64,000 nt of DNA from Candidatus Multivoradales bacterium (lineage in GTDB: Bacteria > Acidobacteriota > Thermoanaerobaculia > Multivoradales > Multivoraceae): assembly GCA_965223325.1 (NCBI GenBank), contig CBDCWI010000002.1:3104001-3168000 (forward strand). The letters run 5' to 3'. Position 1 is the first letter of the stretch, and each line of letters begins with the position of its first letter. Below the pieces are notes generated by a model. That model made no database searches. It saw nothing but the letters and a program-made list of their open reading frames with translations, and was not told the origin of the DNA. Below, piece after piece: positions 1-64,000 of this stretch. Made by a program: the position numbers and the translations under genes.

Positions 1-1
1 C

Positions 2-1729
2 CGTGACAATGGAGTCGGAGTGATTCCCGAGTTCCCGCGCGACGAAGCGCTGCGACACATGGCCACCAACATCGGCCATTCGCGTAAGCGCTCGCTCACG
101 CCGCGCGAGCGTCTCGAGCTCATGACCCAGGGTCAGTACGGCATCGGCCTGCTCGGCTTCTGGAGCCTGGGGCAGACGCTCGAGGTCGAGAGCTGGCGCA
201 CAAAGCAGGAGCGAGGGCCAGAAGGCGAGGACCAGAAGAAGGAGGTAAATGATCAACAGGGGCGCCCCCATCGCCTCACCCTTCACCGCAACCGGCGCGA
301 CTGGCTCATCGAGCCCCTGCGCCGCCGCAAGGCTCCCGACCTCCCGTCGACCGTGGTCCGCATCGTCGGGATTCACGACGACGCTCTGCGAGTGCTCACT
401 GCCAGACGCGCCTCGGTCTACCTCGGCAGCGAACTCCGCGGCCAGCTGCTGGCGCGGGAAGTCGAATTGTGGGTCCACGACCGCATGGCGCGCGGTAGGG
501 CTCCCCGCCGCCTCGCGGTGGAAGCGAGGCGGTTCACCGGTACGCCCCTCGAGGTAGCGAGCGTTCCGGTGCCGGGCTATCCCGACGTGCAGCTCGACCT
601 GTATCTCGTCGAGAAAGCGAGATCGCAGAGCCCGGTCTCTCTCTACGCTGCCGGCACGCTCGTCGCCGAGAGCTTCGGCGAACTAGCGCCTCTCAGCCTC
701 AACCGCCGACCCTGGACCGACCCGCGCCTGACCGGGGTCGTGGAGTTTCCTGCGCTGTCGGTCGCCGCCGGCAGTCGCCGCGGGGTGCTGCCCGATGCGG
801 CCAGCGCAGCCTTCTGTCGCGCCCTCGAATCCGTCACACCGAGAATCGAGTTCCTGCTCGCCGAGGAGGAGGAGCGCCGCGAAGAAGAGCTCGACCGCTC
901 TCTCGTGCGCAACCTGCAGAAGGCCTTTCGTGGCATCAGTTCGAGCATGGAGCGCTTCGCGCTTCTGCCGGTCGAAGACGGCAGCGAAGGGCCACCGGCG
1001 CCGGGCGGCAGCGAGGCCCAGGAAGAGCAAGCGTCGGCAGACGAATCCGACGAGGCGACGGAGGCAGTCGCAGGCGAGGCGGAGGGGCGAGCGGTGCTCG
1101 AAACGCCGGCCTTCACCACCACCGAGGCACCTCTGTCCGAATCCGCACCGACCGGCGCCCTCCACGAAGTCCGCATCGAGCCCTCCCGCCTTCGACTCCG
1201 CCCGGGGGCGGCCCGCATCGTCCGTGCCCGCGCCTTCGACGCGGACGGGCGGCTGATCGGCGGCCGCGTCGACTACCTGTGGCGCCTGGTCGACCTGCCA
1301 GGCGAGGTGGAGGAGTTGCCGAGCCTCGGTTCCAAAGTCAGGGTGCGTGCACAGGGGTCTCCCACAGCCGGCAGCCTGCGAGTCGTAGCTTGTCAGGGCG
1401 ACCACCGCGCGACCGCCGAGATTCCGGTCGAACTCCTCGAGCCTCGTCCCGAGAGGGCCGAGGGTTCGGAGGGTGTTCCCGAACCCGAGTTGGTCGGCGA
1501 CTCCGGGGCACTCTGGCGCTCCCGCGTGCGAGCGGGGCGCTGGCAGGTCAATTCGGCGCACCCTTCGTGGTCCGAGGTTGCTTCCCAGCCGGCGCTCAAA
1601 CTGCGCTACCTCGCCTTGCTCTACGCCAAAGAAGTCGTCGTCGCGACGCACCGCGATCCTCGACTGGCCGAACCGCTCGAGGAGCTCGTGGACATCTTCG
1701 GCTACGCCGACAGGAACCTGGCGCGCTAG
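2..1729 (+). CDS. GHKL (HSP90/MutL/MORC-like) ATPase domain protein, 5'-truncated by window edge
   Basis: Frame is open from base 2 and reads RDNGVG (DNGxG box), then IGHSRK and GQYGIGLLGFW (GxxGxG box). An acidic linker and a beta-rich Ig-like segment follow. Confidence 0.7.
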   Translation, partial: RDNGVGVIPEFPRDEALRHMATNIGHSRKRSLTPRERLELMTQGQYGIGLLGFWSLGQTLEVESWRTKQERGPEGEDQKKEVNDQQGRPHRLTLHRNRRDWLIEPLRRRKAPDLPSTVVRIVGIHDDALRVLTARRASVYLGSELRGQLLAREVELWVHDRMARGRAPRRLAVEARRFTGTPLEVASVPVPGYPDVQLDLYLVEKARSQSPVSLYAAGTLVAESFGELAPLSLNRRPWTDPRLTGVVEFPALSVAAGSRRGVLPDAASAAFCRALESVTPRIEFLLAEEEERREEELDRSLVRNLQKAFRGISSSMERFALLPVEDGSEGPPAPGGSEAQEEQASADESDEATEAVAGEAEGRAVLETPAFTTTEAPLSESAPTGALHEVRIEPSRLRLRPGAARIVRARAFDADGRLIGGRVDYLWRLVDLPGEVEELPSLGSKVRVRAQGSPTAGSLRVVACQGDHRATAEIPVELLEPRPERAEGSEGVPEPELVGDSGALWRSRVRAGRWQVNSAHPSWSEVASQPALKLRYLALLYAKEVVVATHRDPRLAEPLEELVDIFGYADRNLAR

Positions 1730-2078
1730 ACCGGCCAGCTCCAGCAAAAGCACGTTCCTCGTCAGTCACAGAACCGACTCTTCGCGGGGTTCCCGCCTCC
1801 GAAACACACGTTTCGTACAAACACAGGCGCTGGGGTGGCTCAGTCTCCGATGACTGAATGGCTCGCTTTTCCGTGACTGGCGACAGCCGACCCGGTACAT
1901 GCAACCCCGGGACTCTGAGTCGCGTGTAGGAGAGAGCCTTGCCTCAAGCTCGGAGCGCGACGAAGCCGGCGGCTGCAAAGTCGCCATCGAAGGCGAGGGC
2001 CTCCCTGACTACGCCCTCCGGTGTTTCGCCGATCCGGTGGCTGAGGATCATCGGCCCCGACCCGAGAGGCCCGAAACC

Positions 2079-2125
2079 TTGACAAAGGGCACTGTCGCGC
2101 TAAAATCTGAATCCTAATTCAGATT
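2079..2125 (+). promoter_or_regulatory. sigma70 promoter overlapped by palindromic operator (probable TetR autoregulatory site)
   Basis: TTGACA (2079-2084), 16 bp spacer, TAAAAT (2101-2106). Perfect 9-bp-arm palindrome AATCTGAAT-ccta-ATTCAGATT at 2104-2125, directly upstream of the TetR gene. Confidence 0.8.
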
Positions 2126-2175
2126 CGGTTCCGCAGGAAGAGGTCTCTTCGGCCTCGTATCGGAGGAGTTCGACG

Positions 2176-2907
2176 TTGGCAACCACCAAGACGGACAGCG
2201 CGCCGCACAGGAGTCGTTGGATCTCCGATCTGCACTGGGTGCGCCCCGGTCAGCAGACGCGGAGCCAGAAGACGCAGGAAGCGCTGCTCGACGCTGCCGA
2301 GACGTTGTTCTACGAGAAGGGCGCCGACGCGACTTCCGTGGCCGATGTCGCCGAGCGTGCCGGCTACTCGGTGGGCAGCGTCTATCACCACTTCCGTGAC
2401 AAGAAGGCGCTGCTCTACTCCCTCTACGACCGGATGACGACGCAGTACGAAGCGACCGCTCGCGAGGCGGTCGATCCCGCGCGCTGGGAAGAAGCCTCGA
2501 TCGTCGACATCTTGCGCGGCTACCTCCGCTTCTCACTCACCGCCATGCGCGATCGGCCCGGGTTCAAGCTCGCGGGGCTCGAAGCCTCCCGCCACGATCC
2601 CGCCCTGCTCGTGCACTTCGGGGAGCTCAGGTTGGAGTTCCTCGAGGGCCTGGCGGCGTTGCTGCTCGCCCGGCGTGCGGAGATCGGGCACCCGGATCCC
2701 GAGCGCGCGGTGAGGTTCGCGCTCGATCAGCTCGCTTCGATGATCAAGACCCGGCTGAACCCCCTGTTGATGAGCACGATGCTGGCCGAAGAGCCCGACG
2801 AGCTCTTCGAGTGTGAGGCGCTGCGTTCGGTGTGCGCCTATCTGCAGCTGGCTGGAAGCGAGGGAGGTCACCACCGTCGAATCGATGCACTCGGCCGCAA
2901 AGAATGA
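2176..2907 (+). CDS. TetR/AcrR family transcriptional regulator
   Basis: HTH ATSVADVAERAGYSVGSVYHHFRDKKAL; GGAGGAG RBS before the TTG start. Confidence 0.92.
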   Translation: MATTKTDSAPHRSRWISDLHWVRPGQQTRSQKTQEALLDAAETLFYEKGADATSVADVAERAGYSVGSVYHHFRDKKALLYSLYDRMTTQYEATAREAVDPARWEEASIVDILRGYLRFSLTAMRDRPGFKLAGLEASRHDPALLVHFGELRLEFLEGLAALLLARRAEIGHPDPERAVRFALDQLASMIKTRLNPLLMSTMLAEEPDELFECEALRSVCAYLQLAGSEGGHHRRIDALGRKE

Positions 2908-2919
2908 GGAGAGCAATCC

Positions 2920-3732
2920 ATGAAGGACTTCAACGACAAGGTCGTCGTCATCACCGGAGGTGCCACCGGAATCGGCTTTTCCTTCGCCAAGCGCTTCGGC
3001 GAGGAGGGAGCCCGAGTGCTCGTCGCGGGCCTGCGGCCGGATCGGGTCGAGCACGCCGAGGCGGAGCTCAAAGAGCTCGGCGTCGATGCGGCCGGTACCC
3101 TCTGCGACGTGAGCGACCGCTCCCAAGTCGAAGCGCTGGCCGATCACGCGTGGGAGACGTACGGCGGGGTCGACGTGATCGTCAACAACGCCGGCATCGG
3201 TGGGATGCGCTCTTCGGTCATCGACGCGGAGCGCGAAATGATCGACGCGGTGCTCGCCGTCAATCTCTTCGGGGTGTGGAACGGAGTGTCCGTGTTCGGC
3301 AAGCGCTTCATCGAACGGGGAACGCCGGCCGCCATCTACAACGTCGGCTCGGAGAACTCGTTCTTCAATGCCGTTCCCCACAACTCGCCGTACGTCGCGA
3401 GCAAGCACGGCGTCTTCGTGCTCACCGAAGCGCTACGCGAGGAGGTCCCCGACTTCATCGAAGTCGGGCTCATCGCTCCCGGCTTCGTGCAGTCCGAGAT
3501 CTCGGAGCACATGTCGGCGGGCATGGACACCGACAGGTACACCCACATCGCCATGGAACAGATCAAGGCGGGGGAGTTCTACATCGTCTCGCACGCCTAC
3601 AACAGCGTGCGCATCGACGAGCGCTACGACGAGATCTCACGGTCCTATGCCAGGTACGCGCCGCGCTACGAAGGCGACGACGAATTCGACGTCCGCTCCC
3701 TGCTGGCCAGGCTGCAGGCACAGCGGGGCTGA
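2920..3732 (+). CDS. short-chain dehydrogenase/reductase (SDR)
   Basis: TGGATGIG, NNAG and YVASK motifs. Confidence 0.93.
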   Translation: MKDFNDKVVVITGGATGIGFSFAKRFGEEGARVLVAGLRPDRVEHAEAELKELGVDAAGTLCDVSDRSQVEALADHAWETYGGVDVIVNNAGIGGMRSSVIDAEREMIDAVLAVNLFGVWNGVSVFGKRFIERGTPAAIYNVGSENSFFNAVPHNSPYVASKHGVFVLTEALREEVPDFIEVGLIAPGFVQSEISEHMSAGMDTDRYTHIAMEQIKAGEFYIVSHAYNSVRIDERYDEISRSYARYAPRYEGDDEFDVRSLLARLQAQRG

Positions 3733-3841
3733 CCCCTGGCGCCAGATTGGCGCGATCGGCCAGTGAGGTGGCGCCTTGTGCTGGCGACGCTGGGCGTGAC
3801 AACGAGACGTAATCCAACCGAAGCAACGTAGGAGACATCCA

Positions 3842-4753
3842 ATGGCACACTGGACTTTCGACGATATTCCCGATCAGGCCGGACGTACGGTCATCGTGAC
3901 CGGCGCCAACAGCGGGATCGGCTTCGAGGCCGCACGGGCTCTCGTGCGCAAGGGCGCCTCGGTGACCCTGGCCTGCCGCAACCCCGAGAAGGGCCGCGCC
4001 GCGGTCGACCGCATTCTCGAGGAGGCCGCGAACGGCGATGCCTCGCTCGAGCTGCTCGACCTCTCCGACCTCGAGAACGTCAGCTCCTTCGCGGAGCGCT
4101 TCCGTCAGCAGCACCAGAGACTCGATCTCCTCATCCTCAACGCCGGGGTCATGGTGCCACCGGAAAGCCAGACCAGGCAGGGGTTCGAGCTCCAGTTCGG
4201 CGTGAACCACCTGGGACACTTCGCGCTCACCGGCCGGCTGCTGCCGCTGCTCACGGCCACTCCCGAGAGCCGGGTCGTAGTGGTGTCGAGCACGGCGGCT
4301 TCGATGGGGAAGATGGACTTCGAAGACCTCCACTTCACCGAGCGGGGCTACAAGCCCTGGCCCGCCTACGGGCAGAGCAAGCTGGCGAACCAACTGTTCG
4401 CGCTCGAGCTGCAGAGGCGTCTCGAAGCGACGGGAGCGCCGACGCTCGTCACCGCTGCCCATCCCGGCTGGACCGTGACCGATCTCCAGCGGACTTCCGG
4501 GATGGCCAGCTTTCTCAATCCCTTCTTCGGGATGAAGCCGGAGCAGGGCGCATTGCCGACGCTGCGCGCCGCGACCGATCCCACCAGCCGCGGTGGGACG
4601 TACTACGGGCCGCACGGTCTCATGCAGATGCGCGGCTATCCGGTCGTGGTCGAGATGGTGAAGCAGGCGCAGAGCCCCGCCGATGCGGCGCGTCTGTGGG
4701 AGATCAGCGAGGAGCTCACCGGAGTGAGTTACGACCGGGCGTTGGCCGCCTGA
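3842..4753 (+). CDS. SDR oxidoreductase (retinol-DH/protochlorophyllide reductase-like)
   Basis: TGANSGIG, LNAGVM, FGVNHLGHF and YGQSK motifs. Confidence 0.93.
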   Translation: MAHWTFDDIPDQAGRTVIVTGANSGIGFEAARALVRKGASVTLACRNPEKGRAAVDRILEEAANGDASLELLDLSDLENVSSFAERFRQQHQRLDLLILNAGVMVPPESQTRQGFELQFGVNHLGHFALTGRLLPLLTATPESRVVVVSSTAASMGKMDFEDLHFTERGYKPWPAYGQSKLANQLFALELQRRLEATGAPTLVTAAHPGWTVTDLQRTSGMASFLNPFFGMKPEQGALPTLRAATDPTSRGGTYYGPHGLMQMRGYPVVVEMVKQAQSPADAARLWEISEELTGVSYDRALAA

Positions 4754-4959
4754 GTCACGGCGCATCGCGGCCTGGGCTGGGAGGGTCTGCAGCTTCGCGA
4801 GGTGCCATGCCGCGACTATCAGCGTGCGGGAAGCAGCGTGTACCGGGGAGTTCGGGCAGCGCGAAACGGCCTCGGCTGCTTGTAAGGAACCCGCGAGTCT
4901 CTGCGTCCTAGAAGACGGCGGTTCCTACCTCGGTGACGCGGGCTGCTCAGCAGTCAGGG

Positions 4960-5100
4960 TTCGCAGACGGTTTGCGTCTCATCGTCTCCGACTACGAGAG
5001 AGGCGAACTCAGGTTCAATGGTGAGCTCATCATCGAGCTCACCAGCATCTTCGGAGTCTCACCGGACGAAATCCTCGGACTTCAAAAGACAAAGAGACTC
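4960..5100 (+). pseudogene. C-terminal remnant of XRE-family HTH regulator
   Basis: IVSDYERGELRFNGELIIELTSIFGVSPDEILG resembles the second half of an XRE HTH. The N-terminal helices are absent and the frame runs into an Rhs fragment. Confidence 0.55.
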
Positions 5101-5101
5101 G

Positions 5102-5155
5102 CGCTCGGGTCCTCGATGCGGTTGGTCAGCTCGTCGATGGCGTAGGTCGTAGGTA
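5102..5155 (-). repeat. 54-bp direct copy of Rhs core 7737-7790
   Basis: cgctcg(g/a)gtcctcgatgcggttggtcagctcgtcgatggcgtaggtcgtaggta, 1 mismatch. Confidence 0.9.
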
Positions 5156-5270
5156 TGCGATCGGAATTCCTTTCTGCCGGCCGAGGGCGTTGAGGGCTGC
5201 CCGAACTGCCGGGTACACGAATCTCGCCACGGATCTCACTAGGCATAGCAAGCCATCTCTAACTGCGAGC

Positions 5271-5758
5271 CTACGCTTCGCCGTCGTCCGGAACTGGTAT
5301 CGGCCAGTCGAGCACCTCCCCCGGTCGCTCTCCCTCAAGCCACCAACCCAAGCCGCAGCAGGTCCCACACATCACCTTCGACGTCGCCGCGAGAGGGAGC
5401 ATTCCGGCACCCTTGCAGACCGAACATACGATGCCCACGTCTGGGCGTTTGGGGACGAGCTTCAAAAAAAGGGAACCCGAGCACTCGCACGCCGAAGATA
5501 CCCGAACAGCAGCGCACCCCGGACACTGTCGGCTCGCGTCTGGCCACTGGCGACCGGTACTTCCAGCATCGCGCCCTCCGGCGTCAGAATGCAGAGCCCG
5601 GCGAAGTCTCGATAAACAACGACGGAACCGTGATACTCGGCCAGGACACGCCCCTCGTCAGAGCCTGGGGAGTATCTTTGCAGGTCCCTCGCAGCTTGAC
5701 CACGAAAGGCTTCTCTGACAGCCACGAGTGAGACTCTTTCGGTGTCTGCAACGCTCAC
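5271..5758 (-). pseudogene. putative immunity protein paralog (Zn-finger type), frameshifted in T7 tract at 5464-5470
   Basis: ORFs 5462-5758 and 5271-5465 together align with 5939-6418 (GSVVV..D..GLCIL.P.G.MLE; LVP.RP...VC..CKG.G..CGTC..LGWWL.GE.PG). Confidence 0.8.
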
Positions 5759-5808
5759 TTCGGAACATACCTGAACAAGAGTCGTCCATGTTGATAGGCC
5801 CAGGTCTC
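5755..5808 (-). pseudogene. extreme C-terminus of a second Rhs toxin tip
   Basis: ETWAYQHGRLLFRYVPK* versus EVWIYQYGRLLFRYTPR* at the end of the Rhs ORF; GTGA overlap with the downstream immunity paralog. Confidence 0.8.
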
Positions 5809-5932
5809 GAAGAGGTGAAAGAAGCCGGTCAGGACTGGGCGGCCGCCCTCAACCAGTTCGCCATTCGCCATGGTGACAGGATCCAATTCTGAAACATGGG
5901 CCGCCGACTTACACAGCTCACTTGGCAGGCCC
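5801..5932 (+). mobile_element. IS256-family right-end remnant
   Basis: Degenerate QVSKR*KKPVR/DWAAALNQFAIRHGDRIQF* resembles IS256 transposase C-termini and is followed by an IS256-like terminal repeat, TTACACAGCTCACTTGGCAGGCCC (5909-5932). Confidence 0.7.
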
Positions 5933-5938
5933 ACCCAA

Positions 5939-6418
5939 TCACTCTTCACCAGCAAAGAACTCAATCACAGCGCCCGGTTGCTCGCCAGGCAACCACCATC
6001 CCAAGTGGTAGCAGGTTCCACACCCGATAGTGTGAGGACCTTCGGGCGGAGGAAAGGGAAGAAGACCTGAGCCTTTGCATGTCACGCAAACAACTGCCTC
6101 AGGTGGCCGTTCCGGCACTAACTCGGCAAAGAAGGTGGCGCGGGTGCCGGCGTAGCGAAGACTACCGAGCATCTCCGACCCCGTTACCCTTCTGACGGAT
6201 CGAGTTGCGTAGTCGATCTCCAACATCGACCCATCTGGGACCAGAATGCAGAGACCAGAGTCATCGAATAGAACGACCACTGATCCTGGGTGTTCAACTC
6301 TCAGAATCTGGCCGGCTTCCGAGTTCGGTGGGAAGCGAACGAGATCATTCACTCGCTGGGTTTCGAACGTATCGGAAACGCCCTTTAGTGAGACACGATC
6401 CCACCGGGAGCCACTCAT
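5939..6418 (-). CDS. putative cognate immunity protein with C-terminal CxxCxGxG...CxxC zinc finger
   Basis: ATGA overlap with the Rhs stop; CVTCKGSG and CGTCYHLGW motifs. Confidence 0.75.
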   Translation of the reverse strand: MSGSRWDRVSLKGVSDTFETQRVNDLVRFPPNSEAGQILRVEHPGSVVVLFDDSGLCILVPDGSMLEIDYATRSVRRVTGSEMLGSLRYAGTRATFFAELVPERPPEAVVCVTCKGSGLLPFPPPEGPHTIGCGTCYHLGWWLPGEQPGAVIEFFAGEE

Positions 6419-8400
6419 CTGGGTGTGTACCTGAATAGCAGTCGACCATACTGGTAGATCCATACTTCTCCGGTCGTGCTGATATAGGTATACACGCCCC
6501 GCCCGTTGCCGATTAGCATGTGTGAGCCTGGCACCCAGTCCTTCAGGATTCTCAATTGGTGTCCATTCCTCGCCAATACGCCAGAGACTACCTCGGCGGA
6601 CCCGAAGAAGCTGCTAGGCCCTACCGCCAAGAGTTCGCTGTAGATCGCCGTAGCACTCGGATTGCTGGACAACAGGATCGTCGGAGCGGCACCGAACCCC
6701 GTTGCCGATGCTGCTCCGACAAAACCCAGCCCGGCCAAAGAGGCGTAGGCAACTCGCAGCTCGAGCTGCCTCATACCGGGTGCGATCTCGCTGACACTCT
6801 GAAGCATCATCGTGTTGGCATCACCCCCACCACCAAGCCCTGCCCGAACATGAACACCGATTGCGGCTCGAAAACCCAGTCCACTCGGCAGGTCGTTCAG
6901 TCCTCCACGTCCTCCGGCAAGCCACTGCCCGAAGAGTGTGAACTCGGAATGTCCTGAACTACACGGCGCGCCAAACGCGTCCTCGCAGACGGTGGTCTCG
7001 AACTCGAATGGTTCTTCCTTCGTCCCACTCTCCATGAGACCGAAAGGATCGGTGAAGGTCATTGGGTTCCCGGATACGTACGGATACCTGTTCCAGCTTC
7101 GAGGCTCGGCGAGTCTTCCCTGTACCGGATCAGCCGACAAAAACCGACCCAGCAACGGCGAGTGATATCTGGCATGCATGTAGTCAAGATCATCCAGGGC
7201 ATCCCCCTCAACACCCAGATCCCTCTCATGCCCGGTAAACCGAAGCGTAGCCCGCACCGAATCACCATTCGGCCCCTGCGACTCGGGGGCCGGAACTGCC
7301 TGTTCACCATACGGCCAGAACAGATAATCCGTCGCCAGCTGCCCGTTCGAAGCCTGCCACACACTCCTCGGTGAACCCAGGTGGTCGTTGAAGTAGAAGT
7401 ACCGCTCACCATTCGGCTCGTGGTTGGCGATCTGTTGGCCGCCGGCAAACACGATGTCGCGGTCGACGTAGAGCGTACCCGTCGAATCGGTGTGGTACTT
7501 CCGCAGAACCAACCCATCGAGACCACGAAGCGTCCACTCCTCCAGCCCCGCGTCATCGATCACCAGGATCCGCTCGTCGTCGGCTGTATAGACGTAGGAA
7601 TGCGTCTGCTGGGAGCTCGTCATCGACTCCATCTGGCCCAGACGCGTCCACTCGTACTCGATGTCGTCAGCACCGGCACCGGGCCGCATCGTCATGTTGC
7701 CTTCGATGTCGTACCGAAAACGGTCGGTACCTGAACCGCTCGAGTCCTCGATGCGGTTGGTCAGCTCGTCGATGGCGTAGGTCGTAGGTACGAAACCCAG
7801 AGTCTGGTCCCAGCGCTCGAATTCATATAGGTTCCCGAACGGGTCGTACGAGTACCTCTTGCGAAGCGTCGAGCTCAGGTCGGCGGTGATCAATCGGCTG
7901 GCCGCGTCGTAGGCATACGTGGCGCTACCTACCTGCGTCACGTTGCCGGACGGGTCGTAGCCCAGGGCGTGGGTCGTGGTGCCGTCGTTGAAGCTCGAAG
8001 GGCGCGCCATGTCATCGGGGTCCTTGCCGAGAACGTAGTCGGGAACTGCCGGGTACTCGAGCTTTGAAAGCATACCGTTCGAGTGGTACTCGGCTTCTAA
8101 TACGTAGGTCGACTGGCCCGGAAGGTCACCGGGAGCACCGATCGATTCGATGCGACCCAGGTCGTAGAGGTACTCCACGCTCCGCTGGGCGTCGAGGCAG
8201 GTCGTACTCGACGTGCTGCTCACCTCGCAGGGGTAATCCAGAATCGAGGCTCCTCCCAGGTCGTGGTACGCGAACGACTGGAGAAAGACACGGCTCGACG
8301 TGCCATCGGAAACGGTCGTGTAGCGCTCGGACACTCGACCACCACGGCCGCCGTAGTCGTAGTCCTCGGTCACCTGGAAGGTGCCGGCTGGCAGCAGCAC
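6415..8400 (-). CDS. Rhs/YD-repeat protein, N-terminally truncated (orphan module) with ~206-aa C-terminal toxin region
   Basis: YD repeats, DHLGSPR, RFTGHERD, YMHARYHSPLLGRFLSADP, WNRYPYVSGNP and the DPFGL autocleavage motif (7036-7050). Recognisable Rhs sequence stops at about 8400 and there is no convincing start. Confidence 0.9.
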   Translation of the reverse strand: MLLPAGTFQVTEDYDYGGRGGRVSERYTTVSDGTSSRVFLQSFAYHDLGGASILDYPCEVSSTSSTTCLDAQRSVEYLYDLGRIESIGAPGDLPGQSTYVLEAEYHSNGMLSKLEYPAVPDYVLGKDPDDMARPSSFNDGTTTHALGYDPSGNVTQVGSATYAYDAASRLITADLSSTLRKRYSYDPFGNLYEFERWDQTLGFVPTTYAIDELTNRIEDSSGSGTDRFRYDIEGNMTMRPGAGADDIEYEWTRLGQMESMTSSQQTHSYVYTADDERILVIDDAGLEEWTLRGLDGLVLRKYHTDSTGTLYVDRDIVFAGGQQIANHEPNGERYFYFNDHLGSPRSVWQASNGQLATDYLFWPYGEQAVPAPESQGPNGDSVRATLRFTGHERDLGVEGDALDDLDYMHARYHSPLLGRFLSADPVQGRLAEPRSWNRYPYVSGNPMTFTDPFGLMESGTKEEPFEFETTVCEDAFGAPCSSGHSEFTLFGQWLAGGRGGLNDLPSGLGFRAAIGVHVRAGLGGGGDANTMMLQSVSEIAPGMRQLELRVAYASLAGLGFVGAASATGFGAAPTILLSSNPSATAIYSELLAVGPSSFFGSAEVVSGVLARNGHQLRILKDWVPGSHMLIGNGRGVYTYISTTGEVWIYQYGRLLFRYTPR

Positions 8401-8535
8401 GTGAGATGCGCGACCTATGGACGGATCGCTACCGCCTCGCATCGGCAAGACTTCGAAAGGGCATGAGGGCATACGTCGCCGTTGACTCCGACGTCGGTCG
8501 CAGCTGACCGAACTGCCCGGCACGCGCATCTCACG
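8400..8535. repeat. 13-bp inverted repeats flanking a ~110-bp foreign segment at the Rhs truncation point
   Basis: cgtgagatgcgcg (8400-8412) and cgcgcatctcacg (8523-8535). Confidence 0.65.
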
Positions 8536-9004
8536 ATTTACCCGGCACACGTTGAGAGCCGACTACTTCCCTGGCGGCTGCAACGGCCTGGCTCTCGAAT
8601 AGCTCGCTTTCCCAGGGCCGATCTCGATGCTCGCTGGCCGCGTATATGAGAGGCTGGAACTCAGCTGGGGGTGGGGCACCGAGTGCTTCGGTCAGCGTCC
8701 AGATCTCCTCGGCGCCGACCAATGGTTGAATCGCTCCTTCCAGTATCTGTTCGCACACTCGTAGTGCCGCTACGTCGACCGCCTCACGGCGAGACATCTT
8801 GTCAAGGCCCCACTCTCTCAGCACCTCCAAGAAGAGCGTGCGAGCCTCGGCGCCACTCTCAGGGCCCAACCCCGCAAGCCTTCGGATCACTTTCGTGTCG
8901 ATGCCACCTTGGAGAAGCCGAACGCCCTCCAATGGGAGGCACGAGTCGGAAACTAAACCAAGTACGAAGCGGGCGGCAAGGCCACGCTGATCGATCGATT
9001 CCAC
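8531..9004 (-). CDS. putative immunity protein for upstream toxin tip
   Basis: 157-aa alpha-helical ORF starting 10 bp after the toxin-tip stop; G.D...RRLAGL and ILEG...P..GA.EIW pattern. Confidence 0.6.
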   Translation of the reverse strand: MESIDQRGLAARFVLGLVSDSCLPLEGVRLLQGGIDTKVIRRLAGLGPESGAEARTLFLEVLREWGLDKMSRREAVDVAALRVCEQILEGAIQPLVGAEEIWTLTEALGAPPPAEFQPLIYAASEHRDRPWESELFESQAVAAAREVVGSQRVPGKS

Positions 9005-9014
9005 CTATCCGCCC

Positions 9015-9270
9015 CTATTTTCTCTTGAACTTTCCCATTCCCCGCGAACCAGTCTGAAGGTTCTTCCAGTAGTGCACCGTAACCTTCGAGCCATCCAGGC
9101 CACGCCGGGTGTATTCCATCTTGGCAAAGAGATGTTCGGGGAAGAGCGGGTCCTTGATTTTTCCCTGCATAATGCGGTGGCCCAAGCCATTTGACAGCAC
9201 CTCTTTCATCGTCAGCTGCTCCGTGAGGCTAAGCGGCATGCTGCCCTGCCCCAGGATTGCCGGGGCGCTG
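9015..9270 (-). pseudogene. orphan polymorphic-toxin C-terminal tip
   Basis: PLSLTEQLTMKEV...GKIKDP...KM...VHYWKNLQTG..KFK pattern recalled from Rhs/CdiA tips; abuts Rhs-core fragments upstream. Confidence 0.65.
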
Positions 9271-9448
9271 GCTTTCAAAGCTCGAGTACCCGGCAGTTCC
9301 CGACTACGTTCTCGGCAAGGACCTCGATGACATGGCGCGGCTCGGGTCCTCAATGCGTCGACTGGCCGCCTCGTAGGCATAGGTGGGGCCGCCTACCTGC
9401 GTCACGTTGCCGGACGGGTCGTAGCCGAGGGCGTGAGTCGTGGTGCCG
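9271..9448. repeat. mosaic of Rhs-core fragments in both orientations
   Basis: 9271-9339 is the reverse complement of 8003-8071 (1 mismatch); 9341-9357 resembles 5104-5120/7739-7755; 9362-9448 is a direct copy of 7898-7984 (7 mismatches). Confidence 0.9.
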
Positions 9449-9577
9449 GGGCTGTAAAGGCTGAGAACGCGAAGCCCCATCGAGCGAACCCAACAAGAAG
9501 GGTGGCGCCGCCGCTCTCGAAGTCACAGGCGACGGCTCCCCTCAGACGCTCAACACCACTTGGCGTTGACTGGCCCG

Positions 9578-10864
<1,287 letters not shown>

Positions 10865-10890
10865 CTGAGGCTCCTGGGCGAAAGTGATCT

Positions 10891-10997
10891 GTTCGGTATT
10901 TCGAACGGCTATTCGGGATTCGAGACACTACGAGCCATTCCTGGCCAGGTCAAGGACGATCGGTCGATTTGTTGAACTTGTGTTCGAAATATCGAAC
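10891..10997. promoter_or_regulatory. pair of palindromic operators GTTCG-N6-CGAAC upstream of aceA
   Basis: GTTCGGTATTTCGAAC (10891-10906) and GTTCGAAATATCGAAC (10982-10997) are mutual reverse complements with 1 mismatch. Confidence 0.7.
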
Positions 10998-11059
10998 GAA
11001 TCTCGCGGATTCTCAGCAGCGGCGAGGAATCGGAGCGCGATCGATTGCGGCCGGGCGCG

Positions 11060-12349
11060 CTACTCGGGCTTCGCGGGTCCCCGTTGCAGCAGCTCGTTGC
11101 GCGCTGCGACGACGAAGTCGGTTTCGAGCATCACGAAGTCGCAGGCTTCCGCCTGCTTCTTCGGCAAGCGTGAAGTCGGCAGCTGACCCACCGAACGGTC
11201 GAGGAGGCGCACCGCCCGCTCGAGGTCGGTTCTCTCGACCACCGTCGAACCGCGATCGGCAGCCAGTGCCTGACTGGTCCAGATCGCCATCGGATAGACC
11301 AGCAGGAACTTGGGCAGCGCTTCCTTGACCGGCAGAATCTCTTCGCCAGCGACCAGGTAGCGGTGGCCGACGATCTTGGCGCGCACATAGGTCAGCCAGG
11401 CCTCTCGGCCCTCGTGTTCGAGGAAGCTGCCGTCAACCGTTGCGATCTCTTCGAAGGTGGCACTGAGCTCGCGGTTATCGACGATCGGCCGGTTGCTTCC
11501 GTGCTGATAGCGGTTGCCTTCGTCGATGCGCTTCTTCTCGACTTGGCGGCGCGCTCGTTTGCCGAGCTGGTCGACGTTCGGTGGAGCTGGGTTGAGCATC
11601 AGATAGAGCCACTGGAAGAAGATCGCGCGCTGCGTCTTGTCCATATGCCCCTGCCAGGGCATGTTGACGATCTGTCTTGGCAAACCCACGGCGATGGCAC
11701 GACGAAGCTCGCTCGCAACCGGTAGCTGCGGATCACCAGTCGTCGCCAGGCGAACGTACTGAAGAAGACAGCGTATGCGGTCGAAAACCGACAGGTCTTC
11801 GTTGGCCAGGAAGCCGAGTAGAAAACGCTCGAACTCGAGCAGGATGGCGTCGTCGAGCGGGCGACCGTCGTCGATCCAGTGCTTCTGGACCAGCGGAGCG
11901 CCGAGCTCGTCGTCGAGGAGCGCCTGCCACTCCGGTCTTCGTTCGCGAACCGGCGCACCCGCGCCGCGGCTGACCGCCGAACACGAGAAGCTGACATCGA
12001 CGGTCACTCGATCCGCAACCCGATGAAAGCCGAACGGGTAGAGGCGGCACATGAGCGGCTTGGCCTCGGCGCCGAAATGCTGGTGAATGCGGCACTGGTT
12101 CTGATTGCCCAGAAAGACGCAACGACCGTCGTCTTTGCGCGCCAGGCGATCGACTGATCCGGCTCCTGGAACATCCACTCGCACCGCAGGTCGAACGCCT
12201 GCCAGATCGTCGGCAACACCGTTCCAGTCGAGCGCTTCGAGCTCCGCGCGCTCGCCCTCCTGCAGCTGAATGTTGACGTCGCGGCAACAGTCGCCACACT
12301 GGCTACAGGTAAAGCACACACCCCCAGGGGTTTCGAACAGGACTGCCAT
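11060..12349 (-). CDS. YkgJ/FliB-like cysteine-cluster (Fe-S/Zn) protein
   Basis: CSQCGDCC, CVFL, CRIH and KPLMCRLYPF motifs. Confidence 0.85.
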   Translation of the reverse strand: MAVLFETPGGVCFTCSQCGDCCRDVNIQLQEGERAELEALDWNGVADDLAGVRPAVRVDVPGAGSVDRLARKDDGRCVFLGNQNQCRIHQHFGAEAKPLMCRLYPFGFHRVADRVTVDVSFSCSAVSRGAGAPVRERRPEWQALLDDELGAPLVQKHWIDDGRPLDDAILLEFERFLLGFLANEDLSVFDRIRCLLQYVRLATTGDPQLPVASELRRAIAVGLPRQIVNMPWQGHMDKTQRAIFFQWLYLMLNPAPPNVDQLGKRARRQVEKKRIDEGNRYQHGSNRPIVDNRELSATFEEIATVDGSFLEHEGREAWLTYVRAKIVGHRYLVAGEEILPVKEALPKFLLVYPMAIWTSQALAADRGSTVVERTDLERAVRLLDRSVGQLPTSRLPKKQAEACDFVMLETDFVVAARNELLQRGPAKPE

Positions 12350-12426
12350 GACGCATACTCTTCCACAGCCCTCTCTTCGAGAACCACCGCCACCCCCTAG
12401 TTCCCCTATGTGGAGGATCGCGACCC

Positions 12427-13308
12427 ATGAACTCCTACGAGTGTTTCGAGATCACTGTCGACAGGCGCGTTGCGCACCTCAAACTCAATCGCCCCGAGAA
12501 GCGCAACAGCATGATTCCGGCGTTCTGGGAGGAACTGCCGGCGGCAGTCCGAGTTCTCGATGAAACCGGTGCGGCACGTGCGCTGGTGATCTCGTCAACC
12601 GGGCCGCACTTCTGTGCCGGCCTCGACGTCAAGGCCTTCAACATGGGGGGCCAGGCACCAGAGCGATCCGAAGACGAGGCGCGGGCAGCCCGCATCCAAC
12701 ACGGCCCGCGCTTCTACTCGAACGTTCTGCGCATGCAACGAAGCCTCTCGGTTCTCGAGGAGTGCCGCATGCCGGTGCTGGCTGCCATTCAGGGGGGCTG
12801 CATCGGTGGCGGAGTCGACCTCACCACCGCCTGCGACATGCGCTACGCCAGCAAGGACGCCTTCTTCACCATCTTCGAAACCAACATCGGAATGACCGCC
12901 GACGTTGGCACCTTCCCGCGCATCGTCAAGCTCATTCCCGAAGGCGTCGTTCGCGAGCTCGCCTACACCGGTCGCCGCATGAGTGCCGAGGAGGCACAGT
13001 CTGTTGGCCTGGTGAACCGTGTCTTCGCCGATCAGGCAACGATGCTGGACGGGGTGATGGAGATTGCCCACACAATTGCTTCCAAGGCTCCCCTGGCGGT
13101 CTACGGCTGCAAGCGTGTGATCACCTACTCACGCGATCACTCAACCGCCGATGGTCTCGACTACATCGGCATCTGGAACGCCAGCATGTTGCAGCCCGAG
13201 GAAATCCGTGAAGCGATGACCGCCAACGCCGAGAAGCGCGACGGCAACTTCGTTGATCTGCCACGGCTCGCGGAAGACGAAGACGACCCAGCCTTTCTCG
13301 AGGGCTAG
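12427..13308 (+). CDS. enoyl-CoA hydratase/isomerase (crotonase) family
   Basis: LNRPEKRN, FCAGLD, GGCIGGGVDL and ADVGT motifs. Confidence 0.93.
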   Translation: MNSYECFEITVDRRVAHLKLNRPEKRNSMIPAFWEELPAAVRVLDETGAARALVISSTGPHFCAGLDVKAFNMGGQAPERSEDEARAARIQHGPRFYSNVLRMQRSLSVLEECRMPVLAAIQGGCIGGGVDLTTACDMRYASKDAFFTIFETNIGMTADVGTFPRIVKLIPEGVVRELAYTGRRMSAEEAQSVGLVNRVFADQATMLDGVMEIAHTIASKAPLAVYGCKRVITYSRDHSTADGLDYIGIWNASMLQPEEIREAMTANAEKRDGNFVDLPRLAEDEDDPAFLEG

Positions 13309-13339
13309 GGCTCCACGCCGAGCGCCAATAGGCCCTACG

Positions 13340-15031
13340 ATGAAGAAGACCCGGACGTGCACCACAGCTCTCGTCGCCACTCTCCTGGCTCCCGCCCTCT
13401 TTGCCCAGACCGGTGGCGCGACCGACCGCCTCGGCGAACTCGAAAAGGAACTCGGCAAGGTCAAGATCGAGGAGCACTCCGGCCTGGAGTATGAGCAGGC
13501 CGCAAAAGAGCTCGCTCGCCTGGTCGCCGAACTCGACCACCTGCTCGCCGCCGGCACAGAGGATGAGCCGGAGCTCGCCGGCAAAGAGCGCATCGAAGCA
13601 GAGCTCTTGCGGGCACAGGCGCGGCGTCGACATTTCGAGATCGGAGAGTTGGAGCTTTATCGCCTCGTCCCCGTACGCTACCTGTCGCTGGGAGAAACGA
13701 GCGGCCTCTTCCTTAGACCGTGCGCCCAGCCGGACGCGGCTACGAAGAGAGCCACCGCTGAGCTACGACGGCTTCCCAAGGTCCTCGAGAACGCCCGGCG
13801 CAACCTGACCGTGCCGGCCCGAGTGTGGACGGAGAACGCCATCGAAACATCGCGCTACGCCAGCCTGATGCTCGAGGAGGAGCTCAGGAAGGTGTGCATC
13901 GACGACCCGGACCTGGAACGCCGGTTCCTGGTCGCCGGTGAAAGAGCGGCCGAGGCGGTGGCTGGCTTTCGCGACTGGCTGACCGACACGCTGCTGCCGC
14001 GCTCGACCCGCTCCCCGGCCTGGACACCCGAAGAAGTCGAGGTCTACCAGTTCGAGCACGAGTTCCTGACCGACTACGGTGTCGACGAAATGCTGCGCGT
14101 CGCCGCCCTGGACGAGGAGGGCACGACCCAGGAGATGAAGGAGCTCGCGGCGCGCATTCACCCGTCGGGCGACCTCGAGACCGTCTGGAAGCTGATGAAA
14201 GACGAGACACCGCCGTGGTCTGAGGTCCCTCGAATGGCTGAGCGCTACGTCGAGATGGCGGCCTCGTGGCTTCAGAACGAAGGCAGCCATGTGGTGGCCA
14301 TCCCCGAGCGCTTCGACTACGGCGTCCAGTTGACCTCGCCGATGGGCCGACGGGTCCTGTCGTTCGGAGGCGCCTCCTACGGGCCCACGATGGGCGGTCG
14401 CATCTCGGGCTACTACGTGCTCACTCCTCTCGAGCCTTGGCTCTCCGAGGACGACGCTGCCAGCCGGCTGCGCTCCTACAACCCCTACTGGACGCACGTC
14501 ATTTCGTACCACGAGTGGATCGGCCACAACGTCCAACGCGCCGTGGCGCATGAGTTCGCCGAGGGCTCGGTGATGCGCTCTTTCCAGTCGATCTACCTGA
14601 GCCAGGCGTGGTCGTTCTACCTCGAGAAGCTGCTCGAAGACGAGGGCTACTTCGAAGATCGCTTGCCGCACGTCGAAGCGCTCAAGACGCGCATGGCGCG
14701 CCTCCAGATGCGCATGTGGAGGGTGCAACGCATTCTGACCAAGCTCAGGATGGCGAAGGGCGAGATGACGTTCGACGAAGCGGTCGAAGCCTACGTCGCG
14801 AAGATCGGCATGGAGCCCACCAACGCCTTCATCGAAGTGCAACGCGACTCACAGAGCCCATCGCCACCCGGGCGCGAGATCATTGGCGAGCGCTTCATTC
14901 TCGAGCTTCGCGAGGAGTGGAAGGCTCGCATGGGCGAACACGATTCGATGTTGGCGTTCCATGAAGCGCTGTTGCGTTACGGAGATCTCCCGCTTCCCGT
15001 CGTGCGCCGGCTGATGTTCGGAGACTTCTGA
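13340..15031 (+). CDS. secreted DUF885-like metallopeptidase
   Basis: Signal peptide MKKTRTCTTALVATLLAPALFA, HEWIGHNVQ, and C-terminal FHEALLRYGDLPL. Confidence 0.75.
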   Translation: MKKTRTCTTALVATLLAPALFAQTGGATDRLGELEKELGKVKIEEHSGLEYEQAAKELARLVAELDHLLAAGTEDEPELAGKERIEAELLRAQARRRHFEIGELELYRLVPVRYLSLGETSGLFLRPCAQPDAATKRATAELRRLPKVLENARRNLTVPARVWTENAIETSRYASLMLEEELRKVCIDDPDLERRFLVAGERAAEAVAGFRDWLTDTLLPRSTRSPAWTPEEVEVYQFEHEFLTDYGVDEMLRVAALDEEGTTQEMKELAARIHPSGDLETVWKLMKDETPPWSEVPRMAERYVEMAASWLQNEGSHVVAIPERFDYGVQLTSPMGRRVLSFGGASYGPTMGGRISGYYVLTPLEPWLSEDDAASRLRSYNPYWTHVISYHEWIGHNVQRAVAHEFAEGSVMRSFQSIYLSQAWSFYLEKLLEDEGYFEDRLPHVEALKTRMARLQMRMWRVQRILTKLRMAKGEMTFDEAVEAYVAKIGMEPTNAFIEVQRDSQSPSPPGREIIGERFILELREEWKARMGEHDSMLAFHEALLRYGDLPLPVVRRLMFGDF

Positions 15032-15123
15032 CCCAGGTGACGTACCGACCACCTACCGAACGATTGGTCGAATCGTGGCCACGGTCGAGAAGAGTCCTTG
15101 ACTCGAATGGCACGATGAGTAGG

Positions 15124-15378
15124 CCGGGTGACATGAAGGACATCCTCAACCGGGTGACCGAAGCCAGGACGGCTGCCGAAGCCAACCTGGTCACTCGCCG
15201 AGAGGAGACCGCCGCGATGCGTTCTCAGGCCAACACGGCCAAATTGCTCGATGCACACCCGCCGCTGATGAGGCTGCGGGAGCTCGAGGTTCTCGAAGGA
15301 GTGCCCGAGAAGTTCCAGCTGACCGTCGTGCTCGGTGATGGCAACGGCCTCTCCGAGCGCGTCATGAAGCTGCTCTGA
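15124..15378 (+). pseudogene. C-terminal remnant of slipin/SPFH (band 7) protein
   Basis: PGDMKDILNRVTEA..AAEANL..RREETAAMRSQANTAKLL..P.LMRLRELE; the SPFH body is missing. Confidence 0.7.
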
Positions 15379-15408
15379 CGACGTAGCCAACAACCAGAAA
15401 CAAGAGAC

Positions 15409-15449
15409 GGGGCGGCGGCCGCCGCATGCGGTCGCTGCCCCTATCTTTT
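15409..15449 (+). terminator. intrinsic terminator-like hairpin
   Basis: GGGGCGGCGGCCG...CGGTCGCTGCCCC stem followed by TATCTTTT. Confidence 0.6.
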
Positions 15450-15520
15450 CCTGAGGTGTACCTCGGGCTGACCGGAAAGGTTTTCAATCCCTTAGGACCT
15501 TCGTAGACTCATCGGCAACC

Positions 15521-16231
15521 ATGCCACGGCCACCCCTCGTCGGCATCACTGCCGGCAACGACCCGCTGATGCCCGAGCACTACGTGCTGCGCTGGGACTA
15601 CGTCCATAGCGTGACCGAGGCCGGCGGTGTCGCCGTCATCCTGGCCCCGAGCCGTGCAGCCGAAGAGCCTCAGCTGCTCGAGCGCTTCGACGCTCTTGTG
15701 CTCTCTGGGGGCGCCGACCTGCACCCCGAGACCTACGGCCAGTCGCCTCGGACCGAGATCCGCGCACCCAGCCGCGAACGTGACGTCTTCGAGCTCGGAC
15801 TGGCACGTCGGGCTCTCGAAAAGGATCTTCCGCTCTTTGCGATCTGCCGCGGCATGCAGGTCCTGAACGTCGCGCTCGGTGGCAGCCTGATCCAGGATCT
15901 TCCAACCGAGATCGGCGACGGGATTCGTCACGACGACCTCGACCGACCGCGCTACACCCTCGCTCACGACGTCGACATCACACCGGGCTCCCGCCTCGAA
16001 GCTTCGCTCGCCACCCGCCGCATAACCGTCAACAGCTTCCACCACCAGGCCATCGACCGGCTGGCCGATGGCCTCGAGGTCACGGCAAGGTCCGAGGACG
16101 GGGTCATCGAAGCCGTCGAACTGCCCGGTCGAGAGGTCCTCGGGGTGCAGTGGCACCCGGAGTGCTTCTGGCGCAAGCGCACGTTTCTCCCACTCTTTGA
16201 AGTCCTCGTGCAGGCGGCCGAGCGGCGCTGA
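15521..16231 (+). CDS. gamma-glutamyl-gamma-aminobutyrate hydrolase family (peptidase C26, PuuD-like)
   Basis: AICRGMQ, VNSFHHQAI and GVQWHPE triad motifs. Confidence 0.92.
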   Translation: MPRPPLVGITAGNDPLMPEHYVLRWDYVHSVTEAGGVAVILAPSRAAEEPQLLERFDALVLSGGADLHPETYGQSPRTEIRAPSRERDVFELGLARRALEKDLPLFAICRGMQVLNVALGGSLIQDLPTEIGDGIRHDDLDRPRYTLAHDVDITPGSRLEASLATRRITVNSFHHQAIDRLADGLEVTARSEDGVIEAVELPGREVLGVQWHPECFWRKRTFLPLFEVLVQAAERR

Positions 16232-16464
16232 ACCCACCAAGGGCCCAGCGCGACCGCCGGCGGGCGTAGTTCAAACGCAATCCACTCCTCTCCGTCTCCG
16301 GCGGGCTATCCCAACGGATAGTCACTAACCGAACGGCTACACCGGAGAAGTCAGCGGCCTCCGCGGACGCCCTATGGGCTGGGTTCCCAGGCGGGCACTC
16401 ACTTTGCACTTCCTGAAGGTCCAACGCACCGGACCGCCGCACAGCGCGCAGGGAGACCACACCC

Positions 16465-17823
16465 ATGGAAGACCAACGCACACTCGCCACCTCCTTCGGA
16501 CGCCGCGCCGCGACCCTCTGCGCCCTCTACTTCGCGCAGGGCGTGCCCTGGGGATTCGTGACGATCTCGTTGGTCGCCTACCTCAACGAGCACGGAATCC
16601 CACGTCAGGAAACGGCCATCCTGATCTCGATGTCGATTCTCCCGTGGACCTTCAAACTGATCTGGGGACCGATGATCGACTCGTTTCAGCTTCGATCGTT
16701 CGGCCGAAGAAGACCCTGGATTCTTTTCGCCCAGGCCATGATGGCGGTGACTCTGCTCGCAGCCTCGACCACTCGCGCGCTGACAGATCCTGAGACAGTC
16801 GGCTTTCTGGCCGCGGTCTTTTTCATCCACAACTGCTTCGCCGCCTTACAAGACGTGGCAACCGATGCACTGGCAATCGACATCCTTCCGCCCAGCGAGC
16901 GTGGGCGAATGAACGGCTTCATGTGGGGCTCGAAGCTGATCGGCATCTCGATCGGTGGAGCCGTCCTTGCTACCGTGATCGTACGCTTTGGTCTCACGGT
17001 TGGTGTCCAGATCCAGGCGCTGGTCGTCCTCCTCATCATGTTGTTGCCCTTGCTGTTGCGCGAGCGCCCGGGCGACCGTTTGTTCCCGTGGAGTAACAGC
17101 GCAGCCGGAGCCCTCGCAGCAACGGGTGGTGAGACAAGCGACGCTGGACCCATCTCCTTCGCCGAGCGCCTGACTGGGCCCTTCAAGGTGCTGAGAGAGC
17201 TCGGCCGCGCGTTCAGCCTGCGAACCACGCTTCTGGCCGGCGTGGTTGCATTGGCCTACATGCTGGCGGAGGGCTTTCACGACGCATCAACTCCTGCCGT
17301 CTTTACCCAGACCTTCGGCTGGAGCACCGAGGCCTACGCGCGGTTGCAGGGAGTCTGGGGAACGGCAGGCAAGCTCATCGGTGCGCTGCTCGGTGGTTAC
17401 CTCTGCGATCGCTATGGTCGTCGCTTGATCGCTGGCATCTTCGCCAGCTCAGTGGCCGTCGTGTTCGTTGCCTTCGGGCTCGCACTCCCGTGGGTCGGCA
17501 ACGTGCCCTCTGCCCTCGCCCTCTTCATCTTTCTCGTCCAGGGTTCCCTGGCCGCCGTCGCCGTGGCCATGTTCTCGCTGTTCATGAAGATCTCCTGGAC
17601 CACGGCCGCGGCCAGCCAGTTCACCCTTCTCATGACGCTCTCCAACATGGGCTATGCCGCGGGTCCTCTCCTGACACGACTCCATCTCAGCGACGCACAA
17701 AGCTACATCGTCGCCGGCGCCGCCGCCATCCTCCCGATGGTGCTCTTGCCCTTGATGGCACCAGAGCGAGTCGAGAAGCGTAAGAAGGCGGAACTGAGGG
17801 TCGCCGTCTCGCAGCCAGCCTGA
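16465..17823 (+). CDS. AmpG-like MFS transporter
   Basis: LYFAQGVP, LPWTFKLIWGP, GRRRPW and QDVATDA motifs with multiple TM helices. Confidence 0.85.
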   Translation: MEDQRTLATSFGRRAATLCALYFAQGVPWGFVTISLVAYLNEHGIPRQETAILISMSILPWTFKLIWGPMIDSFQLRSFGRRRPWILFAQAMMAVTLLAASTTRALTDPETVGFLAAVFFIHNCFAALQDVATDALAIDILPPSERGRMNGFMWGSKLIGISIGGAVLATVIVRFGLTVGVQIQALVVLLIMLLPLLLRERPGDRLFPWSNSAAGALAATGGETSDAGPISFAERLTGPFKVLRELGRAFSLRTTLLAGVVALAYMLAEGFHDASTPAVFTQTFGWSTEAYARLQGVWGTAGKLIGALLGGYLCDRYGRRLIAGIFASSVAVVFVAFGLALPWVGNVPSALALFIFLVQGSLAAVAVAMFSLFMKISWTTAAASQFTLLMTLSNMGYAAGPLLTRLHLSDAQSYIVAGAAAILPMVLLPLMAPERVEKRKKAELRVAVSQPA

Positions 17824-17984
17824 GCCCCTGCTACGTTGCCCAACCGAAGTCGCCGCAGACCGTATCGCTGTCCTCTGCCACTGGACCAGACCCATCTCGG
17901 CTCGCCGCACGTCGACATTTTCCGGGTCTTCCATCGACATAACGAACCGCCAGAGGTGTTTCAGTTGCATCGCTTCCTGGAAGC

Positions 17985-18000
17985 GTTCATCATCGTGAAC
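17985..18000. promoter_or_regulatory. palindrome GTTCA-N6-TGAAC upstream of IclR gene
   Basis: GTTCATCATCGTGAAC; same geometry as the aceA operators. Confidence 0.55.
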
Positions 18001-18035
18001 GTTCACAACTGCAAAGAGCGTTTCAGGGAGCGGGC

Positions 18036-18800
18036 GTGGGAAAGGTCACCACTACATCGGTCGAGAGGGCACTCGATATTCTCGAGTTCGTGGCGCGGGC
18101 TGAGCGTGGTCAAACCAACTCGGACATCAGTCGCCGGCTCGACATTCCCAAAAGCTCTGCCAGCTACCTGCTGCGTACGCTCGAATCGCGCGGCTACCTG
18201 CGCCGTGACGATGAATCGGGGCGCTATCGCATTGGCATCAAGGTGATCGGCCTTGGCCAGAGCGCGATTCAGGGGCTCGACATTCGCCGGGTCGCTGAGC
18301 CGATTCTGCGCGAGTTGGTCGAAGAAACAGGCCTCACGGGTCATCTGGCGATTCTCGACCACGGGCGTGCGGTCTATATCGATCGCGCAGAGAAGCCCGG
18401 CTTTCTGCTGATCAATACCTGGGTCGGTCGCGAGCTCACCGTGCATTCGACCGGAGTGGGCAAGGTCCTGGTGATGGATCTTCCCCTGGCTGAACTCGAC
18501 GCGATTCTCGAGCGTGACGGTCTTCCGCAGAAGACCCCGAAGACCATCACCACCCGCGCGGCGATGCTCGACGAGCTCGAGCGGGTTCGTAAACAGGGTT
18601 ACGCCGTCGACGACGAGGAGAACAACCTCGGGGTTCGTTGCGTGGCAGTGCCGATCTATGACCAGAGCGGCCGCGTTCTGGCGGCGTTTGGTCTCTCGGG
18701 GCCTACCAGTCATGCCAGGCCCGAGTCTGTCAGCCCGGTCAGCGAGCTGATGCGGACTGCGGCATCCCGTGTCTCGCGGCAACTGGGGTACGCCGCCTAG
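18036..18800 (+). CDS. IclR family transcriptional regulator
   Basis: SVERALDILE, PKSSASYLLRTL, HSTGVGKV and GYAVDDEE..GVRCVAVP motifs. Confidence 0.95.
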   Translation: MGKVTTTSVERALDILEFVARAERGQTNSDISRRLDIPKSSASYLLRTLESRGYLRRDDESGRYRIGIKVIGLGQSAIQGLDIRRVAEPILRELVEETGLTGHLAILDHGRAVYIDRAEKPGFLLINTWVGRELTVHSTGVGKVLVMDLPLAELDAILERDGLPQKTPKTITTRAAMLDELERVRKQGYAVDDEENNLGVRCVAVPIYDQSGRVLAAFGLSGPTSHARPESVSPVSELMRTAASRVSRQLGYAA

Positions 18801-18810
18801 AGGCCTCCAG

Positions 18811-19350
18811 TTAGATGCGGCGGTCGAGCCAACCACGCACGCGACCATAGAGACCTTCGCCGAGCAGGCCTTCCGCCGAGCGCGCGATGTCGCGAAGAAC
18901 GATGCGCAACCGCTCTGAGCCGCTCCAGTAACGCTCGGCCAGGGACTCGAACTCAGGGCTCATCACGTGCGAAAGCACCCCGGCGGCCAACACGATGTCG
19001 TCGAGATAGCCCGCCACTCCAAAGAGTCCCTCTGGAAAGAGGTCGATCGGAAGAACGAAGTAAGCCAGCGCACCGCCAATCAAACTCCGGCTTGCGGCAG
19101 GCACCTGTTTGTCGAGGGCGAGGCGTGCGAGCAGAAAGAACAAGTCAGGGGCCAGAAGCAGGTACTCCGCCGTCTGCTCGGAGAGCCGGCCTGATGAAAC
19201 TGCCTTCTTGATGCGTCGACGCAGCACATCGTAGAAGCCAAGCAGCTTCGGCTCCGGCGGTTTGGCGACCCGTTCGGTCGAGATCGCCGTCTCTTCGGGA
19301 GGCAAAACCTCGTCGGGTTGGAGGGGGGCTTTCCTGGTGTCGGCGCTCAT
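18811..19350 (-). CDS. YkvA/DUF1232 family protein
   Basis: ALAYFVLPIDLFPE...GYLDD motif. Confidence 0.85.
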   Translation of the reverse strand: MSADTRKAPLQPDEVLPPEETAISTERVAKPPEPKLLGFYDVLRRRIKKAVSSGRLSEQTAEYLLLAPDLFFLLARLALDKQVPAASRSLIGGALAYFVLPIDLFPEGLFGVAGYLDDIVLAAGVLSHVMSPEFESLAERYWSGSERLRIVLRDIARSAEGLLGEGLYGRVRGWLDRRI

Positions 19351-19383
19351 CGGACCTTCTATTCTACTGGCCGACGTTCCCCC

Positions 19384-20289
19384 TTAGGTCGCCGCGAGAC
19401 TCTTCTCCCAGAGATCCCGAACGGCACGGTCGAGTCCAAGCGCAGGCGACCACCCGAGGCTTCGCAATCGCTCGGCCTGGCCAACGACGCGCGGATTGTC
19501 AGATGGACGCATGCGCTCGGGATCGAGTTCGATGTGCGCTTCGACGCCTGAAACCTCGAGCAGGAGGTCGAGCGCCCGGCGAATCGACACCGCCTCTCCC
19601 GACGCCAGGTTGTAGACCGAGCCCGGCTCGCCCTCGAGAGCGACAGCCATGTAGGCCGCGGCACCATCTCTGACATGGAGAAAGTCGCGCTCTGCCTCGA
19701 GGTTGCCAACCCTCAACACGGGCTCACGGCCACCACGGGCCATTTCGGCGAGTTGCTCTGCAAAACTCGGCAGCGCGAACTCGGTCGACTGGCCGGGACC
19801 GATGAGGTTGAACGAGCGCACCACGATGGCGCCGCGCGCTAGACACAAGCGTTCCGCTGCGGCCTTGGTGAGACCGTACGGCGTCGCCGGAGAGACCTCG
19901 CGCTCCTCAGCAATGGGCAACTCGGCCACCGGGACCGGCCCGTACACCTCAGCGCTCGAAGCCAGAACCATCCGCGTTCCCTCAGGCAGGGCATCGAGAA
20001 CCCGCTCGGTGCCAAGGACATTGACCGCAAAGTACGCGCCTGGTGCCTTCCAGGAGCGACCGACGTGGCTGAGCCCGGCAAGGTGGATCACCACGTCAGG
20101 CGCCGCGGCTTCAATCTCCTGGCGAATCGCTTCGCTGTCGAGAACCGAAGCGCTGACGAGTTCAACCCCTTCGAGTGCCGGCCGGGTCTTGAGATAGCTG
20201 CCAGTGACTTCGTGACCCGCTGCGCCGAGACACGCAGCGAGATGCCCGCCAACGAAACCCTCGATTCCAGTGATGAAAATCCTGGCCAT
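19384..20289 (-). CDS. NDP-sugar reductase/dehydratase (GDP-4-keto-6-deoxymannose reductase Rmd-like)
   Basis: TGIEGFVG, SSAEVYG, PYGLTK and GNLEAERDF motifs. Confidence 0.8.
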   Translation of the reverse strand: MARIFITGIEGFVGGHLAACLGAAGHEVTGSYLKTRPALEGVELVSASVLDSEAIRQEIEAAAPDVVIHLAGLSHVGRSWKAPGAYFAVNVLGTERVLDALPEGTRMVLASSAEVYGPVPVAELPIAEEREVSPATPYGLTKAAAERLCLARGAIVVRSFNLIGPGQSTEFALPSFAEQLAEMARGGREPVLRVGNLEAERDFLHVRDGAAAYMAVALEGEPGSVYNLASGEAVSIRRALDLLLEVSGVEAHIELDPERMRPSDNPRVVGQAERLRSLGWSPALGLDRAVRDLWEKSLAAT

Positions 20290-20294
20290 TCAGT

Positions 20295-21137
20295 TCACGC
20301 CGCCTCGAGTCGTCGATAGGTCGCAAGGCCTTCGTACCAGCGCTCGACGGGACGCTTGGCGAGCTCTTGGAAACGACCGACATCGAGAACCGAATAGGCC
20401 GGCCGCGCGGCGGGCCGCGGAAACTCCGCAGTGGTCACCGGCACGACGCGCGCTTCGAGCCCCCAGACCTCGACCACGGCGCTTGCCAGATCGAACCAGG
20501 TGGCCGGCTCGTCGTCGCGATAGTGCACGATGCCCGACGCATCGACGGAGATCAGGTCGAACACCGCGTTGGCGAGATGCGGGGTGAACGTCGGCGCGCC
20601 GCGCTGGTCGTCAACGACGCGCAACTCATCGCGCTCTCTGCCAAGACGAGCCATCGTGTCGACAAAGTTCCTCCCTCCCGGCCCAAAGAGCCAACTGGTG
20701 CGCACGACTAGAGCACCACTAGCCGTCAACGCCTCGCGCTCGCCCAGTAGCTTGCTTTCGCCGTAGGCCGAGATTGGCGCAGTCGATGCACCCTCGAGAT
20801 AGGGAACGTCCGCCGTGCCGTCGAAGACGTAGTCGCTCGAGATCTGGACCAGTCGCATGCCGCGCTTCTCCGCTGCCCGGGCCAGTCGACCGACGGCGTG
20901 GCCATTCACCTCGAAGGCTCGCTCGGTTTCGGTCTCGCAACCGTCGACGTTGGTATAGGCCGCGGCGTTGATCACCCATCGTGGTTCGAAGTCTTCGAAT
21001 ACTGCCTCGACGGCCTCGGTGTCGGTTACATCGAGGTCAGAGTGGGCAAGCGATTCGAAGTCGAGCTCTCTGGCTAATGCTCCCTCGGCCAGAGAGCGGC
21101 CGAGCATTCCTCCGCCGCCGAGAATGAGGATCGACAT
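20295..21137 (-). CDS. rfbD: dTDP-4-dehydrorhamnose reductase
   Basis: GGGGMLG, AAYTNVDGCE, SSDYVFDG, YGESK, DQRGAPT and RPARP motifs. Confidence 0.92.
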   Translation of the reverse strand: MSILILGGGGMLGRSLAEGALARELDFESLAHSDLDVTDTEAVEAVFEDFEPRWVINAAAYTNVDGCETETERAFEVNGHAVGRLARAAEKRGMRLVQISSDYVFDGTADVPYLEGASTAPISAYGESKLLGEREALTASGALVVRTSWLFGPGGRNFVDTMARLGRERDELRVVDDQRGAPTFTPHLANAVFDLISVDASGIVHYRDDEPATWFDLASAVVEVWGLEARVVPVTTAEFPRPAARPAYSVLDVGRFQELAKRPVERWYEGLATYRRLEAA

Positions 21138-21141
21138 CGCT

Positions 21142-23487
21142 CTAGAAGGTCTCGTGGCTGCCACCGGTGAAGTCGAGGAACGTTCCGACATTCTTGAGCG
21201 AGAGCGAGAAGCGGAACTCGCGGTCGACAAGCTCACCGCGGCGATACTCGCCCAGCTCGAGGTTGACGCTGTAGCAAGAGCCCTGAAAGCGCAGGAGGTG
21301 CCGTTGCAGAATCATTTCCTCACGAAGAATGTCGTAGTTGATCGACGAGTCGAGGAAGAGGCGGCGGGCGACAATCGGGAAGCGCGACGAAACGCGCACC
21401 TGGTGGGTCAGCGTGTCGTCTCGCTCCGGATCGATGCGCGTGGTCCAACGCACGCCGAGCCTGCTCTGGCCACTGAAGCGCAGCGTCGAACTGAGCGAAG
21501 CCGACTCGATTGCGCCGAACAGAGTGTTGTAGCGCACGTCGGTGTCGATCTGCGTGCGGTTGCTCGGGCTATAGCGCAGCCGAGCGCGCACGGGGCCTTG
21601 CTGTTTCTCGCGCCGCACTCCATTCTCGTCGAGGCCACCGATCTGAAGCGGCTTCTCATCGTCAAACGAGAAGTCCTGCGAGAGCTCGAATGACAAGATC
21701 TCGAACGCACCCCCGCCACCTTCTTCTGCCGGTTTGGCCAATAGACGATTGAAGAGACTGAAGCGCGCGACGTTGGCGCCGCTCACCCGATCGACCTCGT
21801 CGAAAAGCGGTACCAGCGCCTGGTCTTCGTAGTCATCGAGAAAGGAATAGGTGATGCGCGGCTCGATGAGGTGCTTGAACTTGCTGAACTTCTTGCCGCC
21901 GCTATCGAAGATCTTGGAGAAACTCGGCCCAACGATCTCGGCCGACGCGGTAGGCACGGCGCGCGTGATGCTCTCGCCACTGAAATCGGTGGTGCGGTCG
22001 GCCTCGAGCCGTGAGCTCTCGGTCAGGCTGTCGCCGTACCAGGTCAAGCGACCACCGGCGGTGAAGGAAAACTGAAGCCAAGGTAGCGTCCGAATCGGCA
22101 GCGTGATGTTTGGAAAGAGATCCGCGCGCGCGTAGGAGTTGTCTTGCAGCTCGGTGCGCTCAACGTCGAGATAGTGGACCGAGCTGCGCAGATCGAGGTA
22201 GAGCGGCGAAGAGCCGATGCGCGTCGATCGCAGCTTGTATTCGAGCTCGGGCAACTGACGAAGGGTCACGTTGCGATCGGCGTTGATGAACGTCTCACGC
22301 TGGTCGAGATTCAGGTTGAGCGAGTGCGGCCCCCAGTTGCCGGTGAGGTAGGCGGTCGAATAGAGCTGCCGCCGCGCGTGCCGGTCACCGCGGCGCTCGA
22401 AGTCGAGAAAGTAGTCGAAGTCTGAAGCGTCTTCGTAGTTGATGACGGCACGCATTCCCGCCGGCAGGTTGCGCGACTCGTGGTGGTACGACATGCGCCA
22501 ACGGGTTTCGTCGCGATCCGGGTCTCGAATGCCATAGCCCTCGAAGATTCCCTCGGTGCCTTCGCTTGGTTTGTAGCGCACCTCGGTGCCAAAGCCGAGG
22601 TAGTTGTAACCCGCCGACTCGCCGGTCTCGGTGGTGGTGAACACCAGGCCGCCGCCGTCACCGCTGAAGAGGTCGGTCTGGAAGGTGGCGTCCCAGCTGC
22701 GGTTGATCGCCCAGTAGTAGGCCAGGCCGAGGGAGATCCCGCGGCGCTCCGAGTATCCTGGCTTGGGAACCAGAAAGCCCGAGGTGCGATCAGACATCAC
22801 CGGCCACAGAATGTAGGGCGAGTACAAGAGCGGTAGCTTCTTGGCGCGGAACGTCGCCCCACGGACTTTCGCATAACCACCGAGAGTGACGTCTGCCCGT
22901 CGAGTTCTGAAGCTCCAGGCCGGCACTTCGCCCTCGCACGAACTGAACGCGCCATCGAGAATTCGATACTGGTTCTCGCCGGTCTTGATCACCTCGCGCC
23001 CGGTGAAGAAGTAGTCGGTGCCGGAGTTGCCAGTGGCGTTGATGATCCTACCCAGTTCAGTCTCGAGGTTGATCTCGAGGGAATCTCCGGTCAATCGCTC
23101 GGGGCCCTGGTCGAAGACCACGTTGCCACTTGCTACGACGTCCTGGGTCTCGGAGTCGAAGTCGATCTGGTCGGCCTTGATCGAGATGTCCTGGTAGAGG
23201 ATCTCTTCGACTCCGAAGACCTGCCACTTGCCGCTGCCGTCGGTACTGACCTCGCGCGCCTGGCCGGTGACCGTACTGCCGTCTTCCAGGCGGATTTCGA
23301 AAGTCGTCAGCTGGGGCCGTTCCTCCTCGGTGGAGGCCGGATTGCCGACGGCGAAGTCACCGTCAGGTGCAGACGCGCCGTCTCCTTCTTCGTCCTGTGC
23401 GACCACCGGAGACCCCAGAGGCAGAACCGCCAGCAACAACCCCAGGACCGAGAGTCTGAGCCTGCCGGCCAGGGCTTTTCGAATCAC
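21142..23487 (-). CDS. lptD: LPS-assembly protein LptD
   Basis: Signal peptide, OstA-like N-domain (ASGNVVF), FSSCEGEVPAWS, RTSGFLVP and a beta-barrel C-terminus. The GTG start overlaps the thiolase stop. Confidence 0.8.
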   Translation of the reverse strand: MIRKALAGRLRLSVLGLLLAVLPLGSPVVAQDEEGDGASAPDGDFAVGNPASTEEERPQLTTFEIRLEDGSTVTGQAREVSTDGSGKWQVFGVEEILYQDISIKADQIDFDSETQDVVASGNVVFDQGPERLTGDSLEINLETELGRIINATGNSGTDYFFTGREVIKTGENQYRILDGAFSSCEGEVPAWSFRTRRADVTLGGYAKVRGATFRAKKLPLLYSPYILWPVMSDRTSGFLVPKPGYSERRGISLGLAYYWAINRSWDATFQTDLFSGDGGGLVFTTTETGESAGYNYLGFGTEVRYKPSEGTEGIFEGYGIRDPDRDETRWRMSYHHESRNLPAGMRAVINYEDASDFDYFLDFERRGDRHARRQLYSTAYLTGNWGPHSLNLNLDQRETFINADRNVTLRQLPELEYKLRSTRIGSSPLYLDLRSSVHYLDVERTELQDNSYARADLFPNITLPIRTLPWLQFSFTAGGRLTWYGDSLTESSRLEADRTTDFSGESITRAVPTASAEIVGPSFSKIFDSGGKKFSKFKHLIEPRITYSFLDDYEDQALVPLFDEVDRVSGANVARFSLFNRLLAKPAEEGGGGAFEILSFELSQDFSFDDEKPLQIGGLDENGVRREKQQGPVRARLRYSPSNRTQIDTDVRYNTLFGAIESASLSSTLRFSGQSRLGVRWTTRIDPERDDTLTHQVRVSSRFPIVARRLFLDSSINYDILREEMILQRHLLRFQGSCYSVNLELGEYRRGELVDREFRFSLSLKNVGTFLDFTGGSHETF

Positions 23488-24677
23488 GCCACCCTCTCGA
23501 CCAACATCGCGGTCGCTTCGCCGCCACCGATGCAAATCGCAGCGCAACCGAGCTTCGCGTCACGCTCTTCCATCGCATGCAGGAGGGTGGTGACGATGCG
23601 AGCGCCAGAGGCACCAATGGGATGGCCTAGTGAAACGGCACCGCCATTTACGTTGACCTTCTCGTGCGGTAGATCGAGGCTCTTCATGCACGCGAGAACC
23701 ACCACCGAAAACGCTTCATTGATCTCCCAGAGGTCGACATCCGAGGCCTTGACATCAGCACGCTCGAGGACCCGCTCGATGGCCTTGATGGGTGCGGTGG
23801 TAAACCACTCGGGCTCGTGAGCGGCACTGGCCTGGGCCACGAGGCGCGCCAGCGGCTTGATGCCTTGCTTCTCGGCAACAGCAGGAGTCCCCAGCACGAG
23901 CGCCGCGGCCCCGTCGCTCAGGTTGCTGGCGTTGGCAGCAGTCACCGTGCCGTCTTCCTCGAACGCCGGCCGCAGACCACCCATGCGATCGAGCTTCACC
24001 TTGAAAGGATCTTCGTCTCGATCGACGACGGTTGGATCGCCGCGCCGCACGGGCACTTCGACGGACGCGAGCTCGGCCTCGAACCGCCCCTCCTCGGTCG
24101 CCGCGCGAGCGCGCTCGTAGCTGGCTCGGGCATAGGCGTCTTGATCGTCGCGGGAGAAGTCGAACTCGCGCGCGCAGAGCTCGGCGCAGTTGCCCATGTG
24201 CTGATCGTTGTAGGGATCCCAGAGACCGTCGTGAATCATCGAGTCGACCAACGTCTGGTTACCGAAGCGCAGACCTCGCCGTGCTCCTTCGACGAGGTAC
24301 GGAGAGTTGCTCATACTCTCCATGCCGCCGGCGGCGACAACCTCGAAGTCGCCGCAGCGGATGTCGTTGGCGGCGATCATCAAGGTACGCATCCCCGAAC
24401 CGCACACCTTGTTGAGGGTGATGGCACCAGCCGAGATAGGTAGGCCGGCTCCGAGGGCCGCTTGACGCGCCGGCGCTTGACCGACGCCGCCCGTCAGAAC
24501 GCAGCCCATGTTGACCTGCTCAATCGCGTCGGGAGCGACCCCCGCCTTCTCGACCGCCGCTCGAATGGCCACCGCCCCGAGGACCGGCGCGTCGAGAGTG
24601 CCGAGCGCACCCTGAAAGCCCCCGATGGGCGTGCGAGCAGCGCTCAGAACCAGGACAGGAGAAGCAGTGTTGGGCAT
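23484..24677 (-). CDS. acetyl-CoA C-acetyltransferase (thiolase)
   Basis: NKVCGSG, NEAF, GHPIGASG and CIGGG motifs. Confidence 0.95.
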   Translation of the reverse strand: MPNTASPVLVLSAARTPIGGFQGALGTLDAPVLGAVAIRAAVEKAGVAPDAIEQVNMGCVLTGGVGQAPARQAALGAGLPISAGAITLNKVCGSGMRTLMIAANDIRCGDFEVVAAGGMESMSNSPYLVEGARRGLRFGNQTLVDSMIHDGLWDPYNDQHMGNCAELCAREFDFSRDDQDAYARASYERARAATEEGRFEAELASVEVPVRRGDPTVVDRDEDPFKVKLDRMGGLRPAFEEDGTVTAANASNLSDGAAALVLGTPAVAEKQGIKPLARLVAQASAAHEPEWFTTAPIKAIERVLERADVKASDVDLWEINEAFSVVVLACMKSLDLPHEKVNVNGGAVSLGHPIGASGARIVTTLLHAMEERDAKLGCAAICIGGGEATAMLVERVA

Positions 24678-24865
24678 CTGGAGGAATCCGTTTGGAAGAG
24701 GTCTTGGGGCTCTGGAGACGGGCGAAACGAACGTGCGCGGCAAAGGGGCCGAACCTCCTGTACACCATTTCCATGAGGGCCCAACCCGGCCCCCTGAGCG
24801 CTGTGGAAGGCGTTTGGATCGTAGCAGAGCGACTCCTTGCGCGATGCCGTATTCTCTTGGCCGCA

Positions 24866-25309
24866 ATGCGTCTACTGGCGATCGATTTCGGAGAAAAACG
24901 GGTGGGTCTCGCCATCTCTGACGAAACCGGAGGCGCGCGCCCGCTCGCCACTCTCGATCGCTCGACGGACAAGATCGTGGCCGCCCAGATCGCCCAGAAG
25001 GCAAAAGAGCTCGAGGTCACGGAACTGATTCTCGGCGAGCCGAGGAATGCATCGGGGGGCGCCGCCGAATGGACGGAGCGCGTGCGCCGTTTCGCCGTCC
25101 GGCTCGAGCGGCGGGTCCGCCTGCCGCTTTCCCTCGTCGATGAGTCGCTGACTTCGCACGAAGCCGAACAGCGGCTGCGCAGCAAGGGCATAGACCCGAG
25201 GCGCGAGCCCGGCAGGGTCGACGCGCTCGCCGCAGCGATTCTGCTCGAAGGTGAACTCGCCAGGCGACAACGCGAGGAGCTGATGGCCGGGGCTACTGAG
25301 GGTAAGTGA
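24866..25309 (+). CDS. ruvX: Holliday junction resolvase-like / pre-16S rRNA nuclease YqgF
   Basis: LAIDFGEKRVGLAISD, VDESLTS and VDALAAAILLE motifs. Confidence 0.93.
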   Translation: MRLLAIDFGEKRVGLAISDETGGARPLATLDRSTDKIVAAQIAQKAKELEVTELILGEPRNASGGAAEWTERVRRFAVRLERRVRLPLSLVDESLTSHEAEQRLRSKGIDPRREPGRVDALAAAILLEGELARRQREELMAGATEGK

Positions 25310-26367
25310 GCATGCTGCGGAAACTCTTCAAACTCTTCGGCTGCCTGGTGCTCCTTGCGGTTCTGGCGGTTGCTGCAATCGCCGCCGCGCTGCGCTGGGG
25401 TTGGCAGGAACTGCACGAACCACGCGCCATCCCGGGTGGCGAGGACGGCGTCGTCGTTCAGGTAGAGCCCGGCACCGGTGCGGGCGCCATCCTCGGGCTG
25501 CTGGAAGAGCACGGCGTTCTCGAACGACCGGAGCTCGCTCGCCTCTACCTCGGTCGCGTGCTCGACGACCCCCCTCTCCATCACGGCGAGTACCACTTCA
25601 GCGGCGAGATGCGGGCGGTCGATGTTCTCGAAAAGTTGATCGAGGGCGACGTCGTATTGCACTCCCTGACCGTGATCGAAGGTCTGACACTCGACGAAAC
25701 GGCCGACGCGATTGCCGAAGCCGGCTTCGGCGACCGCGAGGTACTGCGAGAGCTCGTCCATGACCCCGCACCAATCACAGATCTCGATCCCGGAGCCGAA
25801 AACCTCGAGGGCTATCTCTACCCCGAGACCTACTCGTTCCCACAAAGCGCCACCGAACGCGAAGTCATCGAGGCGATGGTCGGCGCGTTCCGGCGCCTGT
25901 ACGAAGACAGAATCGCCAACCGCCTCGATGGCGTTATGTCACTACGTGACCTGGTGACGCTGGCTTCGATCGTTGAGAAGGAAGCACAAGAGGACAGCGA
26001 GCGACCGCTGATAGCCAGCGTCTACGCCAACCGTCTTCGCATTGGGATGGGTCTCTACGCCGACCCAACGATCATCTACGCCAAGAAGCGCGCCGGGAAC
26101 TGGGACGGCAATCTGACCCGTCGCGATCTGGCCCTCGATTCGCCCTACAACACCTACGTCGTGCCGGGTCTCCCACCGAGCCCGATCTGCTCGCCGACAG
26201 TCGAGTCGCTCGAAGCCGCCCTCGACCCCGCCGAGACGCCCTTTCTCTACTTCGTCAGCAGGAACGACGGAACGCACGTGTTCGCTGAAACCTTGCGCGA
26301 ACACAATCAGAACGTCGATCGCTGGCAGCGCCGATACTGGCGCGAGAAACGTCAGAAGGGCAATTGA
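25306..26367 (+). CDS. mltG: endolytic transglycosylase MltG
   Basis: EGYLYPETY, LASIVEKE, DPT, SPYNTY..GLPP.PI and YFV motifs. Confidence 0.95.
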   Translation: MSMLRKLFKLFGCLVLLAVLAVAAIAAALRWGWQELHEPRAIPGGEDGVVVQVEPGTGAGAILGLLEEHGVLERPELARLYLGRVLDDPPLHHGEYHFSGEMRAVDVLEKLIEGDVVLHSLTVIEGLTLDETADAIAEAGFGDREVLRELVHDPAPITDLDPGAENLEGYLYPETYSFPQSATEREVIEAMVGAFRRLYEDRIANRLDGVMSLRDLVTLASIVEKEAQEDSERPLIASVYANRLRIGMGLYADPTIIYAKKRAGNWDGNLTRRDLALDSPYNTYVVPGLPPSPICSPTVESLEAALDPAETPFLYFVSRNDGTHVFAETLREHNQNVDRWQRRYWREKRQKGN

Positions 26368-26585
26368 GGCCCTAACGCTCCCCAGGGACCGAGAACGGCT
26401 CTAGAGCGGCGGAGGAATCGCGGCTGCACCAGAAAACCCGGGGGCGGCTCCATGCCTACCGGCTGTTGGGAGGGGCTGGCTGGACGCCTCGACGTCGCAG
26501 CGGAGGGCAGGAAAACACGAAACTTCTAGTAGAATCGTTCGATCCTCTATTTCAACTTGATGTGGCCCTCAAGGAGCTTTCTGCT

Positions 26586-28841
26586 TTGACTCCCGAGAAG
26601 TTCGGGCCGTTCCTGTTGCTGAAGAAGCTCTCCGAAGACCCGATCGGAGAGGTGTTTCGAGCTGGCCAGGTGAAAGACGGTCAAATCGAGACGCAGGTGC
26701 TGCTGCGCTCCTTCAATGGCTCCGCGATTGATGGTCGCGAGCTGGCATCAGACTTCCAGCGGTTCCAGAGCGCCGAAACAAACGGCTGCAACGGCCGCAC
26801 CCTGATGGTGGGTTCGGTACAAGGCGTGCCATATGCCGCCTGGGACTACATTCCCGGTAAGAACCTGGCTTCGCTTCTCGAGCACATCGAGTTCGGCAGC
26901 AACCCGCTGCCACCGGAGCACGCCTTGTTGATTGCCGAGCGAGTCGCACTGTCGCTCGTCGCGGCACATGAGGCGGGTCAGCCGGACGAGACCACTCGGC
27001 ACGGCTTCCTGGTGCCAAGCCTGGTGATGCTCTCGAACGAAGGGGAAACTCGAGTTCTCGGTTTCGAAGTTGGCGCGTCGCTGCGCAGTCAGGTCCGAGA
27101 CAGCGCCGGCCTCAAGAGCCACTTCGGTCGCTACCTGCGACCCGAAGTGCTCGCCGGTTCGAACGGCGCGTCGGGCGAAGATGCCTATTCGCTGGCCGTG
27201 ATCCTCCTGGAGTTGCTCGGCGGCCGCACATTGCCTGCCGCCGAGCCAGAGGGCTATCAGGGGCTCGTGCGCCGCATCGTCGGGCGCGGCAACGACGAGC
27301 TGGCGCAGCTGCTCCACGACAGTCTCACTCCTTCGCCTGAACGTCTCGACGACATCAACGCCTGGCAACGACGGCTGAGCAGCTTGATGATCGAGGGCCG
27401 CCACAAGTCAACGACCTTCAATCTCGCCTTCTTCATGCACAGCCTCTTCCGCGACGAGATCGAACAAGAGGCGGAGGAGATCCAGGCGGAGCGTAGTCTC
27501 ACCATGTTGCCCGAGAGCAGTTTCGCGACCCCAACTGACGGGTCGGGCGGGCTTTCGGGCGTGCAGGAAGCCCTGACGGCGAGAACCCCTGGGCGTGGCT
27601 CAGGGCAGTTCACCATCGAACCAGAGTACGAGCGCCCCCTCGAGAGTCTCGAGGTCCTTGACTCCGGGCTCCGGCCCATCACGACTGTGGCTGCACCACA
27701 CTCCGCGACAGATCTGGAGATCACCAGCCGCGACGTTGTTCCTGTCACCCAACGAAAACAACTTCCGCTCTGGGCTGGTCTCGCATTCGGCGTGATCGCC
27801 GCCGGTGGAATCGGCCTCGTTGCCTATCGCATGACGGCAACTCCGGCTCCGGCTGAAGCGGCGACCACCACCCAGTCATCCGCGATGACCATCGACCCCG
27901 GCGGCGCCAGCGATGTTCCCCTCGGGCCTCTGGAGGCTGCCGGAGCGGCGGGTGCCGAAACCGCGCTTGGGGGCATCGCGGTTGACTCTGACCTGGAAGC
28001 CGAGCGCGTGGCAGCCGAGCGACAGGAGCTCCTCGACGAGCTCGATCAACGCATGGCAGCGCGCGCCGACGAGGTCGAAGCGTCCCTGCGGTCGCAGTAC
28101 TCGCGCGAGATCGCCGCCCTTCGTGCCCAACTGGAGGCCAGTCAGGAGCGTGAGCGCGAGCTGCGCCAAGCCACCAACGAACAGGGGGATCGCGCCGCCG
28201 CTACTTCACCGATCGCGCAAGCAGGCGAAGGGCCAGCAACCGCCAATGCCCTCAGTCGACAGAGAACCGCACCGGCTCCGGTGCCCATTGAAGCAATCGA
28301 CGTGCGCGATACGGCGTCGCCTGCCGGCAGTCGACCGTCCACCGACCCTGCAAGCACCACTCAAACGCTAGCGGCAGAAAGCGACAACGATAGCGCCGCC
28401 ACGGAGAGAGTCGCCACGGAAGGTGCTTCGGTCGCCGACGATGTCGCGACCAACCAGGTGCCCACCGCCACCGCAGAGCCCAGCAGCGCGTCCCAGACCC
28501 CCGCAGTCGACCCCAATACCCCAGCGAGAATCGAACGCGTCGTCCGCGGTCAGCTGGTCTCAGCAGGCCCCAGCGTTACACCTCCAAGCCTCGTCTCCTC
28601 GATCGACCCGTCGTTTCCTGAAGTGGCACGACGCCTCCGACGCGAAGGAACCGTCTGGGTCGACGTCCTGGTCGGGCCAGACGGCTCGGTGGAGAACACG
28701 CGCATCGCACAAGGCGCGGGCTTCGGGTTCGATGAGTCCGCGCTGCGCGCCGTCCGCCGCGCTCGATTCGCCCCACCGCAAAAGAACGGCGTCGACGTCC
28801 GCATGTGGACGCGGGTGAAGGTCGAGTTTCAGATCGAGTAG
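26586..28841 (+). CDS. Ser/Thr pseudokinase - TM - coiled coil - TonB C-terminal domain fusion
   Basis: Kinase fold with degenerate motifs, TM LWAGLAFGVIAAGGIGLVAY, and TonB-C P.FPEVARRLRREGTV.V.VLVGPDGSV...F.P..KNG. AAGGAG RBS before the TTG start. Confidence 0.8.
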   Translation: MTPEKFGPFLLLKKLSEDPIGEVFRAGQVKDGQIETQVLLRSFNGSAIDGRELASDFQRFQSAETNGCNGRTLMVGSVQGVPYAAWDYIPGKNLASLLEHIEFGSNPLPPEHALLIAERVALSLVAAHEAGQPDETTRHGFLVPSLVMLSNEGETRVLGFEVGASLRSQVRDSAGLKSHFGRYLRPEVLAGSNGASGEDAYSLAVILLELLGGRTLPAAEPEGYQGLVRRIVGRGNDELAQLLHDSLTPSPERLDDINAWQRRLSSLMIEGRHKSTTFNLAFFMHSLFRDEIEQEAEEIQAERSLTMLPESSFATPTDGSGGLSGVQEALTARTPGRGSGQFTIEPEYERPLESLEVLDSGLRPITTVAAPHSATDLEITSRDVVPVTQRKQLPLWAGLAFGVIAAGGIGLVAYRMTATPAPAEAATTTQSSAMTIDPGGASDVPLGPLEAAGAAGAETALGGIAVDSDLEAERVAAERQELLDELDQRMAARADEVEASLRSQYSREIAALRAQLEASQERERELRQATNEQGDRAAATSPIAQAGEGPATANALSRQRTAPAPVPIEAIDVRDTASPAGSRPSTDPASTTQTLAAESDNDSAATERVATEGASVADDVATNQVPTATAEPSSASQTPAVDPNTPARIERVVRGQLVSAGPSVTPPSLVSSIDPSFPEVARRLRREGTVWVDVLVGPDGSVENTRIAQGAGFGFDESALRAVRRARFAPPQKNGVDVRMWTRVKVEFQIE

Positions 28842-28871
28842 CGAACTGTCCGCGGCTGGGAGCCCGGGCGG

Positions 28872-29519
28872 CTAGAGATCAGCCTTCTTGAGGCTTCCGA
28901 CCAGCGACTGCACGACCGGCTTGAGTACGCGGTCGAACTGAGCGTCGTCGTCGACACCGCCACCAATGCCCGCGACCCGCACCTTGGCGCTCTTGGTCTC
29001 CTCACGCGCCTCGTCGGCCCAAACGATTTCACCGGTTGTGGTGTTGACCAGGCGAGCGTTCATGGCAGCGCTGAACTTCTTGCGCTTGACGCCGAAGGAA
29101 GGAAGGCCCGCGACGCTGCGTGACCCTGCCTGCGCCGTCGATGCGCCGTATTCGGTCACCGCACCGGTCAAGATGTACTCTACGCCAAGCAGCTTGCCAG
29201 CCTTGACCGCAGTTGAGGGATCGACGTCACCCGAGAGCGAGAGGTTCTTCTCCGCCATGAGTGCCGCGAGGGCCTCGCGCTCGATGACGCGGAACTTGCC
29301 GCTCTTGACCAGCTCGGTGACGAAGACATCCTGAGCCGCCGAGGCCCCACCCGAACGCCACCAGTGATACCACTGCTGATCGGCCTTGGCCTTGAACTCA
29401 ATCACTGCAATGCGAGGCTTCTCGGCGGCGCCCGCCATGCTGGCAACGAGCATCAGGCTTGCCGCGGCAATGGCAAGGGTGAGGTATTTGGCGGCTTGCT
29501 TGAGAATCAGTGGCTTCAC
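28872..29519 (-). CDS. CsgG/HfaB family periplasmic protein
   Basis: Signal peptide, KPRIAVIEF, SGKFRVIERE, GKLLGVEYILTGAVTEYG and ARLVNTTTGEI motifs. Confidence 0.85.
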   Translation of the reverse strand: MKPLILKQAAKYLTLAIAAASLMLVASMAGAAEKPRIAVIEFKAKADQQWYHWWRSGGASAAQDVFVTELVKSGKFRVIEREALAALMAEKNLSLSGDVDPSTAVKAGKLLGVEYILTGAVTEYGASTAQAGSRSVAGLPSFGVKRKKFSAAMNARLVNTTTGEIVWADEAREETKSAKVRVAGIGGGVDDDAQFDRVLKPVVQSLVGSLKKADL

Positions 29520-29715
29520 GGGAGGTCCTCCTTCTCGGGAACGTGGAAACGCTGGGAGCAACGCCCGGCTGAGTGCCCAGCACGTCTCCAGCAAGATAGC
29601 GCATAGAGCGGGACAGAAAACACAGAGTCCTCGCCCAGGCGACTAGAAAAACTAGTTTAACACCGAAGAAACCTGTCTGGGCGCCGCGCCTCAGGGCCAA
29701 GGGACCAGGAAGGCT

Positions 29716-31989
29716 CTAGCCCTCTTCCGGAACTCCCAACGAGTCCTGCGCATCGACGACGCAAAGAGCGGCCATGTTGACAATGTCGATGACGTCGACG
29801 CCACGCTGCAGGACGTGAACGGGCTGGTCCATGCCGAGCAGCACGGGCCCGATGGCTTCCGCTTCGGCAAGCCGCCAGATCAGTTTGTAGGCGGTGTTGG
29901 CGGAGTTGAGTTCCGGGAAGATGAGCACGTTCGCCGGCTGGTTCAGCCGACTCCAGGGGTAGCGCTCTTCGAGGACGGCCTCGAGGAGCGCGGTGTCGGC
30001 CTGGATCTCGCCGTCGAGTTCGAGATCGGGTTCCATCGCATGGGCGAGCTCGACCGCCCGCCGCACCTTGAGTGCCGACGGGTGGCGGTTGGAGCCGAAG
30101 TTCGAAAACGACAGCATCGCGACCCTTGGCTCGACATCGAAACGACGCGCGAAAGCCGCGGTCATCAGGGCGATCTCGGCGAGCTCTTCCGCCGAGGGGT
30201 CGATGTTGACGGTGGTGTCGGCAAGGAACAACAAGCGATCCTGAAGAACCAGGATGTAGGCGCCCATCACCCGGCGCACGGACTCGGCCGTACCGATCAC
30301 CTCGAGCGCAGGTCGAATGGTCGCCGGATAGTCCTGCGTCAAACCCGAGATCAGGCCGTCTGCTTCGCCCATCTGGATCATCATCGGGCCGAAGTAGTTG
30401 CGACTGCGCATCTTCTTTTGCGCATCCTCCAGGGTCACGCCCTCGCGCGCGCGGCGCTGGTGAAAGCGCTCAGCGTAGGCACCCATGCGGTCGCTCAGAG
30501 CAGTGTGCAGAACGGTAAGGCGTGAACGATCGACTTCCAGCTCGTCGAGCCGTGCGGCCACCTTCTCCTCTCGTGCCAGGAGGACCGGGTGGGCGATTCC
30601 CTCTTCGACAAGGATCTTTGCGGCACGCAGAACCTTCTCGTGTTCGCCTTCTGGGAAGACCACCCGCTTGGGGCTGCGCTTGGCCCGATCGATGACGTCA
30701 CGCATGACCTCCATGCGCCGCGAGACCAGCTTCTCGAGACGGTGCCGGTAGGCTTCGAGGTCGTCGATCTCGGTGCGAGCGACGCCACTGTCCATCGCCG
30801 CCTGCGCGACGAGACCCGGGAGTTCGAGCAGCACGCGATGGTCGAAGGGTTTCGGAATCAAATACTCCGGGCCGAACTTGAGCGACTCGATCCCATAGGC
30901 CCGTAGGACTTTGTCGGGCACGTCCTCGCGCGCCAGCGAGGCCAAGCCACGCACGGCTGCCAGCTTCATCTCTTCGTTGATGTCGGTCGCACGAACGTCG
31001 AGGGCACCACGGAAAATGAACGGAAACCCCAGGACGTTGTTGACCTGATTGGGATAGTCAGAGCGCCCGGTCGCCATCACCACGTCGTCGCGCACGGCGT
31101 GAGCGTCCTCCCAGGAGATCTCGGGATCCGGATTGGCGAGTGCAAAAACCACCGGCCGATCGGCCATTGAGCGCAGCATGTCCTGGGTCATCGCTCCGGC
31201 GACCGACAAGCCGAGGAAAACGTCGGCGCCCACTAGAGCATCAGAAAGTGTACGCGCCTCCGTTCGGGCGGCGAACTCCTCTTTGTGTGGCGGAAGACGT
31301 GTACGACCTGAATGCACCACACCCTTGCTGTCGCAGAGGATGATGTTCTCGCGCGCCAGTCCCAGTTGCAGCCAGAGCCGAATACAGCCGATGGCAGCGG
31401 CCCCCGCACCGGAGAACACGACGCGCACACCGCCGATGTCTTTGCCGACGATCTCGAGAGCGTTGAGAAGCGCCGCCCCTGCGATGATTGCGGTCCCATG
31501 TTGGTCGTCGTGAAAGACCGGAATCCCCATCGAGTCACGGAGTCGGTTCTCGATCTCGAAGCATTCCGGTGCACCGATGTCTTCGAGGTTGATGCCTCCG
31601 AAGGTTGGCTCGAGCGCCTCGACCAGGCGAACGAAGGTGTCGACGTCCGTGCAATCGACCTCGATGTCGAAGACGTCGATGCCAGCGAAGCGCTTGAACA
31701 GAACGCCCTTGCCTTCCATGACCGGCTTCGAAGCCTGCGCCCCGATGTCACCGAGCCCCAGAACGGCGGTGCCATTCGAGACCACGCCGACGAGGTTACC
31801 CTTGGCAGTGAGGTCGTAGGCGGCAAGCGGATTCTTGGCGATGTCACGACACGGCTCTGCGACCCCGGGCGTGTATGCCAACGAGAGATCGCGTTGGGTC
31901 GCGGTTGGTTTGGTTGGAACGACCTCAATCTTGCCGCGCGGTTCGCGCGCGTGATACTCGAGGGCTTCCTCTCGATACTGTTTCACCAT
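29716..31989 (-). CDS. maeB: NADP-dependent malic enzyme with PTA domain
   Basis: [31 protein letters not shown] and a C-terminal PTA-like domain. Confidence 0.97.
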
Positions 31990-32010
31990 GTCACCGTTTC
32001 ACCATGTCAC
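31980..32010 (-). repeat. 15-bp tandem duplication spanning maeB start codon
   Basis: gtttcaccatgtcac at 31980-31994 and 31996-32010. Confidence 0.9.
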
Positions 32011-32102
32011 TGCTTCAGCCTGGTCAGGAGTCTTGGAAGGGAAAGTCGGCGTAGCCTATCGAAGCAGCTACGCGGTGCGTGGTGTCCCCTGAAGAGCGAT
32101 CA

Positions 32103-32984
32103 ATGATCCTTCACCCCCTACACGCCGAGTCTCCCGAGGCGACGAAGAACGCCCCGAGCCTCTTGGCCATCACCCAGACTGACCATGCTTGGCTGAGCGC
32201 CGAGATGCTGAAGCTTTTCGTCGACCCTCCGGTGCGTGACCACCCTCGTTTTCAAGCGCTCCTTGAAGCAGCGCGGCGACACGACGACGGCTGGATGGGA
32301 ATGGACGCGGCGCCCAGGAGGCATCCCGATGGCGAGAGCCCGCACGACTTTCGCTCGCTCGAGGCAGCCGATCGCGAAGAGGTATGGACCCGCACCTGGC
32401 TCGAGTTCGAAAGCGCGCGCGAGGATTGGCGCGAAGCCTGGGCAGCGGCTCTCATCTTGCACCATGCCCTCACCCTGCATGGCGCGCCCGACTTTCGAGG
32501 TAGCCGCAGCGACGAGAACGCGACACCCCCTCCAACCTGGGTTCTGTCAACGGGCCTTCTGGAGCGGCTGGCGATTGCACGCGAGACTCAGTTGATCGCA
32601 GCAACCGCCCTTCTCGAACAGGAAGGCCACGTGTTCGAATCCGGACCGGATGGCGAAGCTCGACAAGCCTTCGCAGTGCTCGCCCGAGACTACGAACTGC
32701 TGGCCCTGGTCGACTGGCTGTCGCTCGTGTGCTGCATGGGCGGTCCGCCCGGCTTCGACCGCCACGGATTCCGCGGCGTGGTCGAGCCCGAGACCTCGGT
32801 GACCCGGCTGCTGCTCGACCCTTTCCCTTTCCGGGGGACGACCACCTGGCAGGTCGCCGCACGACCGATCCCCGTCCGTCCCTACCAGGGAGATGCCGAT
32901 CTGGCCACCACCCTGACCACATCACGATTCATCAAGCGCAAGATTCGCGCAGAGCCGATGCCAACAATTCAAACATCTGTTTGA
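32103..32984 (+). CDS. DUF3891 family protein
   Basis: ITQTDHAWLS, HDDGW, P.DF, DWLSL..C and LDPFPF motifs. Confidence 0.75.
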   Translation: MILHPLHAESPEATKNAPSLLAITQTDHAWLSAEMLKLFVDPPVRDHPRFQALLEAARRHDDGWMGMDAAPRRHPDGESPHDFRSLEAADREEVWTRTWLEFESAREDWREAWAAALILHHALTLHGAPDFRGSRSDENATPPPTWVLSTGLLERLAIARETQLIAATALLEQEGHVFESGPDGEARQAFAVLARDYELLALVDWLSLVCCMGGPPGFDRHGFRGVVEPETSVTRLLLDPFPFRGTTTWQVAARPIPVRPYQGDADLATTLTTSRFIKRKIRAEPMPTIQTSV

Positions 32985-33069
32985 CTGAATTCGACCGAAA
33001 CTCGGGTCCCTCAGAGAGCTACCGCCCGGTTGGCCGGTGGCTTCGGGATTTCGTGCTACCTTCCCCGGG

Positions 33070-33639
33070 ATGGCGGACTCGGCCGTAACGGTTGAGGGCC
33101 CGGAGACCCTCGAAGCACCCGTAGAACCTCTGCGGGTCCTTATCCCATCGGCGCTCGGCGACCTGGGAATCGAGTTCCGTGAACGCACCGTCACCCGCCT
33201 CACGATCGCGCCCAAACGGGGCGACCGGGCGCGCTTCACGCCGCTCAAAGAGGCCTTCAAGCAGCAGCCCGGCGACTTCCTGGACGAGGCCCTCGGCCGG
33301 TTCTCCGAGTTTCTGGCCGGCGCGCGCCGCCGACTCGAGCTCGACTGGGAGTTCAACGAAGAAGAAGTTGACGACTTCGGAACCCGCGTGCTCAAGGAAG
33401 TGGCAACGATTCCCTATGGAGAAACGCGGACGTACCACAAGATCGCCTCAGGGGTCGGCGAGCCCGACGCCTACCGTCTCGTGCGTTCGGCGCTGATGGC
33501 CAATCCGATCCCAATCCTGATCCCCTGCCACCGGGTAGTGCCCGTGAAATCGGGCCCCGGCAGCTGGATCGGTGGCACCAAGCGCAAGGGCTGGCTCCTC
33601 AAGCTCGAGGAGCGAACACAGCGAGGCCAGGGCGGCTAG
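33070..33639 (+). CDS. ogt: methylated-DNA--protein-cysteine methyltransferase
   Basis: IPYGETRTY and NPIPILIPCHRVV active-site motif. Confidence 0.88.
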   Translation: MADSAVTVEGPETLEAPVEPLRVLIPSALGDLGIEFRERTVTRLTIAPKRGDRARFTPLKEAFKQQPGDFLDEALGRFSEFLAGARRRLELDWEFNEEEVDDFGTRVLKEVATIPYGETRTYHKIASGVGEPDAYRLVRSALMANPIPILIPCHRVVPVKSGPGSWIGGTKRKGWLLKLEERTQRGQGG

Positions 33640-33643
33640 CCGC

Positions 33644-34717
33644 CTACTGACGGTCCAGCTCGGCCTCGAGCTCGACTTCTTCGCCGCTCTCGGCGCTGAA
33701 CTCGAGCCGCTCGGACTGGTAGCCGGGCCGCACGATCTCGACCACATGGTCACCGGGATCGATGATCAACCCCTGGCGCAGGGCGGCCAGTTCGGCGACG
33801 CTCCCGAGATGACGCCCGTCGAGATAGACCGCGGCGTCTTCCGGCTCGACGTCGAGCTCTAGAAAAGCCGGCTCGGCTCGGAAGTCGCGCGTGTCCAGTG
33901 GCACATCGGCGGCATCGGAATCGCCGCGGCGCTCGGAGCGTCGGTTGCGCCAATCGTCGCTCTGGTCGGTGCCCGACTCGCTGCGGCGCGCCTCGCGCTG
34001 CCGCCACTTCCAGACCCGGTCTTCTTGATCCGCTGGTGCCTCGGCTTGCGCGCGCTGCCGCGCTTCTTCGACTGGCGTGTAGTGGTCTTCGGCCGGAGTC
34101 GCCGTGCCGGGCGTCATCTTTGCGTCGATCTCGAGCACCACGCCGGCCCGGACCTTGTAGTCCCGGGCAACGGTCTCGAAGCCTTCATGGACGAAAACCA
34201 GACGGTATTCACCCTCCTCGAGCCACAAGTAGCGCGGCCAGCCGTCGTAGTTGTCGGCAACGCCGACGTGCTTCCCGTCGACCCACACCGCTGCCTTTTC
34301 GGGACGAACGTCGAGATCGAGGGCACCGTAGTTGTACCCTTCCCAATCGCCCTCGGAGGCAATCACCACCCGCGGGCCGCCCCAGCCCCACCAGGGGTAG
34401 CCCCAGCCATAACTGTAGAAGGGGCTGTAACCGTAGCCATAGCCGAAACCGACTCGGAAATGGCGGGTGCGATGATGACCGCGGTGTCCTCGCCGGTGGA
34501 CGGAGTGGCCTCGGCCCGACCGAGCCCTCTGCACCGGCTCTTCGGCGAAAGCTGCGTCTGTGGCGCCACTCACCGAGCCCAGCGGACCGAGCCCGATCAC
34601 CAGGAGGCCGCCGGCCAGGGCGAGCAGTGGGGTCTGGAACGGAAGCCGGCGGCGGTACCGGCGAACGCCCGGTTTCATGGGGGTTAGAGGGCCTGTGGTC
34701 GACTGCTTCATGGTCAT
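33644..34717 (-). CDS. exported PEGA-domain protein with His/Arg- and Gly/Tyr/Trp-rich N-terminus
   Basis: Two PEGA repeats (V.PEKAAVWVDG; VEPEDAAVYLDG...PGDH.VEIVRPGY). Start uncertain. Confidence 0.8.
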   Translation of the reverse strand: MTMKQSTTGPLTPMKPGVRRYRRRLPFQTPLLALAGGLLVIGLGPLGSVSGATDAAFAEEPVQRARSGRGHSVHRRGHRGHHRTRHFRVGFGYGYGYSPFYSYGWGYPWWGWGGPRVVIASEGDWEGYNYGALDLDVRPEKAAVWVDGKHVGVADNYDGWPRYLWLEEGEYRLVFVHEGFETVARDYKVRAGVVLEIDAKMTPGTATPAEDHYTPVEEARQRAQAEAPADQEDRVWKWRQREARRSESGTDQSDDWRNRRSERRGDSDAADVPLDTRDFRAEPAFLELDVEPEDAAVYLDGRHLGSVAELAALRQGLIIDPGDHVVEIVRPGYQSERLEFSAESGEEVELEAELDRQ

Positions 34718-34750
34718 CGGTCTCCTTGACTGCCAGGACCACCGCGTGGG

Positions 34751-35680
34751 TCACACGGGGGAGGCGAGCTGATCAGCCCAACCCTGGTGCAACCCTCTCA
34801 CGTAGTGGCAACGTAGCGTGCCCTCCCAGAGGGAAGGCGTGTTCACAGGCAGATTCTGCAAACTGCGGGCCAGCGCCGTGCCCAGGCGGCGTTTCCAGGC
34901 CGGCGGCTCCGGCGGTGGGCCATCCTTGCTGAGGCCGACAAGGGACCCGAGCTCGGGGTGCCGCTGGTAGAAAACGACGGCGTTGTAGCCGGCGCGCCGC
35001 TGGCGTTCGCAAAAGCGCTCAAAAGAGGTCGGGTGATCGTGCAGGACGCGTGCCCCCGACCGGTAGACGAGGCGGAGGCCGAAGCGTTTCTCGAGTCGGT
35101 AGGACAGCTCGGTGTCTTCCCAGGCGGCGAACGGAAACCCCTCGTCGAAGGGCTCCTCCACCAACAGCCTGCGCGGGATCGACAGATTCGAGGTGTAGAG
35201 GAAGTTGAAGGGCACGTCGTTCGGCGTGTCGATCAGTGCATAGCCAAACTGAAGACCGTACTCGTTGATGTAGCGCAGGAACGGGTTGGTCCCCGTTCGT
35301 GGGTGCCATCCGGTGTAGCCAATCACTGCCACGGGGCGCTCATCGCCTCGCGGCTCGCTCTGCGCCTGCCAGTGGGTCGCGAGCCAGGTCGGCAACGGCA
35401 CCGTGTCATCGCCCAGAAAGGCAATCACCTCACCCGACGCCAATTGAACGCCACGGTTGCGCGCAGCAGCCGGCCCCCGGTTCTCCTGGGTTTCGAAGAC
35501 CAACGGCACCGACAGGTCACAGCTCGAGAGCCACCCCGCTGTGCCATCCGTCGAACCGTCGTCGACGACCACCACCTCAAAAGGCGGTGCATCGATCTGC
35601 TCTCCGAGAGCGGCGAGCACCTCCGGCAGCACTTCCAGCCGATTGAACGTCGGCACGACCACGCTCAGTTGAGTGCTCAA
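34751..35680 (-). CDS. glycosyltransferase family 2
   Basis: SVVVPTFNR, VVDDGSTDGT, GPAAARNRG, FLGDD and WEDTEL motifs. The TTG start overlaps the upstream stop. Confidence 0.92.
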   Translation of the reverse strand: MSTQLSVVVPTFNRLEVLPEVLAALGEQIDAPPFEVVVVDDGSTDGTAGWLSSCDLSVPLVFETQENRGPAAARNRGVQLASGEVIAFLGDDTVPLPTWLATHWQAQSEPRGDERPVAVIGYTGWHPRTGTNPFLRYINEYGLQFGYALIDTPNDVPFNFLYTSNLSIPRRLLVEEPFDEGFPFAAWEDTELSYRLEKRFGLRLVYRSGARVLHDHPTSFERFCERQRRAGYNAVVFYQRHPELGSLVGLSKDGPPPEPPAWKRRLGTALARSLQNLPVNTPSLWEGTLRCHYVRGLHQGWADQLASPV

Positions 35681-37047
35681 CCCTCGGTCTCCATGACCTC
35701 TCTGAGCCGAGCGCGCCGAGGCGCGAGGCTCGGGTGCGTTTCTCTGTCGGGCCACAGGGCTTCGAACCCAGGGGAAGCGAAAAGCTCCTCGTCGCCCAGG
35801 TAGGTTGGAACCAGCCAGAGCGGGAAGCGTTCGAAGATCTCGCGGTCAGAACGGCGGCGCGCAGCCAGGTTCAGAGAACGTCTCTCCATCGTCTGGTCTC
35901 GATGTACCTTGACAGACTGTAGAACGCGCAACTGGGACAGCACCTGCGACTCGCCGATCGACACCGATAGCCTCGAACCGCGGTCCTGCCTCGGTAGCAG
36001 GAGCGGCGAGCTCGGCGAGGCGATCGCTGCCAGACGGATCAACGAGCGGGCGACCAACTCGCGCGGACCGTAGTCGCGCAACCGCCGCCGCCAGCGGCCG
36101 AGCGCACCTTCGGCGGCGTCGACTGGTGCGCGCTCATCGGGTGCGGAGCGGGCGGTGTTGGCGACCGCTCCCTGGAAGGGGTCGACACAGAAAGCCTCTC
36201 CGCCCGGAACGGTCTCGGCCAACAGTGACGCCGTACGCGATTCGAGCGTCACGAGGACCGCCGGCATCATCGCCGCGAACGACGTTTCATCGAAGTTCTT
36301 GAGCACCGTCAAGAGGGCGTTGCGCTCGAACAGGAATCCTCGGTTGTGATCACCCAGGAGGTTGCTGGTCGCCATCGAACGGTGATGGACCACCGCCTGC
36401 TCGGAGAACAACACTCGTAGGCCGCGTGCCCACCAGCGCCAGCCGAGGTCGACGTCCTCGAGGTACGCAAAGTAGCGCTCGTCGAAGCCGCCGGCGTCGA
36501 GAAAGGCATCCCGCCTCACCATGGCGTTGCCTCCGCACGCGAACAGAAGCTCCTCGCCGTCTTTGGGAACGCGCGCCTCTTTGAGCGGTCGTCGGTAGTC
36601 GAGCTGAAAGGCATGACCATCGAAGGTCATGATGCCGCGACCGAAGTCGAGCCGCTCACCCGACCAGTCCACGATACGGCCGGAGATCGCCGCGACATCG
36701 GCCGGAGCAGCGGCCATGGCATCGACCAGGCACGCCAGCCATTCGGGGTGCGGACGGGTGTCGTTGTTGAGGAGAGCCACGGCGTCAGCGGCCGAGGCTT
36801 CAACCAGGCGGTTCGAAGCAGCACAGAACCCAAGGTTCGCCTCACTGTGTAGACATTCGACGTCTGGGTGATGCTTTTGCAGCCACTCGCGCGTACCGTC
36901 GGTGGACCCGTTGTCGAATACCAGAACACGCCACGGCACGCCCGGGTGCCGTTGGTCGAGAAGTGCTGGTAGGCAGGTTTCCAGGTGCTTGCGGCCATTC
37001 CAACTCGGAATCGCCACGACGACGTTCTGCAGTGCGGAAGCGCTCAC
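35677..37047 (-). CDS. glycosyltransferase family 2 (WbbL/rhamnosyltransferase-like)
   Basis: DNGSTDG, NLGF, LLNND and GGFDERYFAYLEDVDLGWR motifs. Confidence 0.9.
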   Translation of the reverse strand: MSASALQNVVVAIPSWNGRKHLETCLPALLDQRHPGVPWRVLVFDNGSTDGTREWLQKHHPDVECLHSEANLGFCAASNRLVEASAADAVALLNNDTRPHPEWLACLVDAMAAAPADVAAISGRIVDWSGERLDFGRGIMTFDGHAFQLDYRRPLKEARVPKDGEELLFACGGNAMVRRDAFLDAGGFDERYFAYLEDVDLGWRWWARGLRVLFSEQAVVHHRSMATSNLLGDHNRGFLFERNALLTVLKNFDETSFAAMMPAVLVTLESRTASLLAETVPGGEAFCVDPFQGAVANTARSAPDERAPVDAAEGALGRWRRRLRDYGPRELVARSLIRLAAIASPSSPLLLPRQDRGSRLSVSIGESQVLSQLRVLQSVKVHRDQTMERRSLNLAARRRSDREIFERFPLWLVPTYLGDEELFASPGFEALWPDRETHPSLAPRRARLREVMETEG

Positions 37048-38375
37048 ACTGCGCCCCGCGCCCGAGAGAAGCGGCGGCTGATCCGCGTCAGGAAGCGGCG
37101 CAGTCTGAAGCTCGCGGCGTCCGCCGGGGCGGCGGTACCTGGAGATACCGTGAAGTCCTGCCTCGTCGTGTCGACCCAGGGCTCTTGCGCGAAACGGACC
37201 AAGGGCTCGAGAACAGCTTCCCAGCTCAGTGTGGCAGCGAGCTCCTCGCCTTTGCGCGTACGCGCTTCGACCTGGGCGCCGCCAGCCAGAACTTCGGCGA
37301 GTCGAGCTGTCAGGCCTCGGACATCACCGGCCGCGAACTGCCAACCGGTCTGTGCGTCGTCGAGGAGCCGGCCGAGAGCACCGCCGCGCGTGGTGACTAC
37401 CGGACAACCAACCCGCAGCGCCTCGAGAAAACGCGTTCGCAACGAGAGCTCCGTCTCGATTCCCGGCTGCCAGGCGCCGACCATCAAGTCGACATCGCGC
37501 AGGAGATCGAATCGTCTCTCGAATGGCACCCAGTCGAGGATCTCGACCATCGCCGCCAGCCGGGGCTCGCGCGCCATCCGCGCTCGCACCTCTTCGAGGC
37601 GCCGTTGGGGAGTCGACTCCACGTTCGGGTTGGCAACGACGAGTAGGCGCAGGTCGTCTCTTCGAAGACCCAGGAGGGCGTCAAGCACCGTGTGCGGGTC
37701 GTACCAGTCATAGAGGCCGCCAAAGAGGAGGACCCTCTCGGACCTTTCGTCGAGGTAGCGACGGTGCTCGGGAAGGTCACGCGCCAACCCAAAGGGAACC
37801 GTATCGATGAGTCGGCGAAAACCCGGGTCAGTTCGAGCCAGGTGCGGATTGACCCGGCCAAGGGCGGTGAGAAAGCCCAGGTAGAACCGTCGCTGTTCGT
37901 CTGAAGAGCAAAGGAAGAAGTCGCCGCGGGCGAGCTGCAGCATCCAGGTCGCATGATCGTTACGCCAGGGCTCGAGCCCGAGGGTCTCGGTGTAGTGGAA
38001 GTTCTCGACCAACCAGGGGTCGTAGAAGTCGAAGGCGACCGGTAGCTCAGAGGCTTGAGACACGACATCGTTACCCAGCTGGCCCTGCGCCAAAACACCC
38101 CGACATCCGCGCAGTTGCTGGGCGAGTTCCTGGCGAACGAAGGGCACCCAGGTGAGCCCGTCGCCGCCGCTACCGACGCCGGCTCTGGGGTCGAACCGAG
38201 AGCCCGCCTCGGGAGGAGGCGAGATCATCCGCACGGGGATCCCCTCTGCCGTCAGGCGGCGCGCGATCTCGACGTAGCGAATGCCGATGCCGGCCATGCG
38301 AGCCCGTAACGGCTCGCTGACGACCAGCGCGAATGGGGCGTCTCGTCCGGAGGAGTGCCGCAACGTCTCGGTCAC
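37044..38375 (-). CDS. glycosyltransferase family 4-like (GT-B)
   Basis: MAGIGIRY, GGLYDWYDP and ETELSLRTRFLEAL..G.PVV motifs. Confidence 0.82.
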   Translation of the reverse strand: MTETLRHSSGRDAPFALVVSEPLRARMAGIGIRYVEIARRLTAEGIPVRMISPPPEAGSRFDPRAGVGSGGDGLTWVPFVRQELAQQLRGCRGVLAQGQLGNDVVSQASELPVAFDFYDPWLVENFHYTETLGLEPWRNDHATWMLQLARGDFFLCSSDEQRRFYLGFLTALGRVNPHLARTDPGFRRLIDTVPFGLARDLPEHRRYLDERSERVLLFGGLYDWYDPHTVLDALLGLRRDDLRLLVVANPNVESTPQRRLEEVRARMAREPRLAAMVEILDWVPFERRFDLLRDVDLMVGAWQPGIETELSLRTRFLEALRVGCPVVTTRGGALGRLLDDAQTGWQFAAGDVRGLTARLAEVLAGGAQVEARTRKGEELAATLSWEAVLEPLVRFAQEPWVDTTRQDFTVSPGTAAPADAASFRLRRFLTRISRRFSRARGAV

Positions 38376-40213
38376 CCGCGACCCTTCCATCGCTCGATGC
38401 GTTGATGCCAGCGCCACGCCCGAGTTCGTTCCATCGCCGCGATGATTCCCTGCAATCGTTCGATCTCACCGTAGGTTCGACCGAGGTGTTCGGTTTGATC
38501 ATCGATGGTCGATCGCATCGACGCTTCGTTGTCATAGAAGCGTTGCGCTTGATCAGTCAAACGCAGCCGCTCTCGACGCTCCGCCTCGAGCTCAGTGCGG
38601 GCGGTACGCAAGGCCTCGCCGGTGGCCACGGCTTCTGCTCGCATGTCGGTAATGGCACGTGCCAGGGTCGGGGCGTCGAGCAAGGCGGCGTGACGCTCGA
38701 AGAGCTTCGCCCGCATAGCAACGAAGTCGCGCTCGAAGTCGGTCGCCTCGGCCTGGCCGCCGCCCAGCACGTGATGGTCAGCACCGCGGAAGTGACGGTA
38801 CTCACAGGTCACCCGGGGCAGGTGATGGAAGTTGACTCGCTGCGCGAGGCGGATGAGCAGGTCCCAGTCCTCGAAGAAGAGGAGGTCGTGATCCAGGACA
38901 CGGCCTGAGGGGTCTCGCACTTCTTCGAGCAGAGACTTCTCGACCAACACGGTGTTGAAAGGAATGTAGTTGTCAACCAGAAGGCGGATACGGTCGAAGT
39001 CGCGGCTGTACGGCAAGCGACGCTCGCGACAAACGAAACCACCCTCCTGAGGGTCGAGTTCGTAGACGGTCACTGCAGCGTCGCTGTAGGCAAGCCGAAC
39101 CCCCGCTCCTTTGTGAGCCGCTACCAAGGTCGCGATGTGCTCTGGAGCCACCAGGTCGTCGTCGTCGAGGAAACCGACGAGCTCGCCGCAAGCGGCACGA
39201 ATTCCGGCGTCGGCTGCCGCGGCCCGCCCCTGGTTCTCCGGCAAAGCCACCATCTGCACCTGGAGGTCGAACGTCGGCAGATCGACCGGAGCGCCTCCGT
39301 CGTTGACGACGATCACCTCGACTTTGCGATAGGTACTCTCAGCAAGCGAACCGACCGCCTCGCGCAGAAGATCGGGTCGATCGCGTGTACGCACGATGAC
39401 ACTGACCAGGGGACCCGAAGACACCTGCACGTTCTGCGGCGCGCCGCCGAGGTGCCGAACCAGTTGCACCAGACTACGCGTCCGGAAGTCGTCGAGGTCC
39501 AGCCGACGGTAACCCTCAGCGGCTTCGACTTCCGGCGCGAGGGTGTGGGTGCGGTACTGGCGTAGACCCAAGGCGGCCGAAAGGTAGTCGTGGCGCTCCT
39601 GCTGCGAGGCGTAGAGGGCCATCGCTTCGCGTAGCCGATCGATCTGGGTTCCAACATCTACCAGGAGGTCGGGATGGTGCGGGTGGTTGACCTCGTAGGT
39701 CAGAACCACCGGTCCAGCTCCGGCAAGCCCAGGGTCAGTGGCCGTTGGCGCATCGCGTCGTGACGAAAGCACCTCATGAACGGCGGCGAAGGCCGCCTGG
39801 TGATCGGGCGTGACCTCGAGTGGCGAGGGAACCAGCAGCAGGTCCGGCTGGTGTTCCGCGAGCGCCTCCACAAACGCCGCTCTGATCTCGCCTATGCGAT
39901 GTTGTAGCTGGCCATCGGGCAGGTCGAGATGGGTAGCCGCAAAGCCGAAAAGAGCCGCGACCGCATCAGCCTCCTGGCGTCGTCTTTCGGAGTAGGCCGC
40001 CGGGTCATCGGCGCCTTCGATTCCCCCGGCACCGTCGGAGAGAAACAGTACGTTCGCCCGAACTCCACCTTCGATGAGGGCAGCGAGTAGGCCGCCGCAA
40101 CCGAGAACCTCGTCGTCGTAGTGCGGTGCCACCACCAGTACGGAGCGTGCACTGACCTCAGTCACCTCACCGGGCGGAGTGACGGGAGCGCTCACCACAG
40201 GCCCCGCGGGCAA
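38372..40213 (-). CDS. PIG-L/LmbE de-N-acetylase + GT2 + C-terminal coiled-coil fusion
   Basis: APHYDDEVLGCGG, TPDH, Y.SQ; then VSVIVRT, VNDGG, FLDDDD, FEDWD; heptad-rich tail ending MERTRAWRW. Start uncertain. Confidence 0.88.
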   Translation of the reverse strand: MPAGPVVSAPVTPPGEVTEVSARSVLVVAPHYDDEVLGCGGLLAALIEGGVRANVLFLSDGAGGIEGADDPAAYSERRRQEADAVAALFGFAATHLDLPDGQLQHRIGEIRAAFVEALAEHQPDLLLVPSPLEVTPDHQAAFAAVHEVLSSRRDAPTATDPGLAGAGPVVLTYEVNHPHHPDLLVDVGTQIDRLREAMALYASQQERHDYLSAALGLRQYRTHTLAPEVEAAEGYRRLDLDDFRTRSLVQLVRHLGGAPQNVQVSSGPLVSVIVRTRDRPDLLREAVGSLAESTYRKVEVIVVNDGGAPVDLPTFDLQVQMVALPENQGRAAAADAGIRAACGELVGFLDDDDLVAPEHIATLVAAHKGAGVRLAYSDAAVTVYELDPQEGGFVCRERRLPYSRDFDRIRLLVDNYIPFNTVLVEKSLLEEVRDPSGRVLDHDLLFFEDWDLLIRLAQRVNFHHLPRVTCEYRHFRGADHHVLGGGQAEATDFERDFVAMRAKLFERHAALLDAPTLARAITDMRAEAVATGEALRTARTELEAERRERLRLTDQAQRFYDNEASMRSTIDDQTEHLGRTYGEIERLQGIIAAMERTRAWRWHQRIERWKGRG

Positions 40214-40491
40214 AGCTCCATTGCGATCTTCATCAATGCCATAGAACTCAGGTTCGTTTCACTAGGGTCCGGGGTCCCGCCGGTTGAGCGCGCGGGTCGG
40301 CTTCTCGAGGGAATCCCGGAGTATTGGAGGAGAAAGCGCAGAGGGGACAGAGATCTGGCAGAGAGACAGCAACGTTCGACTCTCGTGCAGCACTGGAACC
40401 ACTGTATCCAGGATAATGGATCTCCCCTACCACCCGCCCCCGCAAGTGGCGAGTCTCAAGCACCGATTCCAGGCTCCCTGGAGAGCACCTC

Positions 40492-42039
40492 TTGCCGACG
40501 CCCGCTCATTCAGACCTCACAGCGACCACCCTGGCCGAAGTCGTCGACCTGGCACTCGAGCACCTGCCAGGCAAAGAGCGCCCACTCCTGATCGATCCCC
40601 CGCCCGAGCTGGTGGAGTCGGTCTGCGGATCAGAGCGCCCTCTGGTTGGAGAGGTCCGAGAGCTCCTCGAGCCTCTGGCTGGCGGGACCCCAGTCGCCAT
40701 GTCGACCCCGACCGACCTCTTGATCCTTCAGCCACTCGCCGAGCTGCTCGCCAACCAACAACGAACGACGGCGTTTGCAGAGGCTCTTGCTTCCTCACTC
40801 GCAACCGAGAGTCGCGCCGTCGTCCTCGAGCCTCCGGACCCGCAACCTGCGCGGACCCTGCGGGCGGCGCTCGCGGCCGCCGGGACCCGGATTCAGAAGG
40901 CAATCCCTCTGCGCCCGAATGACCGAACCGGCGACCCGCAACCAAGGGTTCTCATGCTGCGATTTGACGGTTACCCGGTGCGGGACTTCGAGCCTGGCGA
41001 CGAGCACTCACTCAGCGAGCTCTTCGAATCCTCCTTTCACCACCAGCGGCCGTTGGCCCACTGGACCTGGAAGTACCGCGAGAATCCCTGGGGACAGGAG
41101 CGCATTTCAGTCGTCCTCGACCAGGAGAGCCGGGTCGTAGGGCAGTACTGCGCCTACCCGGTTCCTTTCGTGCGCAGACTAAGCGGCAGGCTCGAGAGCT
41201 TTCTGGCACATCAGGTCGGGGACACGATGACCGCACCGGCGGTCCGTGCGGTGGGTCGTGGGCCCACCAGTCTGCTCGCCCGCGCCGCCCACCACTTCTA
41301 CGATCGCCACTGTCATGACGGCGTCGCCTTCAACTACGGCTTCAACACCGGCAACATCTTCAAGTTCTCGCGCCGCTACGTTGGCGCTCTCGAAGTCATG
41401 CCGGTTCCCTACCGCGTGCGGAGCACCGCGGCGGTTCGACAATCCGGCAGCAGGTCCCTTCTGCGACGCATGAGAGAGCCCATCCGGGTGGAGGTCTTAC
41501 GCTCGGGCGACATCATCGGCCCCGACCTGGCGGCAGAGCTCGATCGCTTGATGAATCGCGCCACCCTCGATGAGGGCCTGATGGTCGAGCGCACGAGCTC
41601 GTACCTGCAGTGGCGCTATCTCGCCCGGCCAGACGCCGACTACCGCCTCCTCCTCGCCTGGTCTAGAAAGAAGCTCCTGGGCTGGAGCGTCTTTCGCCGC
41701 GCCAACCCGTCAGAGGTACACCATGCCGGCACAGAGTCGGTCGCTTCAACTCTTCTATGGGGCGACGCGCTGTGGCCCTCATCCGGAATCCGAGCCGATC
41801 TTCGTCGAATCGGGTGTTCGCGTACCCTCGACGCAGCGCAGGAGGCATTTCAAGCCACCCGAGTCGTCGGCTGGTTCGAGGGCAGTTCCCAATGGAAAAG
41901 GCTCCTCGACGACCTCGGCTTCGAGGGCCGTTCGGAACCCAACGGCCTCACGATGGTGGTCGTTCCGTTCGCCTGGAGCGATCCCACCTCAGCACTACAG
42001 ACCGGCTACTTGACGATGGGAGACGGCGACCTCTTCTAG
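40492..42039 (+). CDS. GNAT-family acyltransferase with N-terminal extension
   Basis: W.WKY.ENP, VVGQY, QVGDTMT.P..R and YGF motifs; second GNAT half R...YLQWRY..P. Confidence 0.75.
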   Translation: MPTPAHSDLTATTLAEVVDLALEHLPGKERPLLIDPPPELVESVCGSERPLVGEVRELLEPLAGGTPVAMSTPTDLLILQPLAELLANQQRTTAFAEALASSLATESRAVVLEPPDPQPARTLRAALAAAGTRIQKAIPLRPNDRTGDPQPRVLMLRFDGYPVRDFEPGDEHSLSELFESSFHHQRPLAHWTWKYRENPWGQERISVVLDQESRVVGQYCAYPVPFVRRLSGRLESFLAHQVGDTMTAPAVRAVGRGPTSLLARAAHHFYDRHCHDGVAFNYGFNTGNIFKFSRRYVGALEVMPVPYRVRSTAAVRQSGSRSLLRRMREPIRVEVLRSGDIIGPDLAAELDRLMNRATLDEGLMVERTSSYLQWRYLARPDADYRLLLAWSRKKLLGWSVFRRANPSEVHHAGTESVASTLLWGDALWPSSGIRADLRRIGCSRTLDAAQEAFQATRVVGWFEGSSQWKRLLDDLGFEGRSEPNGLTMVVVPFAWSDPTSALQTGYLTMGDGDLF

Positions 42040-43178
42040 CCTCCTCCGGTCGACCGTGGGGAGCCACAGAGCTCGAAGTTCGCCAGCTCGCGAAGCCGGT
42101 GATCGGTGACCGCAACACGAAGCGAGTCCCCTGCCTCGAGGTTGTCCGCAATCGGAGTCGGCACGACCCAGCGCGACGGCGGCCTGTCCGACAGACACTC
42201 ACCCACCGCGGGAACCCCGCTCGGCTCGGGCGAGACTTCGACCCATAGATCTCGCGTCGTCGCCTGTTCAGCGACGGCGTCGAGGTCCAACTCGAAATCG
42301 CACACTTCGAAGGTGCCCTCCGGGCGGGCGGCGGCCTGGCCGGACGCGGCACCAGCGAGAAGTTCGAGCAGCCGCGCTCCGAGTCTCCCGTAGCGCTCGC
42401 GCCGGAAGCGGCGCGCAGACTGCTCAAACCAGGCACTCGCCAGGGGCTCGTGCCGGGTGCTGCGCGCGTGAAGGTGGACGGCGACCGCATCAGGAACGTA
42501 GAAGGCGGGCACTCCGGCCGCCCGAGCGCGCATCAACCACTCCGTTTCCTCGAAGTAGAGCTGGTAGCGGCGGTCGAACGGCCCAATTCGCCCGAGAATC
42601 GCACGCGGAAACGCCAGCAACGCTCCGGAGAGGGCGTGCGACTCGAGCGCCCTCGTGGTTTGCCAGTGTCGGCGCGCGTGACGCCGGAACCGCTCGGCGG
42701 CGCTTCTCTGCGCCCAGCGACCGGCGCTTCCTGGCCGGCCTGCCAAAGCCCCCAGGAGGGCATCTGGCCAGGCGTGAGAGTCCGCCGGAGGCATCATCAA
42801 GCGGCGCGCTTCTGTCCAGTAGAACCTCGGCCCCGCGATGCTCTGGCTGTCGGGATCAGCGGCGACCAACCTTAGGAAGCAGTCGTCGTCGACTAGAACG
42901 TCTGGGTTCATCGCCACCAGCCACCCCGCCTCCGAGCGCTCGATGCCGTAGTTCAGGCCACCGGCGTAACCGAGATTCTCCGGCGCCTCGAGAACCCGAA
43001 CGAAGTGGCCACACGCGTCCCGGCCGCTGAGTCCGTCGAGGCTCCCGGGGGCGGAACCATTGTCGACGACGATGAGCTCACCACCACCAACGGGCACAAG
43101 TGCCCGCGATGCGGCAGCAAGGGCCCTTCGCAAGAGCTGCGGCGTCTGGTAGTGGACGAGGATGACCGCCCGTTTCAC
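42036..43178 (-). CDS. glycosyltransferase family 2
   Basis: VVDNGS, NLGYAGG.N, MNPD and GPFDRRYQLYFEETEW motifs. Confidence 0.88.
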   Translation of the reverse strand: MKRAVILVHYQTPQLLRRALAAASRALVPVGGGELIVVDNGSAPGSLDGLSGRDACGHFVRVLEAPENLGYAGGLNYGIERSEAGWLVAMNPDVLVDDDCFLRLVAADPDSQSIAGPRFYWTEARRLMMPPADSHAWPDALLGALAGRPGSAGRWAQRSAAERFRRHARRHWQTTRALESHALSGALLAFPRAILGRIGPFDRRYQLYFEETEWLMRARAAGVPAFYVPDAVAVHLHARSTRHEPLASAWFEQSARRFRRERYGRLGARLLELLAGAASGQAAARPEGTFEVCDFELDLDAVAEQATTRDLWVEVSPEPSGVPAVGECLSDRPPSRWVVPTPIADNLEAGDSLRVAVTDHRLRELANFELCGSPRSTGGG

Positions 43179-43342
43179 CGAAGCTGCTCTCCGTGCGATG
43201 GGCCCGACTCGAAGTTTCGCGTTGGCATCACGCCCGCATTCTGCCAGCCCCAGAGAGGGGGCGCGTCTGGGATCTCCGGTCGTCGGGCGAACGTGGGTGG
43301 CGACAGGCCACCCACGTACGGCGCGGGCTCGATGGGCCGCGG

Positions 43343-46300
43343 CTAGAGGTCGTCTTCGCTACAGGGCAGAGCGAGGGTGTCGGTGATCGCAGGCGACCGG
43401 GTGCCCAGCGGATTGCGATAGATCACGCTCTCGCCAGTCACCGTGTCGGTGACCTTCATCGTGTACTTCTGGTCGGTGGTCGACGCCGCGAACACCCAGA
43501 AGTGCTCGGTCTGGCTGCAGCCATCGAGAACTTTGACCAACATCTCCCAGTTCCGTTCGTTGAAGAACCAGAACAGGCCCGAGTCGGAGGTGGCCAACGG
43601 AACGACATTAGCCTTCCCAGAATCGCCTTGTTGGTTGGTCCAGTTGACGAAGATCTCGAAGCGCCCGCTACGCAGACACATCTTCTTGCTCGAGGCCGTG
43701 CATGTGCCGCCGGTCGACTGGCCGACGGTAATCTTCTGCGTGATGGTCGCGGTGCAGAAGCGGAACGGCTGACAAGCCGCATCGACTTTCGAGATTTCGA
43801 GGGTGACGGTATAGGTCCCTGGCTCGCTGTAGGTGTGCGCGATCTTCGCGACTTCCGAACCTCCCGATGCTTCCTCACCATCTCCGAAGAACCAATGGAA
43901 GCTCTCGGCGTTACCGGCGCTACCCGTGGCGTCGAAATTCACCGTCTGGCCAGCTGCTGGAGCCGGCACGTCGAGCGTGAACTGCGGGTCGAGGCCACCG
44001 TTGCCATCGGGCGGAGTCACTCCGCCGGAGTCCTCACGCACTGAAACCGATTTCGAGCGCGAGACGCTCGTGCAACCGCCGTTGGTTGGCGTAACCGAGA
44101 TCGACTTGGCGCCGATGGTGTCCCACGAAAGAGTGACGGTGCGCGTCGTGAGCGGACCACTCGAAGTGGCAGTTCCAACCGTCCAGGCCCAGGCGGTGGG
44201 TGCTGGGGTGCAATCGCGAGCCGTGGCGGTAAAGGTGGCCGTGGCGTCCACTACGACCGAGGACGGGCCGGAGATGGTGACCGAGGGATCGGCCGGCGGT
44301 GGCGTACCCGTTCCGATCCGGATCGTGTCGCTGTGGGTGAACGTCACACTGGCACCGCCTCGAACGGCGGTCACCCGCGGCTTGAAGTCACCGTTCGTGG
44401 TGTAGGTGTGGTTGATCGACGAGTCGCGCGCCGGGTCATTGATCGTCTCGTCGATCGAGCCGTTGCCGTCCCAATCGAGGTCGACTCGTTCCGGCGAGCC
44501 CCCGAGTCCGAGGTTGAAGGCGACTGGCGTACCGGCATTGGCAAAGCACAGCCCGCTCGAGCAGAAAGGAATCTGCGCTTTGAACTGACGAACCTCGAGG
44601 ACCTCGACGTTGTTGACGACCACAGTGGTCGAGGTCGACCGTTGACCGTCACGACAGTTGGAGACCGTGACCGTCACCTCGTAGGTGCCCACCGCGGTGT
44701 ACTGGTGGGTCGGGTTCGGCCCGGCGAGGGGGTCGCTCGAGGAGAAGGTGTCGCCGTCGCCGAAGTTCCAGTCCCATTGCGTAGCGCCGGCAGCCGCGAC
44801 CTGGAAGTCGACTTCACCGAAATCAGGCGAGCCGGCCGTGATCTGTGGATCACCGAGATCAGCGAGTGCCGTGACCTCGAAGTCGGAACTATTCACAGAC
44901 GCTTCTCCAACGTCGTTCTTGACCTTGACGCGCGCGAAGTAAGAACCGGCTGCCTGATCAGACGGAACGGTCCAGGAGAAGGTCTCTTCAGACCCGGTAG
45001 CCAGCGCACCGACTCCGGCCTGACGAGCACTCCACTGGTAGGTCAGCGGAGCGCGGCCGAGTACCGACTCGGCCTGGAAGGACACCGTTCCACACTGCGG
45101 AACCGACGAGACGTTGGCGGACACGGCATCAACCGACGGTCGCGGATCGAAGACCACGAAGTTTCTCGTCGACACATCGCAGCCGCTGTCGTTGCAAGCT
45201 TCCAGGCGCACCTGGTAGGTGCGCGGGTAGGCGCCCTCGTCGGGCACCAACCAGGAGGGGTTCTGAAGCGTGCTGTCAGGGGTCGTGTCGTTGGCAAAAT
45301 CGAACCACCACGTCCAGCTGGTCGGATTGCGACTCGAACTGTCGATGAAGCTGACGCTGTCGCCGCCGTAGACGTTTTCACCGGGGAGCTCGAAGTCGGC
45401 CTGTGGGGGCAGGTTGCCAATGACCTCGTGAATATCGAAGATCGACCAGGCCGCCCGGTAGACGCGGCCACCCCGCACCGCCGCACCGTAGGGGGCGACG
45501 TTGCGAAAACCCGTTGAGTTGTCCTGGTAGTACCAGCCCCAGTAACCATCAGGATGAGACTGCGGGGTCAGGTCCTTTGGAGCCGTGGGCACCGCCATGT
45601 CGAACAGGTACTCACGCTGCGGGCCCGAGCCGAAAGCGCTGCGGGTGCCAGCGAACAGGTAGGGAACGCCCTGATCAAACGAATACTGCAGGCGGTTGGT
45701 CTTGGTCGGAATGTTGGCGGCGTTGGGCCCGCCGGGTGTGCTGATCGTGGTGACTGCCCGCATGTTGCAGGAGCCCCCAGTGAGGCACGGCACCTCGTAG
45801 ACCTCCACTTCCTGCCCTGTGGCAAACGCGGTGTAGAGCCGCCCGGCGTGCAACCAGGTTTCCAGGTCGAGCGAGTTCGAGCCACCGGTCGCAACCAGCC
45901 TTGCATTGGTTGGCAGGGACACGTCCCAGACCTGAGGCACGCCAGCACTTCCGGTTGTCAAGAGGTACTTACCGGAGACTGCAATCAGCCGGTTGCTTTG
46001 CACCGGAACACCGGCCGAGCTGACCTGGCCAATGTAGACCCCCGGACACATCAGTTCGTTCTGCTGCGTGCCCTCGTAGCAGTTGGTCGTGAGATCGAGC
46101 ACCGCCGACATGTCATAGGCAAAGATGTTCTTGCTCTGGGCGACGGCGAAACCGACATGGCGCCCGTTGATCGTGGTCGCCTCGACGTCGAGAATCGTCA
46201 GGACCTCACCGCTGCCGACACCTTTGCGTCCTTCGTCCTGGTAGCGCAGCTTCATCGCGACAGGGTTGGTCGTATCGAGAATGATCACACCCATGCCGCC

Positions 46301-46759
46301 TTCGATACCGCCGATCACGACATCGTCAACACCCGGCGGTGCGGCCACCGAGCGGATGTAGAAGTCTTGATCCGTGCGCTTCCACGGTCCGAGTGTGGGC
46401 GTGCAAATGCGCCCCGCGACCTCGGGATCGTCGGGGTTGACGTTGAGCGGCCATACCTCGATCTGGTTCCCGCCAACGGCAAACAAGAGGTTGCCCTGGG
46501 CGGCGACGTCGGTGTACATCGGAACCTGGCAACCGGGCTCGAAGTTGAACTGGTAGCTGGTTTGATCCGAGATGATGCCGCGTGGCTCGAGCCCGCCCCA
46601 GCGATCAGAGGGAACGACGGCGGCTGGCGAACAGACTTCGCAGTTGTCAGCGGCTGAACCAGGCGTGGCGGCTAACAGCAAAAGGACGACGGCGAGAAGA
46701 AGGAGCGTCAGTGGGCCACGATGAGCACGTAAAGGTTGTGCTCGAGGGTAGGAAGGCAT
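43343..46759 (-). CDS. large secreted PKD-repeat surface protein (propeller-like N-terminus, multiple PKD/Ig, distinctive C-terminal module)
   Basis: Signal peptide, WNFGDG/WFFGDG/DWDGNG PKD signatures, H.Y...GTY.VTL, and a C-terminal CL..GRF...W...FWFF...N.E.LVKVLDGC...FWVF domain. Confidence 0.85.
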   Translation of the reverse strand: MPSYPRAQPLRAHRGPLTLLLLAVVLLLLAATPGSAADNCEVCSPAAVVPSDRWGGLEPRGIISDQTSYQFNFEPGCQVPMYTDVAAQGNLLFAVGGNQIEVWPLNVNPDDPEVAGRICTPTLGPWKRTDQDFYIRSVAAPPGVDDVVIGGIEGGMGVIILDTTNPVAMKLRYQDEGRKGVGSGEVLTILDVEATTINGRHVGFAVAQSKNIFAYDMSAVLDLTTNCYEGTQQNELMCPGVYIGQVSSAGVPVQSNRLIAVSGKYLLTTGSAGVPQVWDVSLPTNARLVATGGSNSLDLETWLHAGRLYTAFATGQEVEVYEVPCLTGGSCNMRAVTTISTPGGPNAANIPTKTNRLQYSFDQGVPYLFAGTRSAFGSGPQREYLFDMAVPTAPKDLTPQSHPDGYWGWYYQDNSTGFRNVAPYGAAVRGGRVYRAAWSIFDIHEVIGNLPPQADFELPGENVYGGDSVSFIDSSSRNPTSWTWWFDFANDTTPDSTLQNPSWLVPDEGAYPRTYQVRLEACNDSGCDVSTRNFVVFDPRPSVDAVSANVSSVPQCGTVSFQAESVLGRAPLTYQWSARQAGVGALATGSEETFSWTVPSDQAAGSYFARVKVKNDVGEASVNSSDFEVTALADLGDPQITAGSPDFGEVDFQVAAAGATQWDWNFGDGDTFSSSDPLAGPNPTHQYTAVGTYEVTVTVSNCRDGQRSTSTTVVVNNVEVLEVRQFKAQIPFCSSGLCFANAGTPVAFNLGLGGSPERVDLDWDGNGSIDETINDPARDSSINHTYTTNGDFKPRVTAVRGGASVTFTHSDTIRIGTGTPPPADPSVTISGPSSVVVDATATFTATARDCTPAPTAWAWTVGTATSSGPLTTRTVTLSWDTIGAKSISVTPTNGGCTSVSRSKSVSVREDSGGVTPPDGNGGLDPQFTLDVPAPAAGQTVNFDATGSAGNAESFHWFFGDGEEASGGSEVAKIAHTYSEPGTYTVTLEISKVDAACQPFRFCTATITQKITVGQSTGGTCTASSKKMCLRSGRFEIFVNWTNQQGDSGKANVVPLATSDSGLFWFFNERNWEMLVKVLDGCSQTEHFWVFAASTTDQKYTMKVTDTVTGESVIYRNPLGTRSPAITDTLALPCSEDDL

Positions 46760-46924
46760 CAGAGGATCTCCAGGTGCAAGCAGACTGCAGAAAGTAGGAA
46801 AGTGGGCGGGGGGTAAGTCGAGCGCACAACGCCCGTCGAGGCAGGGCCCCGAATATGCCGAAATATCATATCGAAGCCCGTTTACAAGAACAACACTCCG
46901 AAGGACCGGAGCTCCCAGGAAAGC

Positions 46925-46960
46925 AAAAAAGAGACCCGACCTTACGGCCGGGCCTCTCTT
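46925..46960 (-). terminator. Rho-independent terminator
   Basis: Minus strand GAGGCCCGGCC-GTAA-GGTCGGGTCTC-TTTTTT. Confidence 0.85.
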
Positions 46961-46986
46961 CGACTGCTCGCGGAGGAGCGGTCACC

Positions 46987-47022
46987 GAACTCCCGCCACC
47001 TATGAGGGGGCAACGGGAGTTC
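46987..47022. other. 3'-UTR hairpin immediately after secreted-protein stop
   Basis: GAACTCCCG...CGGGAGTTC, 9-bp arms. Confidence 0.6.
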
Positions 47023-47035
47023 TATGTCACAACCT

Positions 47036-48310
47036 CTAGTTGCTGAGGTTGTTCAGCTGAATGGCGTCGTAGCCAACGCTGAACTGACCCAGGGCGTCGG
47101 CGACTGCGACGACGTAGGCCTGGTTCTGCTCAGCCGGGTTGGCACCCGAAGCCTGGTCGAGGTCCAGGAGGAGCCAGCCGAAGTTGGCGTTGACCGTGAG
47201 GTCAGTGCCGACGACCGTCCGGTTGGACTCCCAGGGGAACGGAGTTTCCGCATCCGCTGGGGGAAGACCAGAAGGACCACCGGTGACGACGGTGAGCGGG
47301 TTCTCCTGCTCATCGAAGACGGTGATGCCAGCCTGGGTGAACGGCATGTTGGCCGGGGCGCTGCCACAGGCTACCGGAGCGTTGGCGGGGTCGCCGGGAT
47401 CGCGATAGCTGAGGAGGTTCGTACCACCGTCGAAGTCACCACCCGCGAGGTAGCGAACTGCGAACTCACTGCCGAGCGCTTCACGGTTGTCGGCGCCGGG
47501 CTGACCGGCGGCGTCCGTGTAGCGGCAGTAGAACGTCTGCGGGTTGCCGTCGACCACGCAAGCGTTGAGGCTAGCGTCGGCTTCGACATGCACGAGGGTG
47601 AAGCCCTGGGCGAACGCGTTGGCGCGGTCGATCAGGAAGTAGTCACCCCAGAGGACGTTCAGGTTGTTGGCGATACCAACGCCACCATCCGAGAAGTAGT
47701 TCGCACTGTTCGGGAACTCGAGCGAGCAATCGGTGACGGAATCGATCGTGATGTAACCACGAGCGAGGGTGCCATCGCCTGCTGCCGAGGTGCAGTTACC
47801 GCCACCGATGTCGGTGCCGGAGAGTTCCGCCTGGAGGAGGGCAATGAAGCCATCCGGAAGCGGCTGCGTGTAGACCGGCGGCTGCGGGGGCGAGGTGCCC
47901 TGGTTGCAGTTCGCCGCGAAGGCTGCACCGAACGGGTTCGGAGCCGTCGAGAGTGAGCCAACGTTCGAGACATCAGGATGCGGACCGGTCTGCGGCAGGA
48001 TGCCGTTGACCAGCACGTTGCGCATGCTGATGGTCTGGACGTCGTAACCAGTGAGGTAGACATCGAAATCGAGCACCGGGATGGTGAACTCGGTCCAGAC
48101 GGTGATGTGGGCCAGAGCCGGGGCGGCCGAGGCGTTGTTGACGGAGAACAGGGTATCGATACCGCTGTTCGACGCAAGATCGACCTCGAAGTGGGGCAGG
48201 AGCAGCGTAGCGGCCGGAACGGCGTCAACCGTACCGAGCTCAGCAACAGCCTGGCCACCACCGAGAAGCACGAGGCTTCCGAGAGCGATCAGAATGACTA
48301 GCTTCTTCAT
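47036..48310 (-). CDS. secreted acidic Cys-rich hypothetical protein (candidate S-layer/major surface protein)
   Basis: AAGGAG RBS, Sec signal MKKLVILIALGSLVLLGGGQAVA, PAATLLLPHFEVDL; Asn/Gly/Ala/Asp-rich with strongly C-ending codons. Confidence 0.8.
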   Translation of the reverse strand: MKKLVILIALGSLVLLGGGQAVAELGTVDAVPAATLLLPHFEVDLASNSGIDTLFSVNNASAAPALAHITVWTEFTIPVLDFDVYLTGYDVQTISMRNVLVNGILPQTGPHPDVSNVGSLSTAPNPFGAAFAANCNQGTSPPQPPVYTQPLPDGFIALLQAELSGTDIGGGNCTSAAGDGTLARGYITIDSVTDCSLEFPNSANYFSDGGVGIANNLNVLWGDYFLIDRANAFAQGFTLVHVEADASLNACVVDGNPQTFYCRYTDAAGQPGADNREALGSEFAVRYLAGGDFDGGTNLLSYRDPGDPANAPVACGSAPANMPFTQAGITVFDEQENPLTVVTGGPSGLPPADAETPFPWESNRTVVGTDLTVNANFGWLLLDLDQASGANPAEQNQAYVVAVADALGQFSVGYDAIQLNNLSN

Positions 48311-48539
48311 TTCAGACAATCTCCTTGGTGACGCCCGGTTTTGTCCTGGCGTCATCATTTCTTTCTTCTTTCTAAGTTCTGCCGCGCCTTCGAGGGCGCG
48401 GCGTCGAAGGGATTCATTGCCTTCGTCCTGCGTACCCATCACCTCCAGGTCAAGATTTCAACTGCATGTCGTTTCACATCGAACGAACGACAACCGCCAC
48501 CAGAGGCAACGGCCGCACCCGTTCACGGATACGGAAAAC

Positions 48540-48571
48540 TGGTATCGAAAAAGTTGGTTTGGTATCGAAAA
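48540..48571. repeat. 12-bp direct repeat with 20-bp period (probable regulator binding sites)
   Basis: tggtatcgaaaa at 48540-48551 and 48560-48571. Confidence 0.6.
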
Positions 48572-48748
48572 TCATCGCCGCGCTCCGGTTTGCTTCTTCG
48601 GTGATCGAGCAGATCGACGGTGACCGGGAAAACCGCGACTGGCGCAAGGTCTCACGTCGAGAAGAGCTACGGCTGAAAAGGCTCGGCATCCATCCTGGCT
48701 TTCATGCCCGGACGACGGGTAGCAGGGCCCATTCCCCTTGAGTCACGC

Positions 48749-48778
48749 ACCATACGGGCCGCAACGCTCACCTGTCAA
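48749..48778 (-). promoter_or_regulatory. candidate sigma70 promoter for 47036-48310
   Basis: Minus strand TTGACA, 18 bp spacer, TATGGT. Confidence 0.5.
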
Positions 48779-48892
48779 GTACTGAAGACAACAGATTCTA
48801 GGGCTGAAACCGCCAGAGCACGTCCTAGAGACCCGAACATCGGCATTTCTCAAGAGTTCAATAAGTTTACCTCGCCGCCGCTCGGCGAGCAA

Positions 48893-50560
48893 TCAAGGGC
48901 CAGCCGAGGCGGTGGCCGCAGCGGCGCTCGGCGCCGGCGACCAGACGAAGACGCCGCCCTGCCCCGGGCAACGGGGAGTGAAGCCGAGCAGCTTCTCACT
49001 CCCCGACTCACCGGCGAGGGTCTGCAGGACTTCGTCGCGGCCATCACCATCGAGGTCGGCAAGAGTGGTCTGGTAGCCACCGCACCACACGTGCTGAGGG
49101 CCAGCCGCCAGCTCGGGCGAGTCCTCGATCCGAAACCGTCCGTCGCCGATGCCGAGAAACGCCATGAGGCTGCCCTCGCGACCAGCGGCGACAAAGTCCA
49201 CCACGCCGTCGCCGTTGAGGTCACCGATACCGAGACTCGTCCAACCCGAACCGCGCGACTCTTCATAGAGCAGCTGGCGCTGGTAGCTGCGCCCCGTGCC
49301 GTCGTTCCAGTAGGCGTCAATGCCGCTGTACTCGACACCTCCAACCATCAAGCGAAAGGTGAGCAGGATGTCGATGTCGTTGTCACCATCGAGGTCGCCG
49401 GTCGCAACGCTGCGCACGATCTCACGGCGACGCAACTCGAGGTCGATGGTCTCGAAACCGACTTCGTCGGCATGAAAGTGGACCAGTCCCCTATCGCTCA
49501 ACGACTTGGTGTCGGTGACCAGCTCGGGATGCCCATCGCCATCGAGATCGGCGACCAGAACCTTGTCCCCGATCGCCAGATCGTTCTGATCGAGCGGAGC
49601 GGTCGTCCAGTTCCCTTTGCCATCGTTGAGAAAGAGGCGTTTGCCACGCAGCGTGTCGACGCCATCCATGAAAGCCTGAGGACTGCCCGCGCCCTCTGAG
49701 AGCGCCACGATGTCGGTTAAGCCATCGCGGTTCCAGTCGACGGCCGCGATCGCGCGTGAGCTGTAGGCGCCGGTCACTCTGCCGCGAGTGGGGGCCATCG
49801 GTAGGCCCTCACCCCAGATCTCGAACTCGCCCTTCTTGACCTGGCGGAACGACACCAGGCCACGCAGGTGGATCGCGAGCACCAGGTCGGGCAGACCGTC
49901 CTCGTCGAGGTCGGTGACCTCAACGTCACCGTAGTCCCACTCGAAGGCCGGCATTTTGGGCGACCAACGAGTGAACCCACCCTTGCCGTCGCCGAGGAAC
50001 ATCGGCGGGGCCACGAAGCTCTTGCGCGGCGGAGCGTGCACCATGTCGAGGTGGCCATCGGCGTTGATGTCTGCCAGGTCGAAGCCGTTGCGCCACTGGC
50101 CGCCCTCCGGCAAGCCAGCGAGCTTGGTGAACGTCAGGGTGTCGCCCTTCGCCATCGCCGGCGCCACTTCACCGCGCCAGTTCTCGGCGATCGTTGCCTC
50201 TCTGGCCGCCGGGTGTGGCTTCGGCTTGTAGAGCTTGATGTACAGAAAGTCGTCGTCGTGCGAGTGCACTGGCACGCGCGGCAGATGGGGCAGCCGAACC
50301 AACGTCTGCTCTTCGTTGAGAAAGCGGTAGCGACCCTCGATCTTGGGCACCTTCTCGAGCATGTAGGCCCCGCCCTCGTCCTCGAGCGGGTAGTCCAGCT
50401 CAGCGGCTGCCGGCACCGCCGCCGGCGCCGGAGCCTCCTGCGCGCGGACAGCCGTCGCAGGAAGCGAAAGGGCAAGCACCACGAACAGGCCGGCCCATGA
50501 CCAGCGCGCGACAGGACGCGGCTTCGGAAGGGAAAACGAGGGGTTCATCGGCTTCTCCAA
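48893..50560 (-). CDS. secreted FG-GAP/VCBS repeat beta-propeller protein
   Basis: Repeated D.N/D.DG..D motifs (DINADGHLD, DLDEDGLPD, DWNRDGLTD, DLNGDGVVD) and a signal peptide. Confidence 0.88.
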   Translation of the reverse strand: MEKPMNPSFSLPKPRPVARWSWAGLFVVLALSLPATAVRAQEAPAPAAVPAAAELDYPLEDEGGAYMLEKVPKIEGRYRFLNEEQTLVRLPHLPRVPVHSHDDDFLYIKLYKPKPHPAAREATIAENWRGEVAPAMAKGDTLTFTKLAGLPEGGQWRNGFDLADINADGHLDMVHAPPRKSFVAPPMFLGDGKGGFTRWSPKMPAFEWDYGDVEVTDLDEDGLPDLVLAIHLRGLVSFRQVKKGEFEIWGEGLPMAPTRGRVTGAYSSRAIAAVDWNRDGLTDIVALSEGAGSPQAFMDGVDTLRGKRLFLNDGKGNWTTAPLDQNDLAIGDKVLVADLDGDGHPELVTDTKSLSDRGLVHFHADEVGFETIDLELRRREIVRSVATGDLDGDNDIDILLTFRLMVGGVEYSGIDAYWNDGTGRSYQRQLLYEESRGSGWTSLGIGDLNGDGVVDFVAAGREGSLMAFLGIGDGRFRIEDSPELAAGPQHVWCGGYQTTLADLDGDGRDEVLQTLAGESGSEKLLGFTPRCPGQGGVFVWSPAPSAAAATASAGP

Positions 50561-51029
50561 GGGTGGAAACGTCTCTGAGGTTCCGGGTCAAAACGATATC
50601 TGGATCGCAGGCTGAAGGTGGACCGGCGGCCGCCGGACCAGGTGGGGGCGCGCGTGGAGCGCTGTCGCCGAGGCGTCCTGCACCCTCGACACTGTCTGAA
50701 CGCCCCTGCCCGAGACCGGTTCCGCACCGGGTGAGCACCGGCTCGGGGAGCGACCGCAGCGACGGGAGAGCGTAGAGGCCTCAGTCACGCACCCCCCGGA
50801 CGGGCCCCAGTGCTCTCGAGCATACGGAAAAGCCGCGGTTCTGATGGCGCGGAGTCTAGCAGTCCGGGACATGGAGCCGCGCCCTCGAGGGCCGCCAGGC
50901 ATCGCGCTCTCCGATTGACCCGCTATGGCCTCCGGGCGTATGATTCGGTGTTCTCCGCGTGGGTCCACACCGCTTCCTTTCGGTGGAACTCGCCTCAACC
51001 GATGCCTCCCAGGGCGATCGGTACTCCTT

Positions 51030-52067
51030 ATGACCGTCATCAACTTCCCCGCCCCGCCGTTCGCCGGACCACTCGCGTCCGAGCGCAAGAGGCGTTTGCC
51101 CACCGCCGCGCCGGAGGTTCCGTCGGCACCGATCGACGCCGCGCCTCAGTCCGCCGCTGGCGTCGACTGGCGGGCGCGTTTCGAAGGCCTGCGCGATCAG
51201 GCGCGCGAAGCGACGGCTGCGGGCGACCTGACCGGCGCACTCACGCTGCTCGAAGAAGCAGAGGAAGCAGCGCAGCTCACCGGTGACCCCGAGCTTCGGG
51301 ATCTGGCCCTTTGCAACCGGGCGGCCCTGGCGGTCGAGCTCGATCAGGCCGACGATCTGGTCGAACCCCTTCGCGCGGTGCTCAGCGAAGATCGTAAGGC
51401 CGACACTTCGATGCTGGCGGCCTACCAGCTGGGCCGCGCTTTCGAGCTCGCCGGCGACGCGCGCAAGGCGTGCTACTACGCTCGCCTGGCGTGTGACCGC
51501 TCGAATGAAGGTATCTCGGAGGGCATCGAGCCGGCTCATCGAGCAGCGGCTCGCAACCTGCTCGGCAACAGCCTGCTGGCGGAACATCAGACCGCCGAGG
51601 CGGTCCCGGTCTATCTCGAGGCTCTGGCCCTCATGCCGGCAGCCGATGAAGTCCGGCGTGCGCAGGTGGTCGAGAACCTCGGTTACTGCTTGCTACTCGA
51701 CGGGGCACTCGACCGCGCACTGCCATTGTTGTGGTGGAGCCTTCGCACCCAGCGTCGTTACGGCGCGCTGCGCAGCACCATCTCGACGCATATCGATCTC
51801 TGTTTCGCGCACCTCGAACGTGGCCGTCCCGCACAGGCCCGCCGTCACGGTGAGCGCGCCCTTGCGCTGGCGACCGAGTTCGAAGACACCCGCAACGAAC
51901 GTCATGCACTCTACCTGCTCGGCGAAGTCGCCGCCGAAGAAGGCAACGAACGGCTTGCCTTCGAGTGGTTCCAGGAGCTGCAGCAGCGCTTCTACCCCGA
52001 AGATCCGCAGATCGCCGGCCGCCTCCTGGCCGTTGGAATGCGCTCGATGGTGAACTTCAAGGCCTGA
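51030..52067 (+). CDS. tetratricopeptide repeat protein
   Basis: Repeated TPR patterns (AYQLGRAFE, RNLLGNSLL, ENLGYCLL, LYLLGEV); no signal peptide. Confidence 0.82.
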   Translation: MTVINFPAPPFAGPLASERKRRLPTAAPEVPSAPIDAAPQSAAGVDWRARFEGLRDQAREATAAGDLTGALTLLEEAEEAAQLTGDPELRDLALCNRAALAVELDQADDLVEPLRAVLSEDRKADTSMLAAYQLGRAFELAGDARKACYYARLACDRSNEGISEGIEPAHRAAARNLLGNSLLAEHQTAEAVPVYLEALALMPAADEVRRAQVVENLGYCLLLDGALDRALPLLWWSLRTQRRYGALRSTISTHIDLCFAHLERGRPAQARRHGERALALATEFEDTRNERHALYLLGEVAAEEGNERLAFEWFQELQQRFYPEDPQIAGRLLAVGMRSMVNFKA

Positions 52068-52074
52068 CCCGAAG

Positions 52075-53454
52075 ATGACGTGCACCCTCCATCGACGCAC
52101 CCTCCGCGGAAGGCCTGGCCGCCTCGCCTTGGCGGTTGTCCTGGCTGTCTGTTGGTTCGGCGCCCAGGCAGTCGCTGCCCAGCAAAGCGTACTCGGACCC
52201 GACGGGCAGGTTTTCAGGGCGCGCACTGGAACCTACGGCGAGCTCTTTCCGAACGGTCACGAGACCAACGCTTCCGACCCGGTCGTAGCTCTAGAAATCG
52301 TCGATGACAACGCCATCGAGCGCATCGCTGTCCCGGCGAGCCTCGACGACGCGATCGAGGGCAACCCGTCGATTCTTCTCGACACCGCCGGCGATCGCGA
52401 CACGCTCTACCTGGTGTGGACGAGCACTCTGCGCTCGTACTACAGCCGAGTGGTCATCGTGGCGCGTGAGAACGGCACCTGGGGTGAGCCAATCGAGATC
52501 TCCGGCGACCCCTTCACCTCCAAGGGTCCCGCCCGTGTCGCCGTCACCCGCGACCAGCTCGAACGCGACGGTGAGACCGTCACCCGTACCGTCCTCCACA
52601 CCGTGTGGTGGGAGAACGGCGGCGAACACGGTTCGCAGGTGGCCTACGCGCCCATCGTCCTGGTTGACGGCGCAATGAGCGGCATCAACGATCTCTACCG
52701 CCTGAACCCTTTCGGCCCCGAGGAGCCGGTTGACGCCGCCCTGCCCTCAGACGCCCTCGTCCAGGCGCCCGCCATCATCGCCGGCAACGGCCACAGCACG
52801 ATCGCAGCGTTCGCCGACGCGCGCACCCGGCGCCTCGTCACCTTAGAGCTCAGCCCCATTCCGGCAGCACTCGAAGTCGTCGGCGATGGCCTGCATGAGT
52901 TTCTTCGAACTCAGGCGGCCAGGACCTGCCAGAACGGCGGCACCGAAGCGCTGATCGCGGCGGGCCGCAACTACATCACCGAAGCGGCTACCGCTCTCCA
53001 CCCGAGTCTTTCGTTGTTTCTCGCCGCTTCGCTCGCCGATCACCTGGCGGATGCGGGCTGTCCAGAAGCCAACGCCTCCAACGACGAGCTCGAGGCGATC
53101 GCAGAAGAAGGTCGCTCGCACATCATCCTGATCGGAGCGCGCACCTCTTCTGAAGTGCGGCTGGATCGCGGGCGCTCGCACATCATTCTGATCGGCGTTC
53201 GCGAGCGCGCTCGCTACCAGGGCGCCGTTCGCCGGCTCGAAACCAGGCGCGCGCCAGGCACCGGCAACGCCCCTACCGAGATGCTCCTGTCGCGCGATGG
53301 GTCGCGCGTCCTGGTTGCCTGGCAACCGACCGCTGACCGCATCCACTACCGCGAGTCGGAAGGCTCCGGCTGGAGCCAGGTCAACCGCCTACAGCTCGAC
53401 GACGAGTTGACGCTCGAACAGGCGCGCCGCGTGCTGGTCGAACGCATCCAGTAG
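52075..53454 (+). CDS. secreted hypothetical protein with duplicated GRSHIILIG motif
   Basis: Signal peptide ending AQAVAA; starts 7 bp after the TPR stop; motif at 53110-53136 and 53170-53196. Confidence 0.75.
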   Translation: MTCTLHRRTLRGRPGRLALAVVLAVCWFGAQAVAAQQSVLGPDGQVFRARTGTYGELFPNGHETNASDPVVALEIVDDNAIERIAVPASLDDAIEGNPSILLDTAGDRDTLYLVWTSTLRSYYSRVVIVARENGTWGEPIEISGDPFTSKGPARVAVTRDQLERDGETVTRTVLHTVWWENGGEHGSQVAYAPIVLVDGAMSGINDLYRLNPFGPEEPVDAALPSDALVQAPAIIAGNGHSTIAAFADARTRRLVTLELSPIPAALEVVGDGLHEFLRTQAARTCQNGGTEALIAAGRNYITEAATALHPSLSLFLAASLADHLADAGCPEANASNDELEAIAEEGRSHIILIGARTSSEVRLDRGRSHIILIGVRERARYQGAVRRLETRRAPGTGNAPTEMLLSRDGSRVLVAWQPTADRIHYRESEGSGWSQVNRLQLDDELTLEQARRVLVERIQ

Positions 53455-53485
53455 ACGCCACAAGGTCCCCGGCGGGGGGAGCGTC

Positions 53486-54850
53486 TCAGCTGCCGGCAGC
53501 GAGACGATCGCCGGCCGGTGGGCGCCAGCTGAGCTCGCGCCGAAGACGTTCGCGCTCGGCCTCGAAGGCCGCCCGTTGGGCGTCGTCGATGGGTTCGGCG
53601 GGTGGATTGTCATCGGCCAGCCGGAGGGGGTCCATGTAGCGCCCGTTGCGCTTGACGCGGTAGTCGAGGTGAGGGCCGGTCGCGAGACCCGTCTTGCCGA
53701 CGTAGCCGATGACCTGCCCCTGGACTACCCGCGCACCGCGACTGATGCCTTCGGCGTAGCGCGACAGATGCAGGTAGGCGGTTTCGAAGCCATTGGTGTG
53801 GCGTACCTTGACGACCTTGCCGCCGCCCTTGTCCCAGGCTGCAAACGAGACGGTGCCGCTCGCCGTCACGCGTACCGCGGTTCCGACCGGGGCACCGTAG
53901 TCGACCCCATAGTGCGGCCGATAGGTCTTGAGAACCGGGTGGAACCTGCGGTTTGTGTACTTGGAGGTCACCCGCGAATAGGGCAACGGAGATCGCAGGA
54001 ACTGCTTGCGTAGCGGTCGGCCCTCGGCATCGAAGTAGGCGCCGTCTTCACCGAAGCGGTAGGCCTCGAGCTGCCTCGACCCGTTCTCGTAGACCAGGGC
54101 CTCAACCGAGCCGACCCGGTGAAACTCGCCGTCGAGCTGGATCTCCTGCCACGCCACCCAGAACCGATCGCCAGCACGTAGGTCGCGGTTGAAGTCGATA
54201 TCCCACTGCAGGACGTCGGCCATCGCCAGGCTGAGGACAGCCGGCGCACCCGCCGCCCGTAGAGAACCCTCGAGTGACCCTTCGAGGGCCCCGAACGCGA
54301 CCCGTTCGGTCACCGAGCGTTGGAACGGCTCCACCTCGGGATGCCATCGCTCTCCACGCCTCTCGATGTGCAGCTTGCCTTCTTCGGCGATCGTCCAGGA
54401 AATCAGTTGCGGCTCGTGGTCTTCTGAGTGCCAGACCGCATAGTCGTCGCCGGCGCGCAAGGCACGCGGGTCGATCACCCTGGCGACGGCGCGCCCGGCC
54501 TCGACAACCGCCTCACGTTCCAGCCCCGCCCGCTCGAGAATCCGTTCGATGGTGTCTCCGCGGGTGAACTGAGCCACCTGCGGCACCATCGACTCGTCGA
54601 TCTGGGTCGCCAACCTGGGATCGCCGGGGCTTCCACCACCCCAGGGCACCGTCACGGTCATCGGGTAGGGCGACGCCGCCATCGTCTCGAGCCTGTCGGT
54701 CGCTGCGACCAGAAGACCAGAGACAGCCGCTAGTCCGGCCAGCACCCCGAGCCGCAGCCCAAGAGAAGGCGAGCGGCCTGGGCGCTCAACTACCGGAGAT
54801 TGTTGTGGCTGGGAAGCGGGTTCTGTCGTCGAGCGCTGGGCTGGGTCCAT
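53486..54850 (-). CDS. M23 family peptidoglycan DD-metalloendopeptidase (MepM-like)
   Basis: HYGVDYGAP.GT, YLHLS and ATGPHLDY motifs. Confidence 0.93.
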   Translation of the reverse strand: MDPAQRSTTEPASQPQQSPVVERPGRSPSLGLRLGVLAGLAAVSGLLVAATDRLETMAASPYPMTVTVPWGGGSPGDPRLATQIDESMVPQVAQFTRGDTIERILERAGLEREAVVEAGRAVARVIDPRALRAGDDYAVWHSEDHEPQLISWTIAEEGKLHIERRGERWHPEVEPFQRSVTERVAFGALEGSLEGSLRAAGAPAVLSLAMADVLQWDIDFNRDLRAGDRFWVAWQEIQLDGEFHRVGSVEALVYENGSRQLEAYRFGEDGAYFDAEGRPLRKQFLRSPLPYSRVTSKYTNRRFHPVLKTYRPHYGVDYGAPVGTAVRVTASGTVSFAAWDKGGGKVVKVRHTNGFETAYLHLSRYAEGISRGARVVQGQVIGYVGKTGLATGPHLDYRVKRNGRYMDPLRLADDNPPAEPIDDAQRAAFEAERERLRRELSWRPPAGDRLAAGS

Positions 54851-54986
54851 GTGGCGTAGCTCTCTCGTTGCCGACTTGAAGAAGAGCCCACAGGGGGCCC
54901 AACATTCGCCGGCAGGGGGTGCCAGCAGCCCAGCAATCTAGCACAGCCAGAGACCTCGAACGCGCCGCCTGGGACCCGTAACTCGC

Positions 54987-55466
54987 TCAGGGAGAAAGAC
55001 CTGCGGCCTTCAGGGTCGCCGCGGTGTCGGCCGGTAGGGGGCCCGCGTACTTGACCGTTCCACCCTCGAGAACGACCAGTCCCGGGAGGGCGGAGACAGC
55101 GTGTCGCTTGGCGAAGTCGCCGTTGGGATCGAGCAGCAGCCCGGCCTTCGCCTGGTTACCGACAAAGCTCCTGACCGCAGAGGCTTCTTCCTGGAAGGCC
55201 ACCAGGCTCACCTGTGCCCGACCGCCGAGCGCTTGTACGAGGTCGTTGGACGTCGCCACGACGCCACGGCAACGCGGTGACCAGGAGGCAAAGACCACGA
55301 GAACCTGCGTGCCACTCGAAAGCGAGGATGCAGCCGAGGCGCCATCGAGGCTGGTCAGGCCCTCGCCACTGGCAAAGAGGCCGCCAGGAGCGAGCAAGAG
55401 AACCAACGCCGCCAAGAGAATCCCAAGGCCTGATCCAGCCTTGTTCACTTGCTTCCAGGGCTTCAT
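54987..55466 (-). CDS. exported TlpA/thioredoxin-fold protein with SxxC (WSPRC) site
   Basis: Signal peptide, LVVFASWSPRC, LLDPNGDFA and cis-Pro ALP. Confidence 0.78.
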   Translation of the reverse strand: MKPWKQVNKAGSGLGILLAALVLLLAPGGLFASGEGLTSLDGASAASSLSSGTQVLVVFASWSPRCRGVVATSNDLVQALGGRAQVSLVAFQEEASAVRSFVGNQAKAGLLLDPNGDFAKRHAVSALPGLVVLEGGTVKYAGPLPADTAATLKAAGLSP

Positions 55467-55557
55467 CGTTTCCTCCCCGCGAGGTCGCCGCGGTCGTCTC
55501 TTCTTTGGCAGGAGCACAGAGCGCCCGCCATCGACGAACTCTGAATCGAAACTGAGG

Positions 55558-55797
55558 TTACTGCGGCTGACTGTTGCGGTGCTCGAACCCGGTGAGGATT
55601 CGTAGCCGCAAGCGGCTCGGCGCATCCACGCGGCCGCAGCGCTCCCGCACCACCTCGAGGAAGCGCCGCACGTAGACAGCTTCACGAGCGCAGTCTTGGC
55701 AAGTCTCGATCCGCCCGCGTACCTCTGCGGCCAGGTCATCGTCCAACTCGCCGTCTGCAGCTCGAAAAAGCAGTTCGGTCATCCGTTCTCGCTCCAT
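55558..55797 (-). CDS. RsrA/RshA-like anti-sigma factor (degenerate zf-HC2)
   Basis: DGEL...RIETCQDC...RC..DAPSRLRLRI; lies downstream of the ECF sigma. Confidence 0.8.
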   Translation of the reverse strand: MERERMTELLFRAADGELDDDLAAEVRGRIETCQDCAREAVYVRRFLEVVRERCGRVDAPSRLRLRILTGFEHRNSQPQ

Positions 55798-55972
55798 GAT
55801 CCCACCTCATCATCGCCAGTACTGCGGCTTCTGACGGTTCACTGGGTCTCGGGCAAGCTTCGTTCGGGTTCATGGCACCCTCGCGGGGAGGGTGCGCCCA
55901 TGGGGAGTTTCGCAAATCCAGGGGCCCGGACGGGCGTTCTGCCTGAGACAAATCGTCCTTACAGGTCCCTAG

Positions 55973-55998
55973 AACCATGTCGCTTCCACGCTTATTCC
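55973..55998 (-). promoter_or_regulatory. SigR/SigH-type ECF promoter GGAAT-N18-GTT
   Basis: Minus strand GGAAT-aagcgtggaagcgacatg-GTT between the sigma and anti-sigma genes. Confidence 0.65.
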
Positions 55999-56064
55999 TG
56001 CAGGCTGACCGAGAGCGGCGAACGACTTTGCCGCCCCTCTCGGGGTTTCCTCGCCGGCCCTCGG

Positions 56065-56682
56065 TCAGGATGCCGCCTGGCGACTCCGCATCTTGCTGGG
56101 TTCGCCTTCGATGTAGCCATGCTGCCGGGCATAGTCGAGCATGGTTTTCTCGAGCTGGCGGCGGCCCCGGTAGAGCCGGCTCATCACCGTCCCCAGAGGA
56201 ATGTCGAGGATTTCGGCGATCTCCTTGTAGGAGAAGTCCTCGAGATCGGCCAGGAGCACCACCATTCGATAGTCCTCGGACAGACCATCGAGGGCTCGCT
56301 GCACATCCTCGTCGAGCACGTGCTCGAGCAATTCCTCTTCCGGGTTGAGGTTGCGCCGCAGAACTTCGTCGGAGACCCGACTCTCGAAGATGTCCTCGAT
56401 CTCTGAGAAGGCGCTCTGGACGGGGCGGTTCTGCTGCTTGCGGTAGTTGTTGATGAAGGTGTTCTTGAGGATCTTGAAGATCCAGGCCTTGAAGTTCGTG
56501 CCTTCCTGGAACTTGTCGTAGTACTTGTAGGCCTTGAAATAGGCCTCCTGCACCAGGTCCTCGGCATCCTGCGCGTTGCGCGTCATGCGGTAGGCCGTGT
56601 TGTACAGGCTATTGACGAACGGCATCGCCGCCGCCTCGAAATCCCATCCGGTCTTGTGGTCTGCTGTGTGTTGCTGCGTCAT
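56065..56682 (-). CDS. ECF RNA polymerase sigma factor (SigR/SigH-like)
   Basis: LYNTAYRMTRN..DAEDLVQE, GTNFKAW and SYKEIAEILDIPLGTVMSRLYRGR motifs. Confidence 0.93.
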   Translation of the reverse strand: MTQQHTADHKTGWDFEAAAMPFVNSLYNTAYRMTRNAQDAEDLVQEAYFKAYKYYDKFQEGTNFKAWIFKILKNTFINNYRKQQNRPVQSAFSEIEDIFESRVSDEVLRRNLNPEEELLEHVLDEDVQRALDGLSEDYRMVVLLADLEDFSYKEIAEILDIPLGTVMSRLYRGRRQLEKTMLDYARQHGYIEGEPSKMRSRQAAS

Positions 56683-56991
56683 GGTCTCTACCCTCCCGCG
56701 CCGGCCCGTCGATCAGTAAGGGGCGTTGGTTGCCCCGCTCCGGGGCCGTCGCTCACCCCCGTATAGAGCATGTTCGGTGCCAGGCAGGAAACGGATCCGC
56801 CGAGGACGGCGAGCAGGTCAGGAACTCCAGTTTTCAGGGCTTCCCAAGCCTTGCCTTACGGGCACCAAACCCCCACCAGACCTCTCTTGAGGACGTCCCG
56901 TCACCAGAATCGGAGGCCAAAAAGTCAGGGCCCAACGGGCCTCGACATGCCGTCTCGGCACGTTCGCTGCCGCCAGACACCCAAACACAAC

Positions 56992-57027
56992 AAAAGCCGG
57001 TCGACCTCGACGTGAGGTGACCGGCTT
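56992..57027 (-). terminator. Rho-independent terminator after atpE
   Basis: Minus strand AAGCCGGTCACCTC-ACGTC-GAGGTCGACCGGCTTTT. Confidence 0.75.
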
Positions 57028-57078
57028 CGTTCGGGCGTGCTGCCCACTTTTCGGGAAAACCCGAAGAGGCGTTGGGGA

Positions 57079-57402
57079 CTAGCCCCTCATCAAGAACACC
57101 ATGACCCAGGTGAAGATGACCAGGGATTCCATGAAGGCCAGCGCCAGCAGGAGGGCGGTCTGGATGGCACCGCCGGCGCCCGGGTTGCGGGCGATACCGG
57201 CAGCGGCTTCGCCCGCCGCGCGGCCCTGGCCGAGGGCACCGCCGGCAGCGGCGATTCCCAGGCCGAGAACGGCGAGACCGAGGCCGAGGCCAATGCCTCC
57301 ACCGTCACCGCCAGCCTCGGCGGCCATGGCAGGCATCGAAAACAGCACGCTCAAAAAGGCGCTGCTGATGAGAATGATCGTGATTCGCGACAACTTTCGC
57401 AT
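57079..57402 (-). CDS. atpE: ATP synthase F0 subunit c
   Basis: GLGIAAAGGALGQG, ARNP and LAFMESL motifs; N-terminal signal-like extension. Confidence 0.95.
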   Translation of the reverse strand: MRKLSRITIILISSAFLSVLFSMPAMAAEAGGDGGGIGLGLGLAVLGLGIAAAGGALGQGRAAGEAAAGIARNPGAGGAIQTALLLALAFMESLVIFTWVMVFLMRG

Positions 57403-57531
57403 CGGTGGTGTTCCTCCGGTTGCACGACCCCCTGAGCCTGGACGGGCGCCTCGGAGGCACCTGTCATGGCTGCGGTTGTGTGCGTTCTATCGTGAGCGTA
57501 CTGAGACGGGTGTGCAGGGCGACACCCGGGA

Positions 57532-58266
57532 CTAGTGATCCTCGGCTTCGGCGCCGGCAATATACAACGTGGTGAGCATGATGAAGATGAACGTCTGGAT
57601 GAAGGCTGCAAACAGCCCCAGCGCCATCAGGGGAAGCGGCAAGAGAAAGGGGATGAGAGCAGCAAAAATACCGACCGCGACATGCTCACCGAAGATGTTG
57701 CCGTAGAGACGCAGCCCCAGCGAGAACAGCCGGGCGGCATGACTGATGATCTCGATCGGCAGCATGAGCGGCCACAGCCACATGGGCGGCGGGCCCGGGC
57801 CCAGGAACTGCTTCAAATACGAGAAGCCGTGCTGCCTGACCCCCATCAAGTGGTAGATGACGATCGCCGTCGCTGACAGCGCGAAGGTCACGCTGGCGTT
57901 CTGGGTCGGCGGTTGAAGAAAAAAGAACCCGCCGCTCAAGTTGGACAAGAAGATGAAAACCGCAAAGGTACCGATGAGCGGCAAGAACCGCCTTGCCCCG
58001 TTGTGCGGTATCGCATCATCGAGCATCTTCGCCATCGCTTCGAAGACGACTTCGATGACGTGCTGGATCTTGCCCGGACTCTCTTTCTTCAGTGAGCGTG
58101 AAAGCGGAATGAAGACGGCAGCCGCGAAGGTCACTACCGCGAACGACATGACCACGTGGTCGGGAATGTCGACCTGGCCGAAGCGCGCGTCGAGCCCGGT
58201 GGCCGAGAGAATACCGTCCCAGGCAGCGTTCACCGGCTCGTAGAAGATGGAGTGCTGGCCCGCCAT
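57532..58266 (-). CDS. atpB: ATP synthase F0 subunit a
   Basis: PIEIISHAARLFSLGLRLYGNIFGEH and IQTFIFIMLTTLYI motifs. Confidence 0.95.
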   Translation of the reverse strand: MAGQHSIFYEPVNAAWDGILSATGLDARFGQVDIPDHVVMSFAVVTFAAAVFIPLSRSLKKESPGKIQHVIEVVFEAMAKMLDDAIPHNGARRFLPLIGTFAVFIFLSNLSGGFFFLQPPTQNASVTFALSATAIVIYHLMGVRQHGFSYLKQFLGPGPPPMWLWPLMLPIEIISHAARLFSLGLRLYGNIFGEHVAVGIFAALIPFLLPLPLMALGLFAAFIQTFIFIMLTTLYIAGAEAEDH

Positions 58267-58345
58267 GATGGTCGCTCGTGTCGTCGTCTGGGGTAAAGAG
58301 GTGGCGGACGTTCCCTTGGCCTTTCGGCTGCGAGGCGCGCTCCGC

Positions 58346-58762
58346 TTACGGTTTCTGGCGTATCTGTTTGGCTCTCTGGGCCTCACCTCTCGCCACCCGC
58401 AAAACCGCCTCCGCAACCAGCCCGATGGGGATAACTGCAAAGCCGAGCAGGATGGGAAGGAGGCTTGCCTGAGCCCGGCCTGCGTACAGCATCAAACCAA
58501 CGAGACCGAACAAGAAGCCCAGCCGGAGCAGCAAGAGCAGGCTGTTTCGGGCTCCAAGCCCGCCACTAGGGCGCGGTTCGAGGAGCGAAACCTGCAGCTG
58601 CAACAGCCTGAAATTGACGATACTGAGCACCGCTGAGAGTGTCAAGACGAGGGCCCCCCGAAAGCCCCAGCGAAAAGCGGCGAAGGCAGCACAGAGAAGC
58701 GCCGCCAGAACGGCAAAGCGAACGATCCGACGAACCTCGGCCGCACCAGCCAGGACCATCAC
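58346..58762 (-). CDS. atpI: ATP synthase subunit I
   Basis: Four hydrophobic segments, directly upstream of atpB. Confidence 0.7.
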   Translation of the reverse strand: MMVLAGAAEVRRIVRFAVLAALLCAAFAAFRWGFRGALVLTLSAVLSIVNFRLLQLQVSLLEPRPSGGLGARNSLLLLLRLGFLFGLVGLMLYAGRAQASLLPILLGFAVIPIGLVAEAVLRVARGEAQRAKQIRQKP

Positions 58763-59091
58763 TCAGCTCCCCGCTCACGAGGTTGAGCCGGGTGCTCGGC
58801 CGAAGGCGGGCCATCGGAGACTGGATGCGAGAGTCGCTGCACCGTCTTCCAGACGTTGTAGAAGCCAGCGACAATGCCGAAAGCGAGGCCGACGAGCTCT
58901 CCCGTTCGCTCGTACTGCGGACCGATCAAGCCCGCCAGAAAGCCTCCCGCCCAGAAGCCGATCACCACCGCGATCGGGATCGACAAACCGACGCTGCTGA
59001 GATCGAGCGTTCGGTAGCGTTTTGCGGCCCGCGCCCGCTCTTCGGCGGACCTGCGATCTGTTGAGGTGTCGTTCATCGGGTGGTTGACCAT
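58759..59091 (-). CDS. AtpZ/AtpI family membrane protein
   Basis: SSVGLSIPIAVVIGFWAG...GLAFGIVAGF two-TM pattern; first gene of the atp cluster. Start uncertain. Confidence 0.75.
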   Translation of the reverse strand: MVNHPMNDTSTDRRSAEERARAAKRYRTLDLSSVGLSIPIAVVIGFWAGGFLAGLIGPQYERTGELVGLAFGIVAGFYNVWKTVQRLSHPVSDGPPSAEHPAQPRERGAE

Positions 59092-59195
59092 CCGTCATCT
59101 TACGATGTCGACCCGCACGAGTCGCCCGTTCTCTCCCTCCCGCTCGGCCCCGCCGACCAAAGGCCCGAGGGGCCCACCGTGCTAGGTTTTCGCGC

Positions 59196-60314
59196 ATGCC
59201 GAAGCCCAGTGGCCATTCGCTTGAACCGCCCGCGAGTCAGCCGGCAGACGATGCGACCGGCGCGCTGACAGCCAAGAGGCTCCGGTCCTGGGTCGAGCGC
59301 ATGAAAGACCAGCCGGTCCTGGTCGTGGCGGATCTCGTTCTCGACCGCTTTCTCTACGCTGAACCGCGCCGGGTGAGCCGCGAAGCACCGGTGCTCATTC
59401 TGCAGCACGAAAGGGAAGAGGCCGCGCTCGGCGGCGGCGCCAACGCGATTGCCAATCTCCATTCGCTGGGCGGCAGGCCGCTACCGATCGGACGCATAGG
59501 TACCGACGAGCTCGGCCGGCGTCTGATGACCGAAATCGAGGCGAAGAACCTCGAGGTCGCCGGCATCTACCGTGACCCCGAGTTCACCACGCCGAGTAAG
59601 ACCCGGGTTCTGGCTGGGGCTCCGAACACCCGCAAGCAGCAGGTCATGCGCTATGACCGGGGGACGCCGCAGCTCCTCGACGATCGCGCCCTCGAGGCAC
59701 TCTCCGAGCGCATCGCCGGACAGGCGGGCCGGGCGTCGGTCGCGGTGTTTTCAGACTATGGCTACGGAGCGGTCGACCCACGCCTTCTGCCGGTTGTACG
59801 CCAGGCGATCGGTGCAGACGGGGTAGTGGTCGTCGATAGCCGCTACGACCTGTTGCACTTCGAAGGACTCGACGGCGCGTCGCCCAACCTCGACGAGGCC
59901 GAGGCAGCACACGGCGAGAGACTCGCCACCGAAAAAGCCCTCGCCGCTGCGGGTCCTGTGCTGCTCGAACGCCTCGGTGGACGCTTCCTTTTGATCACCC
60001 GCGGAAGCGCCGGCATGGTTCTCTTCCAGAAGGGCCAGCCAGCGGCGTTTCTTCCAGCCTTTGGTAGTCACGCGGTAACCGACGTCACCGGCGCTGGCGA
60101 CACCGTCATTGCCACCCTGAGCCTGGCGCTCGCGGCCGGTGCCAACCCAATCGCGGCCGCTACGTTGGCCAACATCGCCGGCGGGCTGGTCGTCGCCAAG
60201 CCGGGGACTGCCACAGTTTCGGCAGAGGAAATCGACCTGGCCATAGGAACAGAAGACGGCGCGCAGCTTCTCGCGACCATGGCCGGCAAGCGCAACGGTG
60301 CCCCGGAGAGCTAG
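59196..60314 (+). CDS. D-glycero-manno-heptose-7-phosphate kinase (HldE/RfaE domain I)
   Basis: RVSREAPV, GGGANA, SDYGYG and DVTGAGDTV motifs. Confidence 0.9.
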   Translation: MPKPSGHSLEPPASQPADDATGALTAKRLRSWVERMKDQPVLVVADLVLDRFLYAEPRRVSREAPVLILQHEREEAALGGGANAIANLHSLGGRPLPIGRIGTDELGRRLMTEIEAKNLEVAGIYRDPEFTTPSKTRVLAGAPNTRKQQVMRYDRGTPQLLDDRALEALSERIAGQAGRASVAVFSDYGYGAVDPRLLPVVRQAIGADGVVVVDSRYDLLHFEGLDGASPNLDEAEAAHGERLATEKALAAAGPVLLERLGGRFLLITRGSAGMVLFQKGQPAAFLPAFGSHAVTDVTGAGDTVIATLSLALAAGANPIAAATLANIAGGLVVAKPGTATVSAEEIDLAIGTEDGAQLLATMAGKRNGAPES

Positions 60315-60317
60315 CGC

Positions 60318-60791
60318 ATGCCAGTTGTCGATCTCGAGCGAATGAAGATGGAGCGCCAGGCGCTCCGCGACACAGGGGCGACCCTGGCGTTCGCCAATGG
60401 TCACTTCGACCTTCTCCACGTTGGTCATTTGCGTTACCTCGCCGCGGCAAGGGCCGAGGCCGACAGCCTGTTGGTCGCGATCAATGACGATGACTCGGTC
60501 GAACGCCTGAAGGGTCCGGCCCGCCCCATCGTGCCTGCCGACGAGCGCGCCGAGTTGCTGGCGGCCTTGCGGCCAGTTGACTGGGTCGTGGTCTTCTCGG
60601 GCGACTCGCCGGGTCCCTTGCTCGAGGAGCTACAGCCCGAGGTTCACTGCAAGGGTCCCGACTACGGCTCTCCCGAAGAGGTCCCCGAGTACTCCATCGT
60701 ACGTGCCTATGGCGGTCGCACGGCACTGGTCGGGGATCCCAAGGACCACGCCACCAGCGACCTGATCTCGATCATCAAGGCGCTACCGTGA
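60318..60791 (+). CDS. heptose-1-phosphate adenylyltransferase (HldE/RfaE domain II)
   Basis: NGHFDLLHVGH, LKGPARP and KGPDY motifs. Confidence 0.92.
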   Translation: MPVVDLERMKMERQALRDTGATLAFANGHFDLLHVGHLRYLAAARAEADSLLVAINDDDSVERLKGPARPIVPADERAELLAALRPVDWVVVFSGDSPGPLLEELQPEVHCKGPDYGSPEEVPEYSIVRAYGGRTALVGDPKDHATSDLISIIKALP

Positions 60792-60828
60792 GCTCTCGCG
60801 GCTCGAGGCCTCCAACGGAGAGCGAGGG

Positions 60829-61881
60829 ATGAGCCCGAAGGCGGAAGGGGTCCGCCGTCGGATCTTGATCGTCCGCACCTCGGCGCTCGGTGACATCGTC
60901 CAGTCGATACCGGCCTTGACGACGCTTCGCCGGAGGCAGCCCGAGGCCAGGATCGCATGGGCCATCGACGCGCGTTTCCGCTCGCTTCTCGAGGGTCACG
61001 CCGACCTCGATGAGCTGATCAGCATTCGGACCCGCGCGCCAAGCAAGGGCCGACCGGGGGCGCTCGGCGTTTGGCAGAAGGCGCGCAAACGGCTGCGTGC
61101 GTTCGCGCCCGACACGGCGCTCGATCTGATGGGAAACTGGAAGTCGGCCGCGCTGTGCCGGCTGTCCGGCGCGGGAGTTCGCATCGGCCTGGCGAGAGAG
61201 TTTCGCCGTGAGCCGGCGAGTGCCATGCTCTTGAACGAGTTCGTAGAACCCCGCGGTGAACACGCCGTTCTCCGCTCGCTGGCACCGGCCGAAAGCGAAG
61301 CCCTGGGCGGCGAACCTCCCACCGAGGACGTCGACTTCGCTGGCAATCGCCTGCTCGATGCGGGAGCCCTGCCGTTGGGGTGGCCTGAGGGACGCATCGG
61401 CCGCGCGGGCTTCTTCGTCATCCATCCGGGAGCTGGCTGGGCGAACAAGGAGTACCCCCCGACGTGGTGGGGAGCGGTCGCCCATCATGCTCATGAGGCA
61501 ACCGGAGCGATGGCCCTGGCGGTGACCGGCCCCGGGGAAGAGCACCTGGGAGAGGCTCTGGCGGAGGCGAGTCAGGGAGCCGCGCTCCATCTGCCGGTTC
61601 CCGAGCTGCCGGCAGTCGCCGCCATTCACCGCCAGGCGCGCCTGGTGCTTGGCGGCGACACCGGGCCGGTTCACCTGGCGCACGCGCTGGGAACCCCTGT
61701 TCTATGCCTGATGGGTCCCACCGATCCGGCGCGCCACGGCCCCTGGCAGTCACCGGACTCGGTGTTCACCAGAGCCCTGCCCTGTAGCTATTGTCACAAG
61801 CGCCTCCATCGGCCTCGCATGTGCTTGCTGCAACTCGGTCCCGACGAAGTGGCAGCGGCCGCAATCGAGCGCTTCCGCTAG
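60829..61881 (+). CDS. LPS heptosyltransferase (GT9, WaaC/WaaF-like)
   Basis: RTSALGDIV, HPGAGWANK and DTGPVHLA motifs. Confidence 0.9.
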   Translation: MSPKAEGVRRRILIVRTSALGDIVQSIPALTTLRRRQPEARIAWAIDARFRSLLEGHADLDELISIRTRAPSKGRPGALGVWQKARKRLRAFAPDTALDLMGNWKSAALCRLSGAGVRIGLAREFRREPASAMLLNEFVEPRGEHAVLRSLAPAESEALGGEPPTEDVDFAGNRLLDAGALPLGWPEGRIGRAGFFVIHPGAGWANKEYPPTWWGAVAHHAHEATGAMALAVTGPGEEHLGEALAEASQGAALHLPVPELPAVAAIHRQARLVLGGDTGPVHLAHALGTPVLCLMGPTDPARHGPWQSPDSVFTRALPCSYCHKRLHRPRMCLLQLGPDEVAAAAIERFR

Positions 61882-62174
61882 CCTCAGAGCCTCGGCCAGG
61901 TCAGACCGGTAAGCACCGAGAGTGCCACTCTTTGCAACCCTCCGCGCCGCCAGCTGAGCCCGTCACACAACACTTGGCCCGCGCCGTTGACCCTCTGTGT
62001 CAGCGATTGATAGACTTCTCCTTCGCGAGCTTTCCTAGAAATCCCGAGATTTCAGGCACGCCTAGCTCGAGGCCCTCTGGGCTCCCTGGTCCCAACCCTC
62101 CGAGACCTCCCAGACGGTTCCACACTTTTCTCATTTCACTTCTAGTTCCCCCCCCAACACGGAAGGACCGGTCG

Positions 62175-63896
62175 ATGGACAACCGACTTGGCGAACTGCT
62201 GATTCGCGCTGGACACATCAACGAAGAGCAATTGCGCGAAGCACTCGCCCATCAGCGAGAAGCGGGCGGACGTCTGGGAACCAATCTCGTCAAGCTCGGC
62301 CACATCTCCGACGAAGCTCTGGTGTCCTTCCTTTCGCAGCACTTCGGTGTTCCGTCGATCAACCTCGCCAACATCGGCATCGACGAAGCGATCATCCAGA
62401 TCATCCCTGCCGACGTCGCCCGCAAGTACACGATCCTTCCGGTCTCGAAGACCGGAGCCAAGATCACAATCGCGATGATCGACCCGACCAACGTCTTCGC
62501 CATGGACGACATCAAGTTCATGACGGGTTATGGAGTCGAGCCGGTCGTCGCCTCCGAGTCCATGCTGCGTTCGGCGATCGATCGCTACTACGGCTCCACC
62601 CACGCCGTCGAGCTCAAGAAGGTCATGGACGACCTCGAAGACGACGAGATCGATCCCGATCTCGAAGTCCTCGAAGATGAAGATGAAGTCGACCTGGCCG
62701 AACTCGAGCAGGAGTCCGAGGACGCTCCGGTCGTTCGCCTGGTCAACATCATCCTGACCGACGCGATCAAGAAGGGTGCTTCCGATATCCACGTCGAGCC
62801 CTACGAGAAGGACTTCCGCGTTCGCTACCGCATTGACGGCGTGCTCTACGAAACCATGAGCCCGCCCATGAAACTGCGCGAGGCGATCACCAGCCGCATG
62901 AAGATCATGGCGAAGCTCGATATCGCTGAGAAGCGGCTGCCGCAAGATGGTCGCATCAAGATCAAGACGCGCATCGGCGGCAAGGCCAAGGACCTCGACT
63001 ATCGCGTTTCGATCCTGCCCACCCTCTTTGGCGAGAAGATCGTTCTTCGTCTGCTCGACAAAGACAACCTCATGCTCGACCTCACCAAACTCGGTTTCGA
63101 GCAGGAGTCACTCGACAAGTTCGAGCACGCAATCATGCAGCCCTACGGCATGGTCCTGGTCACCGGACCGACCGGTTCGGGCAAGACCAACACGCTCTAC
63201 TCCGCCTTGTCCCAGGTCAACAAGCCCGACACCAACATCATGACCGCAGAGGATCCGGTCGAGTTCAATCTCCACGGCATCAACCAGGTGCAGATGCGAG
63301 AGAACATCGGCTTGAACTTTGCCGCAGCGCTGCGTTCCTTCCTGCGCCAGGATCCGAACATCGTCCTGGTTGGTGAGATTCGTGACTTCGAAACCGCTGA
63401 GGTCGCGATCAAGGCTGCAATGACCGGCCATCTCGTGCTATCGACCCTGCATACCAATGACGCGCCGTCGACCATCAACCGTTTGATGAACATGGGTGTT
63501 GAGCCCTTCCTCGTCGCGACCTCGGTTCATATGGTCGTCGCCCAGCGCCTTGTGCGTCGTATCTGCTCGAACTGCAAAGAGGCGGCCGACGCCACGCCGC
63601 AGGCACTGATGAACGTCGGCTTCTCGGAAGAAGACGCAAACACCGTCAAGGTCTTCCGCGGCCGTGGCTGCGAGACCTGCAGCAACACCGGCTACAAGGG
63701 CCGCGTGGGCCTCTATGAAGTCATGCCGGTTGGCGAAGAGGTCCGCGAGCTGATTCTCTCGGGCGCCAGCTCGTTCGAGATCCGCCAGAAGGCCATCCAG
63801 ACCGGCATGATCACCCTGCGCGGTTCGGGCCTACGCAAGGTCTCCGACGGTCTCACGACTACCGAAGAGGTCGTCCGCGAAACCGTTCTCGGGTAG
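62175..63896 (+). CDS. pilB: type IV-A pilus assembly ATPase PilB
   Basis: MshEN-like RLGELL/RLG N-terminus, ASDIH, GPTGSGKT, EDPVE, LRQDP and CxxC...CxxC motifs. Confidence 0.95.
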   Translation: MDNRLGELLIRAGHINEEQLREALAHQREAGGRLGTNLVKLGHISDEALVSFLSQHFGVPSINLANIGIDEAIIQIIPADVARKYTILPVSKTGAKITIAMIDPTNVFAMDDIKFMTGYGVEPVVASESMLRSAIDRYYGSTHAVELKKVMDDLEDDEIDPDLEVLEDEDEVDLAELEQESEDAPVVRLVNIILTDAIKKGASDIHVEPYEKDFRVRYRIDGVLYETMSPPMKLREAITSRMKIMAKLDIAEKRLPQDGRIKIKTRIGGKAKDLDYRVSILPTLFGEKIVLRLLDKDNLMLDLTKLGFEQESLDKFEHAIMQPYGMVLVTGPTGSGKTNTLYSALSQVNKPDTNIMTAEDPVEFNLHGINQVQMRENIGLNFAAALRSFLRQDPNIVLVGEIRDFETAEVAIKAAMTGHLVLSTLHTNDAPSTINRLMNMGVEPFLVATSVHMVVAQRLVRRICSNCKEAADATPQALMNVGFSEEDANTVKVFRGRGCETCSNTGYKGRVGLYEVMPVGEEVRELILSGASSFEIRQKAIQTGMITLRGSGLRKVSDGLTTTEEVVRETVLG

Positions 63897-64000
63897 GTAG
63901 CGTTGTTGGCGGCCTTGTGCGAGCCCGAGCTAGGCGTCGAAACACTCCTCGACCGCGCGCCACGCCTGATCGATGGCACCCTTGGTGTTCGATGACGCGC

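Follow-up and report, generated by a model that had tools for sequence, protein, structure and literature searches.

S-layer proteins usually have few or no Cys residues and usually diverge fast. In Vibrio cholerae, the rbm genes are, to judge by their gene numbers, located between vps-I and vps-II. The RbmA dimer is made of chains with two tandem beta-sandwich domains, arranged antiparallel in trans, and binds VPS, as stated in a passage of PMC5605196, and part of PMC4551309 describes FG-GAP domains in Bap1 and RbmC. In Aeromonas salmonicida, according to an excerpt of PMC4483657, the A-layer genes are inserted in the O-antigen cluster, with wzm on one side and wzt on the other. At the level of single domains, De Souza et al. 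(2009, PMC2739507) argued, in the portion of their text dealing with ASRAH, that these domains bind sugars and occur as dyads and tetrads. The same portion gives a conserved Asn ending strand 2 and a conserved Trp beginning strand 1, and predicts secreted ASRAH proteins to be binders of cell-surface sugars.

Here we compare with these systems a locus of a Candidatus Multivoradales bacterium, found in a stretch of 64,000 nucleotides (the window). A first-pass annotation had singled out one of its genes, here called T, as a candidate S-layer or major surface protein. T lies between two co-directional genes for secreted proteins, an FG-GAP protein (F) upstream and a PKD protein (B) downstream, and then come glycosyltransferases; we could confirm this gene order (Table 1). 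The composition that we computed for the mature product also agrees with the early description of an acidic, Lys-free chain with six Cys. It has 401 aa, 0 Lys and a pI of 4.05, with 43 Asp plus Glu versus 8 Lys plus Arg, and the Cys are found at positions 135, 173, 195, 251, 262 and 315. The scarcity of Lys extends to the whole family, with a median of 0.25% versus 1.9% in the ORFs of at least 300 aa of this genome. The signal peptide is MKKLVILIALGSLVLLGGGQAVA, after which the mature chain starts with ELGT; this cleavage site was placed by eye with no predictor run, and the signal peptides of F, T and B were all recognized by eye from the sequence. The product of T is probably secreted. The strong codon bias attributed to the gene was checked with the codon adaptation index (CAI), taking 29 ribosomal-protein, EF and RpoBC genes as reference. 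T had a CAI of 0.730 and rank 30 among 4556 ORFs, a set called crudely by taking the longest ORFs whose GC3 was 0.70 or more. F was at rank 283 of the same 4556, and a T paralog located elsewhere in the genome at rank 2952 (CAI 0.568). CAI and GC3 are correlated in this genome (r = 0.72). The preferences of T for codons ending in thymine (GGT, GCT, CGT) shift in parallel with those of the reference genes, and GC3 alone therefore does not account for the bias.

Table 1. Features of the T locus; coordinates are positions in the window.
Feature	Coordinates	Strand	Details
F, upstream partner, secreted FG-GAP/VCBS beta-propeller	48893..50560	minus	555 aa; Pfam FG-GAP_3 1.6e-34
Sigma-70-type promoter	48749..48778	minus	TTGACA-N18-TATGGT; consensus scan
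Predicted 5' leader of T	48311..48742	minus	~430 nt; from a putative transcription start
Shine-Dalgarno-like box GGAGGTGA in leader	48439..48446	minus	136 nt before ATG
RBS AAGGAG	48321..48326	minus	10 nt before ATG; read from sequence
T coding sequence	47036..48310	minus	stop codon included; 424-aa protein
Sec signal peptide of T	48242..48310	minus	residues 1-23, cleavage between AVA and E; sequence and family alignment
N-terminal TM1070/ASRAH-like beta-sandwich	47579..48229	minus	residues ~28-244
C-terminal TM1070/ASRAH-like beta-sandwich	47048..47485	minus	residues ~276-421
First 3' hairpin	46983..47026	minus	directly after stop codon
Intrinsic terminator	46925..46961	minus	G+C-rich 16-bp stem, then T-run
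B, downstream partner, secreted	43343..46759	minus	1138 aa; PKD_4 2e-32 (4 stretches), PKD 7.8e-32 (5 stretches)
C-terminal module of B	43346..43735	minus	recurrent in genome
Glycan gene cluster	34751..43178	mixed	
GT2	42036-43178		glycan cluster
GNAT-like	40492-42039	plus	glycan cluster
PIG-L/GT2	38372-40213		glycan cluster
GT1	37044-38417		glycan cluster
Two GT2 genes	34751-37047		glycan cluster

The signals around the gene are conserved among relatives. Both the strong RBS and the upstream non-coding region of about 580 bp noticed at first sight are there; the intergenic region between T and the FG-GAP gene measures 582 bp, and the RBS stretch AGGAGATTGTCTGnnATG shows conservation at the nucleotide level across relatives. 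An equivalent of the promoter, TTGACA-N16-19-TAnnnT (mostly TATAGT), was found in 29 of 37 FG-GAP-linked loci, 141-468 nt before the ATG, and the -35 hexamer was invariant across an alignment of 21 sequences. The leaders predicted from it in the relatives are 106-432 nt long. Within them, GGAGGTGA was invariant in 21/21 aligned leaders. This 8-mer appeared in 31 of the 37 upstream regions, followed in many relatives by a second purine box, GAGGAGAGTGGAG. Its distance to the ATG varies in the relatives from 94 to 176 nt and falls in all three frames, so the box is non-coding. On the same ground, and because the homologs begin at the MKK codon, we ruled out as the true gene a 468-aa ORF starting from GTG 48442.

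The leader of T resembles a known element. Agaisse and Lereclus reportedly described in 1996 STAB-SD, an mRNA-stabilizing leader element of the Bacillus thuringiensis cryIIIA gene. As in cryIIIA, the leader of T is long and has a Shine-Dalgarno-like box far before the start codon, and the gene behind it is very highly expressed, in the case of T as judged by sequence proxies. Unlike STAB-SD, the host is a diderm of another phylum and a second purine-rich box stands behind the first one. By analogy, the boxes in the leader of T might stabilize its mRNA. The T leader had no extra stability when compared with shuffled sequences (z -1.08), and RNAalifold on 26 leaders found neither structure nor covariation. 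Rfam gave no family at the gathering threshold over the whole window, and with E values up to 1 only the sub-threshold Rothia-sucC and BjrC68. Control by CsrA through the repeated GGA boxes was considered and rejected; the CsrA gene was not found in this 98.2%-complete genome. At the other end of the gene, the proposed 3' hairpin and separate terminator folded as two strong hairpins with a T-run after the second (MFE -63.3 kcal/mol, z -6.1; none of 200 shuffled sequences folded equally well). In 19 of 29 loci of relatives, a hairpin of -10 kcal/mol or lower plus a T-run separates T from the PKD gene. Together with the conserved promoter, this is the monocistronic layout expected by the annotation and, from the proxies of codon bias, promoter and RBS, T looks highly expressed.

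The order F, T, B is conserved across the bacterial order. Among other genomes of the order, 33 possess both F and T, and in 29 of these T comes directly after F; in a set of 41 genomes of the order both genes were present in 34 and both absent in the same 7, with none discordant. Of the 31 F-T loci with enough flank, 28 have B and 18 have wzt on the downstream side, and 23 have wzm on the upstream side; like those of the genomes, these counts overstate the number of independent events since the organisms are kin. This synteny check bears out the linkage of T to FG-GAP and PKD genes, and also to polysaccharide genes. The GT2 adjoining B (neighbour cluster c10) was found in 14 of the 31 relatives' loci. 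In the genome studied here, the orthologs of wzm and wzt are 1.6 Mb away from the F-T-B cassette. The Wzt C-domain is present in the four genomes of the same family that do not have T and F, and absent in one that has both; strict co-inheritance of T with the Wzm/Wzt exporter was not found. Nothing indicates that T itself is glycosylated. A partial association with T was seen for a radical SAM/SPASM gene, which 26 of the 41 genomes possess; all 7 genomes without T are without it, and so are 8 with T.

Like the A-layer (VapA) locus of A. salmonicida, at least as depicted in the excerpt of PMC4483657, the F-T-B block is located between wzm and wzt in most relatives. This position is among the points in favor of T being an S-layer subunit, whose regular two-dimensional lattice would cover the outer membrane and be held by the O-polysaccharide that Wzm/Wzt exports. 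The codon adaptation within the top 1%, the strong promoter of its own, the long leader, the terminator and the acidic pI point in the same direction, and the loss of T from whole genera fits a dispensable coat. Unlike the A-layer locus, where a dedicated type II secretion system is found in the insert, the cassette has no secretion genes, and in our genome it is located away from wzm/wzt. No outer-membrane export route was identified beside T. T had no match to VapA in searches of PDB sequences, Foldseek or VIA-align. Also against a lattice, the six conserved Cys contrast with the few or none that are usual, and the full-text literature searched reports no S-layer for Thermoanaerobaculia.

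The degree of conservation of T is another feature that does not fit an S-layer protein. Of the genes in the cassette, T is conserved best, with 42-57% identity versus 34-40% for F and 28-36% for the N-terminal part of B. In an alignment of 40 sequences with about 50% identity, some 50 positions were invariant, including D90, D190, D223, E243, D274, R276, E277, R286, R303, D333, E334 and E336. The family has no Pfam or NCBIfam match and no name, and includes more than 2300 cluster representatives, distributed over one class of Acidobacteriota (Thermoanaerobaculia according to the record titles). With T as query, the Pfam and NCBIfam scans gave only a chance match to Sod_Ni at E 0.23, searching the PDB sequences by profile turned up nothing beyond dCTP deaminase (E 1.3), and the ESM Atlas gave only unnamed acidobacterial clusters. 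In the full-text literature we found no description of the family and, for the class, nothing on the cell surface, neither metaproteome data nor envelope imaging. The term undescribed, which the annotation had applied to T, stands therefore as far as public annotation is concerned, and fails if a one-off is meant, given the size of the family.

The copy number is not typical of an S-layer subunit either. There are 1-12 family matches per genome as well as tandem arrays, and the T module recurs as the C-terminal piece of other proteins. When we scanned 26 longer members, T was C-terminal in 21, N-terminal in 3 and found only as T-T in 2. The partners were DUF11 (9 proteins), PKD (3), Calx-beta (2) and CarboxypepD_reg (2), and also Big_5/Big_9/cadherin, TSP_3, P_proprotein and CARDB domains; Exo_endo_phos and P_proprotein appeared in one protein each. 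B itself takes part in this exchange. It consists of an N-terminal region of about 450 aa, the PKD repeats and a C-terminal module that matches 31 places in the genome, of which 24 end at most 15 codons from a stop, and nothing in Pfam or NCBIfam. In the B orthologs P0121, P0124 and L012, two T modules are found at the C-terminus replacing that module. Single-linkage clustering joined T and B because one B ortholog carries T modules; BLASTP shows no similarity between the two, and a T-B homology was discarded.

These fusions are also relevant to decide whether T could be an abundant periplasmic protein, a binding protein or a chaperone, that has no role at the surface and merely inherited its gene order. 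T has a Sec signal alone, with no recognised outer-membrane targeting or sorting signal found, disulfides would fit the periplasm, and much of the wider synteny over 20 kb (ECF sigma, M23 peptidase, TPR protein) seems to be simple conservation of gene order. However, T modules are fused to arrays of DUF11, PKD, CARDB and Calx-beta, as extracellular proteins typically have, and they are also found in B orthologs; the pattern of T and F is identical in the 41 genomes, with both genes mostly adjoining. We consider a purely periplasmic T very improbable.

The AF2 model of T (pLDDT 82.7, pTM 0.86) has two beta-sandwich domains. The best match of the whole model with VIA-align was 1nc7_A (Z 8.8, rmsd 2.8, 112/116 aligned, model residues 22..244), a value to be read against the program's own note that a Z of about 8 is a typical best score even for models without true relatives. 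The second was 2ii7_A (ASRT), with Z 5.3. The C-domain modelled alone (pLDDT 76.4) gave the same two structures, 1nc7_A with Z 7.9 (rmsd 3.0, 104/116 aligned) and 2ii7_A with Z 4.6, the next row being at 3.6. At the level of the overall fold, both domains have the TM1070-type eight-stranded beta-sandwich as their top match. Foldseek against the PDB found nothing at E <=0.001, neither for the whole model nor for the C-domain. In addition, T did not match PF07100 at E up to 1, and when the T alignment was compared by hhalign with six ASRT proteins of Acidobacteria, the probability was 0.13% (0.27% for the C-domain). The relation between T and ASRT is one of fold only.

Some details recall the ASRAH domains. 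TM1070/ASRT (PF07100; 1nc7, 2ii7) is the best structural match of both halves of T, and the two domains per T chain with the predicted dimer bring to mind the dyads, the tetrads and the TM1070 tetramer, as far as the ASRAH portion of PMC2739507 goes. The invariant N58-N59 close the predicted second strand of the N-domain, and the sole stretch aligned by hhalign pairs this motif with the 'LN' motif of ASRT, in an alignment that was not significant. Unlike ASRAH, T has neither a Trp starting strand 1 of the N-domain (in the C-domain, WRD is found at the corresponding position) nor the SHEshChhN signature, and its N-domain carries an insert of about 85 residues (~96-180, modelled with lower confidence) with Cys pairs. 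Unlike ASRT and TM1070, which are small and cytoplasmic, T is probably exported and is codon-adapted. Also unlike ASRT, it has no sequence or profile similarity to that family and is confined to one class of Acidobacteriota.

The many invariant Asp, Glu, Arg and His of T could equally form a catalytic or metal site. T might then be a secreted enzyme built on a beta-sandwich, acting for example on a polysaccharide or on the neighbouring surface proteins. The some 50 invariant positions, several of them acidic or basic as in an active site, the vicinity of glycan and ABC-exporter genes and the single fusions to Exo_endo_phos and P_proprotein domains are in agreement with this idea. A fold matching a known enzyme, which would have spoken against a structural role, did not appear with Foldseek or VIA-align, where the glycoside-hydrolase rows were weak (Z <=4.1). 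Tandem duplication and a C-terminal place behind Ig-like arrays are seen typically in binding modules rather than in enzymes, and a very high codon adaptation is better explained by a stoichiometric than by a catalytic product. Moreover, the predicted subunit interface is richer in conserved residues than the chain as a whole (see below). We regard an enzymatic T as rather improbable.

The existence of such an interface comes from the prediction of a T homodimer. The score was 0.65 (runs 0.60, 0.67 and 0.65) and the best of 3 controls had 0.00; in the calibration the dimer mark was reached by 20 of 30 proteins with a structure solved as a pair of one chain and by 1 of 23 with one solved as a single chain, counts that apply here roughly since the alignment was own-made. 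In the runs, contact agreement was at least 81% and partner pLDDT at least 85. The predicted contacts go from the N-domain of one chain to the C-domain of the other (58 with 284/286, 223 with 286 and 236 with 412). Residues that were invariant or conserved in at least 90% made up 29 of the 46 at the interface versus 116 of 401 overall, an enrichment that is not independent evidence since the dimer prediction and the conservation share one alignment. The output comes without coordinates, and intra-chain packing of the same surfaces is not separable from it. On this prediction, T probably pairs with itself as a symmetric C2 homodimer, in line with the self-association supposed by the annotation. 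Many family members have two modules or come as tandem gene pairs, which points the same way.

A predicted self-association is in favor of an S-layer too, but the prediction is for a closed C2 dimer alone and there was no indication of lattice contacts. Of the original S-layer proposal, the signs of high expression, the self-association and the conserved linkage have been retained, while the Cys content, the conservation, the copy number and the use in fusions are atypical. We find a true S-layer lattice unlikely.

T can also be compared with RbmA of V. cholerae. Like RbmA, as portrayed in the passage of PMC5605196, T has two tandem beta-sandwiches and a predicted dimer with N-to-C' contacts. 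The fixed partner of T is an FG-GAP protein, and Bap1 and RbmC have FG-GAP domains according to the part of PMC4551309 mentioned above. Unlike T, the domains of RbmA are FnIII and not ASRAH-like, and the sequences are unrelated. Unlike the V. cholerae system, the polymer bound by T would leave the cell via Wzm/Wzt. Taken as an RbmA-like protein, T would be an abundant structural component of the envelope or matrix that pairs with itself and binds surface polysaccharide, a reading to which we give about even chances.

As an RbmA-like protein, T would work as follows. Exported by Sec in large amounts, T would serve as a structural protein in the envelope or the extracellular matrix, outside the outer membrane. 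Two chains, each made of two TM1070/ASRAH-like domains, would pair head to tail, with the N-domain of one on the C-domain of the other, to give a four-domain unit. The polar and aromatic residues that are most conserved would sit at the junctions. Judging from fold and context, this unit would bind the surface polysaccharide exported by Wzm/Wzt, with the wzm and wzt genes on either side of the cassette in most relatives. Being bivalent or more, it could cross-link or coat the polymer together with the F propeller and B, following by analogy the logic of RbmA with Bap1/RbmC. Where the T module is fused C-terminally to PKD, DUF11 or Calx-beta arrays, it may act as the attachment piece. High output would come from the conserved strong promoter, the long leader with Shine-Dalgarno-like boxes, the near-consensus RBS, the adapted codons and the terminator of its own.

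A more ambitious version is tentative, and we think it rather doubtful. In it, the T unit of about 400 aa would be an unrecognised polysaccharide-anchoring module present across the class, a functional counterpart of the SLH type made from two ASRAH-like sandwiches. Its free dimer, expressed massively, would be the outermost coat on the Wzm/Wzt glycan with the FG-GAP partner, and the C-terminal fusions would moor PKD/DUF11 adhesins to that glycan. The module would be swappable for the second C-terminal module, also unnamed and found at the end of about two dozen proteins of this genome, and the yield of its mRNA would be due to a conserved leader of the STAB-SD type, the first outside Firmicutes. 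In any case, T is not a wholly new principle, as secreted beta-sandwich glycan binders are common. If the RbmA-like role is true, this would be the first abundant extracellular role of the ASRAH fold, and with the leader of T, Shine-Dalgarno-like elements could be put to the test in a diderm. The class Thermoanaerobaculia and its kin occur widely in soils, sediments and engineered systems, and hardly any of these bacteria has been cultured. The T family has no name in any library, is among the most highly expressed-looking genes of these genomes and belongs to a conserved cassette of three genes with links to a glycan exporter. It is the obvious first target for a study of the composition of their envelope or matrix.

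The span from 46925 to 48778, in which the first-pass annotation had seen a candidate undescribed S-layer or major surface protein, brackets one minus-strand gene: its limits are the point where a terminator T-run ends and the -35 hexamer in a promoter-like site. We call this protein, its module and its family T. A 468-aa reading from GTG 48442 was rejected, since 40 of 40 homologs begin at the MKK start and the GTG sits in a conserved GGAGGTGA box whose frame against the ATG varies among relatives, with all three represented; the extension is thus non-coding. The Sec-type signal peptide is cut between …GGGQAVA and ELGT, and the mature part (401 residues) has no Lys, a pI of 4.05, 43 Asp+Glu versus 8 Lys+Arg and six Cys, in line with what was first noticed. 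Lysine scarcity is a trait of the family, whose median content is 0.25% (189 members, 380-480 aa long) versus 1.9% in the ORFs of at least 300 aa of the same genome (6.69 Mb in two contigs, completeness 98.2%, ORFs called crudely). The strong codon bias also proved real. With a reference set of 29 genes located near both tuf copies (for ribosomal proteins, EF-Tu, EF-G and RpoB/C), the CAI was 0.730, rank 30 among 4556 ORFs and on par with EF-G (0.742) and RpoC (0.735), in a genome where CAI correlates with GC3 (r = 0.72). The gene and the reference set have in common a preference for codons ending in T (GGT 0.52 in the T gene versus 0.21 genome-wide, GCT 0.25 versus 0.11, CGT 0.25 versus 0.14). 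The sole paralog in this genome, about 60% identical, had a CAI of 0.568 (rank 2952).

The promoter-like site in the window is weak evidence when taken alone. In 29 of the 37 relatives' loci where T follows an FG-GAP gene, TTGACA-N16-19-TAnnnT (mostly TATAGT) is found 141-468 nt 5' of the ATG, and the -35 hexamer is invariant in an alignment of 21 sequences. The spacer between F, the upstream FG-GAP protein gene, and T ranges from 117 to 582 bp (median 339) in relatives and window, in agreement with the long upstream non-coding region described before. All 21 aligned sequences keep the GGAGGTGA box unchanged, 94-176 nt ahead of the ATG and often with GAGGAGAGTGGAG next after it, and nucleotide-level conservation is seen too in AGGAGATTGTCTGnnATG, the true ribosome site. 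Conserved stretches of the leader, in the window and in relatives' loci L008-L068, also include GCATAAAAC near the inferred 5' end and CTTTnAAC-GGAGGTGAT. Rfam gave no family at threshold for leader or window, the leader folded no more stably than shuffles (z -1.08), RNAalifold on 26 leaders gave four weak pairs and no covariation, and no CsrA gene was found in the 98.2% complete genome. With neither conserved RNA structure nor CsrA, the boxes look like Shine-Dalgarno-like sequence elements, for which Bacillus thuringiensis offers the nearest precedent, its STAB-SD element; a function of the leader is an inference. Two strong hairpins follow the stop codon, the second with a T-run (MFE -63.3 kcal/mol, z -6.1, equalled by 0 of 200 shuffles), corresponding to the 3' hairpin and separate terminator of the first reading. 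Between T and the next gene, 19 of 29 loci of relatives have a comparable hairpin plus T-run, and several of the remaining 10 were missed through over-long calls of the next ORF. From its conserved promoter, ribosome site and 3' hairpins with T-run, the gene appears to be transcribed on its own and geared to high output.

Features of the T locus, related sites and members of the conserved block (C1 and C2, contigs of the window's own genome; bracketed members are marked)
Feature	Position	Strand	Remark
T coding sequence	47036..48310	-	424 aa
Sigma-70-like TTGACA-N18-TATGGT	48778..48749	-	1 site found vs 0.3 expected
T leader (predicted)	48311-48742	-	
F (FG-GAP protein)	48893-50560	-	
B (PKD protein)	43343-46759	-	
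B C-terminal module	43346-43735	-	
TPR protein gene	50925-52067	+	divergent from F; 23/72 loci
Secreted 459-aa protein	52075-53454	+	divergent from F; no Pfam match; 28/72 loci
ECF sigma factor gene, then small exported WSPRC thioredoxin-like protein	54987-55739 and 56065-56682	-	
CsgG-like lipoprotein gene	28872-29594	-	beside several ORFs without Pfam match (24520-29594)
LptD gene	21142-23547		
T paralog	C2:1375413-1376672		
Paralog of B N-terminal region	C1:1623799-1625130	+	inside 673-aa open frame
Propeller and radical SAM/SPASM with wzt, relative's locus L043	16398-20125		
The same, own genome (L084)	C2:1527854-1531075		
Block member 1			ECF sigma factor
Block member 2			small thioredoxin-like protein, read from sequence; no Pfam match
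Block member 3			M23 peptidase
Block member 4			GHMP kinase (bracketed)
Block member 5		opposite	secreted protein without assigned family + TPR protein
Block member 6			HTH regulator (bracketed)
Block member 7			wzm (ABC-2 permease)
Block members 8-10			F, then T, then large PKD protein B
Block member 11			arylsulfotransferase-like propeller (bracketed)
Block member 12			wzt (ABC ATPase with Wzt_C domain)
Block members 13-14			radical SAM/SPASM, then GT2

Pfam and NCBIfam scans of T gave no match. A word-indexed search found at least 2290 proteins at E <=0.001, all unnamed or 'hypothetical', the labelled ones among those listed coming from Acidobacteriota or Thermoanaerobaculia MAGs; at least 653 relatives were confirmed in a species-genome scan, and HMMER, run in full against 1.84 billion cluster representatives, gave 2330. 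The protein is undescribed in having neither name nor characterisation, yet it belongs to a very large family. In a phylum sample of 301 genomes (including one unpublished genome, G024, on which nothing depends), 25 had a match at E <=1e-10, 21 in the window's class and 4 outside. Within the order, 34 of 41 genomes carried 1-12 matches apiece, and the four genomes searched from the sister genus within the window's family had none. Two-module proteins of about 800-880 aa are numerous in the T family, and tandem gene pairs or arrays are common. In a second paralog class, T-T pairs come after a gene for a small outer-membrane beta-barrel, in a neighbourhood unrelated to the F-T block.

The AlphaFold2 model (40-sequence alignment, pLDDT 82.7, pTM 0.86) was all-beta except for an insert at about 96-180, where there are short helices. 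Foldseek gave no match in the PDB, and the check on the fold of T brought up no known-enzyme fold; that T is an enzyme appears to us quite unlikely. VIA-align over 48,161 chains placed TM1070 (1nc7_A) at the top for the whole model (Z 8.8, rmsd 2.8, 112 of 116 residues, model 22..244), followed by ASRT, the sensory rhodopsin transducer from Anabaena (2ii7_A, Z 5.3). Because the C-terminal part had drawn nothing beyond weak rows (pilin, MSCRAMM and CBM, Z <=4.6), residues 240-424 were modelled separately with a fresh alignment from locus DNA (pLDDT 76.4). Here too TM1070 led (Z 7.9, rmsd 3.0, 104 of its 116 residues aligned, at 276-421 of the protein), with ASRT second (Z 4.6) and the next row at 3.6. 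With this method best scores of Z 7-8 are common, and what raises these matches above that level is the near-full cover of the target, the gap to the next rows and the independent agreement of both halves. On these models T is a dyad of TM1070/ASRAH-like sandwiches, TM1070 being the top match for both halves; hhalign against six acidobacterial ASRT proteins (0.13% and 0.27% probability) gave no sequence-profile support for membership. De Souza, Iyer and Aravind (PMC2739507) describe the ASRAH superfamily as probable sugar binders, always in dyads or tetrads, with a pocket walled by the dimer interface and a hallmark Asn ending strand 2. In T an invariant N58-N59 closes the second predicted strand.

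Two mature copies folded together scored 0.65 (runs 0.60, 0.67, 0.65; best of three controls 0.00), a mark that in the method's calibration was reached by 20 of 30 proteins solved as one-chain pairs and by 1 of 23 solved as single chains, counts that apply roughly here since a custom alignment was used. The check for a homo-oligomer thus returned a predicted symmetric dimer (contact agreement >=81%, pLDDT >=85), the N-domain of one chain against the C-domain of the other. Interface residues were invariant or at least 90% conserved in 29 of 46 cases versus 116 of 401 overall (hypergeometric p = 3e-7), among them N58, A60, W221-G222-D223, R286, F332, E334 and G378-W379, a conservation that shares its alignment with the prediction and is not independent of it; the same surfaces might pack within one chain. 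The predicted dimer fits the family's two-module members and tandem genes.

Among 26 longer family members scanned, 21 had the T module at the C-terminus and 3 at the N-terminus, and 2 were T-T alone. The partners are surface-array domains, namely DUF11 (9 proteins), PKD (3), Calx-beta (2), CarboxypepD_reg (2), Big_5/Big_9/cadherin, TSP_3 and P_proprotein, with one Exo_endo_phos and one plastocyanin-like domain besides; we regard a periplasmic role for T as quite improbable. The most telling fusions are orthologs of B, the downstream PKD protein (proteins P0121 and P0124, the latter equivalent to L012, and long frames in genomes G276 and G303), where two C-terminal T modules replace the C-terminal module of about 115-130 aa of the window's B. 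T and B themselves were rejected as homologs. The B module, without family name, has 31 matches in its genome, 24 ending within 15 codons of the stop and some in tandem, and may be a sorting or anchoring domain. The N-terminal region of B (about 450 aa) has a paralog on the other contig of the same genome (50% identity).

We called and clustered the ORFs of 70 relatives' loci plus the window and scanned the cluster representatives against Pfam. The window's T copy belongs to a paralog class located in a conserved block (see the table). In the 31 of 37 F-T loci with enough flank, B came after in 28, wzm before in 23, wzt after in 18 and GT2 after in 14. Across the 41 genomes of the order, all of them kin, so that these counts are not independent events, F and T were both present in 34, both absent in 7 and never discordant. 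Coordinates compared by hand placed T within about 660 nt after F on the same strand in 29 of the 33 further genomes that have both; the exceptions were a contig edge, a partial T, a reversed order and a non-adjacent pair. The B N-terminal part was present in 27 of the 41, and the radical SAM gene in 26 and in 0 of the 7 T-less genomes. The Wzt C-domain occurred in 37, including four T-less genomes of the sister genus, and was absent from one with T, so the coupling to the exporter is one of position and not a strict requirement. The window's genome has its wzm-wzt-radical SAM block 1.6 Mb from the cassette, and five glycosyltransferase genes (GT2, PIG-L/GT2, GT1, two GT2) still follow B, as the first-pass annotation had it for FG-GAP, PKD and glycosyltransferase neighbours. 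Genetically, T is locked to a PKD array as well as an FG-GAP propeller, and most relatives have it inside a Wzm/Wzt glycan-export locus.

Other genes of this neighbourhood deserve mention. The ECF sigma factor gene and the WSPRC protein gene both lie in the conserved cassette neighbourhood; the latter product, without Pfam match at 1e-3, might serve disulfide formation in Cys-rich neighbours. An arylsulfotransferase-like propeller and a radical SAM/SPASM gene accompany wzt 3' of the cassette, and the Aeromonas locus (PMC4483657) has a sulfotransferase-domain gene adjoining wzt. Elsewhere in the window, the CsgG-like and LptD region may be another envelope export unit.

S-layer proteins usually have few or no Cys and diverge fast, and many paralogs or reuse as a fusion module are not typical of them. 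T has conserved Cys, many paralogs and a second life as a fusion module, and it is the best conserved member of the cassette (42-57% identity versus 34-40% for F and 28-36% for the B N-terminal part). Export, predicted self-pairing and linkage to F, B and glycan genes support the original interpretation in part, on its surface-system side; these departures make a subunit of a true S-layer lattice unlikely. The A-layer genes of Aeromonas salmonicida do lie between wzm and wzt (PMC4483657), as does the T block in most relatives. Vibrio cholerae RbmA has two tandem beta-sandwiches, dimerizes in trans and binds exopolysaccharide (PMC5605196), and its partners Bap1 and RbmC are FG-GAP proteins (PMC4551309). 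Since the architecture and predicted dimer of T match this kind of mechanism, and T departs from S-layer norms, we favour over the A-layer kind a polysaccharide-binding coat or matrix scaffold, to which we give about an even chance; T would then bind sugar and would be located at the surface. Taken together, T is exported and probably very abundant, a double beta-sandwich whose fold type is a sugar-binding one and which is predicted to pair with itself. This suggests a place for it among the secreted glycan-associated beta-sandwich surface proteins, a known sort.
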